IMG/VR virus record: IMGVR_UViG_3300025120_014916
Location: 64,001-128,000 of that record
Reading direction: 5' to 3' (one strand)
Source: a virus
Length of the DNA stretch: 64,000 nucleotides
Numbering within the stretch: position 1 is the stretch's first letter; each line of letters begins with the position of its first letter. Positions 1-64,000 of this stretch are shown one piece after another. The notes below the pieces were generated by a model. It did not search any database, was not told where the DNA came from, and saw only the letters and a program-made list of their open reading frames with translations. Both the position numbers and the translations under genes were made by a program.

Positions 1-3000
1 TCATCTTCGTCTGATCTAAAGTCTAATAAATAATTTTTTTGATAATTTTTTAATAATACGCCTGCTGTACCACTATTTAAAAAAGCAAAACCTGTTTTAA
101 CAAACCCAACCTTTCTTAAATATTCTAAAGCGATTATTTCACCAGGTGATATTTCAGAAGACGTTCCTGCCAGTACAGACTCTGCTCTTCGAATAGCCTC
201 ACGTATTTCGACTGTATTTTGTTTAAGATACGCTAAATTTCTCAATATAGCACTGCGCCTATACATCATGGAATTTCTTACTTGTGAGATCATAGTAATA
301 GCACTCGAATATGAGTGATCATACACGCTTTTAAGCTCTGAATATTTTCCATTTGTATCATAGTCACTATTTTTACTTTTTCTTTCTAATGCATCTGCCA
401 TAGCAATCCAGCATGTCGGGTAATGCTTTATGATCATATGTTTACCTTTTCCACCGTATCTTACTACCAAGCTTTTGTACATAATTCTAGAAAAGAATAG
501 CGAAAATAAAGCATATCGAGAGGCGGTGTTTGTTTTAAATATCCCACCATACTCTCCTGCTTTTTCATTCCAGTCAAATTGATATGGCTCATAATAGCTC
601 TCATTTTCTCCTATGAGAGCATCACCTAGTTGATCATCATTGTCATCGCTAAACCAATTTGATGGGTTGAGCGCGCTTAAAAATTCAGCAAATTTATCAA
701 TTAGATCAACAAGATGCCACGCTTTAAACGTACCATTTCCAGGTTTTGCCTTGATCATATAATTTTGTCCAGATTGGTTGCCAAAGCACAAAGACATGAT
801 CTTTGACATAATTGATGGATCATTTAGCTCTGTTGATGTTTTCGGTTTAGCTGAGTCTGGTATTAGCGCAGCATTTGATAGTAGAATTGTTTCAAATGTT
901 CCTGATTTTGAAAAACCTATGCCTGCCGGACGTCCTTCCGATGCAGGCATAGTACCCTGATTGGAAATTAAGACTGCAGTACCTGCTGCCGTTGCTGATA
1001 CAGCTAATACAGCTACCCCTAGTGAGCTAAATATTGCTGCGCTAGCTGCACCGATCAGTGTTGTCGTTAATAATGGACCGGTGACGACCACACCACTAGC
1101 TGTTGTTGTGGATACAATGCCCAGTGCGCCGGCACCTAAGAATGTTGAACCGTATGAAGCTGCTATCGCTACGCCGGCGATTGAGATTGCGCCAAGTCCT
1201 ACAATAGCTACTGCTGCTATAAGTAATACATCCCATGCCTCGAGACCCGAATCGATGTTTAACCTCTCGCCTAATTTGACGTCTGTGTCATTTTGGTGAA
1301 TTTTAGTATAGCTATAGTCGTCGTGTACGTTGTCTATTCTTCCTGCTCTGCCAAAGTCAATTCCGACAAACGTGTCATTGTCATCATCATCTTTTGAATC
1401 ATTAAACGATGCTGATCCGTTACCAAACCCGTTATAAATGATGCTTTTGTACTTTTTTGATTTGTCTGCTGGGTATTTTGCATCATCTTTTATTTTTACA
1501 GAATCGGAAGAACCATCCTTAAGAATACTTTTCATGTTGACTGTAAAGAGTTTGCACCATATTCTGTCTTCTGTATAATATGATCTTTCTGCTCCAAAAA
1601 TAACTGCTGCTTCTTCGGATGCCCACTTAGCGTTTTTAATGTTTGGATCTAGATCTGGATTAGCATTTACTAACATGTGTTGGTTTGTGGCGTTTGAGAC
1701 ACTTGCAAAGAAAGATGCTTTAATTGCATCTGCTGTGAATTCTAGACTGCTAAACGAGCCGGCTTGTATTAAAGGAACAGCTAGCTCTACACCGCCTTCT
1801 AAGTCATTTGCTGTTCTTCTCGCTTCTTTGCCTAAAGCATCACACATTGAATTAAAGTAAGATAATGGGTTTTGATCATCTGAAAACCCGTTAATATTGC
1901 CAACATCCGGATTGCCCTCAGCATCAAAATCAAGTCCCATTATTGCAGATATGTCGTGTGTTATAATATCAATTTCACGAGTGATTTCGTTAGCTTGCGC
2001 GCGAAGTTGATTAAAATTTAATTTTTCAGACGTTACTGCCTTGTTGAAAAAATAGTCTGGTCCATTAACAAATATATCATCAGTATAAACATTGTCTTCA
2101 TATGAATGTTCGTTAGGTATATACTTTGTACCTTCATCTGTTGCTGGGGAGAATCTAGACTTGAAATAAGCGCCTAACATATTTTCGTCTTTTGCAATGT
2201 TGCTGTAATCAAATGAATTAACTCCGCTTGATGCTAATTGGTCCCAATCCCCTCCTAATTTAAAAAATATTTTTTCAAAGTACTCTATTAAAAGATTATC
2301 TAAGGAAGAAAAATCATTAATATTGAATTTACCCGGTGCTAGCAATTTACTTCCAGAGCCTAAAATATTTGCCCCTGCGACCTGGTCATAACAAACTGCT
2401 GAAACTAGTTCAACTAATGCCTCGTCGCGATCAGAGGAGACTGCTGAGAGCATATCTGATATTTTTGTACCATCTAATCTTTCACTGGCTGTTGGTATCT
2501 TTAAAACTGTATGCCCAGATGCCATTGACTTGGGCGTAATTGACCTTAGTATACTCAAGCCTTTTGCTAAATTTTTTTCTCCTGACGTAAACGATATCTT
2601 TGATTTATTAACGGTATTCTTAATCTCTGCTGTCTTAGATAACGTTTGCATAAATGTCATGGTTTTTAATAAGCTAGAAAATAAATTTGCATACATATGC
2701 TTATTTGATCCAAACATTTCTTCTGTTTTGTCAGCAGACACGTCAGCATTTATAACACTTACTAAATTATGCTTACTGTCTTTTGAAAAACCGTCTGGCC
2801 CTTCGTTTCCCGACATACCCCATCTTGATAATAGGGATTTGGCAGCAAGAATCCTATCATCATTTACGACATCAATTAGACCTAATCCATTCTGTATAAG
2901 TCTCACACTATCTATATCTCGAGTTAATTTGCTTATATTTCCAAAGGGAGTTGCTACAACTATTTTCTGTGCATGATCTTCTGGGGGCGGTAATGCTGTG

Positions 3001-3806
3001 GAAGCAATAGAAATTGACTCCCTGAGCAGACTTTTTAGATCGTTTATTCTGGTAATAAAAGCAATTGATTTTTGCGCGACATAATTTAGCAAAACGTATC
3101 TTGCAATTGATCTTAAGTACTCAGATTTGTCACTATTATTAATAGTTTCTATTGATTTAAATAACACTTTTACTGATCTTCGACTTCCGTATTTAGATTT
3201 TCCTATAAAAGTGTCTGGTGTTGAGCTGAGTTTTATGATTAAGTCGATCATTTTTTCAGTATCAGAGCCAAATTCTGCTAATTTTTTACTTTTACTCTTA
3301 ACAATCTCATGCATAATCGAAATTATTTTTTTCTGCTTAATATTGTCAATGCCAATGTAATCTTCGACTAAGTCTCCAGATTCTTTTAAAATATACTTTC
3401 TAATCACTCTTTGCAAATCTATGAGGCGCATCACCTGATTTACTTTTAAGTTCGCCCCTTCACCATAGTTTATATTGATTGATGCTGTATCTTGATTATC
3501 TGCTTCTACCTCTCCGGGGCTAATTGGAGCTAGCTCGTTTATGAATATAATTTCTGCTCTTAAGGGGTTGATACCTCTTTTGTGTAAGTCTTCAAAAGCT
3601 TTTGAAACATGTCTGTTTTCCAAAGCAGAAACTGTTTCTTTTGATAAACTATCTTCTTTTTTAAGATTATTGACGATCGAAATTATATTTGAATCTACTG
3701 CAACGACTCCGGTAGGCTGAGCAATTGATGACTGCGTTTGGCCAAAATTATCTTTTGGTTGTATGTTGATTTTAAATTTTGATGCTTTTGTTATTTTAAA
3801 TGCCAT
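1..3806 (-). CDS. Large virion-associated protein, >1260 aa, 3'-truncated at the window edge; carries an 88-aa uncharged hydrophobic segment
   Basis: Not in the ORF track. ATG at 3806 lies 1 nt after the TAG of 3808..6624 (MAFKITKASKFKINIQPKDN...). The frame was translated by hand at 3806-3350, 1400-960 and the window start (...LDFRSDED) and read as continuous protein in between with no stop seen. The track lists no complete minus-strand ORF here, consistent with one frame running off the edge. Confidence 0.8.
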   Translation of the reverse strand, partial: MAFKITKASKFKINIQPKDNFGQTQSSIAQPTGVVAVDSNIISIVNNLKKEDSLSKETVSALENRHVSKAFEDLHKRGINPLRAEIIFINELAPISPGEVEADNQDTASININYGEGANLKVNQVMRLIDLQRVIRKYILKESGDLVEDYIGIDNIKQKKIISIMHEIVKSKSKKLAEFGSDTEKMIDLIIKLSSTPDTFIGKSKYGSRRSVKVLFKSIETINNSDKSEYLRSIARYVLLNYVAQKSIAFITRINDLKSLLRESISIASTALPPPEDHAQKIVVATPFGNISKLTRDIDSVRLIQNGLGLIDVVNDDRILAAKSLLSRWGMSGNEGPDGFSKDSKHNLVSVINADVSADKTEEMFGSNKHMYANLFSSLLKTMTFMQTLSKTAEIKNTVNKSKISFTSGEKNLAKGLSILRSITPKSMASGHTVLKIPTASERLDGTKISDMLSAVSSDRDEALVELVSAVCYDQVAGANILGSGSKLLAPGKFNINDFSSLDNLLIEYFEKIFFKLGGDWDQLASSGVNSFDYSNIAKDENMLGAYFKSRFSPATDEGTKYIPNEHSYEDNVYTDDIFVNGPDYFFNKAVTSEKLNFNQLRAQANEITREIDIITHDISAIMGLDFDAEGNPDVGNINGFSDDQNPLSYFNSMCDALGKEARRTANDLEGGVELAVPLIQAGSFSSLEFTADAIKASFFASVSNATNQHMLVNANPDLDPNIKNAKWASEEAAVIFGAERSYYTEDRIWCKLFTVNMKSILKDGSSDSVKIKDDAKYPADKSKKYKSIIYNGFGNGSASFNDSKDDDDNDTFVGIDFGRAGRIDNVHDDYSYTKIHQNDTDVKLGERLNIDSGLEAWDVLLIAAVAIVGLGAISIAGVAIAASYGSTFLGAGALGIVSTTTASGVVVTGPLLTTTLIGAASAAIFSSLGVAVLAVSATAAGTAVLISNQGTMPASEGRPAGIGFSKSGTFETILLSNAALIPDSAKPKTSTELNDPSIMSKIMSLCFGNQSGQNYMIKAKPGNGTFKAWHLVDLIDKFAEFLSALNPSNWFSDDNDDQLGDALIGENESYYEPYQFDWNEKAGEYGGIFKTNTASRYALFSLFFSRIMYKSLVVRYGGKGKHMIIKHYPTCWIAMADALERKSKNSDYDTNGKYSELKSVYDHSYSSAITMISQVRNSMMYRRSAILRNLAYLKQNTVEIREAIRRAESVLAGTSSEISPGEIIALEYLRKVGFVKTGFAFLNSGTAGVLLKNYQKNYLLDFRSDED

Positions 3807-3807
3807 G

Positions 3808-6624
3808 CTAGACCGCCTTGATTTTTTTCGAAGTACACAAAAGATTTGTTATGTTATTTGGCTCTAAAAATGTACCATCTTTTAAAATATTTACACAATA
3901 AATTTCAACAACACCGACAGTTTCTCTCAGGTCTATAAAAAAGTTATATTGATTTTTTTTAAACTTTTCTGGGCTTATCATACCTAAAAAAGACAAAGCC
4001 CCGTTTGTTCTTGCATATATCGCATAAAAACTAGTTAATAATGATGAAGCAGATGATGTCATACCTAGAATACCCATTTTTCTATAAGCTTTTTGATTTC
4101 CATGAATTTTTTGTGAATGTGACATGTCTAAAAAGTTTGAAAACAGCAAAGATGACACTTTTTCTAAAGAGTCCGGGCTATATAGCTTATAAGTAAAGTT
4201 ATCGCCTGTTGTCCCTTCAAAGTAAAAATCATCTTTTTCTTTATTGTATTTTGTGATCGGATCAAGTATTAAACCAAAAAATCTTACACTTTTTCCCGTG
4301 TATTTGTCAACAGGTACACTAGATATAACCGTACCTGTTTTTCTTTTTTTATTTTTTCTAGCAGCTAATGTTCTTAAAAAAGAAGATATCGGTAAACTAT
4401 TTTGCTGTAAAGGGAGCTTTTCTATTTTATTTAACAAGTTTTCAACAACATAAGATATAGATGCTATCCTGGGTGTGATAACAACAATATATTCAGACAG
4501 CACATCTTCTATATCAATGGTCATAGAAACTGTTCTTGTTTTTTCTGGTACAATAAAGTTGCCAATATTTGTCTTTTCTCCCGTTCTGGTGTTGATCAGC
4601 GTTGCATTGCAAGAAATATTCTTCTTTAAAGATTCCTTGATTTCATTAAACTCAGCAGCAAATAGATCATATGAGTTTCTGTCTAGAGAATCAAAGAGTT
4701 TGTCTATCGAATCTTTTTTAACAGATACAGAAAAGCTTATAGGCAAAGAAAACTTATCTTGCATTTGATTGTTTTGACTATCAATAGCTTTTTTAGATCT
4801 AATCTTGACGTCAATAATATTTCTTCTTTTTTCATAAATTATCTCATATGAGTTAACTGAGAGCTCTGTTTCGCCGTTATCCTTGTAGACCATGGCCTTA
4901 TATTCGTATGCGTCACCTTCTTCTATGTCATTATCAATAAAAACAAATTCGTTGTCGTTGTTTTGCTTTTTTAAAAAAATTGTTTTCTGCGTTTTTAATT
5001 CTAAAATGTTTAAAGATTTTTCTTTTTGCAAGTTTGTGTCTTCTTGGTCAAAGTTTTGAATTATGTTAAACTTTTTTTCTTTTTTAGTAATATTTCTTTT
5101 AACGACATTTATTGCGCGGCAATCAAAAGGAATGTTTTTAATATATATACTTACCTCTTCTTGCTTTTTTACATTTGCCTTATTGGCATCGTTGATGCAG
5201 GTAATGCTAACGTAAGGACCGGTCTTCTTTTGATTTTTGCTTTTCATTATTATGTTATCAAAGAAGGTGTTGTCAAATGAGTATTCTGGATAGCTTACTT
5301 TCATTCTATAAAAATAGCTTTTTTGGTTTGAAATATTAGGCGCATTACCTCCTTTGAAAAAGTAGTGCGAGTTTTTTGACTCAATTTTCGCGATACCTAT
5401 ATGATTAAAAAAATAATTATTTTTAATATTTTTTGCATTAAAATCTGCTTGCATAATTCTGTATGAAGCATTGTGACTTGTATTATTTTGTATTTTAAGT
5501 ATTGGTTTTCCGGCCGGAGATCTTTGACACATCAACCCGTGATTTGAAAGGTGTAAGCTTTGTTCACGAAGATTTTTCTTGTTTATAAGCTTGTCTAAAT
5601 CTATCTTTGTTATGTAATAATCAATAATTCTTCTTTTTTTGTCTTTTGCATACACGATTATGTCAAATGTGTTTGATCCAAATTCCTTTATAAGCCTGCT
5701 AGAAATTTCAAGCTTTACTTCAATAACTTCATGCGTTTTTTCTATCTTTATTTTTTTTATTGAAAAATTGTTCTCGAGTTGAGGTATTGACGCTTCTACT
5801 AGCTTATGAAACTTGTTTTCAAATTTTGTCATATCCTGCCTAGACTTTATATTTTTCTGAAGCCGTCCTTTCAACATTTCATCTAGTGACTGGCTGGAAT
5901 AAAAAGATTTTGATATAATGCTAGCAGGATCAATTCCTGACATAAGATACTTATTAAAATCTTTTTTAAAATTTAGTTTTGATATTGATTCTTTTGATAT
6001 TGCTTGTAGCCTAGTATTTTCAATTATTTTAAAATTTTCTATTTCTCCTGTTTTTGAATTTGAAGACCTTAGTGAAAACAAATCAGCGCGGTGTTTGTTT
6101 TTGGAAAGATGATCATGAGGTTTTTTGATTTTTTGTAACTCAATTATATTTTCATAACCGAATATATCAATATAAGGTTTCTTTTTTTCAATAACATCAA
6201 TTATTTTTATTCCGGGAAAAAGCCTCGAAGCTATATCTACACCAAAAACCTGTGTCTGGTAAGCCTTTTCCATCTTGCTTTTAAAAGAGTCTCTGGCTAG
6301 TTGCTCTTTGTTTGCTATTGCAAAGTTAACATCTCTTGCGCTGCTTTTATTAAACCCTGACAGCAGATTATTTCGTGTTCTAAGATGACTTATATCACGG
6401 CATACATAACCTTCTAGTGCTGATGATTGATTTTTAATAGCAGAAACTTTATCAATAGGCACTTTTAACAAGATTATATGCTTTTCAATCAATTCTTTAT
6501 TTTTTAGATTTTCGTCTTTAGCTGTTACTGTGGCTAAGTATTCCGCCTCTAGATCTAAAGCAAACTTTTGGATATCTCTATACTTTGAAAATATATTCTT
6601 TTTTTTATTTGTTTTTATTAACAT
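3808..6624 (-). CDS. Hypothetical 938-aa K/N/I-rich protein in the structural module; possible Fn3/Ig-like domain
   Basis: Long ORF tightly packed between structural genes; FVFIDNDIEEGDAYEYKAMVY resembles an FnIII terminal strand motif. Confidence 0.6.
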   Translation of the reverse strand: MLIKTNKKKNIFSKYRDIQKFALDLEAEYLATVTAKDENLKNKELIEKHIILLKVPIDKVSAIKNQSSALEGYVCRDISHLRTRNNLLSGFNKSSARDVNFAIANKEQLARDSFKSKMEKAYQTQVFGVDIASRLFPGIKIIDVIEKKKPYIDIFGYENIIELQKIKKPHDHLSKNKHRADLFSLRSSNSKTGEIENFKIIENTRLQAISKESISKLNFKKDFNKYLMSGIDPASIISKSFYSSQSLDEMLKGRLQKNIKSRQDMTKFENKFHKLVEASIPQLENNFSIKKIKIEKTHEVIEVKLEISSRLIKEFGSNTFDIIVYAKDKKRRIIDYYITKIDLDKLINKKNLREQSLHLSNHGLMCQRSPAGKPILKIQNNTSHNASYRIMQADFNAKNIKNNYFFNHIGIAKIESKNSHYFFKGGNAPNISNQKSYFYRMKVSYPEYSFDNTFFDNIIMKSKNQKKTGPYVSITCINDANKANVKKQEEVSIYIKNIPFDCRAINVVKRNITKKEKKFNIIQNFDQEDTNLQKEKSLNILELKTQKTIFLKKQNNDNEFVFIDNDIEEGDAYEYKAMVYKDNGETELSVNSYEIIYEKRRNIIDVKIRSKKAIDSQNNQMQDKFSLPISFSVSVKKDSIDKLFDSLDRNSYDLFAAEFNEIKESLKKNISCNATLINTRTGEKTNIGNFIVPEKTRTVSMTIDIEDVLSEYIVVITPRIASISYVVENLLNKIEKLPLQQNSLPISSFLRTLAARKNKKRKTGTVISSVPVDKYTGKSVRFFGLILDPITKYNKEKDDFYFEGTTGDNFTYKLYSPDSLEKVSSLLFSNFLDMSHSQKIHGNQKAYRKMGILGMTSSASSLLTSFYAIYARTNGALSFLGMISPEKFKKNQYNFFIDLRETVGVVEIYCVNILKDGTFLEPNNITNLLCTSKKIKAV

Positions 6625-6626
6625 TT

Positions 6627-7691
6627 TTAATCCATTATAATCGTAAACATGCTAATGAATGTTGGCGTGTTAAACGTGTCAAGGTATATTTTACCTACAT
6701 AAAAAACTCTTTTTTCATATTTTAAATTTACGTCTTCTTCTTCGTAGAAAACGCCGGCGTCGACAATATCAAGTTTTTTTAGTTTAGATCTAGACTCATC
6801 AATTTCAAATAGTTGCATTATTAAATTATTATCGTTTGATGTTTTTTTAAATCTAACAACTTTATATTCTTTAACTAATTCTGTGTCTACGGGCAAAAGA
6901 CTCTTTCTATTAACTACCTTAAAATCACCCGACTTGTCAATTCGCATGTCATCGTTTTCTTCTGCAAAATCTGTTATTTCTTCAAAATGCTTAAATCCTA
7001 AACTGTGTTTTATATCTTCCCATGTCTCTTTGTTTAGATTTCTCATATCTGTATAATTACCGTAATTGCTACCATCTATGTTAACAGGCGGTAAATAAGC
7101 AAAACTAGGTAGGTGCGTGAGTTTCGGATCTAGTAAAAAAGGCTCAGCATTATCAACATTAATCACCTCTTTGTTAGGTCCGGTTTCAAAAGGAACAGAG
7201 TTTGATATTGCAAAATTTAACTCATTAGTAGACAACTCAAATTCTTCTATTTCGTTAAAAGATTTTGTTCCTACAAACTGGTTTGCAACAAAATGTTTTA
7301 AAAATGATGAAGGTAGCGATTTAGATAGTGATGCAAACTGGTTGCCTTTTGTAAGTTTCAGCTTGTGCAAGTCCTCAGGTATGGCTTCTTTATCTTTTGA
7401 AAATATGTTTTCGCCGACTATACTTCCTGTCGGCGAAAAATCAAAATCAACAAGCTTGCCGCTATCATCCTTTTCTAAAACTATTGTATTATTAGGGCTT
7501 TCCATAGCTTCAAAATATATTCTTTTTCTTACTTCTTCAGTTTTTTCATTTGAAGTGTAATACACAGAAGCATCTGTTAATGAAGCGTACTCAGCTCTTA
7601 AATTGCCACTAGCAATTTGTCTTTTACCTTCTTTTGTTATAACTAAATCTATAAATCTAGTTCGCTTATTAAGAATTCCAGCCATAACCAT
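6627..7691 (-). CDS. Conserved jumbo-phage structural (baseplate-associated) protein
   Basis: N-terminus GILNKRTRFIDLVITKEGKRQIASG...YASLTDASVYY resembles a motif recurrent in large-phage tail modules; gene context. The true start may be the second Met. Confidence 0.55.
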   Translation of the reverse strand: MVMAGILNKRTRFIDLVITKEGKRQIASGNLRAEYASLTDASVYYTSNEKTEEVRKRIYFEAMESPNNTIVLEKDDSGKLVDFDFSPTGSIVGENIFSKDKEAIPEDLHKLKLTKGNQFASLSKSLPSSFLKHFVANQFVGTKSFNEIEEFELSTNELNFAISNSVPFETGPNKEVINVDNAEPFLLDPKLTHLPSFAYLPPVNIDGSNYGNYTDMRNLNKETWEDIKHSLGFKHFEEITDFAEENDDMRIDKSGDFKVVNRKSLLPVDTELVKEYKVVRFKKTSNDNNLIMQLFEIDESRSKLKKLDIVDAGVFYEEEDVNLKYEKRVFYVGKIYLDTFNTPTFISMFTIIMD

Positions 7692-7764
7692 CCAATTACG
7701 TATTGTACCTATAATTATACATACAACAAGTATTTCTATAAAATTTTAATGCTACTTTAAAGTG

Positions 7765-10700
7765 TCAGTATCCATCGCGATACGAAGCTGTTATTTCACC
7801 ATTTGTTGTTGTATTATATGAATTTGTTGCGTTTTGATTAATTATTGTATGATACTCTAACGTGTTATTATCTAGATTGATTGCACCTGTGACAAATTGT
7901 GCAATTATGGGTGAATTTTTAAAAAAGCCTGATTTAAACTTTGAATCTCTTGATACTTCTAATAAATCAGAATAGTGACCGAAGTGATCATGAGAAAATA
8001 TATACTTCTCTCTTGATATAATTTGTTGATTTTTCCCTAGCACACTTAATGTATCTGGCGTTTGTAATTCGCCTTCGTCAAAATATCTTCTTGACTTATT
8101 AAAATGAGATGTAAACGGAAATACAAAAGTTTGTCTGCCTACATGTTTTGATCCATCTGGATTATTTAAAAAATTTGTTTCTGAATAAGTTCCTGCAAAA
8201 CTCTGATTAATTGAACTTATATAACTTCCTGTAAATCCATGTGGTACGTTTAACGATGAAAAACTACTACTGGCAACTTGATAAGTATGATAATGGTGAA
8301 CTTTACTTCCTTGAAGATATCCAATTCGATCTGCAGGTGTTGGGGTGTTTTTTCCAAATATTCTTTTTATGCCTGCGCCGTCATTTCTGTTTTCAAAACT
8401 ATAAACTATTCTATCAGAGTAACTTCCACCACCTAGTGACTCCGGCCTTGCAAATGACGCATTCATAGGTATCTTGTCTAAGTATGATCCAAAGTATTCG
8501 TCTTTTGTTGAGATATTAAATTTATCTACAACAGCTTCACTACCTATAGGTTCATTTATCTGTACAGACGTCAGCGATTGATTCATATTTTCATGATACT
8601 CTTTATTTTCTTTGACAAGCGAACCGTAAAGGTGTAATTTTAGATTTTTGCCTATTGTCATTTTATTAAATGAAGTGTCAGTATTTCCGGGTACGCCCTC
8701 AATCCCCCCAAGTGGGAGTGGATAATGAAACGTTAATGTTACTTTATCTTCTGGTAGAAGAATATAAGGCGAGATGTTAATATTCGAGCCCTGAATATTT
8801 CCGGAGGTTTTTATCTTATAGGGTAATTTGTCTGAATAGAAAGCATTTATATCATATTCTTTAACGTTACTTTTATCAATTGAATAATTGTTGTTTATTA
8901 TTCCTCTTGCTGTCTTGGTAAAAGTTGTTACACTTTGATTTGTTTCTAGTTTATCTGACAGGGTAAAACCTCGGCCTCCGGTTGGATTACCTGAGTATAC
9001 TGCAAACAGTTCCCCTGTATCCACGCCTTTAAGATAGATTCTTTGCGTTTCAGAAACAATTGGCATATTCCTAACAGGTGCTTCAATAGTAAAACTACCT
9101 GTGATGGGATTTAATCCCACATCGGCCCAATTTAATGGTTGACTGCTTATATTAGATATTTCATGAGTTCTGTCTCTAGACAACCCATCGTTTAAAAGTT
9201 TTTCTACATCTATTTTTGAATTTGATGACGTTGCATATAGGGTCATCTGTCCGTATGTTATTAATTCTGCTGTATGACGTGGGTACCCAAAAATATTATC
9301 TGACGTTGAATCTAAAATATCTCTTCTTTCAAGCGTGCCATCATTTTTTTCTATTTTGAAGTTTTGGGAATACAACTTTCCTGAATTCTTGTTGAGACGT
9401 AATAATGAAAAAGATGGAATCATTACTAGCGATGAATCAGACATCTTTTTTGAAGGTTTGTTTTCTGATGTATTGTTGTAACTATATGAAAGTTTATATG
9501 CATCCCTAGAACCTGTATTAACACTATTCGCAAATTCAAATTTTGAATCAAATTCTAAAACTACTTTTTCTAGCAAGAATGGTTTTGAAATATAGTTTTT
9601 AAGACTTATACCTACATCATGGTTACCCCAGAATCTCGAATCGGCTGGAAACCCAAAAGATGTTGTGGGTTGTGCAAATGATGACAAGGCTTCCCTAGAT
9701 CTGTTTTTTAAGTTGGTTTGAGAAGTTGAAGCTGATGCCACTGTATCTATTGTTGTAAATGCTTGTCCGTTTTTATTTAAAAATAATTCAAAGTCCCCAG
9801 CATTTTGGTATGTTACTGCGCGCCATGGGAATACTGAGGGTGAGAATTTTTTTTGAGTTTCATCCCAATAGACATTTATATTTTGGGCAATATTCGGATC
9901 GTTTACTGCTGTATATACAGAGTTTCCAGATGTTGAATTTAAATTATTTGAATAATTCTCAGTAATTCCTATTACTTGCTCGAAATTACTGTTTAAATCA
10001 ATTGTAAATGAAGTTTTATCTTTTAATGGTGAAGTAAAACCATCTATAATGTTACTATCTACACCTTCGTCAAAAAATGATCTTCCAGTGAAAGGCAACA
10101 TTACGTTGTCTTTAAATGCAGTTATTTTCTGGTTTTCATCTGTAAAATATAATGAAGCATCTGAAATACCGGATACAGTACGTGCTGTTGTTGTTATATC
10201 TGATCGCGTGTGTGGGGTTGCAATAAAGTTTTGATCAATATACTTTCCTGCAAAAGATTCATGATCTATTAATATTGGATATCTTATTTCCTGGTTTGCA
10301 GAAAGAATCTCAATTCTGCCAATCCCCCAACAAGTATCTAAAGATCTAAATCTGATTCGGTATGGATTTCTGGAAAATACCATGCCAGACTTATCAATAT
10401 CTTTAAAGTGAATTGTAAAAGATCTTCTAAACTGGTGCTGCTTAGGTGTCAATATTATTCCGTTTGAGTATTGAGGACTATAAAACTCTTCCAAGCTAGT
10501 TTCATCTGTTGCTGTATGTGTTTTTATTACTTTCCAAGGTGCCCCGGGTAAAGTCTGTATTTCAACAAACAAACTTGATCCTGGACTAGTAAGCGGTTTA
10601 GAAAGATTCAAATGACCCGATTTTTGATTATAGGGACCAAGTATTAAATCATAATATATTATTGCGTTGTTGACGTAGTCTTTTGTTTGTATCCAAGACT

Positions 10701-12315
10701 CGCCTGGCTGAGAAAAAGAAAGTGCTTTATCATATACTTTGCCAGAAACACCAATCTTTTGTTCTCTTTTTATAGATGCTAATGAAACAATCCACAAATT
10801 GTCGTCAGGTATTATACCTAATTTTGGAATATTAAAAAGTCTTTCGCTATCTGTTATATTAGAACTTAAAAATCTGTGCCTTCCTTTTTTAAACTCATCT
10901 ATTATTTTACTACCAAAAAACAATGTGTGTTTATCATCAAAAGGAGCCCTATCCTTAACACGACGGTCACTTCTATCACCTGTTCTATTAATTACTGACA
11001 AACTGTTTTGCTTTTGATCTCTAATTTTTTGCATAATTTTAGGAGATAAGTTTATATAGCCGCTATCTCTTCCAAATACATTAGAGTTTTCAAGTATGCA
11101 ATTTCTTGTTGAATCGCAAACAGCGCCTACGTCCTCAGCTGATAAAGCAGAAGACCAAATTGCAATGTCGAATAGAAGACTGTTAGGAAGCTGGGTTCCT
11201 CTTACATAAATCATATTTGTTTTACTAAGGCTGGTCATTGAGCTAGCATTAGCAGGAATTGCAGTTGAAGCGAATATTAAAGGGGTAGTATAGGTATGCA
11301 TTGCTGCATAGTCTGCCGGGGTTTCTCCTTCTCCTGCTGAACCCAAAACATCACTCATGAATGCTTGATGTGTTGATACCCAAGTATTTTTATCAGCACC
11401 TGAAAAAGAACGCGAACGACTAGCGACAACGCTTGGTACATCAGACGTGTTTGTGGAATCAACGCAATTAACGTATATCTTCATTCCGGCTCTAGTTCCT
11501 GATCCGTCATATGTCACACAAATATGATTCCATTCTCCTGGTTTTAAAATATTAGCTGATGATCTAACTGACAAAGTAGAACTAGTTCCTGAATATGAAT
11601 ATGTTGTACCGGTCAAACCTGATGTGATGTTAACATCAAACAATGTAAATTCTAGTTTTCCACACTCCTTTATAAACAAACCGTATTGAAATGTTTTATG
11701 AAATATGGCAGGTGAATTAAGTCTTAAAGTGCCGCCTCTATCGTATACTCTTTGCGGATTTTGCGTCGAATCAACTGGGTGGTACCATATGCTTATGGTA
11801 AACGGTGTATCTTGTGTTGCGCCGGCGTTGGCAAAATTAATATTTGAAATATTGTCAATAAATAACTTGTCATCACCTATATTTGTAGCCAAACAATTAT
11901 TATCTTTTGATGGTGCACTTATCATTGTTGTGTTTAACCAATAACAATTATCTCCGCATAGTGACATATTTTCCATACTAAAATATGATCTTAGCTTTCT
12001 AGGAAGTAGACTAGTTAAATATGAAAATTTTGCACTGTCTGATTGTTGGAATACTTGAGTTTTTGCAATTTTTGATGTAAATAAAGAAATATCTGATGAA
12101 TTCAAACTTCTGTCGTCTGCTACCTTAATAAATGTATCATCACCTAGTGCTTGAATAGAACCGGTTTTGTCTCCGCAAAAGTTAGACCAAAATACTAAAT
12201 TTTCTTTTTGAGTATACACTTTTTCTGAATTTTGAGATATGTAATTTTGATTATGATCATAATAGTCTGTGGCTATCAATTCAGTTGTTCTAGTTTTATT
12301 ATTAAGTCTTGGCAT
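7765..12315 (-). CDS. 1516-aa virion protein with a LamG/ConA-like lectin domain
   Basis: PFTISIWYHP...LKPGEWNHICVTYDGS...MKIYVNC...FDIAIWSSALSAEDV is the LamG_3 pattern; S/T/N-rich. Confidence 0.7.
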   Translation of the reverse strand: MPRLNNKTRTTELIATDYYDHNQNYISQNSEKVYTQKENLVFWSNFCGDKTGSIQALGDDTFIKVADDRSLNSSDISLFTSKIAKTQVFQQSDSAKFSYLTSLLPRKLRSYFSMENMSLCGDNCYWLNTTMISAPSKDNNCLATNIGDDKLFIDNISNINFANAGATQDTPFTISIWYHPVDSTQNPQRVYDRGGTLRLNSPAIFHKTFQYGLFIKECGKLEFTLFDVNITSGLTGTTYSYSGTSSTLSVRSSANILKPGEWNHICVTYDGSGTRAGMKIYVNCVDSTNTSDVPSVVASRSRSFSGADKNTWVSTHQAFMSDVLGSAGEGETPADYAAMHTYTTPLIFASTAIPANASSMTSLSKTNMIYVRGTQLPNSLLFDIAIWSSALSAEDVGAVCDSTRNCILENSNVFGRDSGYINLSPKIMQKIRDQKQNSLSVINRTGDRSDRRVKDRAPFDDKHTLFFGSKIIDEFKKGRHRFLSSNITDSERLFNIPKLGIIPDDNLWIVSLASIKREQKIGVSGKVYDKALSFSQPGESWIQTKDYVNNAIIYYDLILGPYNQKSGHLNLSKPLTSPGSSLFVEIQTLPGAPWKVIKTHTATDETSLEEFYSPQYSNGIILTPKQHQFRRSFTIHFKDIDKSGMVFSRNPYRIRFRSLDTCWGIGRIEILSANQEIRYPILIDHESFAGKYIDQNFIATPHTRSDITTTARTVSGISDASLYFTDENQKITAFKDNVMLPFTGRSFFDEGVDSNIIDGFTSPLKDKTSFTIDLNSNFEQVIGITENYSNNLNSTSGNSVYTAVNDPNIAQNINVYWDETQKKFSPSVFPWRAVTYQNAGDFELFLNKNGQAFTTIDTVASASTSQTNLKNRSREALSSFAQPTTSFGFPADSRFWGNHDVGISLKNYISKPFLLEKVVLEFDSKFEFANSVNTGSRDAYKLSYSYNNTSENKPSKKMSDSSLVMIPSFSLLRLNKNSGKLYSQNFKIEKNDGTLERRDILDSTSDNIFGYPRHTAELITYGQMTLYATSSNSKIDVEKLLNDGLSRDRTHEISNISSQPLNWADVGLNPITGSFTIEAPVRNMPIVSETQRIYLKGVDTGELFAVYSGNPTGGRGFTLSDKLETNQSVTTFTKTARGIINNNYSIDKSNVKEYDINAFYSDKLPYKIKTSGNIQGSNINISPYILLPEDKVTLTFHYPLPLGGIEGVPGNTDTSFNKMTIGKNLKLHLYGSLVKENKEYHENMNQSLTSVQINEPIGSEAVVDKFNISTKDEYFGSYLDKIPMNASFARPESLGGGSYSDRIVYSFENRNDGAGIKRIFGKNTPTPADRIGYLQGSKVHHYHTYQVASSSFSSLNVPHGFTGSYISSINQSFAGTYSETNFLNNPDGSKHVGRQTFVFPFTSHFNKSRRYFDEGELQTPDTLSVLGKNQQIISREKYIFSHDHFGHYSDLLEVSRDSKFKSGFFKNSPIIAQFVTGAINLDNNTLEYHTIINQNATNSYNTTTNGEITASYRDGY

Positions 12316-12319
12316 TATT

Positions 12320-13501
12320 TTATTCCCTTAAAAGGCCGGCAAAAGCTATTGAGTCTGTGCCCAGGATGGTCTGTATTACATTTTCATACTTAGGTCTTAG
12401 TATACTACCGTTACCACTACTTTTAAACCTCGTACCTACGTCCGAAACGTCTCTTGTTGATTCACTGCTTAATATTGCATTTTGCAATTTTTCGTTTTTT
12501 ATACTAGTATATCTCGCTTCGTAAGCCCTGTCTTTTGCTATCTTGTCAATGTAAGGTGGACTCATATACTTTCCAGTAGACACATAGCCATCCAAACTAT
12601 ACTGATATCCTGACGTTGTGGTGTTTCCTAGCTTAGTATACGTAAATTTACTGTCTGCAAATACCAAATCTTGACAATCTTCAAAAAAATCATACTTGTA
12701 AGATTCAAAATCAGTTTTATTCTGTATTTGGCTGGTTCCTTTTCTCAACTCAGTTGTACTGCCGGCCGGTAAATCCCACGGTCCAGAACAAAAAGATGCT
12801 CTGATTCCTCTTACTTGAATATCAGCTGCAGATGTATTTGCTTTTTTACTTCTAACTTCAAGTACGTCAATGGCACCGTCATAAATGGCTTCTTCAGGTT
12901 CAGTATAATGCAAATAATCTTCAACGTTGTTATTGATGATCATATAAGCTCTATAGTATTTTCCTCTTCTAATATATTCCACTGGGTCCAGGCGTCCCGG
13001 ATAATCATAAAAAGGATTAAACTTTTTTTCTATTCCGTCATTTATAACATTAAAATTATAAGAGTACAATTGACCAAATGTTGTTTCTTCATATGTATTA
13101 ACAACATTACCAAATTCATCAACAACCTCGGGTGAGTTAATTGTTAAATGTGGTAGCATGGAACAAACTTTATCGTTTAAGTGATTGACATTGTGACCTT
13201 GTTTAAAGTCTGAAAGACTGTGCGAAGAAACAGAGTCTCCTAAAATCGACACCCTACCTATTCTTTTAACACCTAAGGTATCATCCTCAATTACTACTTT
13301 GACTTCAGACTGTTTTCTTTCAACAGTTATCTGGCCTATTCTAACTGTGGCAGCTGTGGAAACTGACTGTGCTGCTTCGTCGACATTCTTTAATGTATCT
13401 GAAGGAAGCCCAGCAGCTTTGTCAGAAAAAAATGTTGTCATGTGCTTTCTTAATCTATTATTAAGTCTGGCCTTGACTATGTGTGATGTAACTGATGCCA
13501 T
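12320..13501 (-). CDS. Hypothetical structural-module protein (393 aa)
   Basis: Long ORF abutting its neighbours; C-terminus ...GTDSIAFAGLLRE; no family recognised. Confidence 0.55.
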   Translation of the reverse strand: MASVTSHIVKARLNNRLRKHMTTFFSDKAAGLPSDTLKNVDEAAQSVSTAATVRIGQITVERKQSEVKVVIEDDTLGVKRIGRVSILGDSVSSHSLSDFKQGHNVNHLNDKVCSMLPHLTINSPEVVDEFGNVVNTYEETTFGQLYSYNFNVINDGIEKKFNPFYDYPGRLDPVEYIRRGKYYRAYMIINNNVEDYLHYTEPEEAIYDGAIDVLEVRSKKANTSAADIQVRGIRASFCSGPWDLPAGSTTELRKGTSQIQNKTDFESYKYDFFEDCQDLVFADSKFTYTKLGNTTTSGYQYSLDGYVSTGKYMSPPYIDKIAKDRAYEARYTSIKNEKLQNAILSSESTRDVSDVGTRFKSSGNGSILRPKYENVIQTILGTDSIAFAGLLRE

Positions 13502-13511
13502 AATAATTCTC

Positions 13512-16500
13512 TTAAAATTTACAAATTTTGGTAGTTAGTTGTGATAAAAGTAGTGTTCCACGGTTCGGATCTCTAGGTAGTGATTTTAAATAAATCTCAT
13601 CAAAAAGATATTTAAATCTATTTCTTTCTAAAACATGCGATTCATATACAAAATTAATACCCATAAATGTTGTTGTTCTAGGTATGAGAGAATAAACTAA
13701 GTCTGTATAAGAATTATCAATCCATTTAAAAATATTTCTATATCTTCCCAAATCTAGATCTTCTATGACATTATGAAAGTAAACATTACTAAAAGACCTG
13801 ATGTCACGATATTCCTCTGCGAACAATGAATTTGGTTGACCTAATGCATTTTCAATGGGCTGAAAGTCTGGAAATATCGTCATAATATTTTCATTAAGCC
13901 CTTTCATAACTGACATGTCTATTGAAAACCTAGTATCGTCTACAGTTTCTTCAAGTAGAGGTGTTTCATAAACAGGTGAAATTAAAGCAAACTTATTATC
14001 TTTTAAAAAGCTAGAATTCTGTAGAGATCTTATACGGATTTTTTCTTTTGTGCTGTTTAAGTCAAAATTTTCAGATAGTATTTCGTATATGTGATGATTT
14101 GGTGTCATAACAATTTTTAGCGGTTCAAAATTTTCCCCTTGCAAATGCAAGTTATTTTGTGAAAAGTCAAAAAATTTAATTTTTCCATCTACTTTTGAGC
14201 TAGTTGTTGCTTGTTTTCCGTAGGTTTGAAGTCTCAATCTTTCAAAGCTACCGGTCTCACTTAAAGAAAAGTTATAATTAATTTCAGGATTGTTTGTGCC
14301 AACTGAGTTTGGATTTTTTGCATAACTTAAAAATTCATTTTCTTTTTTAAATGATGACCAAAAATTTAAATAAGATACTTCACCAGAAAATATTGTTGAC
14401 TTATATTTTTCGTCACTACTTTTATTGATAAACTTTGCTGATGATTCTATACTTTGTGAACCTATTATTAAAAAAGACCCAGAAGAATTATACTGTGGTG
14501 ACCAATTGGTGACAACTGAATCGCTTTTTTTAGATATGAAAGAAGAAGTATAATGATACTCTTGCTGCTTACCACCTAAATATTTTGCTGCTCTTAAGAA
14601 ATATTCGTCACTATAAGTATTACTTGAATTAATTCCATTGTTTTTCGAAAAGTTAATTGACCATATGTCGCCGTCTAAAATATTAACATTTTTTATTTCA
14701 ATTGAATTAATTAAATTGTTAGAAACTCCGTCGCTTATATGCGCGTTTATTGCTGTGTCGGTTGCAACAAGATTAATTACTGTACCTTCTTTATTTGTGC
14801 TAGCATCTGATCCCGTTACATTCACCCTAAACAAGCTTTGTGTTGACGGGTGATTTAATCTCTTGTCAAAGGTATAATAACCTTGTATCGTAAAAGAAGA
14901 CGTTGTGAAAAGGCCATCAGATTTATCGTTACTTTGACCGTTTACGTATGAACCTTTTATTATGGGTATACCCATTTCGCTTCTAGTGCCGGACAAATAA
15001 GGAGATTTTAAAGATGGGGTAGATGAGCTTCGACCCTCATTGTTTAAAGCAGTAATATTTAAATTAGAAATACTTCCTGAAAAATTTAAAAAATTAATAA
15101 TATCTTTTTTTAACTCTACAGATGTTGACAAGTCTTTGGTTTTTGAGCCGCCATATTCACGAAAATTAAATATATTTTCAGCTTCAATACCTGAAGAACG
15201 AAATATAGACCTAATTGCGTCCATATGTCCTTTTGTTTGCTTGATATTTGCAATATCTGATAGTATTCTGCGCCATATTAGGTTTTGTAACTCTTGAAGG
15301 CCTCTTACAGCTAGTTCAGGATTGCTTTTGATGTCGTAACCAGATATTAACTGGTCTACATTTGCATTTGAAAAAAGGCTTGGCAGGTTGAGCCCTAAGT
15401 GAGTACCTAGCCTACTAAGAAACTTATTTGAAACTGTTTCGTATTCATCGTATTCTACAAAATTAATTTTTGAAAAATGATCTAGATATATCTTGATCTC
15501 ATCGAATATTTTTGCCCAACTTAAAAGAAGTTTAACTAATAGTTGAATTGATGTTCTTGTATTTTGCGTTGACTGAATTGATGACTTTTCGCTTAGCGCG
15601 TTTTCTAAATTGCCGAGTGTTTTTTGAAGATTATCTTGCTCATTTCCTAGTTCTAAGTAGTGGGGTGGCACCAATTTTGTAATTAAGTTTGGATTTACAT
15701 TATCATATTCAACTGCTTCATCTAACAAACTTGTGTTTAATGCTACGACCGGTGCATAGCCCGGAAACAATACGGGTGAATCTGACATTTTTTCCAGTTT
15801 AACAGGCTGTGTTGTGTGACTACCTGTATTTCTTGTATACGCTGCGAGATAATTTTTTATTGTTGAATTTAGACTATTTCCTGACGCGTCTAATACAATG
15901 TTGTTGCCGGCATACACACCAAAAGGTTCATTAAACTTATAATACAGTGCTAGATTGTCATGACCTGACACAGATCGATACATATATTTTTTAATTTCTT
16001 TTTTAGATATTGCCCTATGAAATATTCTTAATTCATCGATCGATCCTGTCAAAGTTTCTTCAAGGGTAAATATACTCTTGTCATCTCTTACATTGAACCC
16101 TCTACCTATTGACATGTCACCTGTTGGAGATATGCTATTAAAATATACTTTGTTACTAGAGGTTGCATATGTATGATCCTGTATACTGTCAGACATAAGC
16201 ATTAAAGAGCTGAACTGGTTGCAATCATGGTATTCAGCTGTAACATGAACAAATTCACCCTTAGGTAGTGTTGCTGATGCTTTAATTGATCTAGATCCTG
16301 AATTAATTAAAAAATCAATTTTGCAATTATTAACATCACTTGATGCGCTTAGGTATACACCAAAATTATAAGCAAGTGATTGATGTTTTTGAATGATCGC
16401 CTGATTGTCATTTGATTGTTTTGGTAAGTTTATAAAAAATTGTACATTTAAAGGTAATGAACCCGGGTTTATTTTGCTTTCTGCCTTTTTGTTTTTAGAT

Positions 16501-16994
16501 ATATCTTTATATTCAATACCTGAAAAGTCTTTAACGTCGATGTAAGTTCCGTTTAGTTGACTTTCTCCCTTTTTTGTTCCTGATAAAATTAAATAGCCTA
16601 GGTTTCTAGGATATATGTCATAAACATGTTTTTCATAGCCAGTTAGGCTATCTTCAAAAGATTCGATATCTTTATTTGTTCCTTCGTACGGAAACTTATT
16701 TAGTATTAAGTCAAAAGATTCATTAACTTTTGCAACAGCTGAATGGAAGAATGTATGATTAATAAAGTTGCTGTAATCAGTATTTATTTCTTGTGTGGAC
16801 ACTACGGCTTCTTTATCACCGTATCTGTAAGAAGCTGTACTAAAAATATTTGTATTTTTAAAAGATTCAAAAGAAATATTTTTATCTTGAGCTCGATTAA
16901 GATAATCAGATGATTGCCTGGTACTTTTTCTCATTTTAGGTTTAAATAACTTACTAGGTTGTCGCTGCCTAGATATTGTTTTTCTTTTTGACAT
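13512..16994 (-). CDS. Baseplate-associated protein with LamG-like domains (positionally gp7-like)
   Basis: LTGSIDELRIFHRAISKKEIKKY...LALYYKFNE LamG C-terminal pattern; a second degenerate copy near FSGEVSYLNFWSS; follows gp25/gp6-like genes. Confidence 0.65.
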   Translation of the reverse strand: MSKRKTISRQRQPSKLFKPKMRKSTRQSSDYLNRAQDKNISFESFKNTNIFSTASYRYGDKEAVVSTQEINTDYSNFINHTFFHSAVAKVNESFDLILNKFPYEGTNKDIESFEDSLTGYEKHVYDIYPRNLGYLILSGTKKGESQLNGTYIDVKDFSGIEYKDISKNKKAESKINPGSLPLNVQFFINLPKQSNDNQAIIQKHQSLAYNFGVYLSASSDVNNCKIDFLINSGSRSIKASATLPKGEFVHVTAEYHDCNQFSSLMLMSDSIQDHTYATSSNKVYFNSISPTGDMSIGRGFNVRDDKSIFTLEETLTGSIDELRIFHRAISKKEIKKYMYRSVSGHDNLALYYKFNEPFGVYAGNNIVLDASGNSLNSTIKNYLAAYTRNTGSHTTQPVKLEKMSDSPVLFPGYAPVVALNTSLLDEAVEYDNVNPNLITKLVPPHYLELGNEQDNLQKTLGNLENALSEKSSIQSTQNTRTSIQLLVKLLLSWAKIFDEIKIYLDHFSKINFVEYDEYETVSNKFLSRLGTHLGLNLPSLFSNANVDQLISGYDIKSNPELAVRGLQELQNLIWRRILSDIANIKQTKGHMDAIRSIFRSSGIEAENIFNFREYGGSKTKDLSTSVELKKDIINFLNFSGSISNLNITALNNEGRSSSTPSLKSPYLSGTRSEMGIPIIKGSYVNGQSNDKSDGLFTTSSFTIQGYYTFDKRLNHPSTQSLFRVNVTGSDASTNKEGTVINLVATDTAINAHISDGVSNNLINSIEIKNVNILDGDIWSINFSKNNGINSSNTYSDEYFLRAAKYLGGKQQEYHYTSSFISKKSDSVVTNWSPQYNSSGSFLIIGSQSIESSAKFINKSSDEKYKSTIFSGEVSYLNFWSSFKKENEFLSYAKNPNSVGTNNPEINYNFSLSETGSFERLRLQTYGKQATTSSKVDGKIKFFDFSQNNLHLQGENFEPLKIVMTPNHHIYEILSENFDLNSTKEKIRIRSLQNSSFLKDNKFALISPVYETPLLEETVDDTRFSIDMSVMKGLNENIMTIFPDFQPIENALGQPNSLFAEEYRDIRSFSNVYFHNVIEDLDLGRYRNIFKWIDNSYTDLVYSLIPRTTTFMGINFVYESHVLERNRFKYLFDEIYLKSLPRDPNRGTLLLSQLTTKICKF

Positions 16995-17002
16995 TTTTAC
17001 AC

Positions 17003-18517
17003 CTACTCAACTATGAACTTTGAAGCAGCGTCTGTTATATAAGTATTTATGCTGCCTTGTTTGACTAAATATTCAAAAACATATGATCTACCTCGAGGCA
17101 AACTTGACATGTAAAAGTCATAATACATACCATCAGAATCTGTAGATAATTTTGTTGAATTGTTTTTTATATCAAAAGGTATAAGCATCTTACCGTTGAT
17201 AGCGTCTCTTACTGAATAGTGTACGTTTTCAAATATCTCGCTTGGCTTATCTATAGGGCCTTTTGTAAAAACAACTTCTCGGTCTGCGTTTTCAATAAAC
17301 AAGCGTATCCTTACATAGTCTGTTTCTTTATATCTGTCATTTAAATTTAATGTGGTTGCCAAAAGCCTTCTTTCTCTATACTTTAAACTAGTCCTTAAGT
17401 TCTTTTTTACTTTTAAAGATGAAGACAAGTATGTAATTGTTTCATCATTAGAAGACCAAATTGCATCAAACTCTAATTCTTTTTTTGTCTTAAGCGCTGT
17501 GTTTAAGCCGGTATCGTAACTTGAAAGAGCAAAAGAAGCAGAGTATAATCCAACTATTCTATTTTCGCTTCTAATGGCTTGTGACACATTGAAGTTTTTA
17601 GAAAAAGATCCGGATCGGATTTTTAGTATCATCGCCCCTGTTGGCGCGATATCTGTATTATCAGAATTTTTAATATTGCTGGGTGCAGATCTAGAAAAGT
17701 TATTTAGATACAATGAACCTGAATAATCAAAAACATAATTTCCATGATTATCAGTAATACTGTCATTATATTTAATAACTAACTTTGGCCTCAATGCAGA
17801 ATTTGCTGTATTTCTTGATGCAAACCTTTTAACAAAGTAAGAGCGATCATCTTTTTCATATGATCCGGATAGCGCAACAAGTAGACCATTATTTGTTATT
17901 AAGTTCTTAACTGACGCTGACACAAAACTGGTCACATCAATATTTAAGTTTTCCTCTCCTGTTGAAAAGAATTGTTCAGAGCAAAGAGGGATTGCAGAAG
18001 CCTGCCCTGCCAGTGTTCCACTTACTATGACGTCAATATTTGATTCTCCTAAGCTTCCTGATTTACTTGCCCCGGGTAATTGCCACGCTGTCAATACACC
18101 GTTTTTATACGATGCAGTTATCCAGTTTGTTGCTCCTAAATCTTTGTATTCAGTTATATCGTAACCTGAACCCTCATCAAAGTCTTTTGCTAAAGGAAAG
18201 ACTATTACATTGAAGTTTGAAGGTGTGGTTTGGCCGCCGTATACATCGTGTAGAACTAAGCTTGCTTTAAAACTAGCATCGCCTACATTTATAGATCCGT
18301 TATTGTGCATATCTTTGATGTCGCTTAAACCAAACTTTAAAAGAAGTCTAGAGTTTTCAATTGGCTTGGTTTCTCCGGAGATCGATGATTCATTATATAA
18401 CTTAAACAAGTCAAGAGTTCCCGCCTGGCCTACATTCGCATCAGTTGCTCTGAATCTGTTGTTTATTATTTTATTGGTAATGTAGCCGTCTTTACTAGCT
18501 GATAAAACTCTTTGCAT
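17003..18517 (-). CDS. Baseplate-associated protein, DNRLRE-like N-terminal domain
   Basis: SASKDGYI...NVG...SRLLLKF...W..A..W..PG...RPKLVIKY is a DNRLRE-like pattern; translationally coupled to the gp6-like gene. Confidence 0.5.
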   Translation of the reverse strand: MQRVLSASKDGYITNKIINNRFRATDANVGQAGTLDLFKLYNESSISGETKPIENSRLLLKFGLSDIKDMHNNGSINVGDASFKASLVLHDVYGGQTTPSNFNVIVFPLAKDFDEGSGYDITEYKDLGATNWITASYKNGVLTAWQLPGASKSGSLGESNIDVIVSGTLAGQASAIPLCSEQFFSTGEENLNIDVTSFVSASVKNLITNNGLLVALSGSYEKDDRSYFVKRFASRNTANSALRPKLVIKYNDSITDNHGNYVFDYSGSLYLNNFSRSAPSNIKNSDNTDIAPTGAMILKIRSGSFSKNFNVSQAIRSENRIVGLYSASFALSSYDTGLNTALKTKKELEFDAIWSSNDETITYLSSSLKVKKNLRTSLKYRERRLLATTLNLNDRYKETDYVRIRLFIENADREVVFTKGPIDKPSEIFENVHYSVRDAINGKMLIPFDIKNNSTKLSTDSDGMYYDFYMSSLPRGRSYVFEYLVKQGSINTYITDAASKFIVE

Positions 18518-20364
18518 TAGTTAATCCTTCCAATTATGTCATCATTGGGATGTCTAAACTCAAATATTCCGCCTCGCGGCGGGAAAAGCATGCCTCTGTC
18601 TAGATTTCTTGCGGGGCTATAAGTTTCAGGTGAGTATTGCCTATTTTCAAAAGTTCCGAACCTGTTTAAAAATCTTAAGCTTCCTATTGACAATACGCCT
18701 CGCGTATTTAAAATCATGTTTTCTATATCACCTGTTATGATCGGTTGATCGATTTGAAAATTTTCAATTTTAAAATAGCTTTTAAGGCTACTATTAATTG
18801 ACTGAATTACTACTTCTGGATTTGATTTAACATCAATGTTTACAGAATATTTTAACGAAAGATTAATTACTTGTGCGTCTAATACATCAACAGCATCTGA
18901 TATTAGTCTATACTGACTTAAGTAAAGTCCTAGATTTTCTTTTAACACATCCGGAGATAGGATTAATTTTCCAGAACTATCTCTTGAAATAATGTGCAGC
19001 TGCGCGGAAAGAGGATTTGACGGATTATCTCTAACAGATACTCTAAAAACTCTTCCAAAGTTAGAAGGCATACTGTAAACTCTTGCAATTAAGTCTTCTC
19101 TAGTAACAACACGTCCTTGTGACGTCTTTGCAAAAAGTGCTGTCGTTCTTAATTCTTCCAGAGAAGGTTCGTTTTCACCGCCGGCTGCCGGCAGTCTGTT
19201 AGTAACAGACAGTGTGCTTCTAATTTCTGAAACTTGACTACTAGGTACGCTTGAATTAAATTTTGTCAATAATTTTTTAACGCCTTGTATTTCTCCAGCA
19301 GAAACATTATTGTCTAATCCGCCGCCATGGCGGTAAACTATTGTCAAGACAGTATTTTTAGGGCTAACGCCTAGTGTACTTGTTCCTAATAGAGCATTTG
19401 GATCAATTGCTATTTTTGAAAACGTTTTTCTATCACCAAATAATTTGATTGCATGATCTGATGGATCTGGTATAATGTCTTCATCAAATTTTTCTTCATT
19501 ACCTGAACCAAACCTAAGAGTTGTCACCCCGGATGTCCTGGATCTAAACTTTATAAATCTTTTAGGCGCAGGAATTACGCGTATTCTTTGTTGAACTAGT
19601 TCTGGATTGTTTCTTGTATTTTCCATTCTTTCGTATACAGTATCTTGGGTTAGAGACTCAACTTCATAATAGTCATCTTCTGAGGCATCTTTGACAGAAA
19701 TAATTTCAGTAACATTTGTTTTTTCTAAATTAACTTTTCTAAATGGCACAAAAGTATCAGGTATTGACAATTGCTGTGTGTATGTTTTCGCACTCGTGCA
19801 AACACCAGGTAGTGTCATAGTTACTTCTGTAACTTCATTCTGACTGTTTGTGGTAAATATTTCAATGTCTGCAACATAATTTCCTAACTCATCTTTTTTT
19901 GCAAAGTCAATTGTATCTAAAAGCGTAAATGTTGTTCCGCCCTGACTAGTAAACATTGATTCGTTTAAGACTTTTGGTATAAAGATAGAATCAGGAATGT
20001 AATCAGCGCCTGACAGTTTTGCTGGGACTTTTATTCTTACTAATAATTCTACAATTGAAGGTGATGGACCGGATATTTCTATTCCTGTCTGTCTTATATG
20101 CTGTTCAATATTTGCTTGTTCAACAGCAGTTTCTAGGGATAGTTCATTAAATTGATGATCCATATAAAATGACATACTATCACCAACATAAGCTGCTATG
20201 TCTATGAGCATTCCTGCAAGAGATCCTTCTGAAAGATCGACAATTTTATCACCGTAGTGTTGTCTAGAGAAAGATTCTAATTGACTTCTAAAAGATTGAA
20301 AGTCTTTTTGAAGATATGAAACCTCTTTGTGTTTTTTTACTTCTTTTTTAATATTTCTTGCCAT
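18517..20364 (-). CDS. Baseplate wedge protein, T4 gp6-like / baseplate J family
   Basis: YLQKDFQSFRSQL...EGSLAGMLIDIAAYVGDSMSFYMD...E.SLETA; AAGGENEPSLEELR; QGRVVTREDL. Confidence 0.88.
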   Translation of the reverse strand: MARNIKKEVKKHKEVSYLQKDFQSFRSQLESFSRQHYGDKIVDLSEGSLAGMLIDIAAYVGDSMSFYMDHQFNELSLETAVEQANIEQHIRQTGIEISGPSPSIVELLVRIKVPAKLSGADYIPDSIFIPKVLNESMFTSQGGTTFTLLDTIDFAKKDELGNYVADIEIFTTNSQNEVTEVTMTLPGVCTSAKTYTQQLSIPDTFVPFRKVNLEKTNVTEIISVKDASEDDYYEVESLTQDTVYERMENTRNNPELVQQRIRVIPAPKRFIKFRSRTSGVTTLRFGSGNEEKFDEDIIPDPSDHAIKLFGDRKTFSKIAIDPNALLGTSTLGVSPKNTVLTIVYRHGGGLDNNVSAGEIQGVKKLLTKFNSSVPSSQVSEIRSTLSVTNRLPAAGGENEPSLEELRTTALFAKTSQGRVVTREDLIARVYSMPSNFGRVFRVSVRDNPSNPLSAQLHIISRDSSGKLILSPDVLKENLGLYLSQYRLISDAVDVLDAQVINLSLKYSVNIDVKSNPEVVIQSINSSLKSYFKIENFQIDQPIITGDIENMILNTRGVLSIGSLRFLNRFGTFENRQYSPETYSPARNLDRGMLFPPRGGIFEFRHPNDDIIGRIN

Positions 20365-20380
20365 ATAAGCCCTCTTTGAT

Positions 20381-20929
20381 TTATCCTGCGACAGTAAGTG
20401 TTACTTCTATAGCTTGATTTACTGTTTGTAACCTAGGTATGTTATACTTTACAAAAACAACAATTCCAAATAATCCGGCTGAGTTTCCTGCATGCTGATA
20501 GTCGTTATAAGTATTTGTTGATTTAACATCTTTGCTATTCGAATCTAGCCCTAATGAATTTATTTCGATATTTGTAATTTCTACAATTGGTATGTATTTG
20601 TTTGCTGTGACAGTGATTCTTCTAATCACTTCGGATTCAATCGACTCTAGGCTAGACGCATCGTATAACAAACCTTTAAGATTTGCACCTAGACCGGCAT
20701 TACATAGACGTTCTCCGAAATTTGTAAGCAAAAGATTTCTAAAATTGTCTTTAATCTGTGCTGCAGCATCAAAGTGCATTTTGTACATATCTTCGCCTGT
20801 TACCCCTTTGCCGAACTCTAGAGGGGTTTTTATTCCGATCGGTGGGTTAATGACAACGATGTTTTCTGTTAGTTCCCTAGCAGTTACTAACTTTCCTGAA
20901 CTTTTAAAACTAAATTTCTTTCTGGCCAT
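20381..20929 (-). CDS. Baseplate wedge subunit, T4 gp25/GPW-like
   Basis: QIKDNFRNLLLTNFGERLCNAGLGANLKGLLYD is the gp25 family signature; adjacent to the gp6-like gene. Confidence 0.9.
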   Translation of the reverse strand: MARKKFSFKSSGKLVTARELTENIVVINPPIGIKTPLEFGKGVTGEDMYKMHFDAAAQIKDNFRNLLLTNFGERLCNAGLGANLKGLLYDASSLESIESEVIRRITVTANKYIPIVEITNIEINSLGLDSNSKDVKSTNTYNDYQHAGNSAGLFGIVVFVKYNIPRLQTVNQAIEVTLTVAG

Positions 20930-21002
20930 GACATTCCTTGTTATACATTAGATATATATTCTTTTGTTTAAATTTGTTGTCATGTTAATTTAAAAGTTTA
21001 TT

Positions 21003-22682
21003 TTATTCGCCAAAGATTTTTTCTGACTTGATATTAATATCAATAACATTAATAGCTTCTTCCTGAATGTTGTCTTGTGTAATGTTATTGCCTGCTGCTT
21101 CTAATGAAATTGAACTCGGTATTGGCGGTGTTGCCGGTGAGGTTTCATTACCCTCTTCATCAAATACAGCTGAAGTTGCAGGAATTTCAAAAGATTCAGA
21201 TTGTTGCGCTGATGCGCCGCTGTCTCTTAAATCTCTAGCAGCATTTAACGCTTCAACAATAGGGCTTAAAATCGGAGCTATAGGAGGAACTTTTGCTAAT
21301 GCCTGAAGGAGTGTATCTAAAATAAAATTTGCATATGCAGCATCGCCTGACAGCTTTTTAAGTAGCGGCGCTAATTCGCTATGCAAAATATAGGGCTCAG
21401 TTGGCGATTCATTATCTTCTCTAACTGCTAGTTCTATTTTTGTTTTACCCTGTAATCTTACTTTACCTTCTGAGTCCATGTCAAGAAAAGACTGTCCTAA
21501 CCTATTAGTAAGTCTCAAAGATTCATCTGCGACTACCCTGTTATGGTCAGCATACGTTACAATACTAGAGCCTCCCAGTGTCGGTAAATCACTAATAGCT
21601 GAACCAAATGTTTCATCAATCGCACAATTATTACTTAAATAAAGCCTAGCACCACAATTTGTTGCCTCAAAATCTGTTGACAAACCCGAGAAAAACTCTC
21701 TATTTTTATCTAAAAGATTTCCTATTTTATCTATTTCATAATTTTCTAGTTCAGAATACAGCGAGCCTCTTTCTGCTTTTACTATTCTTACCTCGCCGGC
21801 TTGTGCTTTGTCTGTGGTTGTGTTTTTTAGTTGATCGAGTTCTAATTTTTTTCTGCCCACGCAGAGGTCGATGGCCGGCGAAAAAGGGTATCTACCTTCA
21901 ATGTTGGGCTCCGTCAGCAAACCAGTAAAATCTTTTCTATTAAGTGTATTTGTTTTAAATTTTTCTGTTGTCAAGTGAACAAGCGAATTGTTTGAACCTA
22001 GTATTAGTGTATCTCCGCACTTTCTTCTGACAGGAGGCACGGGTTCTGCTGTAAATTCACGCTTATAAGAAAAAGAACTATCTGCCAACATGCTGGTACT
22101 AATATCTCTGGGTAGATTAGACTGGGATTTGTTGTCAAAGCTTGTATACGCAGATTCATCTATTTTCGATACAGATTCATCATCAAATAAATTTGTTTTT
22201 TCTTTTTTATTGTTTGGATTGTTTTCATTTAATTTTGATTCTATTAAACTAAATCTTTCAGCATGGGTGTAGTTTAGATCATCAGTTTGTTTAATTCCTG
22301 TCTTTCTAGAAAGCCAATAATACACGTCCCGACCATGAAATTCTTCTTTTAGCAGCCAAACGTGCTCACCTACTTTTATAGGTAAAGACATGTGAGGAAA
22401 AAAGGGATAGCATATAACAGGCAGGCCGCTGATATCAACGAGATATGCGATCAAACAATTCTTTGTCATTATTTCATAGTCGCCGCCATTTGAAACTCGA
22501 GGAAGTTTTCCTTTTCTTACTTTAAGATAAACATCTGGCTCGCCAATGAACTCCTTAACGATTCCTGTTTGATAAAAATATCCTGTTCCAGACCCAAATA
22601 AATTTTTACGATCTTCTGTTAGTCTGGTCGGATCTTTGTCACCAACATTCTTTTTTAAACTTGTTGCTAAATATTTTGTCAT
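21003..22682 (-). CDS. Baseplate hub/central spike protein, gp5-like
   Basis: CYPFFPHMSLPIKVGEHVWLL (OB-fold gp5-N like), GDTLILGSNNS, beta-helix-like C-terminal region; directly upstream of gp25. Confidence 0.65.
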   Translation of the reverse strand: MTKYLATSLKKNVGDKDPTRLTEDRKNLFGSGTGYFYQTGIVKEFIGEPDVYLKVRKGKLPRVSNGGDYEIMTKNCLIAYLVDISGLPVICYPFFPHMSLPIKVGEHVWLLKEEFHGRDVYYWLSRKTGIKQTDDLNYTHAERFSLIESKLNENNPNNKKEKTNLFDDESVSKIDESAYTSFDNKSQSNLPRDISTSMLADSSFSYKREFTAEPVPPVRRKCGDTLILGSNNSLVHLTTEKFKTNTLNRKDFTGLLTEPNIEGRYPFSPAIDLCVGRKKLELDQLKNTTTDKAQAGEVRIVKAERGSLYSELENYEIDKIGNLLDKNREFFSGLSTDFEATNCGARLYLSNNCAIDETFGSAISDLPTLGGSSIVTYADHNRVVADESLRLTNRLGQSFLDMDSEGKVRLQGKTKIELAVREDNESPTEPYILHSELAPLLKKLSGDAAYANFILDTLLQALAKVPPIAPILSPIVEALNAARDLRDSGASAQQSESFEIPATSAVFDEEGNETSPATPPIPSSISLEAAGNNITQDNIQEEAINVIDINIKSEKIFGE

Positions 22683-22684
22683 TT

Positions 22685-23050
22685 TTAATCCGATATTTTA
22701 TTAAATATATCATCATCAGATATCATGCTTGTATTTTCTTCTTCTTTTGCTATTAACTCAGCTAACTTAAGTATTTGGTCATTTGACTTGCTCATTCTTT
22801 CCAGATATTTGGTCATCAAAGTCCCGAACTGAATGTGATTTGTTGAATTGCCGTGAGTCTGCAAAACTAAATCTGTTAATAGAAGTCCTGCTGTTTCTCT
22901 ATCGTCAACAGCATTTTGGTATGATTCTTTCCACAAAAGCTTTTTTTTATCTTCAGTATTTTCCAAAGAATCTAAAAGATCTGAAAATTCTTTTATTTTT
23001 TCTTCTTTTTTGTCGTTAACATCGCTTATAATTTCTTTTGATTTCGTCAT
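22685..23050 (-). CDS. Conserved phage hypothetical helical protein (121 aa)
   Basis: LLWKESYQNAVDDRE...KYLERMSKSNDQILKLAELI; tightly coupled between the sigma-like and spike genes. Confidence 0.55.
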   Translation of the reverse strand: MTKSKEIISDVNDKKEEKIKEFSDLLDSLENTEDKKKLLWKESYQNAVDDRETAGLLLTDLVLQTHGNSTNHIQFGTLMTKYLERMSKSNDQILKLAELIAKEEENTSMISDDDIFNKISD

Positions 23051-23052
23051 TG

Positions 23053-23808
23053 TTATCTCTTAAAAAGAACGTACTCATCATTGTTTTTTGCCAATTCTCT
23101 ATACTGTTTTCTAATTCCTGACATTGCAACTGATAATTGTTTTGGGTTTAGCCCTGATATTTCTCTTAAATATACAAATACAGCTCGCTTGTTTAAAAAG
23201 TCTAAGTCTTCTATGCTATTAAAGAGTGTAATGATTGCATCTATGCAAAGTTTTTCATTTGAATTTGTAATTTTATCTTTTAGTTTTTCATTAACGATAT
23301 GAATTGTTGCAATTTCTTCTTTTAGTATGAAACTATCTTCTGGTGAGGGGGATATCTGGTGTGACTCTATATACGACTTGTCTCTAAAGCTTAAGTTTTC
23401 ATCATGTATACTAACATGCCTATTTCTATTTTTGACACGTTTTTTGCTTTGAATTATTAAAAAGTTTTTTGCACACACATTAAAATAAGAAAAAGCTTTA
23501 GAACCTTTCGCCGGATCAAATTTTTCCAGTATTTCAAATAAAAAGCTAACACAATCATTTTTTAGTTGTACAAAATGATTTTGACTGTATGAGAAGCCAT
23601 GAATAAAAATTAGATTTTCTGCTAACTTTTCAAATGAAGGCTTAATATCAGCAGTGTAGATTTTATTTTTTACATTCCTACAATCTGCATCTTGATAGCG
23701 AACAACAGCATTGTGTGCGTCTTTTCCAAAATAAGGTCTTTTTTTAGTCTTTTTTTGATTTTTTGATTTTATATTACTTGACTTGACGGTCTTCTTCTTT
23801 AATTTCAC
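23053..23808 (-). CDS. Phage sigma factor (sigma70 region-2 like; T4 gp55-type late sigma)
   Basis: YFG...AVVRYQ...FEKLAENLI...LKNDCVSFLFEILEKFDPAKGSKAFSYFNVCAKNFLI matches the sigma region 2 pattern (FDPxKG.F.SY). Confidence 0.8.
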   Translation of the reverse strand: MKLKKKTVKSSNIKSKNQKKTKKRPYFGKDAHNAVVRYQDADCRNVKNKIYTADIKPSFEKLAENLIFIHGFSYSQNHFVQLKNDCVSFLFEILEKFDPAKGSKAFSYFNVCAKNFLIIQSKKRVKNRNRHVSIHDENLSFRDKSYIESHQISPSPEDSFILKEEIATIHIVNEKLKDKITNSNEKLCIDAIITLFNSIEDLDFLNKRAVFVYLREISGLNPKQLSVAMSGIRKQYRELAKNNDEYVLFKR

Positions 23809-24100
23809 TTTGCATCCCAGAATCAGAAGTTAGCTTATTAGCGATTTTTAAAATAGCAAAGTGACACTGTTTAATGTCGTTCATAACTTGTCTTACTTCA
23901 ATAGAATCAAAAAAGACAGGTTTCTGAATGACTTCATTCATTTTGCCATAGTGATGGTTTAACAAGTCTAAGCTTTCTTCAATTGATTCTTCTACGTTAA
24001 GAATTATAACTGAAAATGTATATAGCTTTTTTGCAGCAATACACAAGCATGCAAATAGAAGAATAATAATAGAGATATAAAAATATTCTGGTAAAAACAC
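23774..24100 (-). CDS. Small membrane-anchored coiled-coil protein
   Basis: N-terminal hydrophobic helix YFYISIIILLFACLCIA followed by a helical segment. Confidence 0.55.
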   Translation of the reverse strand: MFLPEYFYISIIILLFACLCIAAKKLYTFSVIILNVEESIEESLDLLNHHYGKMNEVIQKPVFFDSIEVRQVMNDIKQCHFAILKIANKLTSDSGMQSEIKEEDRQVK

Positions 24101-25275
24101 TACAGTACTTCCGCAAATAACTTATTATACTTTTTAATAATTGCATTTTTTGAAAAGTTCTTACAAATGTGTGTAGAAACTTCCAAAGCATTACTTTTAT
24201 GGTATTCATAATTATAATACACGTCATTTAACTTTGTAAAATAAGATTCTTTTGATGGTTCAGCCCACCTTGTATCTTTTACAAATATTCGATCATCTAT
24301 TTTTTCCTTAGGTATGTCTACCATATTATAGTCTATAGGTAGAAATTTTTGACCTTTTAGAAATTGTAAGTGACCAGAATAGTTTGTCACGATTATCGGC
24401 AGGCCTGCAGCAGCAGCTTCTACTAGCGGTAATCCATATCCTTCTGCCCTAGTTAGGGATACATAACATTTTATATTTTTACTTCTATATAGCGCTGCAA
24501 TCTCTTTTTTTGTCATATCACCATGCAAAAGATATATCTTTGGATAAATAGAATCTCCTTTTGCAGCTTTTGCTATCTGGCTAAAATATTCCTTTGTTTT
24601 CTTTCTATCAAAAGAAGAATTCTTACCTAAACATGTTTTTACAACAATACCTACATCTTTATTGTTTTTAAATTTTTCACACAAATGCGATATTGTATTG
24701 AATATATTTTTCCTATCTTGCTTAGGATCAGTATGAGTTAACATACCTACAGTTAAAAAATTAAAAGATGTGCTAAGATTTAGGTTTATTTCTTCTAGGG
24801 TATTGTCTTCAATTGTTTCATGAAACCACTCAGGAACAACGTCTATTTGCTTTAATAGGATTCCAGATCGCTTTAAAACGTTTTTTGTGAATACTGACGG
24901 GACAATTATGCGATCCATTTTGTTGCAACATTCTAGCCATTCTTGATTACACTTGTCAGACTCTACAGCAGCTGTTATCCCTACGTTAAATTTACCTAAT
25001 GCTGGATTCCATTCGTCGGGTAACTGAATTTGGAAAGTTATATCATACGGTGCAGATAAAGGTTTTGATCTTTGCATTATTTCTTTTATCAAACCTGATT
25101 CTTTTTCTTCACTTACAATCCAAGAACAGTTTCCCCAGTTTAGACACTCAACGTCTATTTCAAAATTTCTTTTTTTACTTTCAGCTAGCAGCCAACTAAA
25201 GACTTGCCTTGAATGGACTCCATATCCACTATTTGTTAATAGTGGAGCTCTTACTAAAACTTTTTTCATTTGCAC
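24100..25275 (-). CDS. Glycosyltransferase family 4
   Basis: SGYGVHSR N-terminal motif; YVSLTRAEGYGLPLVEAAAAGLPIIVTNYSG (GT4 E-x7-E). Confidence 0.9.
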   Translation of the reverse strand: MQMKKVLVRAPLLTNSGYGVHSRQVFSWLLAESKKRNFEIDVECLNWGNCSWIVSEEKESGLIKEIMQRSKPLSAPYDITFQIQLPDEWNPALGKFNVGITAAVESDKCNQEWLECCNKMDRIIVPSVFTKNVLKRSGILLKQIDVVPEWFHETIEDNTLEEINLNLSTSFNFLTVGMLTHTDPKQDRKNIFNTISHLCEKFKNNKDVGIVVKTCLGKNSSFDRKKTKEYFSQIAKAAKGDSIYPKIYLLHGDMTKKEIAALYRSKNIKCYVSLTRAEGYGLPLVEAAAAGLPIIVTNYSGHLQFLKGQKFLPIDYNMVDIPKEKIDDRIFVKDTRWAEPSKESYFTKLNDVYYNYEYHKSNALEVSTHICKNFSKNAIIKKYNKLFAEVL

Positions 25276-25288
25276 CTTGCCTTATTTG

Positions 25289-26554
25289 CTAATAGTCAAA
25301 AACTTGCCAAGAAGTCTTGCTTTTGTTTTCTTTAAAATTTTTAATTGCATCAAACATTGAATTGTCCCATAAGTCAACAACCTTTTGATGTGAAAATTCT
25401 GTTCTTGCGTAATTCAAAACCTTCTTTCTTAGCTTTTTGTATTCGTAAGGTTTTCTTTTCCACATTTTATAAAGTTTCATTATACCAAACGAAGTGTTTT
25501 TATTCGTAACATAGTCTTCATATATATACGGTACATTTTGACTCCCAACTAGTGTTTTAAGGTCTATGTTAAGTGCTACGCCATTCTCCCTTCCCGTCTT
25601 ATGATCAATAACTTGCCTAGTTAGTCCGCCTGTTTTGGCTGCAATTATAGGTGATCCTGTCATCATCGCTTCAAGTGTTGATAGGCCAAATCCTTCAGCA
25701 AAAGATATATTAATACAAAAGTCTGTTATATTATATAGTACATTTATTTTTTCAAATTCTAAGCGTTCTCTAGAGAAAAATACATTTTGCTGAATTCCTA
25801 ATTCATTGGCAGTCGCAAACAGATTAGGACCTTCCGCGTCTGTTGGCTCAGTATGCATTATTAACGTTGCTTTTCTATGCCCTTCTCTCTTTTCTAACAT
25901 GTCTAAAAACAATTTCCATGATTCAAGTACATCATTTGGTCTTTTTCTTTTTGCATTCCTGTTAACCCATATACCTACAAAATGATCGGAACGGTCTACA
26001 CCTAACAAGTTAATCTTGTGTTTTCTTTTTTCTTCATCTGGTAACGGAAAAAATAAATTTTCAGGCAATGCGTGAGGGATAAAATGTGTTTTTTCTGGGT
26101 AGTACTTTTTTAACATTGTATACGTCATATGAGAATGACAGTTTATAACATCTGTGCCTTCATAGTAAGGCTCGTTAAACTTTGGAAAAGGATAATTATC
26201 CCAGACATGCCACCATACTATTGGACATACCTGATGAACCTCATCTTCCATATCAAAGAGCCACGTAAAAAATCTAGGGTCTGTAAAGATAAACAAAAGG
26301 TCGGGTTTTTCTGTGGCTAGCGTAATTCTTAACAGCTCTGGTGTTCCAAACCCATCTATTGGCTTGATTATAAAATCATCGTTAACAACAACAGTGCGAT
26401 AATCACTATGTTTCATCGCAGCTCCAAATTGTCTAAAAGTCCACCTATTTTTCTTTATAAGCCCTTCAATAAGGTGTCTTGTTTGTGTTCCAACTCCGCT
26501 GGTAGAAAGTGCATGATCTGAAAGTACTAGTACCTTAAGTTTTTTATTGTTCAT
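25289..26554 (-). CDS. Glycosyltransferase family 4
   Basis: LSDHALSTSGVG; NRNAKRKRP; ISFAEGFGLSTLEAMMTGSPIIA. Confidence 0.9.
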   Translation of the reverse strand: MNNKKLKVLVLSDHALSTSGVGTQTRHLIEGLIKKNRWTFRQFGAAMKHSDYRTVVVNDDFIIKPIDGFGTPELLRITLATEKPDLLFIFTDPRFFTWLFDMEDEVHQVCPIVWWHVWDNYPFPKFNEPYYEGTDVINCHSHMTYTMLKKYYPEKTHFIPHALPENLFFPLPDEEKRKHKINLLGVDRSDHFVGIWVNRNAKRKRPNDVLESWKLFLDMLEKREGHRKATLIMHTEPTDAEGPNLFATANELGIQQNVFFSRERLEFEKINVLYNITDFCINISFAEGFGLSTLEAMMTGSPIIAAKTGGLTRQVIDHKTGRENGVALNIDLKTLVGSQNVPYIYEDYVTNKNTSFGIMKLYKMWKRKPYEYKKLRKKVLNYARTEFSHQKVVDLWDNSMFDAIKNFKENKSKTSWQVFDY

Positions 26555-26646
26555 AAGTTTAAAATCCTCTCCAAATATATACTAATTTTATACTTCTGTC
26601 ATTAAAAGTAAACTTTTTTATAGCAGAATTAGTATACAGGCTTAAC

Positions 26647-27489
26647 TTATTTACAGTGTTCTGTGTTTAAATAGGGACAAAATTTGCAACTATGCCTATT
26701 TTTTAAAAACATTCCTTTTCTAACAGACTTAATCATGTTTCTCATTAGCTTGACACCCTTTGCGTGAGTTTTAGGTCCTACACCTACATTTACAATATCA
26801 CAAAGCTTGCCTGGCTTAGCACCTCTCTTAAGTAAAATAAAAGCGCAACGTACGTCTTTCAAGGGAATGTTGTGTTTCTTTGACCAAAAATGCTTATATA
26901 GAATAAGTTGTGCTGTCATACCTAAATCTTGCTTTTTATCTCTTCGCCATCCGTATGCTCCGGCTGTCTTCCAATCAACGATCCAGTATTCGTGACCTTT
27001 GCCTCTTTTTTTAGGAACTTTAAAAACAGCATCAATAAAGCCTTTAAAAGAAAGATCTTTGTCTAAGTTTTCTATTTCTTCATATAGCTGTTCTTCAGCT
27101 TTAAAACATTCCCAACCTGGAAGCTGTGTATCTAAAAAACCTAACACTTCATCCCACATATTATTTGCCCAACTTTCCCATTCTTCAACAGGTTGGTGTT
27201 TATACCAGCCGGGCTGCTTAGAATACCATGTTGGGTCCTCGAAACCAGCTTTCTGCCAACTTTCTTTCATGACACCTAGTATTTTATCACGGTCAACTTT
27301 TCCTGTCTCTATAAGCGTTTCACAGCCTTCGTGGACTGCAGTTCCAAAATGAAGATAGGGACTGTCTTGAAACATATCTATCTTGTCAATGTACGTTAAC
27401 TTATGACGGTAGCTACATTCTTTCCATTGTTTTATTTCAGAAAAAGATATGTGTGGTTTTCCTGTCGGAAATAATTCCTGTGTACTCAT
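26647..27489 (-). CDS. PD-(D/E)XK exonuclease, Cas4/AddB-like with a probable Fe-S cluster
   Basis: HISFSEI..W.EC; FKGFIDAV; IVDWKT; C-terminal CKFCPY...HC, giving a 1+3 Cys arrangement. Confidence 0.85.
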   Translation of the reverse strand: MSTQELFPTGKPHISFSEIKQWKECSYRHKLTYIDKIDMFQDSPYLHFGTAVHEGCETLIETGKVDRDKILGVMKESWQKAGFEDPTWYSKQPGWYKHQPVEEWESWANNMWDEVLGFLDTQLPGWECFKAEEQLYEEIENLDKDLSFKGFIDAVFKVPKKRGKGHEYWIVDWKTAGAYGWRRDKKQDLGMTAQLILYKHFWSKKHNIPLKDVRCAFILLKRGAKPGKLCDIVNVGVGPKTHAKGVKLMRNMIKSVRKGMFLKNRHSCKFCPYLNTEHCK

Positions 27490-27570
27490 TTTTCACCATA
27501 TTATTAGAGATATATCAAAACTGTATCAGCTATGTTAAGATATACTAAGTTTACACAAAATATATTAGAT

Positions 27571-27883
27571 TTACACAACTAGTTCTGGGTCGTACAAAGT
27601 ATACTTTGCAGTTAATTCTTCGTTGGGCTGTATGTCTTTTATTGTTACTAGAAATAAATAGTCATCATCCTTTAGTATTTTACAGTTTGGCTTATTTGGA
27701 TTGTGATTAAAAAACCCGCCCAGTGGAGTTCTTATGTAATTATTTATTATTTTCAAAGAGCGGGTTAAAAATATGGGTTAATCCTAAATTTGTATTTTTT
27801 TTAATACTTGCTGTTGCAAACAGACCTAATCCGTGGACTTTCGATTCTTTGATTGTTAAAGACGCTGGCAAGGGTTTAAACAT
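27571..27883 (-). pseudogene. SET-domain protein-lysine methyltransferase, frameshifted by a 7-bp tandem duplication
   Basis: The 5' part from ATG 27883 reads MFKPLPASLTIKESKVHGLGLFATASIKKNTNLGLTHIFNPLFENNK*. The 3' part reads YIRTPLGGFFNHNPNKPNC...DIQPNEELTAKY (SET NHS-like and EELT.DY-like motifs). Removing one ATTATTT copy (27739-27752) joins them into a 101-aa ORF. Confidence 0.85.
27739..27752. repeat. Perfect 7-bp tandem duplication (ATTATTT x2)
   Basis: Read directly at 27739-27745 and 27746-27752. Confidence 0.95.
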
Positions 27884-28774
27884 TTAATAACTCATTATTT
27901 TTTCTGATAGTGTGTATTTGGGTGACCATCCTAAATCTTTTATAGTCTCGCTTATATCTGCAAGTGTTTCTTGAACTTCTGCCGGCCGTAAAGGAATTAT
28001 ATCTGTTTTCCCTCCAATCATCTCTGCTATTTCCCACATTGAATGATTTTTTCCTGTTCCGACGTTATAGACGTTAAATGGGATATCAACAGTTGATGAT
28101 CTCATTGCAAGAATATTTGCTTCCACTACATCTTCGATATATGTAAAATCTCTTCTTTGTGTCCCGGGTGCAACTATGGTCATAAATTTATTATTCTTGC
28201 TTTGACGTTTAAATAAACCAATTACTGGAGCGTATTCTCCCTTGATAGGCTCTCTCGGCCCGTATACATTAAAGTATCTTAAAGTTATGCTTGGTACCCC
28301 GTAAAGCTGGTTATAAAGTTTACAAATTTGTTCACCCATCCATTTTGACATTGAATATGGGTTGAGGCAGTCTGCAGGCATATTGGGTGCAAACGGAATT
28401 GAATTCTGGTGACCATAAAGTGAAGAGGTACCTGAATATATTACTCTTTTTACAGAATGCAATCTGGACCATTCTAGGACCCTCTGCGTGCCTACTACGT
28501 TAACCTCGAAACACTCATTAGGCGCACCAATAGTTGGTTGGATGCGGCTTCTTGCTGCTAGATGAAAGACATAATCAACTGACTTGAAAATGTCGTTGCA
28601 GTCATCTTTAGATATATCTTTTTGCCAATATGTTACTTGATCATTATAATAAAATCTCTCATTTTCTTGTGCAGACAAGTCATCTATCACAACTACCTCG
28701 CAACCAATCAAAATAAGCTTATCTACTATATGGCTACCTATAAATCCGCAACCGCCTGTTACTAAACATTTCAT
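27884..28774 (-). CDS. NAD-dependent nucleotide-sugar epimerase/dehydratase (extended SDR)
   Basis: LVTGGCGFIGSH; catalytic YSMSK; LRYFNVYGP; RDFTYIEDV. Confidence 0.93.
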   Translation of the reverse strand: MKCLVTGGCGFIGSHIVDKLILIGCEVVVIDDLSAQENERFYYNDQVTYWQKDISKDDCNDIFKSVDYVFHLAARSRIQPTIGAPNECFEVNVVGTQRVLEWSRLHSVKRVIYSGTSSLYGHQNSIPFAPNMPADCLNPYSMSKWMGEQICKLYNQLYGVPSITLRYFNVYGPREPIKGEYAPVIGLFKRQSKNNKFMTIVAPGTQRRDFTYIEDVVEANILAMRSSTVDIPFNVYNVGTGKNHSMWEIAEMIGGKTDIIPLRPAEVQETLADISETIKDLGWSPKYTLSEKIMSY

Positions 28775-28802
28775 AATTAACCTACCTGCTATAATCTAAT
28801 TT

Positions 28803-29660
28803 TTATTTTTTATTTGTACTCACTGCACCCGGGATGTCATACCAGTCTAGATCCTGTCTAACCTGTTTATTCTTTTCCCAAGCACCTTTCATAACATCAG
28901 GTGAAACGCCAAGCTCTTCTGCCTTTTTAATCATTGCATTTAGATCTTTAGGGAAGCATTTACCACCAAAGCCAAAGTCACCATCATGGCCCGGGACATC
29001 AATATGAGAGTTCCCAATTCTACCATCTGTTATAAATCCTTCAAGCGCTTTATCCCAGTCTCCACTAATAGCTTTACAAACTTGGTACATTTCATTCATA
29101 AAAGAAACTTTCGTGGCAAAAAAACAATTTGCCATGTATTTAATTAACTGTGCAGTTCCAAAATCTGTTTTTATGATGTTTGTATGTGGGAACCTTAATC
29201 TATATAAGTCTTCAACTTTTTGCAAAGATTTTTTATTATTACTGCCTAAAACAATTCTTGCAGTATTTATAAAGTCTAGTCTTGCTTTTCGCTCAGTTAG
29301 AAATTCAGGATTGAAGACAAAATTCATGTCCGGGTATTTCGCTGCTAAACGTTCAGTCGTTCCAGGAACGACTGTTGATTTGATTACTAGTACTTGATCT
29401 TTACGCCTATGCGTAAGCGGATAGTTGTTCATTATTTCATCAACAACACCCTCGACAATTGAAAGATCGCATTCTCCTGACTCGAACATCGGTGTTGGTA
29501 CGCAAATAAATACAACGTCTGAGTGTAAAATCAATTCACATAAGCTATGTGTAGACCGCTTTGGGTCTTTGTCATGTATCATTATATCATCTGAATGGAG
29601 CATGAAGCCGTGTATTATTGCGGAGCCTACAAACCCGTTACCTATTATTCCAATTTTCAT
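28803..29660 (-). CDS. UDP-glucose/GDP-mannose 6-dehydrogenase family, short form lacking the C-terminal domain
   Basis: GIIGNGFVG; VFICVPTP; IKSTVVPGT; FNPEFL; KYMANCFFATKVSFMNE; GFGGKCFPKD (catalytic Cys). Only 285 aa. Confidence 0.9.
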   Translation of the reverse strand: MKIGIIGNGFVGSAIIHGFMLHSDDIMIHDKDPKRSTHSLCELILHSDVVFICVPTPMFESGECDLSIVEGVVDEIMNNYPLTHRRKDQVLVIKSTVVPGTTERLAAKYPDMNFVFNPEFLTERKARLDFINTARIVLGSNNKKSLQKVEDLYRLRFPHTNIIKTDFGTAQLIKYMANCFFATKVSFMNEMYQVCKAISGDWDKALEGFITDGRIGNSHIDVPGHDGDFGFGGKCFPKDLNAMIKKAEELGVSPDVMKGAWEKNKQVRQDLDWYDIPGAVSTNKK

Positions 29661-29673
29661 AATCTAACCTTTT

Positions 29674-30267
29674 TTATTTTTGAGCAATTATTGTACTGTT
29701 GACATAGTAAGCATTTTCTGATATTACGTTTCCGCTAAAGATAGATTTAACCATGTCATTAGGTAGGTATTGAATCTTTTTAAACTCTTCACTTCTTCTA
29801 TCAGTTGGATTGTTGATCATGTGTATCATCATCTTATAATTACCTGTTTTTTCTTTTAACAGTATTTTTGAAAATTTTTCAACTAAAACTGCTAAACCCT
29901 CTGTTGTAAATCGCCAAAAGTCGGTAGGGTGTGGGTGTTCTTGGTAGAAAAAGGGTGAAGTTATTATAATTATACCACCCGGCTTAAGCACACGATAAGC
30001 TTCGTCTACGCATATCCATGGCTTTCTAACATGTTCTAAAACCTGGTCAAAAGCAACACAATCGTATTCGTCGTCTTTATACGGTAGTTTATGAGCATCA
30101 ACTTCAGGATAATCAGCTCTTGTTACGTTTTTATAGAAATTTGACCAATGAGGTGTATGACCACTAATTTCTAAAATTTTTTCATTTTTAATCGTACTGT
30201 CGCTTGCAATAATATTGCTTAAAAATTGCTGCGTTTTTACAAGATACTCTATTCTTGTGCATTTCAT
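29674..30267 (-). CDS. Class I SAM-dependent methyltransferase
   Basis: ILEISG...VDAHKLPYKDDEYDCVAFDQVLEHV...RVLKPGG...DFWRFT. Confidence 0.88.
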   Translation of the reverse strand: MKCTRIEYLVKTQQFLSNIIASDSTIKNEKILEISGHTPHWSNFYKNVTRADYPEVDAHKLPYKDDEYDCVAFDQVLEHVRKPWICVDEAYRVLKPGGIIIITSPFFYQEHPHPTDFWRFTTEGLAVLVEKFSKILLKEKTGNYKMMIHMINNPTDRRSEEFKKIQYLPNDMVKSIFSGNVISENAYYVNSTIIAQK

Positions 30268-30281
30268 TACATTTCCTTTTT

Positions 30282-31040
30282 TTAAATTTTTGCTTTTTCA
30301 ATCTCACCAAATACGCTTAGATATTTTGTGTGGAAAAATTGTAAATTTTCTATCGGCATTGTTTTATCATCTAGAAATCTAAAATCATTGTATTTAAAAC
30401 AATCATCATTACCCATATTGTTCATTTTTTCATTGTTATAAAAATTAATTGCGTAAGCTGCTATTTTGCGTATATCATCATCATTAAAATTAAATAAATT
30501 TGCATGACCCCTGTTGATCCTGTTTATGATAACATTACAAATTTTACTCGGGTATTGCTCAAAATCATGAAGATTTGTTACAACATCATACGTTTTCCAT
30601 GAAGCATCCTTTCTTTTGTTTGTGAATAAAGAAATAAAATCAGACTCAGGTTTTTTTGAGTTCGGTACAACGATATTCTTAAAAGCGTCTACTAATTCTT
30701 TTTTGTATATAACGGGTGTTCCGCCTCTATATTTTTTCATTAAACAGTCATAGTATAACCCTTCAGAGCATAAAACATGTTTATCATTAATTGTTAAATC
30801 GACTAATGTATCGAGTCCTTTATAGACTAATCGATCAGCGTCAGATCTAATTACAAGATCATAGTTTTCTAAATTTTCAATACAGTATTTTCTAAACTTA
30901 TCTAATTTTTGATAAAAAGAAATACTTTCGTTATCAACAACAATGTCATTGTAGCCTAACTTTTCAAAACAGTATCTTGACAATTCTTTTGTTCTTTCAT
31001 CTAGTGATGTTATATAAATCAAGCATTTCTTTTTATTCAT
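30282..31040 (-). CDS. Hypothetical protein, possible GT-A fold glycosyltransferase
   Basis: VIRSDADRLV contains a DxD-like motif; located in the glycan island. Confidence 0.4.
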   Translation of the reverse strand: MNKKKCLIYITSLDERTKELSRYCFEKLGYNDIVVDNESISFYQKLDKFRKYCIENLENYDLVIRSDADRLVYKGLDTLVDLTINDKHVLCSEGLYYDCLMKKYRGGTPVIYKKELVDAFKNIVVPNSKKPESDFISLFTNKRKDASWKTYDVVTNLHDFEQYPSKICNVIINRINRGHANLFNFNDDDIRKIAAYAINFYNNEKMNNMGNDDCFKYNDFRFLDDKTMPIENLQFFHTKYLSVFGEIEKAKI

Positions 31041-31947
31041 TTGACAACCTCATAATTAAAGTGTCACACATCCCAAGCGAAGCCAGCTTATTACCGTATG
31101 CCTCATTTAGATTATCACTGTTTAAAAAGTCGTAAACTTTGTGACCATTTGGTTTGTTTTTTTGTAGCCAATGTATGTGATTTGATGGTGGAAATCTTTG
31201 GATTTGTTTTACATAGTCGACTTTGTAACCTGCTTTTTCTCCAATAACTCTTAAACTTTTCTGACTGTAATAATACAGATGGCACGTCCAAAAATACCAG
31301 TCTCTAAAATCTTGAATGTCATATAAATCAAGTAGTGCGTCATTAATGTTGGGCACTTCAATAATTATTTTACCACAATCTTTTAAATTTTTTTTAAGCT
31401 TTTTCAATTCTGATATTGGGTCTTTAATGTGTTCCATAACATGAAAACATGTTATGAAATCAAATTTTTTACTCACCCTGTCTAGACTATGATGAATCGG
31501 TATGTCAAGATCTACAAAGCTATTTTTTAAGTAGTGTATTAGATGAGTGTCAGGTTCAACCCCCACTACTGAGTTACAAAATTGATTAATCTTATTTATA
31601 AAGCCACCAGCGCCGCAACCGTAGTCCAATACAGACTTGTTTGCGACACTATTGACGAGCATGTTTTTTCTTCGTTCGTCGTCAAAATTTGCATTCTTTT
31701 TCCAAGATTCGAATTTTTCAAAATTAGTAATTTGTTGCTTGCTTAAAAACCTATCATTTTTTAGCATTTTTGAGTTTTCGTAAAAGTCGCCCTCAATAAT
31801 GTGATCGTGGTGTGACAAGAATACAAAATCGCAATCATTACATTTTAAAATTTTAAAGTCTAATTCGGGTTTTACATCGACGTCTCTTATTTTAGTTGGA
31901 ATGCACGCAATGTTCATTGATTCACACAAATAACATTTTTTAATCAT
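31033..31947 (-). CDS. SAM-dependent methyltransferase with N-terminal Cys motifs
   Basis: CYLC...CNDC; VLDYGCGAGGF; VGVEPD; FDFITCFHVMEHI; IIIEVPN. Confidence 0.88.
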   Translation of the reverse strand: MIKKCYLCESMNIACIPTKIRDVDVKPELDFKILKCNDCDFVFLSHHDHIIEGDFYENSKMLKNDRFLSKQQITNFEKFESWKKNANFDDERRKNMLVNSVANKSVLDYGCGAGGFINKINQFCNSVVGVEPDTHLIHYLKNSFVDLDIPIHHSLDRVSKKFDFITCFHVMEHIKDPISELKKLKKNLKDCGKIIIEVPNINDALLDLYDIQDFRDWYFWTCHLYYYSQKSLRVIGEKAGYKVDYVKQIQRFPPSNHIHWLQKNKPNGHKVYDFLNSDNLNEAYGNKLASLGMCDTLIMRLSNE

Positions 31948-32611
31948 TTCTATTTTCCTTTCTGTTTAAAGATTGACGTAACAACATTTCAGCATACTCA
32001 AAATCATCTTTATCGTCGATATCGATTGACTCGAAATTATTTAGTATAATTGTCTTACAATTGTCTGATGTTCTTGCGTTAGAATCTAATACACAGTTCT
32101 TGTAACCGTATATTCCGGATGTTTCAACAAGCACAGGTAAAAGATCCTGTGTCTTAGGTCTAGGTAAAGAAAAATTGATTTTTTCATCATTGAACCAGCA
32201 AAAAGTTTTAATTTTACTCACAGAAGCTACTGATTCGAAGTTATCTTTACACAGAAAGTCTATTGAGCGTTGGTAACTTGAGAGTTTTATAAACGGAGAC
32301 GTGCAGTGAGTTAAAATGTAATTATCAGCAGGAATAATTTTTCTAAACTCCTTGTATATCTGGATTCCTAAAACATCATCATGATCAAATCTTTTATCTC
32401 TGTCTAAAAAAAATATATTTTTACTGTCAAAGTCTATCTTTTTCTTAAGAAGTTCACAATCGCTTGAGAAAACATAAACAGGAACATCTAATTTGTCAAG
32501 TGTTTCCAAGCTCCAGCAAAATAATGGTCGACCTAATAAATTTTTAATGCTTTTATTCTTAAGCCTAGTTGAGTTTATTTTTATTGGCATTAAAAATACT
32601 AGATCTTTCAT
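31940..32611 (-). CDS. CMP-ulosonic acid synthetase (NeuA/KdsB cytidylyltransferase family, NeuA-like)
   Basis: MPIKINSTRLKNKSIKNLLGRPL; HCTSPF; ETSGIY; ESIDIDDKDDF. Confidence 0.88.
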   Translation of the reverse strand: MKDLVFLMPIKINSTRLKNKSIKNLLGRPLFCWSLETLDKLDVPVYVFSSDCELLKKKIDFDSKNIFFLDRDKRFDHDDVLGIQIYKEFRKIIPADNYILTHCTSPFIKLSSYQRSIDFLCKDNFESVASVSKIKTFCWFNDEKINFSLPRPKTQDLLPVLVETSGIYGYKNCVLDSNARTSDNCKTIILNNFESIDIDDKDDFEYAEMLLRQSLNRKENRND

Positions 32612-33183
32612 TTATTCCGCTCCCTATCCTTAATAATTTTTTTACCAATTGAACCTGCAGGGTGGTTTCTTTGGTAGTCTTGTATTGAACATTTTCTTCT
32701 TATAACTGTCTCGCATAATATACCGTGTAAGCATATCATGTACAATGTAGTTGACATCATGGGCGCGTATCCAAACGGTGAAGATTCTCTTTCTACAGGG
32801 ATGTGAATATTGTTTTTACACATCTTTGTTAAAGAAGACTTTTCATCGCTCGTAACAGATACAGTTTCCCATTTTTTGAAATATTTAGCGACGTCGATTG
32901 TTTCTTTTGTTTCTCCTGACTTAGAAACAAAAACAAGTAAGTCACCTTCTTTGATCAACCCAGCATCTCCGTGAAAAGCATGACACACGTCTAAATCATG
33001 CCAGTCTAGGCTGTAAGATCTAGCTGTGTATACTATTTTTCTGCATGCAAAAGCACTTTTACCCATCGTGCAGAATATTACTCTGCTATAATTACAAAAT
33101 ATATCAATTGAACTTTTAATTTCACGATAACTAGGGATATTACTTACTGAGTGTATTGCCTCGCTTAAATGTTGATCGTACAT
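32608..33183 (-). CDS. kdsD: SIS-only sugar-phosphate isomerase, arabinose-5-phosphate isomerase (KdsD/GutQ) like, no CBS domains
   Basis: MGKSAF; AFHGDAG; VSKSGETKET; APMMSTT; NHPAGSIGK, ending before any CBS pair; adjacent to kdsA. Confidence 0.8.
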   Translation of the reverse strand: MYDQHLSEAIHSVSNIPSYREIKSSIDIFCNYSRVIFCTMGKSAFACRKIVYTARSYSLDWHDLDVCHAFHGDAGLIKEGDLLVFVSKSGETKETIDVAKYFKKWETVSVTSDEKSSLTKMCKNNIHIPVERESSPFGYAPMMSTTLYMICLHGILCETVIRRKCSIQDYQRNHPAGSIGKKIIKDRERNK

Positions 33184-33184
33184 T

Positions 33185-33970
33185 TTAGTTCACCGCTTTT
33201 TTTATCTTTACACATTTTTTAATTATTTTTTCAATATTTGACATGTCAAGCATAGACATGCTATCGCTTAATGCTGAATTGGGGTCTGGGTGTGTTTCTA
33301 TGAAAAGACCATCTGCACCTGCTGCAATTGCTGCATAACACATTGTCGATATTAACTCAGGATCGCCACCGGTGATACCATCGCTTCTATTTGGCTTCTG
33401 CAAACTATGTGTGCAATCAACAATAACATTGCTACAATATTTTTTAATTTTCGGTATGTTTGTAACGTCAACAATTAAGTCTGAGTAGCCAAACGTATTA
33501 CCTCTTTCTGTTATGAAAATCTTGTCTTTACCTGCTTTTTTTACTTTTTCATAGGCATACTTCATTGTTATGTGAGAAGCAAATTGACCTTTTTTTATAT
33601 TAATTGATAAACCTGAATTTGCTGCTGCTAATAACAATTCTGTCTGTCTGCATAAAAATGCAGGAATCTGGACGTGACTGACATAGTCTTTGACAATATC
33701 TACATCTTTGCATTCGTGTATATCAGTGATGACAGGCAAATCAAATTTTCCGCTTACTTCTTTTAGAATATTAAGCGCTTCTTCATCACCTATACCCGTA
33801 AATGAATTAATTTTTGTCCTATTTGCTTTTTTATATGAAGCCTTAAAGATTAATTCAATATTATTTTCATTGCAAATTCTTTTTAAGTGTTCTGCTATTT
33901 TAAAGACAGTGTTTTTGCTTTCAATAACGCACGGGCCGGCAATTAGTTTAAAGTTGTACTTATTTTTCAT
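33185..33970 (-). CDS. kdsA: 3-deoxy-D-manno-octulosonate 8-phosphate synthase
   Basis: LIAGPCVIES; FKASYKKANRT; TDIHE; QIPAFLCRQTELL; NIKKGQF; TERG..FGY; DCTHSLQ; GLFIETHPDP..ALSD. Confidence 0.96.
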   Translation of the reverse strand: MKNKYNFKLIAGPCVIESKNTVFKIAEHLKRICNENNIELIFKASYKKANRTKINSFTGIGDEEALNILKEVSGKFDLPVITDIHECKDVDIVKDYVSHVQIPAFLCRQTELLLAAANSGLSINIKKGQFASHITMKYAYEKVKKAGKDKIFITERGNTFGYSDLIVDVTNIPKIKKYCSNVIVDCTHSLQKPNRSDGITGGDPELISTMCYAAIAAGADGLFIETHPDPNSALSDSMSMLDMSNIEKIIKKCVKIKKAVN

Positions 33971-33973
33971 CTT

Positions 33974-34294
33974 TTATAAATCCTTTATTAGTGCTAATAA
34001 ATCTTTATTTTTTCCTTTTTCCCATCTAAAGCCTCTATCATCAACAAACAAATCGCAGTTAATCTTATTCATAACCAAACCAGTATAATTCAAACCGGCT
34101 TCTTTAAGAAAATTATCTGTGTATTTAAAGTGTTTAAAGTGTCTGGCAGTAAAAATGTATATTTCATGACCTTTTTCATATAAGTCATTTACCAAATTAA
34201 TCATATCAGGGTACAGAAAAGAATCTTTGTAATTCTTTTCCGGAGAACCTTGTGATGCTAACGTATTATCTAAATCAAAAGCTATTCTTATCAT
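33974..34294 (-). CDS. Small HAD-family phosphatase (candidate KdsC-equivalent)
   Basis: IAFDLDNTL (motif I), IFTAR (motif II), K...DLFVDDR (motifs III/IV). Confidence 0.8.
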   Translation of the reverse strand: MIRIAFDLDNTLASQGSPEKNYKDSFLYPDMINLVNDLYEKGHEIYIFTARHFKHFKYTDNFLKEAGLNYTGLVMNKINCDLFVDDRGFRWEKGKNKDLLALIKDL

Positions 34295-34300
34295 GTTAAC

Positions 34301-34328
34301 ATTATACTTTTCTTTATCTAAATGTACA
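34301..34328 (-). promoter_or_regulatory. Sigma70-like promoter TGTACA-N16-TATAAT, 6 nt before the HAD ATG (leaderless)
   Basis: Consensus -10 at 34301-34306 in the only gap ahead of the HAD-kdsA-kdsD-synthetase run. The AT-rich background lowers specificity. Confidence 0.45.
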
Positions 34329-34333
34329 TTAAT

Positions 34334-35452
34334 TTAAATTATTTTATTTTCTACCAAGTAGTTTATAATATTTTTATCAGCTTCTATTTCTATTTTGTGC
34401 TTATAGTCTTTATTCTTGCTAGGTCTATCTTTAATTGATGTTATTTTTTCTTTTATTTCATCAATTCCACTAGTTACAATTGTTACTTTTCCGGAAAGCT
34501 CTTGTTTAAGCGTATCAATTGCAAACTTATTGTGATTATTTGATTGGTCTGAGTTGTATACGATTATGTTTTCTGCGTTTTTTATGTAAGCACTGTCAAC
34601 AAAAGAAGATGTTATACCTAAAAGTAAAATTAAATGTGATTCTTTAAACATTGTCATCATAGCACTGGGGAAAAATAGATCTCTTTCTATTACTATGTCA
34701 GGTTTTGCATCGATAGCAAGCTTGTGAAGTACTGTATGACTTTCGTTGAACGGGTATCCTTTTTCTCTTCTTTTCCAAACTACTGTATATCCCGCTTGTT
34801 TTAAAAAAATTATAATCTCTTGAATGTTATTTACAAGAGTACTTTCATCTTCTTCTTTCCTGAACCATCTTTCAGGTATAAAACATACTTTTTTACTACT
34901 GATATCTTTTATTAGCTTTTCTGTATTGCTATTATTGTTATATTTAAACTGACTAAGCCTAGTATTGCCCAAGTATAAACAGTTTTGCACTTTATTTTTA
35001 AACAAGAAGTCTTCATCAATCTTATAACGTGCAATATTTAAAATAATTTTATTTTTATATGGGCTTCTATGAAAAGTTTGTATTGCATCGTAACTCCAAG
35101 TAAAATGTATTATTTTATCAGGAACCTTAGGTATCCAAGTAGGATATTTATGCCAAACACCTTGAATAAATGCCACGTTAGGTTTTCTTTTGTCAAAAAT
35201 ATTTTCAAATTTTATTTTATCATTTTGACCAAAAAAATCAATATCAGATTCGGGTATTACTATATTATTTTTAGCAAGTGTATCTTTGATGAAATTAATT
35301 ATTTCATTTTTTTCATAATAATAGAATTGTCTTTTTTTACTTAAACAATCAAAAATGCATATCCAGGGTTTATATCCCTTATTTATTGATTCTATTAATG
35401 TTGTAAACATATCTTGGAAATCAACGATTCCTGTGAAGTAAAATGCTATCAT
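34334..35452 (-). CDS. Hypothetical protein, possible GT-B fold transferase
   Basis: 372 aa; YLGNTRL and VVWKRREKG resemble the G.PR and K.HP positions of GT-B sialyl/glycerophosphate-type transferases; adjoins the Kdo module. Confidence 0.4.
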   Translation of the reverse strand: MIAFYFTGIVDFQDMFTTLIESINKGYKPWICIFDCLSKKRQFYYYEKNEIINFIKDTLAKNNIVIPESDIDFFGQNDKIKFENIFDKRKPNVAFIQGVWHKYPTWIPKVPDKIIHFTWSYDAIQTFHRSPYKNKIILNIARYKIDEDFLFKNKVQNCLYLGNTRLSQFKYNNNSNTEKLIKDISSKKVCFIPERWFRKEEDESTLVNNIQEIIIFLKQAGYTVVWKRREKGYPFNESHTVLHKLAIDAKPDIVIERDLFFPSAMMTMFKESHLILLLGITSSFVDSAYIKNAENIIVYNSDQSNNHNKFAIDTLKQELSGKVTIVTSGIDEIKEKITSIKDRPSKNKDYKHKIEIEADKNIINYLVENKII

Positions 35453-36108
35453 TTTTTTGTTCCTTGCAAAATAATATAAAGTTGTGGGTTGTCATCCCAC
35501 AGAGGCATACAGAAGACAGATATGTTTTTAAACATTTCTTCAACATCGTTTAAATTTATAATTGTGGGTACTTCGCTTTGTATAGCATTTTCCAAATCAT
35601 CATAACCATATTTTTTAATTCTGTCAGAAAATACTTTGACGCCTTCTTGATTCAGAAAGCTTTTATCCCAAAGGCATGAAGCTATATAGTTACCTTCAAA
35701 ATAACATTGTTCTTTTTCATTTTCATCTTGGAATCCCACTCTAAACTTTTTATATCTTAAGTGATCGCCTAAACCCCAGTCAACAAATATTCTACCACCA
35801 GGATTTAAAAAATTATTAATTTCAGAAATAAACTTTTTTGGATTATTAGAAAAGTAAGGACATCTTGTGCACACAATTAAGTCAAACTTCTTATCAAATT
35901 TGTATGGGAAGCTATTTATATTCCAGTTTTCCATGCTTATGTCGTAAAATTCTCTAATTTCAGACTTTATTTGCTTTGTAAATGTATTTTCTTTATCTTG
36001 CCCTAAAAAACAAATAGACTTTACATTATTTTTAATATTAAATTGAGTGGTATAAAAATTAAAAAAATTCTCATATACATCAAAAACATAAGGGTCTGAT
36101 TTTCCCAT
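35449..36108 (-). CDS. SAM-dependent methyltransferase
   Basis: SICFLG; KKFDLIVCTRCPYF; FLNPGGRIFVD. Confidence 0.75.
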   Translation of the reverse strand: MGKSDPYVFDVYENFFNFYTTQFNIKNNVKSICFLGQDKENTFTKQIKSEIREFYDISMENWNINSFPYKFDKKFDLIVCTRCPYFSNNPKKFISEINNFLNPGGRIFVDWGLGDHLRYKKFRVGFQDENEKEQCYFEGNYIASCLWDKSFLNQEGVKVFSDRIKKYGYDDLENAIQSEVPTIINLNDVEEMFKNISVFCMPLWDDNPQLYIILQGTKK

Positions 36109-36109
36109 T

Positions 36110-36841
36110 TTATAATTCCCTTAAGAAACAAAATTGCTTTTCTTTTTGTTGTTTTAAAAAGCTTATAAGCTTATTTGATAGATTAGTTGATAAATAATTT
36201 TTGTCCCATTCACAAGCATGATATACTATTTCTGTCTTTTCATATAACTTTAGTTCATCAAATGGCGGATTTACATTATAATAAACAACATTTTTAAAAT
36301 CTTCATCTTTTTTGCAATAAGTTTTTTTTGCGTACTCTTTGGGCGACAAAGCTAACAATTCAATCCCTATATCTGATGCTGCCTGTATTGCTTCTGGCGA
36401 CATTCGCCACGCAGGTGGCCTAAAAATATTTTTAAATTCGTTTTTTAAATTAGCTAACTTGACAACTTCAAACATTGCTTTGAATGTCTGAACAGACTGA
36501 TCGTAATTTAAATTATTAAATTCGTCATTGTCACTTTTTCCCGGTATTCCGTGATAAAATCCGTGATAGCATATTTCAAAATTTAATTTAGGTAAGTTTC
36601 TAAGCTCATTACAGAATTCTGGAAATTTATTAATCTGTAACGGTATCGACGTGGTTGTCCCGGGTTTGATTGTCCGCCAGTAAGATAATGGTACAAATAA
36701 TGAAAATTTTACTTTAGGAAACTCACTAATGACTTCAAAGCAACGATCCAAAACCTTAGTGGAAGACATTGGGTGTGGCGATATGTCATCAATACTAATG
36801 TTAACTTTATACATAGGACTCTCCATTTTTAATATTTTCAA
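36110..36841 (-). CDS. Polysaccharide deacetylase-like (NodB/CE4, DUF2334-type) protein
   Basis: NISIDDISP; CYHGFYH; FRPPAW; VYHA. Confidence 0.82.
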   Translation of the reverse strand: MKILKMESPMYKVNISIDDISPHPMSSTKVLDRCFEVISEFPKVKFSLFVPLSYWRTIKPGTTTSIPLQINKFPEFCNELRNLPKLNFEICYHGFYHGIPGKSDNDEFNNLNYDQSVQTFKAMFEVVKLANLKNEFKNIFRPPAWRMSPEAIQAASDIGIELLALSPKEYAKKTYCKKDEDFKNVVYYNVNPPFDELKLYEKTEIVYHACEWDKNYLSTNLSNKLISFLKQQKEKQFCFLREL

Positions 36842-37757
36842 TACACTTGATGTACATCATGATTGACGTATTTATTCTTTCATTGTATTTTAATACATTT
36901 GACTTAAATTTACCAAAATTGTCTATTATTGTTTCAGCTGATTGTATAAAACCATTAATGTCATTATAACTTAAACCGTAGTCTTTACAGTATTCGTTTA
37001 TTGAGCCACCCTTATCATGATATATTACAGGCAAACCTGCCGCCATTGCCTCTAATACATGATTTGCTCCGGCTTCCTCTACTGATGCTGTCAAGTATAT
37101 GTCATACGTTGGTAGCATTTCAGATAAAATTATTTCGTCTACTGGTTCTATTAAGTTCCAGCCTTCATTGCTGAAGTCTTTGTTGTATCTGCCGATATAA
37201 GTTAATTCAAAATCTTTTTTAGAAAGCTTTCCAAGTTTTGAATAAATACCTACTTTATTATAAAAATCAAACCCTTTTTTTTCATTTGTCGACCAATGAT
37301 GTGTAACAATCTTTATTTTTTTACCTATTTTTGAATTAATTCTTTTATTGTAAAATATATCCAAAGGTTTGTTTTCAATAATTTTAAAGTTATTTCCTTT
37401 ATAACTCAAGTATTCTCTTGACCAATTACTTGGAAAAATAAATAAATCTGTATAACCTGCGTCTATGATCGCTTTTAAAAGATATGTTAACTCAGGTTTT
37501 GAGTGTGTACCAACGTCACCCACTCTTTGGATTATAACTGTATTTGGATTGTTACGTTTATAGTTGACAAAATGTTCATACCATATACTACTTTGGTTTG
37601 GTCTAGGGTCATAACAAAAAATTACATCAATATTCTTTTCTAGTTCAAAGACTACTTTATGATTTCGTGACATCAATGCTTTGCAAAGCTCTGTTAATGT
37701 TTTGTTTCCTCCGCCCCAGGGTCCAATTGTGGGTTTTCTATTAATATATATTTTCAT
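36807..37757 (-). CDS. Glycosyltransferase family 4
   Basis: PWGGGN; KKGFDFY; YLTASVEEAGANHVLEAMAAGLPVIY. Confidence 0.88.
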   Translation of the reverse strand: MKIYINRKPTIGPWGGGNKTLTELCKALMSRNHKVVFELEKNIDVIFCYDPRPNQSSIWYEHFVNYKRNNPNTVIIQRVGDVGTHSKPELTYLLKAIIDAGYTDLFIFPSNWSREYLSYKGNNFKIIENKPLDIFYNKRINSKIGKKIKIVTHHWSTNEKKGFDFYNKVGIYSKLGKLSKKDFELTYIGRYNKDFSNEGWNLIEPVDEIILSEMLPTYDIYLTASVEEAGANHVLEAMAAGLPVIYHDKGGSINEYCKDYGLSYNDINGFIQSAETIIDNFGKFKSNVLKYNERINTSIMMYIKCIENIKNGESYV

Positions 37758-38824
37758 AAAAAATCTTTATGCCTTGATATCTTTATTTTATCCAAAAACT
37801 CATTTAAATTATCTCCTACACATAAGTGTGGGCATTTCTTTACGTCGAGTTTATTTAAAACTTCTTTTCTTTTTTTACCATGCCATATCTCATAAAAACT
37901 TTTAAATTTTATATTACCTAAGTAGCCTTCACTCTTACCAGTTAGAGAACAACATATATATAGATCGCCTGTTGCAGTAATTGTTGTCGACTTAAAAGAT
38001 TGTGCATGACAAACATTATAGCTTCTACATGTTCCTTGACCAGACAATATTTTTTTATATTTACCTTCATCAATTATTACCTTGAACTTATCATCTTCGT
38101 ATGTCATAGCATCACAAAATATTCTATTTAATTCTTCAGAGTCTACAGACTTGTAATCGTATAAAAACCCGAAGCTAGGTCTTAACTGAGCATAGTCTAA
38201 ACCACATATTTTGCATAACTTGATAAATTTATATAATTCTCTATCCATTTCAGGATATTGATTTGTTATATAGCCTGCGCCTAATGTCACAGAAAGATTT
38301 TGTTTTGTTTTGATTCTAGCAAGAAGCTTCATGTTTCTTACTGTTAATGCAAAATTTGCTGTCTTTCCATGTGTTTTCTTATGTGTTTCAATGCTAAATG
38401 CATCAAGCGATATTCTAATCCACTCAAACATGCATAATAATTCTTCCATAGGCCATTTATCAAATCTAGATCCGTTACATATAAGACCTATTTTAAAACC
38501 TTTTTCATGTGTTAGTCTAATTATTTTATCAAATTGCTTATGTGTCGTTGGTTCCCCACCGCCCGTATAATTAATACCTTTTACACCACATTTCTTAAGA
38601 CTGTCTAATAAACCTTCGAATAGGTCGAAGCTTAAACTATTGTTATCGTTGTGGATCAATTCATAATCAATGCACCCTGGACAGTCATGATTACAAACGT
38701 TTGTTAGATCGATTTTAATATTAACCGGACCGGATGTGTCTCCATGCGCGTACCATTCAGCGTACTTAGCTGGATGATTTAACACCTTATTACCTTTTAA
38801 AAAACTCATTTTATTAATACACAC
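37754..38824 (-). CDS. Radical SAM / SPASM-twitch domain protein
   Basis: CNHDCPGC (CxxxCxxC); TGGGEP; C-terminal C...C...GDLYICC...YLGNI...FYEIW...C..C. Confidence 0.92.
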   Translation of the reverse strand: MCINKMSFLKGNKVLNHPAKYAEWYAHGDTSGPVNIKIDLTNVCNHDCPGCIDYELIHNDNNSLSFDLFEGLLDSLKKCGVKGINYTGGGEPTTHKQFDKIIRLTHEKGFKIGLICNGSRFDKWPMEELLCMFEWIRISLDAFSIETHKKTHGKTANFALTVRNMKLLARIKTKQNLSVTLGAGYITNQYPEMDRELYKFIKLCKICGLDYAQLRPSFGFLYDYKSVDSEELNRIFCDAMTYEDDKFKVIIDEGKYKKILSGQGTCRSYNVCHAQSFKSTTITATGDLYICCSLTGKSEGYLGNIKFKSFYEIWHGKKRKEVLNKLDVKKCPHLCVGDNLNEFLDKIKISRHKDFL

Positions 38825-39746
38825 TCTTTAAATATTTAACAATTGCTTTAGGCGTCCAAAAATTTTCATAATACTCTCTACAATTATTACCATGATGTTT
38901 ATAGTTTTTTATAACTGAGCCCAGCCTTTCAATCCAGTCATCATCATTTAAATTTATTTCCGGTATGTGATTTTTCCAAGTCAAACCGTTATCGTATGAA
39001 TTCTTTCTTAGTACTATACAGTTACCTAGGTAACATTGATCAACCATCCTAGACGTATATTCTCCAATACCAGGAGGATTAATTACAACCTTGCAGTTTA
39101 AACTGGCTTTTATATATTCCTTATAGGGTAAACCAGCATGTAAAACTCTAAAATTTGTTTTCTTAAGACGGTTTATGATGTCTAATCTAGAATTATTAAT
39201 ATATTCTCCCATGTTTTTACTATCACCTGTTAAATTAAATTTTTTATGATCTGACCATGCTATTAAAGGGTCAGATTCGCTAGGTCTCGGGTAGTTGTAT
39301 GGCTTCTCTTGGAAAAACACCCCTATGTCATATTCTTTTTCTACGACGTCGTACTTTTTGATTATTTCGTTTCTATTATTATAAAGTATGTCATAAAAAT
39401 TTTTATTAAATGACCACTTAAAAAATGGAAAAACCTTTCCATTGTTAGCTTCTGCTATATCTTTTATGTTTTTTGACCACTTGTTTGAATAAGCAGACTT
39501 AAAAAATATAAAGGGTTTACCACTACTGTCTTTGATAACTCTCTTTATTCTTCCACAATATTCTTGTATGTTTATATCCTCATTGACACCATCAGAAGTG
39601 TCAATGAAGAAATTAATATCTTTCCCTTTAAAAACTGCAGTCTTAGGTATTAGCGTCTGATTTTTGTACGTGCTAACTAAACCTGATTTTAATAGTTCAT
39701 TGTGTAAGAATCTAAATCTTTCCCTATCGTAATATGCATCAAACAA
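38814..39746 (-). CDS. Glycosyltransferase-like protein (GT-B C-terminal domain, CgeB/GT1_2-like)
   Basis: YKEYIKASLNCKVVINPPGIGEYTSRMVD...LGNCIV. Confidence 0.65.
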   Translation of the reverse strand: MFDAYYDRERFRFLHNELLKSGLVSTYKNQTLIPKTAVFKGKDINFFIDTSDGVNEDINIQEYCGRIKRVIKDSSGKPFIFFKSAYSNKWSKNIKDIAEANNGKVFPFFKWSFNKNFYDILYNNRNEIIKKYDVVEKEYDIGVFFQEKPYNYPRPSESDPLIAWSDHKKFNLTGDSKNMGEYINNSRLDIINRLKKTNFRVLHAGLPYKEYIKASLNCKVVINPPGIGEYTSRMVDQCYLGNCIVLRKNSYDNGLTWKNHIPEINLNDDDWIERLGSVIKNYKHHGNNCREYYENFWTPKAIVKYLKSVY

Positions 39747-39748
39747 TT

Positions 39749-40444
39749 TTAGCCTCCTTTAAGAAAATCTTCATACAATCTAGAGGTTTTCTGGTGTATG
39801 TTTTCTGGGTCTTTTGATATATTATCAATTTGTTCTTTTTCTAGAAAACTATAGATTAATCTTATCGATTTTTTATCTTTATTTTCTGGAATGACAGCAT
39901 GCAAACCCGATGTATCAAAAAGTATCGCTTTACCTTTACTGGGTTTTACTATCCGTTGTTTTAAAAGTCCAAATATCTGCCTATCATATGTATTATCCGG
40001 AAAGATCAGCCTATTCGATCCTTCCAAGTAAGCTAGCCTACCATGATCTTTTTCACTCTCATCAAATATAGGATAATATATTATTTTAACACCTGCAGGT
40101 GCATGCCCTATCAAGTTTCCCTTTTGATTATAATACGTATCCCTATGCCAATTCATATAGCTATTTTCATCTTCAACAATTCTGATCTGGATGTGAAACA
40201 AAGTTAAGTCTCTTAGCGTAGCCTTTCTAATTGTTGATTTTATATCGTTTTTCTTCAAAACGTTTAAAAAACAAGGATCATATGAAATTACATTCGGTCT
40301 TAAATCATAAGTTTTGTTATACTTTGATTTAAGAAAATAATCATCTTTTACTTTAAGCTCTAAAATTTCACTTAGGATATCTTCTAGTAATTCATCTTGG
40401 AAGTCGACATCAGTTATACCACTTTTATAAAATGACTTGTACAT
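39749..40444 (-). CDS. 2-oxoglutarate/Fe(II) dioxygenase, PhyH-like
   Basis: WHRD (HxD); L.YLEGSN; GKAILFDTSGLHAV (distal His); R.IRL (2OG Arg). Confidence 0.8.
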   Translation of the reverse strand: MYKSFYKSGITDVDFQDELLEDILSEILELKVKDDYFLKSKYNKTYDLRPNVISYDPCFLNVLKKNDIKSTIRKATLRDLTLFHIQIRIVEDENSYMNWHRDTYYNQKGNLIGHAPAGVKIIYYPIFDESEKDHGRLAYLEGSNRLIFPDNTYDRQIFGLLKQRIVKPSKGKAILFDTSGLHAVIPENKDKKSIRLIYSFLEKEQIDNISKDPENIHQKTSRLYEDFLKGG

Positions 40445-40571
40445 TTAAACACTCTTTTTTCTAATAACGATTAGATATATTCTTAAAAATATATATTTCT
40501 AAGTAACCGTGCTGATTTTTATTAGTTTTTAGATTTCTTTTATTAAAAATTTTAGTTAGTTTTTTCACTTT

Positions 40572-41288
40572 TTACGCCTTATTATACTTTGATACTAAAA
40601 CTTGACCGTAGTCTATTTGATCGTCAGGAATCCTTCTATCATCAAAAAATATTCTTCTGTCCATGATTATTAATTCTTTTTTATAGTCTTTGATATCATC
40701 AATAACTCTTGAACACTCAATATCTTTTTGATTTTTTGTCGGCATATGATAGTCATCAAATAGAACAAATTTTTTAAAATGTGTTTTTGCATATTCCCAA
40801 TCATTTTTTACTGCTTCGTACTTGTGATCACCATCAATATATACAAAGTCGAATAATTTATCTGGATTTGATTTATAATATTCATCTCCTGTGCTTTTTA
40901 CAAAATTAATTTTTTCGAACCATTCACGTGGAAATATTTTAGTGAGTTGTTGTAGAAATTCTTCGTTTAAATTGGGATCAACTGTTGTGATTTGGCCTGC
41001 AATACCGTGATCACACATTGCTTTTGCCATACACATTGTCGCATATCCTCTACCAAAACCTATTTCTAGTACAGATTCGAACTCTAACTTTCTTAAAAGG
41101 TGATACATTAATATTCCTCTTTCATAGTTAGGCCTAAAAAAACAACCTGCGTTTTTATATTGCGCTTTGTCAGGTGTTCGGTTTTTTTTTGCTGTGTACT
41201 CGCCAATAACATCAAAGTCACCTAATGAAATGTCTTCTAAGAAAACTCCCATATTTTTTAACTTTTTCTGGATCATGATTTGTTTCAT
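40572..41288 (-). CDS. SAM-dependent methyltransferase (Methyltransf_24-like)
   Basis: VLEIGFGRGY; ITTVDP; FDFVYIDGDHKYEAVKND; VLFDDY. Confidence 0.88.
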   Translation of the reverse strand: MKQIMIQKKLKNMGVFLEDISLGDFDVIGEYTAKKNRTPDKAQYKNAGCFFRPNYERGILMYHLLRKLEFESVLEIGFGRGYATMCMAKAMCDHGIAGQITTVDPNLNEEFLQQLTKIFPREWFEKINFVKSTGDEYYKSNPDKLFDFVYIDGDHKYEAVKNDWEYAKTHFKKFVLFDDYHMPTKNQKDIECSRVIDDIKDYKKELIIMDRRIFFDDRRIPDDQIDYGQVLVSKYNKA

Positions 41289-42220
41289 TTTATTATCTCC
41301 TTAAAATATTCATCGTAGCTGTTAATATGCAATGTGTCAATCAGGTGTTTGACATTGTTAAAATTTTCATTTACACTATCAGCGACAATATTTAATTTTT
41401 TGTTAGTGATTTTATCTTCTTTATTATACACAGTGTTTGCAGATAGTAAATTATATTGGCCGACTGGGGTTGTGATGATTGGTTTTTTAAGATAGGCACA
41501 CTCAAATATTGCCTGTGGGCCGCCTTCGCATCTTGAACTTACAATGTACAAATCTAAAGCATTATATAATTGATTTACCTTTTCATTATCAGGTAATTCA
41601 AAATATGTGTATGGTATTCCTCGTTTCTCCAACTCAACAATCACATATTGCCTTCGCCATCCTGCTAAAATAACATGAACATTCTTGAATTTAGATATAT
41701 CAGATACTTTGTCAACAAAAATATCCGGCCCCTTTTCAAGCTTAGGTGTTTTTAAATCTGACCCTTCTGTATCTCTTTGAAAACTACCGATCAAGTATTT
41801 GTCTTGTGGTAATCTTAATAATTTTTTAATTAAATTAGTGTCAATCTCTTTCCATATATCAGTATTAATCCAGTGAGGAATAATCTTGACAGGCTTTTTA
41901 GAAAGAGACTGTATTAGCTTTTTAGTCCCTTCATTGTAGGTTAAATAATGGTCTACAATCTTGTCTCTTATTAAAAAATTTGCTTTTCTTTCCTTATCAA
42001 ATTTCCATGGTACTTCATGGTGAATTGTACAAACAACTGTATTTTTTTGGAGAACATGTACAGGTATTTGATTCCAACACCAGCTACCTAGAAGCCATAT
42101 TATTTTTGTATCGGAGTCAATAGTATCAAAACTAACATCAAAGCTTGACGTTGACTTAAACTCGTGACCCATCCTGTCAACAATCCAGCCTTCACGTGGT
42201 ACATGACAAAATAATTTCAT
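41285..42220 (-). CDS. Glycosyltransferase family 4
   Basis: FQRDTEG...EKGPD; YNALDLYIVSSRCEGGPQAIFECA...PIITTPVG. Confidence 0.9.
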   Translation of the reverse strand: MKLFCHVPREGWIVDRMGHEFKSTSSFDVSFDTIDSDTKIIWLLGSWCWNQIPVHVLQKNTVVCTIHHEVPWKFDKERKANFLIRDKIVDHYLTYNEGTKKLIQSLSKKPVKIIPHWINTDIWKEIDTNLIKKLLRLPQDKYLIGSFQRDTEGSDLKTPKLEKGPDIFVDKVSDISKFKNVHVILAGWRRQYVIVELEKRGIPYTYFELPDNEKVNQLYNALDLYIVSSRCEGGPQAIFECAYLKKPIITTPVGQYNLLSANTVYNKEDKITNKKLNIVADSVNENFNNVKHLIDTLHINSYDEYFKEIIK

Positions 42221-43173
42221 AATATATCTCCCATAACATCACAATAAGCATTAATGCACTGTTCGAAACTTGTTGCTCTTTTATTTGTTTCTTTATCTTT
42301 AAAGTCACTACGAATTACTACTTCTTTTGTCTTGCTAAATTCCATTTGTGGCGGATTATACAATTCGCAAGGTTTAAAATCCCACTCAGCTTCTAAAATA
42401 ATAATTCCATTATCAACAACTTCATGAGTCCCACCCGTAGAAGAACATATTATTTTGCAACCTGCAGCTTGGGCATCAACTACAACGTTTGGGCAATGAT
42501 CAAGATATGCTAAGTGAACAAACGTTGTTGATCTGTGGTATAAGCAGATTAACTGTGGGTAATTTAACTTTCCTAAGTAATGTATTCTAGCACCTAGACT
42601 GGTATAGTACTCTGATTTGTCACCTCCTAAATCTCCCGCTATAGCAAAAACAGCATTGTCAGGGGCATGATCTAAAAAATAACGAACATTGTCTTTTAAT
42701 CTTTTATGAGGTCGCCAGGATGCAGCGCAAGACCAAACTTCTTTATCTTTTGGCCATGGCCAATCTATTTTCTTACTTAACTTCAGCACATCGGGATGAC
42801 TAATTATTTGAGGATCTGCCGCGTTATGTATTACATGTCCGTTTTCATGAGGACCAAACCAAGATTCAGTTAATTTTTTGTTAAAATTAGATTGAAATAT
42901 CACAGCATCTGCATTTTCATATGCAAACTTAATTGGTGCATTCTGTCTATTATAGTCTTGATCAGAATTAAACCATATACCATCCAAACGAAGAACCATA
43001 GGTTTAACCTTATGCACTTGCTGTTGAATTAAACAGAATTCAACGTCAGCATCCGATTGATTATTTGTAATGCTTACATCTTTGTTTTTAATGAGTGAAT
43101 TAAATAATGTTCTAGAAAACTTATTAGGACCGCTATTAGATTCAGGATTAAAGTTGTGCGTAAAAACTTTCAT
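42217..43173 (-). CDS. Glycosyltransferase family 4
   Basis: SGPNKF; ASWRPHKRL; FVHLAYLDHCPNVVVDAQAAGCKII. Confidence 0.88.
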   Translation of the reverse strand: MKVFTHNFNPESNSGPNKFSRTLFNSLIKNKDVSITNNQSDADVEFCLIQQQVHKVKPMVLRLDGIWFNSDQDYNRQNAPIKFAYENADAVIFQSNFNKKLTESWFGPHENGHVIHNAADPQIISHPDVLKLSKKIDWPWPKDKEVWSCAASWRPHKRLKDNVRYFLDHAPDNAVFAIAGDLGGDKSEYYTSLGARIHYLGKLNYPQLICLYHRSTTFVHLAYLDHCPNVVVDAQAAGCKIICSSTGGTHEVVDNGIIILEAEWDFKPCELYNPPQMEFSKTKEVVIRSDFKDKETNKRATSFEQCINAYCDVMGDIL

Positions 43174-43511
43174 CTTTCATAATCATCCGCTAATCTAACT
43201 ACATCTTCTAATTCTGGTGTGCTAACTTCTAAAAGTCTGGTTGGCTGATTGCCTCTTGGAGCTCCAAATCTATGAACCTGCCCTGGTTTGACGTGATAAA
43301 CTGTGCCTTTATTGAAAATAAATTTACCAGTTTCGTCGTCAGACACCCATACTATTAGTTTTCCTTCTAGAACATATATAGTTTCTTCTTTTTTTTCATG
43401 ATACTGTAGACTTAGCCTGTGGTTCGGCAGTATTGTTAGGATTTTACCTACATATTTATCTGTTTCTGCCCATATTTCTTCGTATCCCCACGGTTTCTCA
43501 ATTTTTCTCAT
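43170..43511 (-). CDS. Cupin, mannose-6-phosphate isomerase type II C-terminal-like
   Basis: EKPWGYE; RLSLQYHEKKEETIYV; PGQVHRF; LLEVSTP. Confidence 0.88.
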   Translation of the reverse strand: MRKIEKPWGYEEIWAETDKYVGKILTILPNHRLSLQYHEKKEETIYVLEGKLIVWVSDDETGKFIFNKGTVYHVKPGQVHRFGAPRGNQPTRLLEVSTPELEDVVRLADDYER

Positions 43512-44218
43512 TTAATAAAACCTCTTGCTCTTACTAGCCTAACTGTGTCCATCTGTTCTTTTTCGCTTAATAGTCTTACCGGTATACTTTTTGAATTAAT
43601 TCTATAAAGGTAGCATATTTCATTAATAAATTTTCTTTTACTACTTACACTTAGAAGCGGTAAATAAAGAGCCTGGTCGTATCCTCGCTTAAACCATTTT
43701 CCGTCTAGATCTTTAAAATTATCATCACTAATATTGGCTAATATGTCTGCCCGCCATGTTTTTAAATGAGAACTACACCAAGAAAACTCATAAGGGTTGA
43801 TACCTTCAGGCAATCCTCTTGAAATATTCATTCCATTAATGTCCCAAGTATGAGAAGTCCAAGCTGTTCCTAGTTCGTCGTCTTTGTAAGTATTTAATAG
43901 AAGCTCAACTGTATTCTCGTTGCAAAGAGAATCATCACCGTCTATATTTGCTATTATTACATCAGAGGTAGTCTGATACTCTCTTGCTACTTTAATGACA
44001 TTTTTAAGGGCCCATCTTTTTTCTTGATTTTTTCTGATTTGAAAATGGTCATCATTTCGAGTTAACTCACAAGCAACATTAAAACTATTATCTGTCGACA
44101 TGTCATCAATTAATATATGATACCAGTTATCATTTGTTTGTTCTTTCATTGATTGAATTAGATCAGGAAGATGTTCTGATGCGTTATACATCGGTGTTAT
44201 AAATACAACTTTTTTCAT
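43508..44218 (-). CDS. Glycosyltransferase family 2
   Basis: FITPMYNA; ILIDDMSTDNS; ANIDGDD; SHLKTWR; YDQAL. Confidence 0.92.
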   Translation of the reverse strand: MKKVVFITPMYNASEHLPDLIQSMKEQTNDNWYHILIDDMSTDNSFNVACELTRNDDHFQIRKNQEKRWALKNVIKVAREYQTTSDVIIANIDGDDSLCNENTVELLLNTYKDDELGTAWTSHTWDINGMNISRGLPEGINPYEFSWCSSHLKTWRADILANISDDNFKDLDGKWFKRGYDQALYLPLLSVSSKRKFINEICYLYRINSKSIPVRLLSEKEQMDTVRLVRARGFIK

Positions 44219-46137
44219 TATTCTACTCCTCTACTTGCCAGCCAGGCTTTCATTGCTTTAGGGTGATCTTTGTTTATTTTCAGCCATGGTGTAGGTTTGT
44301 TAAAATCTACTCTAGAATGGAAAATCCACCCACCTATTTCTGTTTCCATTCTTTCCGCGAGACTAGTGATATCTTTATCAGACACATCTGACCATTTTCT
44401 ATCAAAAAACATATTATTTTCTGGGATATCTTCTGTGATCTTATTGTAAAGACTGGTCCAGTGTTTGCTCCAGTAATTTTTATAAGTATGTACCTTTCTT
44501 TCAATATCAAACCACGAATAATGGTAGATTGTTGGTAGTTCTGTTATTGCTGAATTAATAAAATTTTCATAATGTGATAAATTATCTTTTCTAAATTCTA
44601 AGTTTTCCATGATTTCATGTCTAAACTTTGCATGATCAGGTGTATAGAAGTTCATATGAGGTATAGGTTCATAATTATCAGTGTGAATATAGTCACATCC
44701 GTCTGATCCTAATGAGAAAACATTTCCATTTTCATCATATTTTCTATGTTGTGCAGGTATCCCGTGAGTTATGTGGGTATCATTTCTAGAAAGCCTCCAT
44801 TTCCAAGGGTTGACATCAACTCGAACTTTTCCTTGCTTGCCCCAATAATCAATGATAGGTAAGCAAACAATTTTTACTGATTTAGGGATGGTTCTGGCTA
44901 GTCTGCTTACCTTTTCATAGTCATCTTCATGTATAACTTCGTCGATATCTTGTTGCCAACACCAGTCTTTAGTGCATAGTGTTCTTGCAATTGCCTTTTG
45001 CTGTCCGTCAAATACTGCAAATCTATGGTCGTTCCAGTCTCTTTCAAACTGGTATACTTTTAATTTGCCTTTATTTTCTTCTGCTAAGTAATTTAAAGCT
45101 TCCCAAGTTCCGTCTTTTGAACCTCCGTCAACAACGATAACTTCGTCACAAAATGCTAGCATTGATTCAATAGATGCTTGCCATGGATAATCAGACTCAA
45201 TTACATCTTTTGTTGTTGTGTAGCCGCTAATACTGACCGGTCGTTCTATATGTTCTGTTATTTTATTCCAAAATCTATTGTGTCCTTCTAAAAGATACAT
45301 TTCAATAAATTCTCTGTCTTTGTTAAACCACACTTCATTAGCATGTTGAACATTTTCATTAAGAATTAATTCTAGACCTAAAAGTTTTGCTTCAATGACT
45401 AGTCTAGGACACGTGTCATGACCAAGTGGCTGAGAAACCAAACCTTTGAACTCTGAGAGTCTTAGAAGTAAATCGCTATATGATAGTCCACCTAGTAACT
45501 CGTAAGCCTCTCCTCGATCATCTAGGTAGCTTTTAGATTCATCTACACCTTTGATCCATGAATTGCCATCAACAACAGCCCACTTATCATTATTTCCAAA
45601 AGCTTTTCTGGATCGATTGAGACCTTCTATTTGTTCTAGATCTTTAATATTAAAAACAGAGGATAAAACTGATGAGTTTTCTGATAAGAAAGGAAATCTT
45701 TCTAGATATAATTCACGTTGTTTTTTGGACATGTAAAATAAATGTTCAGCAGCTGTATAAAAAGCGGAAATAATTTTTCCTACTTGTTGCTGATGACAGT
45801 CACAATCGTTACCAGTCTCTCTTTTATGTAATTCCAAAGATCTGTATTGACAGAACTTATAGTCATATTCTACAACAAAGTAGTAGAGGTTCTGGACAAT
45901 GAAAGGAATAAGATTATGGTCCATTCCTCGAAAATTAAAGAAGACCCATGTTTTTTGGGCCCCTTGTTGAATCTGTTGCTGTGTTAGGTCACTTGATTTT
46001 ATGCAATGGGTTTTATATGGTGCTGTTTGGAGAAGTGCATCTGTTGTTAATTCTCCTCCTCCTGCATATTCCTCACGGAACATATCAGCTACAAAAATGA
46101 TCCCTGCCGCTTCAAATGAAGTCAAATTCTGTGTCAT
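44218..46137 (-). CDS. Two-domain glycosyltransferase (GT-B/GT4-like fused to GT2-like)
   Basis: N-half: GGGELT...DTCPRLVIEAKLLG (GT4-like). C-half: ISGYTTT...FCDEVIVVDGGSKDGT...WCWQQDIDEV (GT2-like). Confidence 0.85.
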   Translation of the reverse strand: MTQNLTSFEAAGIIFVADMFREEYAGGGELTTDALLQTAPYKTHCIKSSDLTQQQIQQGAQKTWVFFNFRGMDHNLIPFIVQNLYYFVVEYDYKFCQYRSLELHKRETGNDCDCHQQQVGKIISAFYTAAEHLFYMSKKQRELYLERFPFLSENSSVLSSVFNIKDLEQIEGLNRSRKAFGNNDKWAVVDGNSWIKGVDESKSYLDDRGEAYELLGGLSYSDLLLRLSEFKGLVSQPLGHDTCPRLVIEAKLLGLELILNENVQHANEVWFNKDREFIEMYLLEGHNRFWNKITEHIERPVSISGYTTTKDVIESDYPWQASIESMLAFCDEVIVVDGGSKDGTWEALNYLAEENKGKLKVYQFERDWNDHRFAVFDGQQKAIARTLCTKDWCWQQDIDEVIHEDDYEKVSRLARTIPKSVKIVCLPIIDYWGKQGKVRVDVNPWKWRLSRNDTHITHGIPAQHRKYDENGNVFSLGSDGCDYIHTDNYEPIPHMNFYTPDHAKFRHEIMENLEFRKDNLSHYENFINSAITELPTIYHYSWFDIERKVHTYKNYWSKHWTSLYNKITEDIPENNMFFDRKWSDVSDKDITSLAERMETEIGGWIFHSRVDFNKPTPWLKINKDHPKAMKAWLASRGVE

Positions 46138-46206
46138 ATGTATACTCCTGTTTCTAGAAGTATACTATGATAAAAGATAATTTATAATATCAAGTCAGTA
46201 TTAATA

Positions 46207-49200
46207 TCAAGTACCGAACGTCTTAACACCGTAAAGTCTTACTAGCCATTTCCCTGCGCCGTAAGTTCCTGCGTCAGACGTACCACCGTTTCCATTAGCA
46301 AGATATAAATAATAGTTATGAAGTCCATTTGTATATGCAGGATCTGTTGATCCTGGAAATGGGCCAATTTGTTCTTTATACTTACTTACAATCCAGTCGC
46401 CATCTGCATCAATTAATTTTGCAAAATCTCCACCAACTCCGCCACCTTCTGGTTGAAGATCTGATTTTGCATAAAGGTCTAAGTCGGGTTCTCCTGTTGT
46501 TGGAGCTTCTACACAAATCATTTCTGCCTTATATATTAAACCGTTTACTCCTGAATTAAGCCTTGCGAAATATGCGTTAGCTGCACCGGAACTGTCGCCT
46601 ATTATTCTTGCACCTGATCCGGCTGTTGACACCATATTATCAATATTTATTTTAAACGTTGTAACAACTTCATTGTTTATTTCTTGAACGTCAGCAGTTG
46701 GAGCGCCGTCCTCTCCGCCATCGAAACCATTACCACCAGCTGTTGTTGTACCAGCGTTCATTGTTACAGCGCCGCCATGATTAATTTCTAGTTTTGCAGC
46801 AACACTTGTTGCGTCTTCAGACTTAGCTGTAAAAAACGCTAGTTTTGTTTGGTTGTTAGCTGAATCAAATTCAGCTTCTGCGATTGCCTGAATAGAAGCA
46901 CAAATCTCTTGTGCATCTGTTCCAGATTCACCAATTGCCTGAAAATCTATTTGACCAACAACTTCATCAGCAACTAATGCTGCCTCACTAGATAATAAAT
47001 TAAGCCTGACTGGACTGTTATCACCTGTTGGGATTCCTAAAATAGTGAATCCGGCTGCAGGTACGTGGGCTACAAGAGAATTTGATCCGTCTTCGTCATA
47101 TTCAATATAAGCATCTGAATCTGTTCCAAATAGTAACTTTTTATCGTCTTGTATTAACACATCCTTGAAGAATGTAACAAGCTCAGAGCCACCTGTTGTT
47201 GCAAACTTTGCATAAAGATTACTGCCTTCTTTGATTACTAGTGCATCAGCTTGATTATCCGGTACTAATATTGCATTTTCACCTGCTTTAGAAAACTCGA
47301 GGGTACCTCCTGCGATTTCCAAATCGGTTCCAATTGTTAAGGGAGATCCACCGTTAAGTGACCCAGAAATTACAACGTCGCCACCGAATACTGCAGTTCC
47401 TAAGGTTGCTGTACCTCTAGAGCCTATCGATCCCGACACGAAGAAGTTAGTATCTGCGTAGAGAGATTCATTAATAGAGTTTGGTGACCCGTTAACACCT
47501 GATAGAATCAATACTCTTTTTGATTCTTTTATTCTAAATGTTTCTTGGTAAGGGTTTACGGTATTGCCTGAGCCGGCTGCGAGCGCTGATTGAAATATAA
47601 TGTCGCCGCCCGAAGCACTACCTTTACCTCGGCCTGCATTTAGAAATAGATCACCACCACCAAGATTATTATTACCACCAGCGGTCGCATTACCTGCATC
47701 GATGATAAATTTTCTACCTGCAACGTTGTTTGCAACCGTCGCTGATTCTATTGTTGCATCATTTGTATTTATTGTATCACCCAATATAACTGTGGGTATT
47801 CCGCCTCCGTTAACAACCAGTTTACCGCCCACAAGCATTGAAGATTGAACATGAACTGAATCATCTGCAGAAGATCCGGAAAGAATAACTTTGGCTGTAT
47901 TTGATTTAATAGTAACGCCACCTGCTGTCGACTCAATTTTAATAGCGTCATCTGCATTTCCGGATGTATTTGTTAACGATATCTTTTCATTAGCCGCAGT
48001 TCCGTGTGGAGTAAACACCATTTCAGTGGCTGAGGTTGGTCCTATTTTTAATGTTTTTCCATTTATCAAATTAGGTGCTATAAGCATGTCACCAGCAGTA
48101 GCGTCTATCTTAATAGCATCAGTGCCAGTACCGGCTGCAGTAATAATAATTGATGAATCATTTGCACCAACTTGTGCAATTGTTAAATCTTCTCCTGCAG
48201 TAGAAGAAGTGACAGTCAAGTTTACATCATCTGTTCCGTCGATAGATATTGTGGTTCCATCAATTGTCACAGCACCGGAAGCATTTACATCAAAAGTCGT
48301 ACCATCCATCGTGAACGTTCCATCAATATCTACATTATCTAGATTTGAAACTCCATCAACAGCAAGATCAGTTGTAACTGTCAAATCACCTGCAATAGTT
48401 GTTGTTGAAGCTGCACCTGCTGCTATTGTGACATCAACTTGTCCATCTGTTGCGTGTTCACCTTCAAGCTTAAGACCTGTTGTCATTGCAGTATTTGTAC
48501 CGTCACTTTCTGCAACTTGTAATTCTAATGTTCCCGCCTCGTCTGTTTCATCAGATTCGCTAATAGAAGCAACAATTCCAGCAAACTGTGTGCTATTGTT
48601 TCCTTCGTCTTCACCAAAGAATGTAATCTTACCAAGTATTTCACCGTCCTCTGTGTCTGCTGCGTCCTTAAGAAATTGCAATTCACCAGAAGAGGCTGCT
48701 GTTGTATTTGTTGTTTTGATTGTTACAACAGGTTTTCCATCGGTTGCGGAATCAATTATAACTGCCGGACTAGTAACTGTCAATGATGTCGAAGCTGCAA
48801 TTGATTGTGTCGCTGCGGTTGTTGTCATTGAAGTTGCATCTAAAGTTGCTGCACCCGTTACATCAATATCTAGAATACCTGCATCAATTTGAACTTCAGA
48901 TGCCGAATCTGCGTCTGCATCTATATGAAATGCGACGCCGGCAGTATGCGCAGTCTTTAAAATAATGTTACCAGCAGCGTTAGTGGATTCAATATCAATT
49001 GGATGAGCGCCAGTTGAAGTGAAATCTAGACCACCAGCAGAAGTAATGCCAACTGCTGCTGCTGCAGTTCCTGCAGAATCGATTGTTATAGCAGTACCCG
49101 CATCAAGTTCAACAGTTGCTGCGTTAACGTCTACTTTTGTAGAAGTATCATGACCCACTGTTATTGTTTTTGCTTGACTGATATTACCAATTTCGATATT

Positions 49201-52038
49201 TGATGTATTAGCATCTGCTCCAATCTTTATAATTTCAGATGATCCGAGCTGGAGACCGGGAGCTGCGTCTTTAATAAAGTGCTCTTGCCCTGTACCAATT
49301 TTAAGTGATTTTTCATCAGCTATGTATATATCGCCCCATTCATTTGTTGTAGTTCCTAGGTCACTTCCGCCAGAAGCGCTTGGAGATAAGTTTTTATTGA
49401 CTTCAAATGAGTTGGTATCATTCTGCCACTGGAATGTTTTATCAGTAGTACCTTTAATAGTAATACCGCCGCCATCTGCTGTAGTATCTGATGCAGCTGC
49501 AACATTAAAAACCATTGAACCTGCTGAACTGTGATTGGCATCAAGTGTTATTTGAGTTGCACTATTAATTGCAGTAATTGTCCTTGTACCGCTATTTGCT
49601 GTATTGAAAGCACCGGTTCCGGAGGCTTTTACAACTGTTTGACCAATAATCATTCCGGTGGTCGATGCCACATTAACAGTTGCATTTCCCGTGGTTAGAT
49701 TAGATGTTGCACTTACACTAGAAATTGCTACAACTGATCCTAATTCTATATTTTTATCATCAACTATCAATGTTGAACTGTTAACAGTCGTTGTTGTGCC
49801 ATTAACTACTAGATCACCTGCTACTACAACTTCGCCAGTTGATGATATTGTAAGTCTGTCTGTATTGCTTCCTGCATCAAATCTGATTTTGTCAGTGCTA
49901 TGATCATAATAAATTTGTCCGGATGCTGCAGCTGCGTTATCGCCAAATTGAATCAAACCAATATTGTTCGCAGAGCCTACCAACTGAATAGCTGGCCTTG
50001 CGTCATCTTCACTAATTACTGTTGCTGTTGTTGAATATACACCTCCTGATGATTGGTCACGTTTTGCATGGACCTCAGCTTGTGCCTGTTCTGTTCCGGC
50101 GCCTAGGCGTTCAACACTAAGATTAGCTTTTGTAAATGTCAGGTCGCCAGTACTTGCTCCTGTTGCTGTTGTTGTCCCAAGAGCAAACTCATCACGAGAT
50201 TCATCCCAGATAAATGCGGCATTATCGCTAGAGCCTCTTTCAATTATAAAGCCGGCGTCACCTGAAGGTGTTCCGGTGGTTCCATTTGCTAATTCAATTA
50301 ATTTATCTGAAGTTTTGACGCTTCCATCGAAAATTGATGGGCCTACGACTGTAAATGTATTTGAACCTGATACTGTCATCGAACCGGTTACAGTCATTGA
50401 ACCTGATATGGAAAGGTTTGCACCTACATTAGATCCGGATGCTGCTACTATTTCTACGTTACCGGAGACTATTAATGCATCATTTGATCCAGAAGCACCT
50501 ATCTTAAGTGGTGATGATCCCCTGAGTTCACCTTTTACTACTTGGTCACCCTCAACTACGAAAGTAGTGGCTTCACCAAACCTTCTTACTGTTATAACTT
50601 CAATGTTTCTAGAATTAAATCCAACTCCATCAACAACACGAGTAGTCGCATTTCGATGATCCGGATCACTTAGTACAATTAATTCTTGCAAGTCTGTGGT
50701 TGTCGTTCCTTCTGGAACAAAGCAAGGTTTTTGGAATATTGTTCCGGAAACAACTAAGTCACCTGCAATTACAGTTACCCCTGATGTTGCAGGTAGTCTT
50801 CCTGTTGTACCACACGCCCCAGATATATAAGTACTGATATCTGATGGAAGGGCTGTTGTTGCAGCATTCAAACCGTAACTCTTAGTTGCAGCAACTCCGC
50901 CACCCTGAATAACAACTTGATTTGTGCTACCGTCAACTAAAATAGCACCTTGCTTTTTTACTGGTGCACCTGAAATAATAGAAGAGCCCTCAACACGGAA
51001 ATCTGCAGTTTTACCGTCTTCATTGAAAACTGCAATATTTGATGCAGCAACAATAAAGTTAGAACCTGAGATTATTGTTCTTTTAAGACCGCCGCCGGCG
51101 TAGGTTGAACCAAAACCAATTACAACTTCACCAGTATTTGAACTGGTTAGGCTTTGTCCTATTACAGTGCTATAGTTTTGTTCTGTTTTGTTAAATATTC
51201 CACCCATAACATTAGAGTACGATCCGGATACCTTATTATAAGCCCCACCAAATATTCCTGAAAAATCAGAGCCACCTGAAGCTAGATTAGTTGTTCCAGA
51301 TATGTGATTATCTCCGCCTCCAACAATTACACTTGCACTTGAACCTGAGATAAGATTGTTCTTTCCGCCGAATATTGCATTTTTTGTATTTGACGTCAAT
51401 TGTGTTGGCTTAGTTGCGTTACCAAAACCTCCAACAACAGCATCATGCTCTCCTGAACCGGTTACTTTATTACCAAATGCAATACTATTTGTCCCAGAAG
51501 CTAATGGGCCATCACCAATAGCAACTGAATGTGTACCTGCTGCTAGCGGGTCTAATGCTGGTGTACCATTATATTCGTCATAATAGTGAAGACCTTCAAG
51601 CACATCATTTGTTATTGTACTTTTAATTGTTAGCTGACCATTTGATGCAGAAGTAATTTGAATTCCTGCAGCTGCAACAAGATATGAAACACCGTCAGCT
51701 GTATGGTGAATGGATCCACTTATAGACCCACCGAAGTTGCGGCCGGCGTCTTTAACAACAAGGGATCCGGAAATATAAGTATCGCCTTGAAGTAATACTG
51801 CTCCACCGTTTGAGCCGTCCTTAGAAGTCTGTGAACCACTTATAAAAATTGATACATCATTTCCGATATCTGTATATGCAGGCGCAGCTGGATTACCTCC
51901 AAGCTCATTTGGCGCTACTGACTCACTATAAACAGAAAGTTCTAGTTTTTTATGAACTATACCGCCGGAAGGCGAGCTTCCTGTCATTATTACTTTAGCT
52001 GTTCTTATTTGATTAGCTGTAAAATCTCTAACTGCCAT
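46207..52038 (-). CDS. Long tail fibre / adhesin (1943 aa)
   Basis: G/S/T/A/D-rich; YadA-head-like repeats (SVAIG..PLASGTNSIAFG); repeated ISGS/VSGS motifs; internally duplicated fibre modules. Confidence 0.85.
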   Translation of the reverse strand: MAVRDFTANQIRTAKVIMTGSSPSGGIVHKKLELSVYSESVAPNELGGNPAAPAYTDIGNDVSIFISGSQTSKDGSNGGAVLLQGDTYISGSLVVKDAGRNFGGSISGSIHHTADGVSYLVAAAGIQITSASNGQLTIKSTITNDVLEGLHYYDEYNGTPALDPLAAGTHSVAIGDGPLASGTNSIAFGNKVTGSGEHDAVVGGFGNATKPTQLTSNTKNAIFGGKNNLISGSSASVIVGGGDNHISGTTNLASGGSDFSGIFGGAYNKVSGSYSNVMGGIFNKTEQNYSTVIGQSLTSSNTGEVVIGFGSTYAGGGLKRTIISGSNFIVAASNIAVFNEDGKTADFRVEGSSIISGAPVKKQGAILVDGSTNQVVIQGGGVAATKSYGLNAATTALPSDISTYISGACGTTGRLPATSGVTVIAGDLVVSGTIFQKPCFVPEGTTTTDLQELIVLSDPDHRNATTRVVDGVGFNSRNIEVITVRRFGEATTFVVEGDQVVKGELRGSSPLKIGASGSNDALIVSGNVEIVAASGSNVGANLSISGSMTVTGSMTVSGSNTFTVVGPSIFDGSVKTSDKLIELANGTTGTPSGDAGFIIERGSSDNAAFIWDESRDEFALGTTTATGASTGDLTFTKANLSVERLGAGTEQAQAEVHAKRDQSSGGVYSTTATVISEDDARPAIQLVGSANNIGLIQFGDNAAAASGQIYYDHSTDKIRFDAGSNTDRLTISSTGEVVVAGDLVVNGTTTTVNSSTLIVDDKNIELGSVVAISSVSATSNLTTGNATVNVASTTGMIIGQTVVKASGTGAFNTANSGTRTITAINSATQITLDANHSSAGSMVFNVAAASDTTADGGGITIKGTTDKTFQWQNDTNSFEVNKNLSPSASGGSDLGTTTNEWGDIYIADEKSLKIGTGQEHFIKDAAPGLQLGSSEIIKIGADANTSNIEIGNISQAKTITVGHDTSTKVDVNAATVELDAGTAITIDSAGTAAAAVGITSAGGLDFTSTGAHPIDIESTNAAGNIILKTAHTAGVAFHIDADADSASEVQIDAGILDIDVTGAATLDATSMTTTAATQSIAASTSLTVTSPAVIIDSATDGKPVVTIKTTNTTAASSGELQFLKDAADTEDGEILGKITFFGEDEGNNSTQFAGIVASISESDETDEAGTLELQVAESDGTNTAMTTGLKLEGEHATDGQVDVTIAAGAASTTTIAGDLTVTTDLAVDGVSNLDNVDIDGTFTMDGTTFDVNASGAVTIDGTTISIDGTDDVNLTVTSSTAGEDLTIAQVGANDSSIIITAAGTGTDAIKIDATAGDMLIAPNLINGKTLKIGPTSATEMVFTPHGTAANEKISLTNTSGNADDAIKIESTAGGVTIKSNTAKVILSGSSADDSVHVQSSMLVGGKLVVNGGGIPTVILGDTINTNDATIESATVANNVAGRKFIIDAGNATAGGNNNLGGGDLFLNAGRGKGSASGGDIIFQSALAAGSGNTVNPYQETFRIKESKRVLILSGVNGSPNSINESLYADTNFFVSGSIGSRGTATLGTAVFGGDVVISGSLNGGSPLTIGTDLEIAGGTLEFSKAGENAILVPDNQADALVIKEGSNLYAKFATTGGSELVTFFKDVLIQDDKKLLFGTDSDAYIEYDEDGSNSLVAHVPAAGFTILGIPTGDNSPVRLNLLSSEAALVADEVVGQIDFQAIGESGTDAQEICASIQAIAEAEFDSANNQTKLAFFTAKSEDATSVAAKLEINHGGAVTMNAGTTTAGGNGFDGGEDGAPTADVQEINNEVVTTFKINIDNMVSTAGSGARIIGDSSGAANAYFARLNSGVNGLIYKAEMICVEAPTTGEPDLDLYAKSDLQPEGGGVGGDFAKLIDADGDWIVSKYKEQIGPFPGSTDPAYTNGLHNYYLYLANGNGGTSDAGTYGAGKWLVRLYGVKTFGT

Positions 52039-52041
52039 TTT

Positions 52042-52665
52042 TTAACATCCTCTTTCGATTGCTTGCATATAAACTTTTCCTTTATAGCCGGCTTTTGATA
52101 CTTCTATTGTTACTGCTGTTGTTGATATTGCTGTAACAAATGCATTCACATCTTCATCTGCTGATACTGTAACGATTGGTGTACAACTAAATGCTGCTTG
52201 AAATGTATAGGTATATTGATCTTGACCAGACACTTTTGGAAATTGCAGTGTTGCTACTTCTAATTCTTTTCCGATATTTGGCATTTCATATACTCCGTCT
52301 TCTAATGCTTGATAGTATACATATCCTGTATAATATCCACTAGTTCTAAATATGCACTGAGAAGTTGTTATATCCGTAATAAAAACATTAAAGTTAGGAT
52401 TGTTTATTGTGGCATCGTCTGTTGTTCTTGCAAGTGTTGTTGCTATTACTGCTGGAGGTGTATCAAAACAGCATGGAAATTCATGCACTAGTTCAGACTG
52501 GTTGTCAAAATATTCCCAATATGCGCCCCATGTAAACGTTGATACGTTTTTAAGATCATCACACAATAGCGGTCTTGGCTTCTTTCTTATATAACGATAT
52601 ATTTTCCTATATCTATTTTGGTCTCTTACAAGAACCTTTTTGTCGTCTTTTATGAAAGTTGCCAT
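52042..52665 (-). CDS. Tail-fibre-associated protein with two tandem small beta domains (H-type lectin-like)
   Basis: Two similar units, F...F.TPPAVIAT...NVFIT.IT...YYQALE and F..AFSCTPIVTVS...NAFVTAIST...YMQAIE; directly upstream of the fibre. Confidence 0.55.
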   Translation of the reverse strand: MATFIKDDKKVLVRDQNRYRKIYRYIRKKPRPLLCDDLKNVSTFTWGAYWEYFDNQSELVHEFPCCFDTPPAVIATTLARTTDDATINNPNFNVFITDITTSQCIFRTSGYYTGYVYYQALEDGVYEMPNIGKELEVATLQFPKVSGQDQYTYTFQAAFSCTPIVTVSADEDVNAFVTAISTTAVTIEVSKAGYKGKVYMQAIERGC

Positions 52666-52682
52666 TTAAAACCCGCTCGTCG

Positions 52683-54053
52683 CTAAATTATTTCCGCTGC
52701 TATAGAAGATAAATATGACCTTTCTCCCTTTTTTAACTGTACATGGCCTGCAACTTTTTCATTTTTAAATTTTTCGCTAACAATAGTCAGACCATTAGAG
52801 TGTGAATCTATGTAAGGCGTATCAATTTGATCAACATCACCTAGTAAAACAATTTTACTATTTTCGCCAACTCTTGTAATTACTGTCTTTAATTCATGAA
52901 TAGTGCAGTTTTGTGCTTCATCCATAATTAAAAAAGTATCAGCAAATGTTCTTCCTCTCATGAAAGCTAGGGGTGCAATCTCAATATCCCCCTTATCTCT
53001 CATTGAACTAAAGTATGTAAGGTCATTATCTTTCAAACCTTGACGAAAGTTATCCATGATTGGTGCTATCCATGGAAGCATCTTATCATTCATATCGCCC
53101 GGTAAAAATCCTATATCCCTACCAACAGGCTGTACATTTCTAGTGATAACAATTCTTCTATATCTTCCTGCATGCAATCCTTCTATTCCTGCTAATAATG
53201 TTAAGTAAGTCTTTCCGCTGCCCGCTAGTCCGGTTATTGAAACAAGTGGAATAGAATCATCATTCAAAAGGTTAATTGCATAAAGCTGTTCTCTATTTCT
53301 TTCTTTTACCCAAGCTAGACCACTACTCATTTCTTCACTACTTTTTAGTTTTTTAATATTGCCTTCCGAGTAAAATCCTAAAAAGGATTGACTTCCTGAT
53401 TTTAAACAAATAAATTCGTTTTCTAGAAATTTTCTTCCTAAACTCTTTTCTGCTGCAGTTAAAATGGTCTTATTATGTGAATGCAGATCAGAATAGCACA
53501 TATCTATAATATAATTGTCACTATCTTTTATTTCTATATCGACATAACCTCTATAGAATTCTTCATCTGCTAAATCTATTTTATCTTTAAGATAGTCTTG
53601 CGCAGTAATCCCCAGTGCATCACACTTAACTCTGAAGTTAATGTCTTTTGTTACCATTATGACAGGACATTTATTTTTTTGAGTTAATTCTAAAGCTAAT
53701 CCGATCATCTGATTGTCTGGGGAAGACGCGTCCAATCCTACTGGTACCTTGTATTTTGTTTTAATATCAACTTTTATTGTTTGATTACTTCTATTTTGTA
53801 TCTCTATGCCTGAATGTAAATTTCCAACCTTTCTTAAATTATCCAAATATCTGTTTACATATCTCGCATTTTCACCGATTATACCTTTTTTATCTTTAAA
53901 CCTATCTAATTCATCAAGTGCTACTAACGGTATAAGTACATCATTACCAGAAAAAGAATGAATTGAGCACCTATCGTAAAGCATCACGCTGGTATCTAAA
54001 ATAAATATTTTTCTATTTTTATCTGTTTTTAACTTAGACATTATACATTTCAC
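52683..54053 (-). CDS. phoH: PhoH-family ATPase with N-terminal PIN domain (PhoH2/YlaK type)
   Basis: ILDTSVML (PIN); SPDNQMI; VTKDINFRVK; GLAGSGKT; GFLPGD..KM.PW; FMRGRT; DEAQN; RVGENSKIVLLGD..QID. Confidence 0.95.
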   Translation of the reverse strand: MKCIMSKLKTDKNRKIFILDTSVMLYDRCSIHSFSGNDVLIPLVALDELDRFKDKKGIIGENARYVNRYLDNLRKVGNLHSGIEIQNRSNQTIKVDIKTKYKVPVGLDASSPDNQMIGLALELTQKNKCPVIMVTKDINFRVKCDALGITAQDYLKDKIDLADEEFYRGYVDIEIKDSDNYIIDMCYSDLHSHNKTILTAAEKSLGRKFLENEFICLKSGSQSFLGFYSEGNIKKLKSSEEMSSGLAWVKERNREQLYAINLLNDDSIPLVSITGLAGSGKTYLTLLAGIEGLHAGRYRRIVITRNVQPVGRDIGFLPGDMNDKMLPWIAPIMDNFRQGLKDNDLTYFSSMRDKGDIEIAPLAFMRGRTFADTFLIMDEAQNCTIHELKTVITRVGENSKIVLLGDVDQIDTPYIDSHSNGLTIVSEKFKNEKVAGHVQLKKGERSYLSSIAAEII

Positions 54054-54123
54054 CTTTTTTTTGTTTTTTTTAAGTAGACCGGTTATTATTATAAGTATAA
54101 CACGTTAAAAGGTATAAATAAAT

Positions 54124-54363
54124 ATGAAACAAAAATGCTTTGAAAAATGCTCTTCAGAAAAAAAGAATTGTAGTGTTAATGCATGCAGATACTGGATAGA
54201 AGCTAAGGAATATAACAACTGCTGTATAGTTGGCGCAAACTCTAGTGAAAAAATTACATTACAGAATATAGGTGAAATATTTAAAGTAACTAGAATGAGA
54301 ATATGTCAAATAGAAAAAATAGCTGTTAAGAAGCTTAAAGAAAAAGTTGTTTCGATACTGTAG
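54124..54363 (+). CDS. Stand-alone sigma70 region-4 HTH protein with Cys-rich N-terminus
   Basis: ITLQNIGEIFKVTRMRICQIEKIAVKKLK matches the region 4.2 consensus (TL.EIG..F.VTRERIRQIE..AL.KL); N-terminal C..C...C..CC. Confidence 0.85.
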   Translation: MKQKCFEKCSSEKKNCSVNACRYWIEAKEYNNCCIVGANSSEKITLQNIGEIFKVTRMRICQIEKIAVKKLKEKVVSIL

Positions 54364-54390
54364 TGTTTTTCACTAATAAAATAAAAAATG

Positions 54391-54420
54391 AAAAGGGGAT
54401 CAAATATGATCCCCTTTTTT
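54391..54420. terminator. Bidirectional intrinsic terminator between convergent genes
   Basis: Perfect 12-bp stem AAAAGGGGATCA / TGATCCCCTTTT with a 4-nt loop; T-run on + and A-run upstream. Confidence 0.88.
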
Positions 54421-54446
54421 AGCATAGTAAGAATGATTTAGATTAT

Positions 54447-54635
54447 CTATTCATTCTTATCATACGTCAAAGAACTTTTTACAAGATCAGCTGCAGCTTT
54501 TTTAACTTCGCGTAATGCTTTTCTTGCTCTAACACCTGCTGATTTATTACCTTGCGCATTTTTAAGTACATCTGTTTGAAGTGTTTCAACAAGTACTTTT
54601 AATTCTTCGTATTGTGTAACAATTGTTTCGTTCAT
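54447..54635 (-). CDS. Histone H1-like nucleoid protein (Hc1 family, short form)
   Basis: KNAQGNKSAGVRARKALREVKKAAADLVKSS matches the Hc1 core (GNKAAG.RARK....K); SD GAGGAG upstream. Confidence 0.85.
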   Translation of the reverse strand: MNETIVTQYEELKVLVETLQTDVLKNAQGNKSAGVRARKALREVKKAAADLVKSSLTYDKNE

Positions 54636-54646
54636 GATTATCTCCT

Positions 54647-54907
54647 CTAGTTTAAAAGAATTTTATTTTTGTTGCTGTCTTTATCTATATTATTACTATT
54701 TTCTTCTGCGTTAAAATTTGAACCAAACTTTTTTAAAAAACTAGCTATTTTTTTCATATTTTCATTATCCTCTAATGACATTGCAAGGTTAAGCATTATT
54801 TCTATTTTTTGCTCATCTGTTACGCCAAATTCTAAGATTGTTTTACAGATTTTTCTTGCCTCTTTTTTTCTATTTAATAACTCAATAGCTTTCTTTTTTT
54901 CTGACAT
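54647..54907 (-). CDS. Hypothetical 86-aa helical protein
   Basis: ORF coupled in the run chaperonin-like > Zn protein > this gene > Hc1. Confidence 0.6.
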   Translation of the reverse strand: MSEKKKAIELLNRKKEARKICKTILEFGVTDEQKIEIMLNLAMSLEDNENMKKIASFLKKFGSNFNAEENSNNIDKDSNKNKILLN

Positions 54908-54909
54908 TT

Positions 54910-55377
54910 TTACTCCACAATATCAACAATTACATTGTTTTTAATTTTAAAAATATTAGACGATGATACTTCTATAGTTTTTACATGTTGTTTTTCATCT
55001 ATTATCTCTCTTCTTAACACAACGACTTCACCCCATCTTTCTTCTTCAAATATGTCTACTATTTGTTCCCAATTAGATATATCAGTTTCTATTTTTATAA
55101 GTGCGTTTGTCAGCCTTTCTGGTAGCATGTATCCTAATTCTTCTATAGAGACTGTTAAACTGCTTTGATCTTTTCCGCCTCTTATCTCTGATCTACATAT
55201 GTCTTTAACGTGGTGCATCGTATCACAGTTGTTGCACTTTACTAGTTTTGGAATTACATTTCCATTCTTATCAAACTTAGAATATACTGGAAATTTGTGA
55301 CTAGGCATTTCTTTTTTTACAGCCCTATATATTGCTAAAACACAGTGACACTCTATTAAATGCTTAATTCCCTGCAT
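54910..55377 (-). CDS. Hypothetical putative Zn-binding protein
   Basis: ECHC ... KCNNC...H....C. Confidence 0.6.
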   Translation of the reverse strand: MQGIKHLIECHCVLAIYRAVKKEMPSHKFPVYSKFDKNGNVIPKLVKCNNCDTMHHVKDICRSEIRGGKDQSSLTVSIEELGYMLPERLTNALIKIETDISNWEQIVDIFEEERWGEVVVLRREIIDEKQHVKTIEVSSSNIFKIKNNVIVDIVE

Positions 55378-56614
55378 GTATGACCAGCCTATCTATTTGT
55401 GAATATATATTTTTTATACTGTTTACCTTTTTATTGACAAAATTTATCAAATTTTTTGGTAGATAATAGGCTGAACTATTAAGACTTACAACACAGAATA
55501 CTTTATTTGAATGACCGGTCAACCTCATCATATAATCAACTTCTCTTATAAAGTCATTATTAGAATATAAAATTTCAGGTATAAATAGTTTAATTGACTT
55601 ATTAGTAAACCTCTTTATCCTTTTAGATAATAGTTTTTTACTTTCTTCGTGCACTGTTATTTTATTTAATTTATTACTAAGAAAAGATCGATGAATTACT
55701 AGATCCGCTTCCGAAGCAACAGGTTTTATTTTAAAACCTTTTTTATGAAATGTTATTTCTCGACCTACCGATAAATTGCTTCGAACAGCTTGTGATATTG
55801 TCTCTCCCGTCCTACTAGAAACAATATTATCTTTATGCAGGACTGCTATATCATTTAGTACATTTATTGTATTTTCATCAAATGTTATGATAATAGGCAT
55901 AACTTCAAACTTGCTATGTGAATTATTATGTTTTATTACATGACTTACTTCATCTGACATTCCAAAACAAAAAATTACATGAGGTACTTTTGTTTTATTT
56001 GCCTGGTCAAGTAAATGGTGTATTTCGCCTATTGATTCTACATACCCGTCAATTATGATAAACTTGTAATCACTCATTGTGTGGAAGTCTTTACCTCCTA
56101 AAAATGATGTGTCGTAATCTAGATCAAAATTAAGAACGTTCTTTTTTTCAACATATATATCTGTTAACTTACTACTATGAATACTAACAGTGTACTCGCG
56201 CGAAGCATTTTCAATAATCCATTTAAAAATGGATTTTAACTCTTTAAATTTAAAGCTATCAATAAAGTATTTTGATGAATCTTTGCAAAATAGATGTTTA
56301 TCATAAATTTCTTTATTTTCTTTTGAAAAATACTTCTTAATAAAAAAGTCTCCCAAGTATGGGTATATCTTTTCACATTCAATAAATTCTTTTTTTAATA
56401 ATAACTTTAACTGTTCTTTGCACTCATTACCAGAAAAAGTATTTAAGTAGTTTAATGCTTGATCTGAAACTAAATTCATATCAGAGTAAAGACATTGCTG
56501 ACTATTCCTTAGATCATCGAACATTATATTGCTTTCATCTAAGAAATTATCAACTTCCTTTCTATTAAAAACTTTTTTCTTTTTAGGAATCACGCCATAA
56601 GTTGTTTGCTGCAT
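55364..56614 (-). CDS. Degenerate GroEL/Cpn60-like protein (apical domain kept, ATP-binding motif lost)
   Basis: YKFIIIDGYVESIGEIHHLLDQANKTKVPHVIFCFGMSDEV...VLNDIAVL...IVSSRTG aligns by eye to the GroEL apical domain. The GDGTTT position reads PYLGDFFI. The start may instead be a GTG overlapping the prkA stop. Confidence 0.7.
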   Translation of the reverse strand: MQQTTYGVIPKKKKVFNRKEVDNFLDESNIMFDDLRNSQQCLYSDMNLVSDQALNYLNTFSGNECKEQLKLLLKKEFIECEKIYPYLGDFFIKKYFSKENKEIYDKHLFCKDSSKYFIDSFKFKELKSIFKWIIENASREYTVSIHSSKLTDIYVEKKNVLNFDLDYDTSFLGGKDFHTMSDYKFIIIDGYVESIGEIHHLLDQANKTKVPHVIFCFGMSDEVSHVIKHNNSHSKFEVMPIIITFDENTINVLNDIAVLHKDNIVSSRTGETISQAVRSNLSVGREITFHKKGFKIKPVASEADLVIHRSFLSNKLNKITVHEESKKLLSKRIKRFTNKSIKLFIPEILYSNNDFIREVDYMMRLTGHSNKVFCVVSLNSSAYYLPKNLINFVNKKVNSIKNIYSQIDRLVIHAGN

Positions 56615-58511
56615 ATGTCAATATCTCTTCAGCTGAATTCTCATTGTAACCATATTCTTCCATTAGAGTTACAAGCATCTCGCTGTATCTTTTCTTTTGG
56701 TTGTCATCTCTTGATTTTGATTTTGTAACAATCCTGGAAATGTCCTTTACAGATGTAATAAGGTATTGTTCTACTGCATCTTTTAGAGGCCCATAAGATT
56801 TATAATCAACTGTTTCTTTTCTTCGTAACTTAGAAAACATATAAGCAGTTACATCAGATCTAAAACCATCTCTAGCTGATCCGACCACACCAATCATCTC
56901 TTCAATAGATTTCATGAATTTTTCATCAGGTTGTCTTTCTTCTCTGGTTATTTTGTCTTTAAATCTAGTCTTAGTTGTATAAGCCTCTGCGTTATCTAGA
57001 TAAGAATCAAAAAGTGACTGCGCTTGTTCTTCGTAAGCTGTTATAAAAGCTTTCGCGATTTCTGTTTCTAGTATTCTTAAGTATTCTTCGCGAATAATCT
57101 TACCTAATATCTCTGTGTATCTACTTTTTGCTTCTTCGTCAATTATTTGTTCTTTTACTTGTCTAGACAGCGAGTCAATAACATTTATAGGAGTTATCAT
57201 GTTTTTATCAGAATCTGAAAGAGCTGCGTCCAATGCTTTCATGATAAATCTAGTTGAAATTCCTTCCATTCCTTCATGCTTAGCTTCGTCTTTTAAGTCT
57301 TTAATATCTACTTTTTTAACACGACCTTTTTCTATAATTGCTTCACCATTATAGATTTTCATTTTAGTAAGTAGATCGCACTTATTTGATGGCTTAAGTC
57401 TACTCATAACTGAAAACATGGAAGCTATTTTTAAAGCATGAGGTGCAATATGCGCTTTATTAAAGTCTGATTTTCTAATAACTTTTTCATAAATTTTCTG
57501 TTCTTGATCTAATTCTAAAACATAAGGTACTTCAATCTTTAACACCCTATCCAGAATAGCCTCGTTGGTGTGTTCAGATTTAAATCTGTTCCACTCTGAT
57601 TCGTTGCAATGTGATAATATTACGCCATCAAAGTAGATCATATCGTTCTTACCTGGGGAAGGTACACGCTTTTCTTGTGTTGCAGTTAACATTGTATGCA
57701 AGAATTCAATTTCATTTTTAAATACTTCAACAAATTCAACGATACCGCGGTTACCAACGTTAAACGCACCGTTAAGAGATAGGACTCTGGGATCATCTTC
57801 TGGATAAAGATCTAGTTTACTAATGTCTTCAGTTCCAATCAATACAGAGACATCCTGGGAGTTTGCATCCATAGGAGGCACCACAGCTATACCTCTGCGC
57901 CCTCTTTGAGAAAAAGTAGTCTGGGTGACTGGAAAATTTTCATATTTTCCATCAAATTCTGTCATAAGCCGGTGGCGACAAACTGGGCACAGATCACCTT
58001 CTAAATGTACACCCAGAATATCTTCAAATTCTGACCTTAGTCCTCGAGGAAGTAAGTGAAGTGGCTCTTCTTTGATTGGACAACCTTCCAAGTGATAAAA
58101 AGGCTGGGAGGACTCTAAGGACCTTTTTACAGCTTCTACTAACGCAGATTTTCCGGCACCAACTGGACCCATGAGCAAAAGTACTTGCCGGCTTTCTTCA
58201 CCTTTATGTGCTGCTGACTTTAAAAACCTCATCAGTTTGTTAATAACTGATTCCATTCCAAAAAACTCTTTTTCAAAATAGTCGTAAGTTCTAATCTTGT
58301 CACCATTAAATATGTCTCTATATTGGTCTGAATCAACATCAACAGTATCCATTCCAAACTTTAAGATGGCTTCGTAAAGTCTTTTATGGGCAAGTTTAAC
58401 TGTTTCCGGTTCTTCTTGTATGACTCTTAAGTAATCTAGAAAAGTTCCTTTAAACTTTTTATATTTTGAAGCTGATCTTTGTTTTTTGATCATATCTAAA
58501 AAATTGCTCAT
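56583..58511 (-). CDS. prkA: PrkA/YeaG-family AAA+ ATPase (annotated serine kinase)
   Basis: FFGME..I; GEESRQVLLLMGPVGAGKS (Walker A); GCPIKEEPL; NRGIVEFVEVFK; TATQEK; NEAILDR; GMEGISTRF; YGYNENSA.EIL.Y. 642 aa is the usual family length. Confidence 0.96.
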   Translation of the reverse strand: MSNFLDMIKKQRSASKYKKFKGTFLDYLRVIQEEPETVKLAHKRLYEAILKFGMDTVDVDSDQYRDIFNGDKIRTYDYFEKEFFGMESVINKLMRFLKSAAHKGEESRQVLLLMGPVGAGKSALVEAVKRSLESSQPFYHLEGCPIKEEPLHLLPRGLRSEFEDILGVHLEGDLCPVCRHRLMTEFDGKYENFPVTQTTFSQRGRRGIAVVPPMDANSQDVSVLIGTEDISKLDLYPEDDPRVLSLNGAFNVGNRGIVEFVEVFKNEIEFLHTMLTATQEKRVPSPGKNDMIYFDGVILSHCNESEWNRFKSEHTNEAILDRVLKIEVPYVLELDQEQKIYEKVIRKSDFNKAHIAPHALKIASMFSVMSRLKPSNKCDLLTKMKIYNGEAIIEKGRVKKVDIKDLKDEAKHEGMEGISTRFIMKALDAALSDSDKNMITPINVIDSLSRQVKEQIIDEEAKSRYTEILGKIIREEYLRILETEIAKAFITAYEEQAQSLFDSYLDNAEAYTTKTRFKDKITREERQPDEKFMKSIEEMIGVVGSARDGFRSDVTAYMFSKLRRKETVDYKSYGPLKDAVEQYLITSVKDISRIVTKSKSRDDNQKKRYSEMLVTLMEEYGYNENSAEEILTYAANNLWRDS

Positions 58512-58550
58512 TGTTTCCTCTTTTAATCTATGCTGTTATACATTTAGTAT

Positions 58551-58579
58551 ATTATACTGTTGTTAATGAATTGTTTAAA
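58551..58579 (-). promoter_or_regulatory. Sigma70-like promoter TTTAAA-N17-TATAAT upstream of prkA
   Basis: Consensus -10 at 58551-58556 in the spoVR-prkA gap; AT-rich background. Confidence 0.4.
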
Positions 58580-59918
58580 TTTCCCATACATCATTTTCAA
58601 TAATTGTAAATAATTTTACATCGCCTTCTTGCCATAAATGCCTTATGCTTTCCACTACATTGTCTGCATAGTCCAGATCTAGGTCGCGGCCATCATGTTC
58701 ATGCTTTAAAACCAAAGTTCCGTCTGAGTCGATTCTATCTACATAGATGTGTGGTATTGTATTGACGCCTGTATTTTTGATCATTTCGCTTCTTACTATT
58801 TGCCATTCCTCTTGATCTGATACTTCTGCTATGAATATATCGCCATTCTTCTTTCTTTCGTAAGCAAACATGTTTAATTCTCTAAAATCTTCTTCTTCTA
58901 GGAATAATCTAATTGCTGATACATCATCATGTATTTCTCTAACTTCAAAACATTTTTCTAATCCAAACTCTTTTTCAAGTTTTTGGAATATATAGAAACC
59001 TACGTGATAGGGGTTAACTCCCCCAATATGTGGCCGGACAACTGCATTGTGCATTTTAAGAAAAGGAACATGCATTCCATCATCTAGTTGAAGTTCATGT
59101 AGAATTTTGTAATGCCAAAAAGATGCCCAGCCTTCATTTAATATTTTTGTTTTTATCTGGGGCATAAAATAATGACTTTCATCTTTAACTATTTCAATTA
59201 AGTCTAATTGCCATTTTTCATAGCCGCGACTATACTCTAATAAAAAAGATAATAAATCATGATCTTGTTTAAGCAATCTTTTATTTAAAACATTGTAGTC
59301 TAATAATATTCCTTTTTCTTTATAAATGTTAAATCTATCAATCTCTGCTGTTTTAATTTCTGATTTTGATCTTCTGGGAATTCCGTACCTTTCTGTTTGA
59401 AACCTGACAGTGTGTAAACTATCTAAAAACTTTTCTACTTTCTCTTGACCTATATTAGGATCTTCGGTGTACTCTTGAATTCTACGTTTAGCATTTCTCA
59501 TTTTAGAAACTATGGTTTCCGGATCTGTTTTACTAAAACATCTATTATTTTTAAAAAAGTCACTATGACCTACGCAATGAGCCATAATCAAGACTTGCAA
59601 ATAAAAATCATTTTGTAGCATTAAATAAGCTATTGAAGGATTTGAGTTAATGATTAATTCATAAGGAAGACCACTTTGACCCATATTATACATAAAGTGT
59701 GTTTTTTCAAATGATTTACCATAAGACCAGTGATTATAGTGACTAGGCATTCCATGATATGCCATATGTCCAATCATTTCATAATAGTCACAAATTTCAT
59801 AATTAATAGGATACCAGTCTAGATCATATTTTTTTGCAATTTCGCATATCTTATCATCAAATACTTTAAGGTCTTCTATTTTATACTTATCTTTATTGAA
59901 CTTCATATTTACCACCAA
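58575..59918 (-). CDS. spoVR: SpoVR/YcgB family protein
   Basis: GMPSHYNHWSYGK; LPYELIINSNP; AHCVGHSDFFKNN; ES.YFMPQIKTKILNEGWASFWH; NPYHVG; L.H.HDGRDL. Confidence 0.95.
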   Translation of the reverse strand: MVVNMKFNKDKYKIEDLKVFDDKICEIAKKYDLDWYPINYEICDYYEMIGHMAYHGMPSHYNHWSYGKSFEKTHFMYNMGQSGLPYELIINSNPSIAYLMLQNDFYLQVLIMAHCVGHSDFFKNNRCFSKTDPETIVSKMRNAKRRIQEYTEDPNIGQEKVEKFLDSLHTVRFQTERYGIPRRSKSEIKTAEIDRFNIYKEKGILLDYNVLNKRLLKQDHDLLSFLLEYSRGYEKWQLDLIEIVKDESHYFMPQIKTKILNEGWASFWHYKILHELQLDDGMHVPFLKMHNAVVRPHIGGVNPYHVGFYIFQKLEKEFGLEKCFEVREIHDDVSAIRLFLEEEDFRELNMFAYERKKNGDIFIAEVSDQEEWQIVRSEMIKNTGVNTIPHIYVDRIDSDGTLVLKHEHDGRDLDLDYADNVVESIRHLWQEGDVKLFTIIENDVWEI

Positions 59919-61065
59919 GAAGTCTAGAAAACTCAGGCCAGATATCTTTTTTACCTGAGACTTTTACCACCTTAAAACTATCTGATGACAGTGGCTCGAA
60001 TACTTTTGCCATTTCTTCTCCCCACATAGATTCTTTCTGGCCTTTTATTTGAATATAACCAGATAATTGACTAAGATTAATTAATCTTTCCATATAATCT
60101 ACTGCTTTAACATTGTCTTCTTTCCAGTTTTCACCATCTGAGCAGTGGAAAGTATATATATTCCAAGCGCTTGGGGAATATCTTTCATTTACAATATCAT
60201 GTGCCATTTTAAGACCGGAGCTTATGTAAGTACCACCCGATGAACCTTTTTTAAAAAAATCATCTTCGTTAACTTCTTGAGCTTCTGTTGAGTGAGAAAT
60301 AAATACTGTTTCAATATTTTGATATCTATACCTTATAAACTGATATAGTAAGAAAAAGAACGATCTGGCCAAATATTTTTTAGTTTTTGTCATTGAACCT
60401 GACGTGTCCATTATGAAAAATATTACTGCACTAGTAACCGGTTTTTTAGTAACCTCTATGTGCTTATATTTCAAATCATCATCATGAAAAGTAAATCTTT
60501 CATCACCTTCCGGATCGTGTGTACCGTTTCTTATTGCAGCTTTTTTTCTTCTTATCTTATTTTTAAGTGTTTCTTTTTTTGAAAGTCTAGGTCTTATCCC
60601 TTTTGTTCTATATCCTTTTCTTTTTACTTTTTCAGAAAATATTTCTGCAGATTTCTTTTTAACTAGATCAGGCAAGTCTAAATCATCAAATAGATACTGG
60701 GCTAGTTCATCTAAAGATACTTCAACATCATAGTAGTCTTCGCCCTTTTCGTTTCCCGGCTTATCAGGGTCTCCTTTACCTTTTTGTTTTTGTCCTTCTT
60801 TTATCTTCTGACCCTTTTTAATATCAGATCCAGGTGCAGCACCTACCCCCTTAGATCCGTTTCCTTGATCGTAAATGAATCTGTATTCTTTCATACCTCT
60901 TACAGGTATCTTAATCTTCTTTTTTCCACTCTTTCCTATAATGCTTTCTTCAGCTATAATATCATGAATGCCTTCTTTGATAGCTTTATCTATTTTTTCT
61001 TTATGTCTTCTTCTATCTGATGCTGATCGATCAGCATTAGTATTGTGTTTTTTAAATATTGACAT
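59893..61065 (-). CDS. yeaH: YeaH/YhbH (DUF444) vWA-domain protein
   Basis: ASDRRRHKEKI; IPVRGMKEYRF; FIMDTSGSM (MIDAS DxSxS); A.EV.E..FF...SGGT..SSG; YSPSAWNIY.FHCSDGENW. Confidence 0.95.
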   Translation of the reverse strand: MSIFKKHNTNADRSASDRRRHKEKIDKAIKEGIHDIIAEESIIGKSGKKKIKIPVRGMKEYRFIYDQGNGSKGVGAAPGSDIKKGQKIKEGQKQKGKGDPDKPGNEKGEDYYDVEVSLDELAQYLFDDLDLPDLVKKKSAEIFSEKVKRKGYRTKGIRPRLSKKETLKNKIRRKKAAIRNGTHDPEGDERFTFHDDDLKYKHIEVTKKPVTSAVIFFIMDTSGSMTKTKKYLARSFFFLLYQFIRYRYQNIETVFISHSTEAQEVNEDDFFKKGSSGGTYISSGLKMAHDIVNERYSPSAWNIYTFHCSDGENWKEDNVKAVDYMERLINLSQLSGYIQIKGQKESMWGEEMAKVFEPLSSDSFKVVKVSGKKDIWPEFSRLLGGKYEVQ

Positions 61066-61243
61066 TAATAAATTACCTCTCTATGCTATAATTATACCTA
61101 TAATTATTATGAGGTATATAGAAATTTATGAATAATGAATTATTATGTATAATAAAAGTACATATGTACATTTATAAAAATACTTTAAAGAATAATTATA
61201 TTTAAATGTTAGGATAATAAAATTAATCTAGGAATAAGTTGAG

Positions 61244-62017
61244 ATGAAAGACATTAATATACTAAACACAATTTTAAAAGATTTACAAAAATTAAATGAA
61301 AAAAAGAAAAAATTATCAAAGAAGCAAATGAAAATTGCACAAGCTGCACCACCTCCTGACGAAATAACAGGAGCAGACTTTAAAGCACTTAATAAGAATG
61401 AAGATAGGGATCTAGATCCTGGATATAAGCCGGGCAGAAGCCCGGGTGAACAGGATAAATTAAAAAAGGCAACAGCTGCTTACAGAAAAGCTGTTAAGAC
61501 ACCCGGAAAAGCTGATGATAATAAAGCCATTAAAGCTCGAAATAAGGTTGCCGAAAGCAAAACTATAAAAATAGACCCAGATATTATTCGTGAGTATATT
61601 GAGGAGTTAATAGAAGAACAGAAACTATATGCTGCACTTGAAGAAGTTTATCAAATTGAAGACGCTGAGTCAGAAATAAGAGATCTTTTAGAATATTCAG
61701 AAATTAGTGACTTGGATGAAAAAAAGCGTCGCAAAAAAAGAAAGAAGCGCAAAAAAAGAAAATCAACAAAATCAGGTCGTACGCTTTCTAAGCCAACTAA
61801 AAAATCGCTTGATAAAAAGGCAGATCGTAGGTGTTTGACTAGAGGATCTGTTTATGCAGAATTTAGAGCAGGTTTGGGTGCTTATTACACCTCAGGTTCT
61901 AGAAAGGGAATGACTCCACAACAATGGGCCCATGCTAGAGTTAATTCTGCGAACCCAAATAAGTCATGGGCTAAAGTTAAAAAGCGTAAAAAGTGCCCTA
62001 AAAAGAAAAAGAAATAA
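61244..62017 (+). CDS. Highly basic protein with a C-terminal DUF5824-like domain
   Basis: Basic run KKRRKKRKKRKKRK; SLDKKA...GSVYAEFRAGLGAYYTSGSRKGMTPQQWAHARVNS resembles the viral DUF5824 pattern (RG.AAW..G.RPG....QW..ARVNS). Confidence 0.6.
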   Translation: MKDINILNTILKDLQKLNEKKKKLSKKQMKIAQAAPPPDEITGADFKALNKNEDRDLDPGYKPGRSPGEQDKLKKATAAYRKAVKTPGKADDNKAIKARNKVAESKTIKIDPDIIREYIEELIEEQKLYAALEEVYQIEDAESEIRDLLEYSEISDLDEKKRRKKRKKRKKRKSTKSGRTLSKPTKKSLDKKADRRCLTRGSVYAEFRAGLGAYYTSGSRKGMTPQQWAHARVNSANPNKSWAKVKKRKKCPKKKKK

Positions 62018-62019
62018 TA

Positions 62020-62727
62020 TTATAGATCGCTAAGATTTTGATCTTCAATATTGTTCATTGTATCGAAAAGTTTTTGTAAAAGGCCTTGACTTCTAAGTAC
62101 CTTATATATGATATTCTCATCAGATAACTCTCCTGCCTTTTCAAGACCTGATGCTCTCATTTTCTTAAGTTTTTTAATCATTTTTACTATATCAGTAGTC
62201 GAGGACTTTTTTATGGAATCTTTTAAGATACTATTAATCTCTTTAGCAACCTTTTTTGATCCTCTTTCTATGCTTTTAATATCAATACCGCTCTTAAACT
62301 TTTTAGGTTTGACTACCCACTCATCTTCTTCTACACTATATACTCCTGAAGATGAGTGTGGTTCATTTGTGTCTTGTGGATACAATTCAACTTCTATACC
62401 TTTAAGTTCTATGTCATGCCTGTCATTCCAGAAAGATTTTTTTGCATTAAAAAATTCTTTTACCAGGTCTTCATCTTCATTTAGAGATGACATGTCTACT
62501 AGTATATGTAAGTCAATATCACTAAATACAGTGTAGTTGTAATTTGCATAAGATCCTGTCATTGTAATGTCGACAACGTCTATAGGGATTCCTAGATAGT
62601 CAATAAATGCGTCTGATATTTTAAGTAATGCTTTCCTAAATTCGGGAAGCATTTCCTCTCCTATCCATACTTTTTTACTTAGTTGATTATGAGGCAAGTG
62701 AGATTTTATTGTTTTCTTGATGTTCAT
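62020..62727 (-). CDS. Pol-beta superfamily nucleotidyltransferase
   Basis: DITMTGSYANYNY..FSDIDLHILVD (GS-x-DxD); third acidic residue in EVELY. Confidence 0.85.
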   Translation of the reverse strand: MNIKKTIKSHLPHNQLSKKVWIGEEMLPEFRKALLKISDAFIDYLGIPIDVVDITMTGSYANYNYTVFSDIDLHILVDMSSLNEDEDLVKEFFNAKKSFWNDRHDIELKGIEVELYPQDTNEPHSSSGVYSVEEDEWVVKPKKFKSGIDIKSIERGSKKVAKEINSILKDSIKKSSTTDIVKMIKKLKKMRASGLEKAGELSDENIIYKVLRSQGLLQKLFDTMNNIEDQNLSDL

Positions 62728-63646
62728 TTATCCAATCCTTCCTGTATTTCATTAAAGCTTTTTCTTTAGCTTTAGCTTCAATAACAATATCGAGTCTATG
62801 TCCGTAATTTTCTATCTTATCATAAATATAGTCTGAATGGGCATTCAGCACTTTCTTTTTTCCTTCTTTGAGACATGCTGACTCAGAGTAGTGACACGTT
62901 GGTACAATTTCTCCCCACGTCGACACAGCGATGGCAAGCGCATCTTTTTCGCTAATGCCGCCACTCCGAAACTTGTGATGATGATAATCAAATACAATCG
63001 GGCAGCCGGTATTTTTGTAGACTCCTTCATAAAGATCCTGTGTTGAAAATAAGTTTGGTCTATCGTCGTTTTCTATAGTCAGTCTAGATTTTACACTGTC
63101 ATTGAGTAAATTAAAGTTTTTGCAAAATCGCTCCATTGCACTTTTACGATCCCCATACGAAGCGCCTATATGAATATTTATTTTTGCATTATGATTTCGT
63201 GGCATTCCCATAGTATCCATAATCTTACCGTGAATAGAAAGGTCAACAATACTGTTTGCAACAACATATTCTTTGTTTGAAGAAAGAATATTAAAAGGCC
63301 CGGGATGAAAAGATAAACGTATGCCATTTTCTTTTGCATAGTCACCTGCTCTTTTAAGATTATAAGCAATTTTTTCCCATTGCTGCAAATCTTCTAACAT
63401 ATATTCAGATGCCCATGGAAATAAGCAGGATGACATTCTAAAGACTTTTATGTTGTGCCTTTGATTCCACATAAGGATAGGTAAAATGTCCCTTGTATTT
63501 AATTCTGCTAGCTCAGATGCATATTCTACGCCCTTAGCTTTAAACGTTCTTTTTATCATACTTCTATTTGTTGTGATCCTTTGCTTTTTAGGTCTTTCTG
63601 ACAGTTCCATGCATATGCATGCGTAGCCTAGTTGAATTTTTGACAT
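62687..63646 (-). CDS. uvsE: UV damage endonuclease UvsE/UvdE
   Basis: LGYAC; FRMSS.LFP; RLSFHPG.F; INIHIG; RLTIENDD; PIVFDYHHH; CHYSES; HSDYI; IEAKAKE.A. Confidence 0.95.
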   Translation of the reverse strand: MSKIQLGYACICMELSERPKKQRITTNRSMIKRTFKAKGVEYASELAELNTRDILPILMWNQRHNIKVFRMSSCLFPWASEYMLEDLQQWEKIAYNLKRAGDYAKENGIRLSFHPGPFNILSSNKEYVVANSIVDLSIHGKIMDTMGMPRNHNAKINIHIGASYGDRKSAMERFCKNFNLLNDSVKSRLTIENDDRPNLFSTQDLYEGVYKNTGCPIVFDYHHHKFRSGGISEKDALAIAVSTWGEIVPTCHYSESACLKEGKKKVLNAHSDYIYDKIENYGHRLDIVIEAKAKEKALMKYRKDWINEHQENNKISLAS

Positions 63647-63725
63647 AAAGTATCTCCTTTAGTGATATGTATTTAATAGACGGGGGTCTAGTTTTAGGGG
63701 TTAGTAAGTGAAAAAAATAAAAATA

Positions 63726-64000
63726 ATGAGGGGTATTATGTTTGGTTTTATTATAATCCTTTTCATATTTGGTTGCATGAATATGAAAAGTGATAACGTA
63801 AGCAAAGGTGTAGAAAACTACTTTAATAAAAGTGTTGATAATAGATATAAAATTGGCATTGACAATTTTGTTTATATGGTTAAAAAACATCAACTAGATA
63901 TTGGTTGTGAAGGCATGACAGATATTCCTGTTTGCATACCCGTCATAACATCAACTGCATCCGGTTTAGTTTTTTCATCAGATGATAATTCAGTTTTTAT
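63726..64000 (+). CDS. Putative lipoprotein, possibly a trypsin-like serine protease; 3'-truncated
   Basis: Not in the ORF track. MRGIMFGFIIILFIFGC has a lipobox-like end; the frame is open to the edge and ends ...TSTASGLVFSSDDNSVF, like the strand preceding the TAAH motif of S1 proteases. Confidence 0.5.
   Translation, partial: MRGIMFGFIIILFIFGCMNMKSDNVSKGVENYFNKSVDNRYKIGIDNFVYMVKKHQLDIGCEGMTDIPVCIPVITSTASGLVFSSDDNSVF

Follow-up and report, generated by a model that had tools for sequence, protein, structure and literature searches.

The window, a stretch of 64,000 nucleotides that corresponds to positions 64,001 to 128,000 of the IMG/VR virus record IMGVR_UViG_3300025120_014916, carries three genes at positions 56583-61065 which an initial annotation, made from the sequence alone, had described as intact and full-length and as transcribed in the order yeaH, spoVR, prkA. 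The open reading frames, the Pfam matches and the sequence motifs bear this out, and the order is correct, with all three genes on the minus strand. The features of the region, given along the direction of transcription, are the following:

61066..61243, between yeaH (minus strand) and a DUF5824 gene (plus strand): AT-rich divergent intergenic region of 178 nt
59893..61065, minus strand: yeaH/yhbH-type gene (DUF444, vWA with MIDAS), 390 aa, first in the operon
58575..59918, minus strand: spoVR/ycgB-type gene, overlapping the yeaH stop
58512..58574, minus strand: spoVR-prkA spacer of 63 nt, with most of a TTTAAA-17-TATAAT box and a GAGG ribosome-binding site
56583..58511, minus strand: prkA/yeaG(spdA)-type AAA+ gene, 642 aa
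55364..56614, minus strand: shortened GroEL-like gene, 416 aa, with a 32-nt overlap with the prkA 3' end
54910..55377, minus strand: Cys-rich ORF (CxC...CxxC), 155 aa, with a 14-nt overlap with the GroEL-like gene
54647..54907, minus strand: 86-aa ORF
54447..54635, minus strand: Hc1-type histone H1-like gene, 62 aa, last of the unit
54391..54418, minus strand: terminator-like hairpin that closes the seven-gene unit, its 12-bp stem (5 G-C pairs) being followed by a T run

The motifs listed in the initial annotation (DTSGS, GPVGAGKS, HCVGH and NEGWASFWH) were all recovered. YeaH matches DUF444 (PF04285, 1.9e-115) along with a weak Pfam match to VWA_2 (E 0.0064), and its MIDAS motif is complete in sequence (DTSGS, residue 220; GGTY, 277; SDGEN, 309). 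The spoVR reading frame opens with a TTG at 59918, which would yield 447 aa, the likely start being the ATG at 59906 (443 aa); its product matches the Pfam families SpoVR (PF04293, 6.7e-111) and SpoVR_C (PF24755, 1.2e-06) and, in the 443-aa numbering, has HCVGH at 110 and NEGWASFWH at 257. PrkA covers both AAA_PrkA (PF08298, 5e-143, profile positions 2-357 of 358) and the PrkA C-terminal domain (PF06798, 5.3e-75, profile positions 1-255 of 255), and it aligns over its full length with the solved chain 9xip_A (E 1.5e-98). Its Walker A motif, GPVGAGKS, lies at residues 115-122, and neither G115 nor K121 varies among 44 diverse representatives.

Family membership is thus well defined, whereas all three proteins score below the NCBIfam equivalog cut-offs, so that functional equivalence with the E. 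coli or Bacillus proteins is only assumed. The nearest model to YeaH, TIGR02877 (YhbH), is matched over its full length at 407.9 bits against a cut-off of 467.95; SpoVR reaches 234.5 against the 679 of NF008737; and PrkA scores 397.7 bits against the 576 of NF011999, the curated enterobacterial PrkA, of which it is a family member and not an equivalog. Searches of these genes with the PADLOC-DB defence-system models returned no significant match, only marginal ones of the AAA type (DolB, 9.7e-06 over 90 residues; IetA, 0.004).

This DNA comes from an uncultured marine jumbo phage, a large myovirus, and is no chimera. Terminase, capsid and portal genes, by which the initial annotation would have had the viral origin confirmed, are found elsewhere on the 136-kb contig (rated 40% complete), which encodes TerL, a portal protein, a T4-type major head protein, two tail sheath proteins and a baseplate wedge protein. 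The phage-type flanks were confirmed by Pfam and PHROGs for PIN-PhoH (52683-54053) and UvdE (62687-63646, called UvsE in that annotation), and the 1943-aa ORF at 46207-52038, taken there for a tail fibre, gave no Pfam match. That host DNA was mis-joined to the contig, or freshly captured by the phage, has in its favour the existence of cellular PrkA homologues at 51-60% identity and nothing else. Against this, the GC content of the triad (0.332) matches that of the contig (0.344), the genes share a strand and overlap with their neighbours, and 30 independent contigs, as long as 278 kb, carry the same block flanked by the same phage genes (UvdE, NTase, PhoH); moreover, the phage sequences form a single clade on a long stem, and their gene order is unlike that of every cellular locus. 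We therefore give this explanation practically no credence.

The gene order is indeed distinctive. All 30 IMG/VR relatives fetched have a contiguous yeaH>spoVR>prkA arrangement, with PrkA 64-88% identical across these loci, whereas prkA>yeaH>spoVR was found in every one of the 80 cellular loci fetched that extend far enough, which upholds the earlier description of the phage order as rearranged relative to the usual cellular one. Metagenomes, among them Tara Oceans, contain upwards of 120 protein clusters that reach ≥80% identity. The phage PrkAs are monophyletic (SH-aLRT 100), and dN/dS lies between 0.02 and 0.07 overall (YeaH 0.02-0.07, PrkA 0.02-0.06), low values which hold in a pair with unsaturated dS (0.44-0.66); judged from these ratios, purifying selection on the triad is strong. 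We are dealing with a genuine phage operon, long vertically inherited. The suspicion that the triad might be routine cargo of this phage clade, which the initial annotation counted against its own proposal, is correct insofar as every relative fetched carries it.

In comparison with the cellular PrkA/YeaG(SpdA)-YhbH/YeaH-SpoVR/YcgB module, the phage proteins belong to the same three Pfam families over their full length and share the same motifs. The closest cellular form is a short subtype which groups with the phage clade (support 96) and to which PrkA is 51-60%, YeaH 40-48% and SpoVR 36-45% identical. Its distribution is patchy, comprising Bacillota (Clostridium aciditolerans, C. thailandense), Bdellovibrionota and Binatota, as well as Myxococcota, Acidobacteriota and Pseudomonadota MAGs. 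Unlike the phage loci, the cellular flanks contain no GroEL-like, Cys-rich or Hc1-like gene.

A separate promoter before prkA had been proposed, and a box of this kind (TTTAAA-17-TATAAT) is present at 58579-58551; however, 46 such matches were found against 38.5 ± 7.7 in shuffled sequence, which is no excess, and the spoVR-prkA gap of the relatives measures between -20 and 68 nt, apart from a single outlier of 727 nt. Because the length of this gap varies, a separate prkA promoter is no conserved feature, and the proposal is unsupported. The divergent region at 61066..61243 is likely the start region of the operon, and it contains several TATAAT-like boxes, none of them statistically distinct from background. 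The hairpin at 54391..54418 is the only minus-strand terminator-like site within 54000-62200.

In 22 phage loci the trio runs on into the GroEL-like gene, the Cys-rich ORF, the small ORF and the Hc1-like gene, followed by a terminator. The GroEL-like gene, although it extends beyond 56583-61065, appears to belong to the unit of the trio, and its overlap with prkA suggests translational coupling to a protein-binding partner. It is present in these 22 phage loci and in 0 of the 80 cellular ones. Its AF2 model (pLDDT 79.9) matches GroEL by Foldseek (E 9e-18, probability 1.0), and its profile matches GroEL in the PDB (E 5.5e-26) across GroEL residues 130-410, so that the apical and intermediate domains are present. 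At 416 aa, compared with about 525-550 aa, it does not qualify as a full chaperonin, and it scores 17-31 bits with the NCBIfam GroEL models, whose cut-offs are 352-582. The GDG of the GroEL GDGTTT phosphate loop is absent from the 416-aa protein; judging from the order of the helices, and not from a residue alignment, the place expected for this loop is occupied by YPYLGDFF, and the protein appears to be without the ATP loop. A partner of this kind suits a folding or an assembly role equally well. As for the remaining genes, the 155-aa Cys-rich ORF, kept in 22 phage loci, is possibly a zinc ribbon, family profile searches having returned no significant match (only a weak zf-CCHC_5, E 0.17); the 86-aa ORF, kept in 21, gave no significant match in a family profile search; and the Hc1-like gene (PF07432, 5.3e-12) is kept in 22.

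The composition of this unit bears on the possibility that it is the phage's own assembly or folding machine, in which an AAA+/vWA pair in the style of MoxR-vWA would act together with the GroEL-like protein on phage and not on host proteins, folding, loading or maturing for instance those of a jumbo virion's large capsid or tail. Some large phages encode their own chaperonins. The GroEL-like gene overlaps prkA and is confined to phage loci, and the operon's neighbours on its strand include structural and glycosylation genes. Yet the triad predates this addition, seven phage loci having no GroEL-like gene in the 8 kb of sequence that follows; cells possess this triad independently of any phage; and the GroEL-like protein, apparently devoid of its ATP loop, evolves fast, with dN/dS up to 0.5. 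On balance, we regard a machine for assembly or folding as unlikely.

Almost all of the top 50 fold matches of the SpoVR model are zincin metallopeptidases, a likeness which is weak and at the fold level only. Across 102 SpoVRs from phages, bacteria and archaea, conservation of HxxxH and NEGxA is 97% or higher, and HxxxH lacks the catalytic Glu of the zincin HExxH. Where the cellular short subtype has Val or Ala after the first His, the phage clade has Cys. The modelled fold is compatible with SpoVR being possibly a metal-binding subunit with a zincin-like fold. The trio resembles AAA+ proteases and AAA+/vWA pairs (Lon, FtsH; MoxR-vWA), having an AAA+ motor and a vWA/MIDAS partner, and PrkA shows a weak Lon-like similarity near the Walker A (E about 0.003). 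A possibly zincin-like third subunit would parallel the FtsH combination of ATPase and zinc peptidase; however, the protease domain of Lon or FtsH is absent, and the likeness is one of working principle and not of family membership.

The reading which we favour, at about even chances and by analogy with the cellular system, is that the operon would be a phage-run version of the YeaG/SpdA ATP-dependent degradation system, recycling host protein. In E. coli, YeaG/SpdA is required for the starvation-induced, largely nonspecific degradation of cytoplasmic proteins, which supplies amino acids and ATP; this role was reported in October 2026, the requirement being genetic and direct activity not demonstrated (PMC13684143). 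B. subtilis PrkA carries out an ATP- and Walker-A-dependent hydrolysis of casein which is very slow (24 h), and the protein depends on its Walker A lysine, K108, for ATPase and protease activity and for its function in sporulation (PMC9512850). In the phage, PrkA (YeaG/SpdA) would be the AAA+ motor, YeaH its vWA/MIDAS partner or adaptor, SpoVR a metal-binding and possibly zincin-like subunit, and the phage-only GroEL-like protein, with its apical and intermediate domains and apparently no ATP loop, an extra substrate-binding part. In nutrient-poor marine hosts, stable cytoplasmic protein of the host would thereby supply virion synthesis with amino acids and energy. Complex formation, proteolytic activity, substrates, expression timing and the benefit to the phage are the parts of this reading that we infer.

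Alternatively, the trio may be regulatory and not degradative, driving the infected cell into a stationary-phase or dormancy-like state or holding it out of one, with the Hc1-like protein condensing the host nucleoid as part of one programme. Cellular yeaG and prkA mutants do have regulatory phenotypes in nitrogen starvation and in sporulation (PMC4664914; PMC9512850), and the Hc1 histone-like gene is co-operonic with the trio in 22 phage loci; but no kinase activity was detected when PrkA was assayed (PMC9512850), the regulatory phenotypes could lie downstream of proteolysis (PMC13684143), and the sequence points to no signalling target, which leaves a signalling role improbable. A bolder form of the degradative reading, which we put forward tentatively and consider rather unlikely, is that a widespread marine jumbo-phage clade runs starvation-type bulk proteolysis with a zincin-derived SpoVR, a phage-invented, ATPase-dead GroEL-like substrate receptor and Hc1-like nucleoid compaction, turning the host proteome into virions in starved cells; if true, the E. 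coli YeaG/SpdA programme (2026) would have its counterpart in a virus.

The initial annotation had allowed for control of host dormancy or proteostasis, or for a remodelling machine of the phage itself. The complete, intact, phage-borne and permuted module stands, and proteostasis or remodelling is the most plausible role, whereas the prkA promoter and the unprecedented status do not stand. In fact, carriage by phages was already known: each of the three genes is represented by families in PHROGs v4, and the triad is carried by Thermus and Ralstonia phages. Thermus phages phiYS40/TMA (YS40_056-059, 2006) share the permuted order, DUF444>SpoVR>...>PrkA, with annotations in phiYS40 reading 'conserved bacterial protein', 'SpoVR' and 'serine kinase'. 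Their locus differs in a 616-aa gene without Pfam match between spoVR and prkA, and no GroEL-like match was found in that of phiYS40. The PrkA of this phage is only ~33% identical, and its placement on a long branch of its own speaks for a separate acquisition. The Ralstonia jumbo myovirus RsoM2USA, whose T4-type capsid protein is distantly related to the present one, has a complete triad (ORF30-29-28) in the cellular order prkA>yeaH>spoVR, with a PrkA that falls outside the present clade and groups with the canonical alphaproteobacterial type; its authors annotated these genes and left them unstudied (PMC8504454). The statement that no phage version has been characterised survives to the extent that no functional study of any phage copy was found in the literature.

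The trio appears to have entered phages independently in at least three lineages, and an abundant marine one has retained it under strong purifying selection. Taken together, this indicates that the trio is a self-contained, transplantable unit and that control of protein turnover pays for a virus. The cellular module is very widespread and biochemically poorly understood. For reconstitution work, the phages provide compact natural variants of it, with their permuted order, the Cys in the SpoVR metal motif and the GroEL-like partner, and the idea that viruses recycle the host proteome in oligotrophic oceans becomes a testable hypothesis. In a marine virome study, viral spoVR was the most abundant 'sporulation AMG' (PMC8940887), and its counting as a sporulation auxiliary gene is corrected by the present result.

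This DNA spans bases 64001-128000 of an IMG/VR record of 136,409 bp, whose CheckV completeness of 40% suggests a full genome of roughly 340 kb. Its viral origin, presumed in the initial annotation, is borne out by the same contig, which encodes a terminase large subunit, a portal protein and a T4-type major head protein, together with two tail sheath proteins, a baseplate wedge protein, a ribonucleotide reductase, a DnaB helicase and an SbcCD-like nuclease, nearly every gene being carried on one strand. The nearest relatives of the capsid protein are found in Microcystis phage Mel-JY01, the Flavobacterium 'immuto' phages, the uncultured huge phages LR756508 and LR756511, RM378, RsoM2USA and XacN1. 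An assembly artefact, by which the triad would lie on a chimeric contig, is so improbable that it can be set aside: 30 independent IMG/VR contigs, the longest of 278 kb, carry this block beside the same genes, which in practice excludes a chimera. The GC content is 0.332 in the triad and 0.344 in the contig. No tRNA genes are found within the 64-kb window. Several glycosyltransferase genes are observed at 24100-26554 and 44218-46137 (-), between the baseplate genes and an ORF of 1943 aa (46207-52038), which has no Pfam match and a GC content of about 0.40 versus 0.33; the ORF after it (52042-52665) gives a weak match to an H-type lectin.

The three genes are indeed intact and all the motifs first read from the sequence are present, within ORFs that match the respective Pfam families:

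59893-61065, minus strand: yeaH/DUF444, 390 aa, first of three head-to-tail ORFs; Pfam DUF444 1.9e-115
58575-59918, minus strand: spoVR, 447 aa if read from a TTG, 443 aa with the likely ATG at 59906 as start; SpoVR 6.7e-111 and SpoVR_C 1.2e-06
56583-58511, minus strand: prkA, 642 aa; AAA_PrkA 5e-143 and PrkA C-terminal domain 5.3e-75

In YeaH the MIDAS-type set comprises DTSGS at 220, completed by GGTY at 277 and SDGEN at 309, while the SpoVR motifs are HCVGH at 110 and NEGWASFWH at 257. PrkA has its Walker A motif, GPVGAGKS, at residue 115, and can be aligned from end to end to the solved chain 9xip_A ('Serine protein kinase', E 1.5e-98). Pairwise dN/dS values for all three genes are 0.02-0.07, including one pair with unsaturated dS (0.44-0.66), and at this level of constraint the phage would appear to need YeaH, SpoVR and PrkA. 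It is well supported that the phage carries a known cellular module as an intact copy under selection.

Carriage of this module by phages is already on record. A tblastn search with PrkA matched 17 phage records, PHROGs v4 families exist for all three genes, and the genes are found together in named phages. In the Thermus phage phiYS40, genes 056-059 correspond to DUF444, SpoVR, a 616-aa protein without Pfam match and PrkA, in the same permuted order as in the window, whereas in the Ralstonia jumbo phage RsoM2USA the genes run PrkA, DUF444, SpoVR, as they do in cells, and the paper describing it only lists them by BLAST name (PMC8504454). In the literature searched we found no characterised copy or functional study of the triad in any phage. 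At the nucleotide level, blastn of the 5.5-kb region against 50,697 phage records gave no match, so that relatives are recognised at protein level only. At ≥80% identity, more than 120 clusters are present in the protein database, several of them from Tara Oceans, which indicates that the lineage is common in the sea.

The rearranged gene order noted in the initial annotation proved to be a constant feature. The arrangement yeaH>spoVR>prkA is contiguous in 30/30 IMG/VR loci (two of which end upstream of spoVR), whose PrkAs are 64-88% identical to that of the window, and most of these loci are also syntenic over a wider stretch (UvdE - nucleotidyltransferase - DUF5824 - triad - ... - PIN-PhoH). 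By contrast, the order is prkA>yeaH>spoVR in all 80 cellular loci wherever the contig reaches far enough, these being the top 80 among more than 600 matches to a single search pattern from a 10-sequence alignment, a sample biased thereby. The phage order is cyclically permuted relative to the cellular one, and the phage clade is fixed for this permutation. The interval from UvdE to the operon contains a nucleotidyltransferase-domain gene (62020-62727, minus strand; PF01909; phrog_36119, 6.3e-52) and the DUF5824 gene (61244-62017), which is among the very few plus-strand genes of the contig.

A distinct outcome was obtained for the separate prkA promoter that had also been put forward. The 63-nt gap between spoVR and prkA contains TTTAAA-17-TATAAT, but boxes of this type are about as frequent in shuffled sequence (46 found versus 38.5 ± 7.7), and the length of the gap is not kept in more distant relatives, where it falls to between -20 and 33 nt. 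An internal prkA promoter may exist in the close sub-clade, without being a conserved feature. When 41 intergenic regions of the contig were searched by k-mers, TATAAT-like words alone emerged, and no phage-specific promoter class could be assigned from them. The 8-mer AGCATAGA, which lies upstream of both yeaH and prkA, was rejected as a signal, as its 5 matches compare with 2.9 expected, 16/100 shuffles reach 5, and it is not kept in relatives. In one relative the spoVR-prkA spacer measures 727 nt (L010:7274-8000) versus at most 68 nt in the others, which suggests an insertion.

A maximum-likelihood tree built from 107 PrkAs places the window-type phage clade on one branch (SH-aLRT 100), nested in a group with support 96 together with a short cellular PrkA subtype, 51-60% identical and patchy over Bacillota, Bdellovibrionota, Binatota, Myxococcota, Acidobacteriota and Pseudomonadota. 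PrkA of RsoM2USA clusters with the canonical alphaproteobacterial type, and that of phiYS40 is placed elsewhere, on a long branch. These positions suggest at least three separate phage acquisitions, in a tree which is unrooted, subject to long-branch effects and built on a cellular sample biased by the single search pattern.

Downstream of prkA, whose 3' end overlaps the next ORF by 32 nt, the operon continues as follows:

55364-56614, minus strand: GroEL-like gene, 416 aa; AlphaFold model pLDDT 79.9; Foldseek to GroEL E 9e-18, probability 1.0
54910-55377, minus strand: Cys-rich ORF, 155 aa, CxC...CxxC
54647-54907, minus strand: small ORF, 86 aa
54447-54635, minus strand: Hc1 gene, 62 aa, chlamydial-type histone H1-like, PF07432 5.3e-12; last operon gene, kept in 22 phage loci
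54418-54391, minus strand: terminator-like hairpin directly after the Hc1-like gene, the sole minus-strand one in the region

The window and 21 relatives carry the four-gene extension. It is absent from 7 more basal phage loci with 8 kb of downstream sequence, as well as from 80/80 cellular loci and the phiYS40 and RsoM2USA loci, which indicates that the triad is older and the extension an invention of the sub-clade. A profile of 16 phage homologues of the GroEL-like protein matches GroEL chains at 5.5e-26 over GroEL residues 130-410, corresponding to the intermediate and apical domains. Compared with GroEL the protein is shortened by more than 100 residues, and it lacks GDG, the sequence YPYLGDFF apparently occupying the expected place of the GDGTTT phosphate loop; it is probably not an ATPase. 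That the operon serves as a folding or assembly machine for phage proteins seems unlikely to us. The permuted order and the GroEL-like/Cys-rich/Hc1 extension are what varies from the known module, and do not constitute a new kind of system. Between the operon terminator and PIN-PhoH, a 79-aa ORF (54124-54363, plus strand) matches sigma-70 region 4 (PF04545, 8.5e-09) and is kept in most relatives at 45-73% identity; its product may be a small transcription factor that resembles or mimics sigma.

With respect to function, a marine virome study ranked spoVR first in abundance among its 'sporulation' auxiliary genes and interpreted it as a means of controlling sporulation (PMC8940887), an interpretation that is unlikely for a module occurring mostly in non-sporulating bacteria. 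Regulatory control of host dormancy by the operon is likewise a reading to which we give little credence, and a PADLOC search gave no defence-system membership. PrkA of B. subtilis shows no kinase activity and hydrolyses casein slowly, in an ATP- and Walker A-dependent manner (PMC9512850). In E. coli, YeaG (renamed SpdA) is required in carbon starvation for an RpoS-driven and for the most part nonspecific breakdown of stable cytoplasmic proteins, which yields amino acids and ATP (PMC13684143). On the basis of these two studies we propose that the phage operon would be a virus-run version of the YeaG/SpdA starvation protein-degradation programme. The value of this proposal is that it makes testable a specific hypothesis, timely at present, of phage-driven recycling of host protein in bulk.

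The motifs HxxxH and NEGxA...H are kept, and the catalytic Glu is absent, in every SpoVR examined (window 58575-59906; loci L001, L002 and L009-L117). The best fold matches of the SpoVR model obtained with VIA-align are zincin metallopeptidases, so that SpoVR may be read as a putative zincin, the sources of this reading being VIA-align and the motifs. Foldseek of the model against the PDB gave nothing at E ≤0.001, the ESM Atlas no usable match, HMMER at E up to 10 no peptidase family, and hhalign of 102 SpoVRs against 10 DUF885 proteins a probability of 0.2%; no paper linking SpoVR to metallopeptidases was found in the literature searched. This lead concerns the family as a whole and is not specific to the window's phage.

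Among the protein-database representatives, PrkA homologues of ~1000-1570 aa are seen (P0151, P0153, P0155-P0157, P0185, P0192, P0194), in which the PrkA C-terminal half is the end of a far longer protein and the matches are split into 2-3 stretches; such forms may be fusions or contain inserts. Outside the window, the same contig encodes a MoxR-like AAA-type ATPase (phrog_1297, 2.1e-53; contig 51365-52432, L006:17365-18432, minus strand), so that the phage has more than one AAA+ remodelling-type protein.
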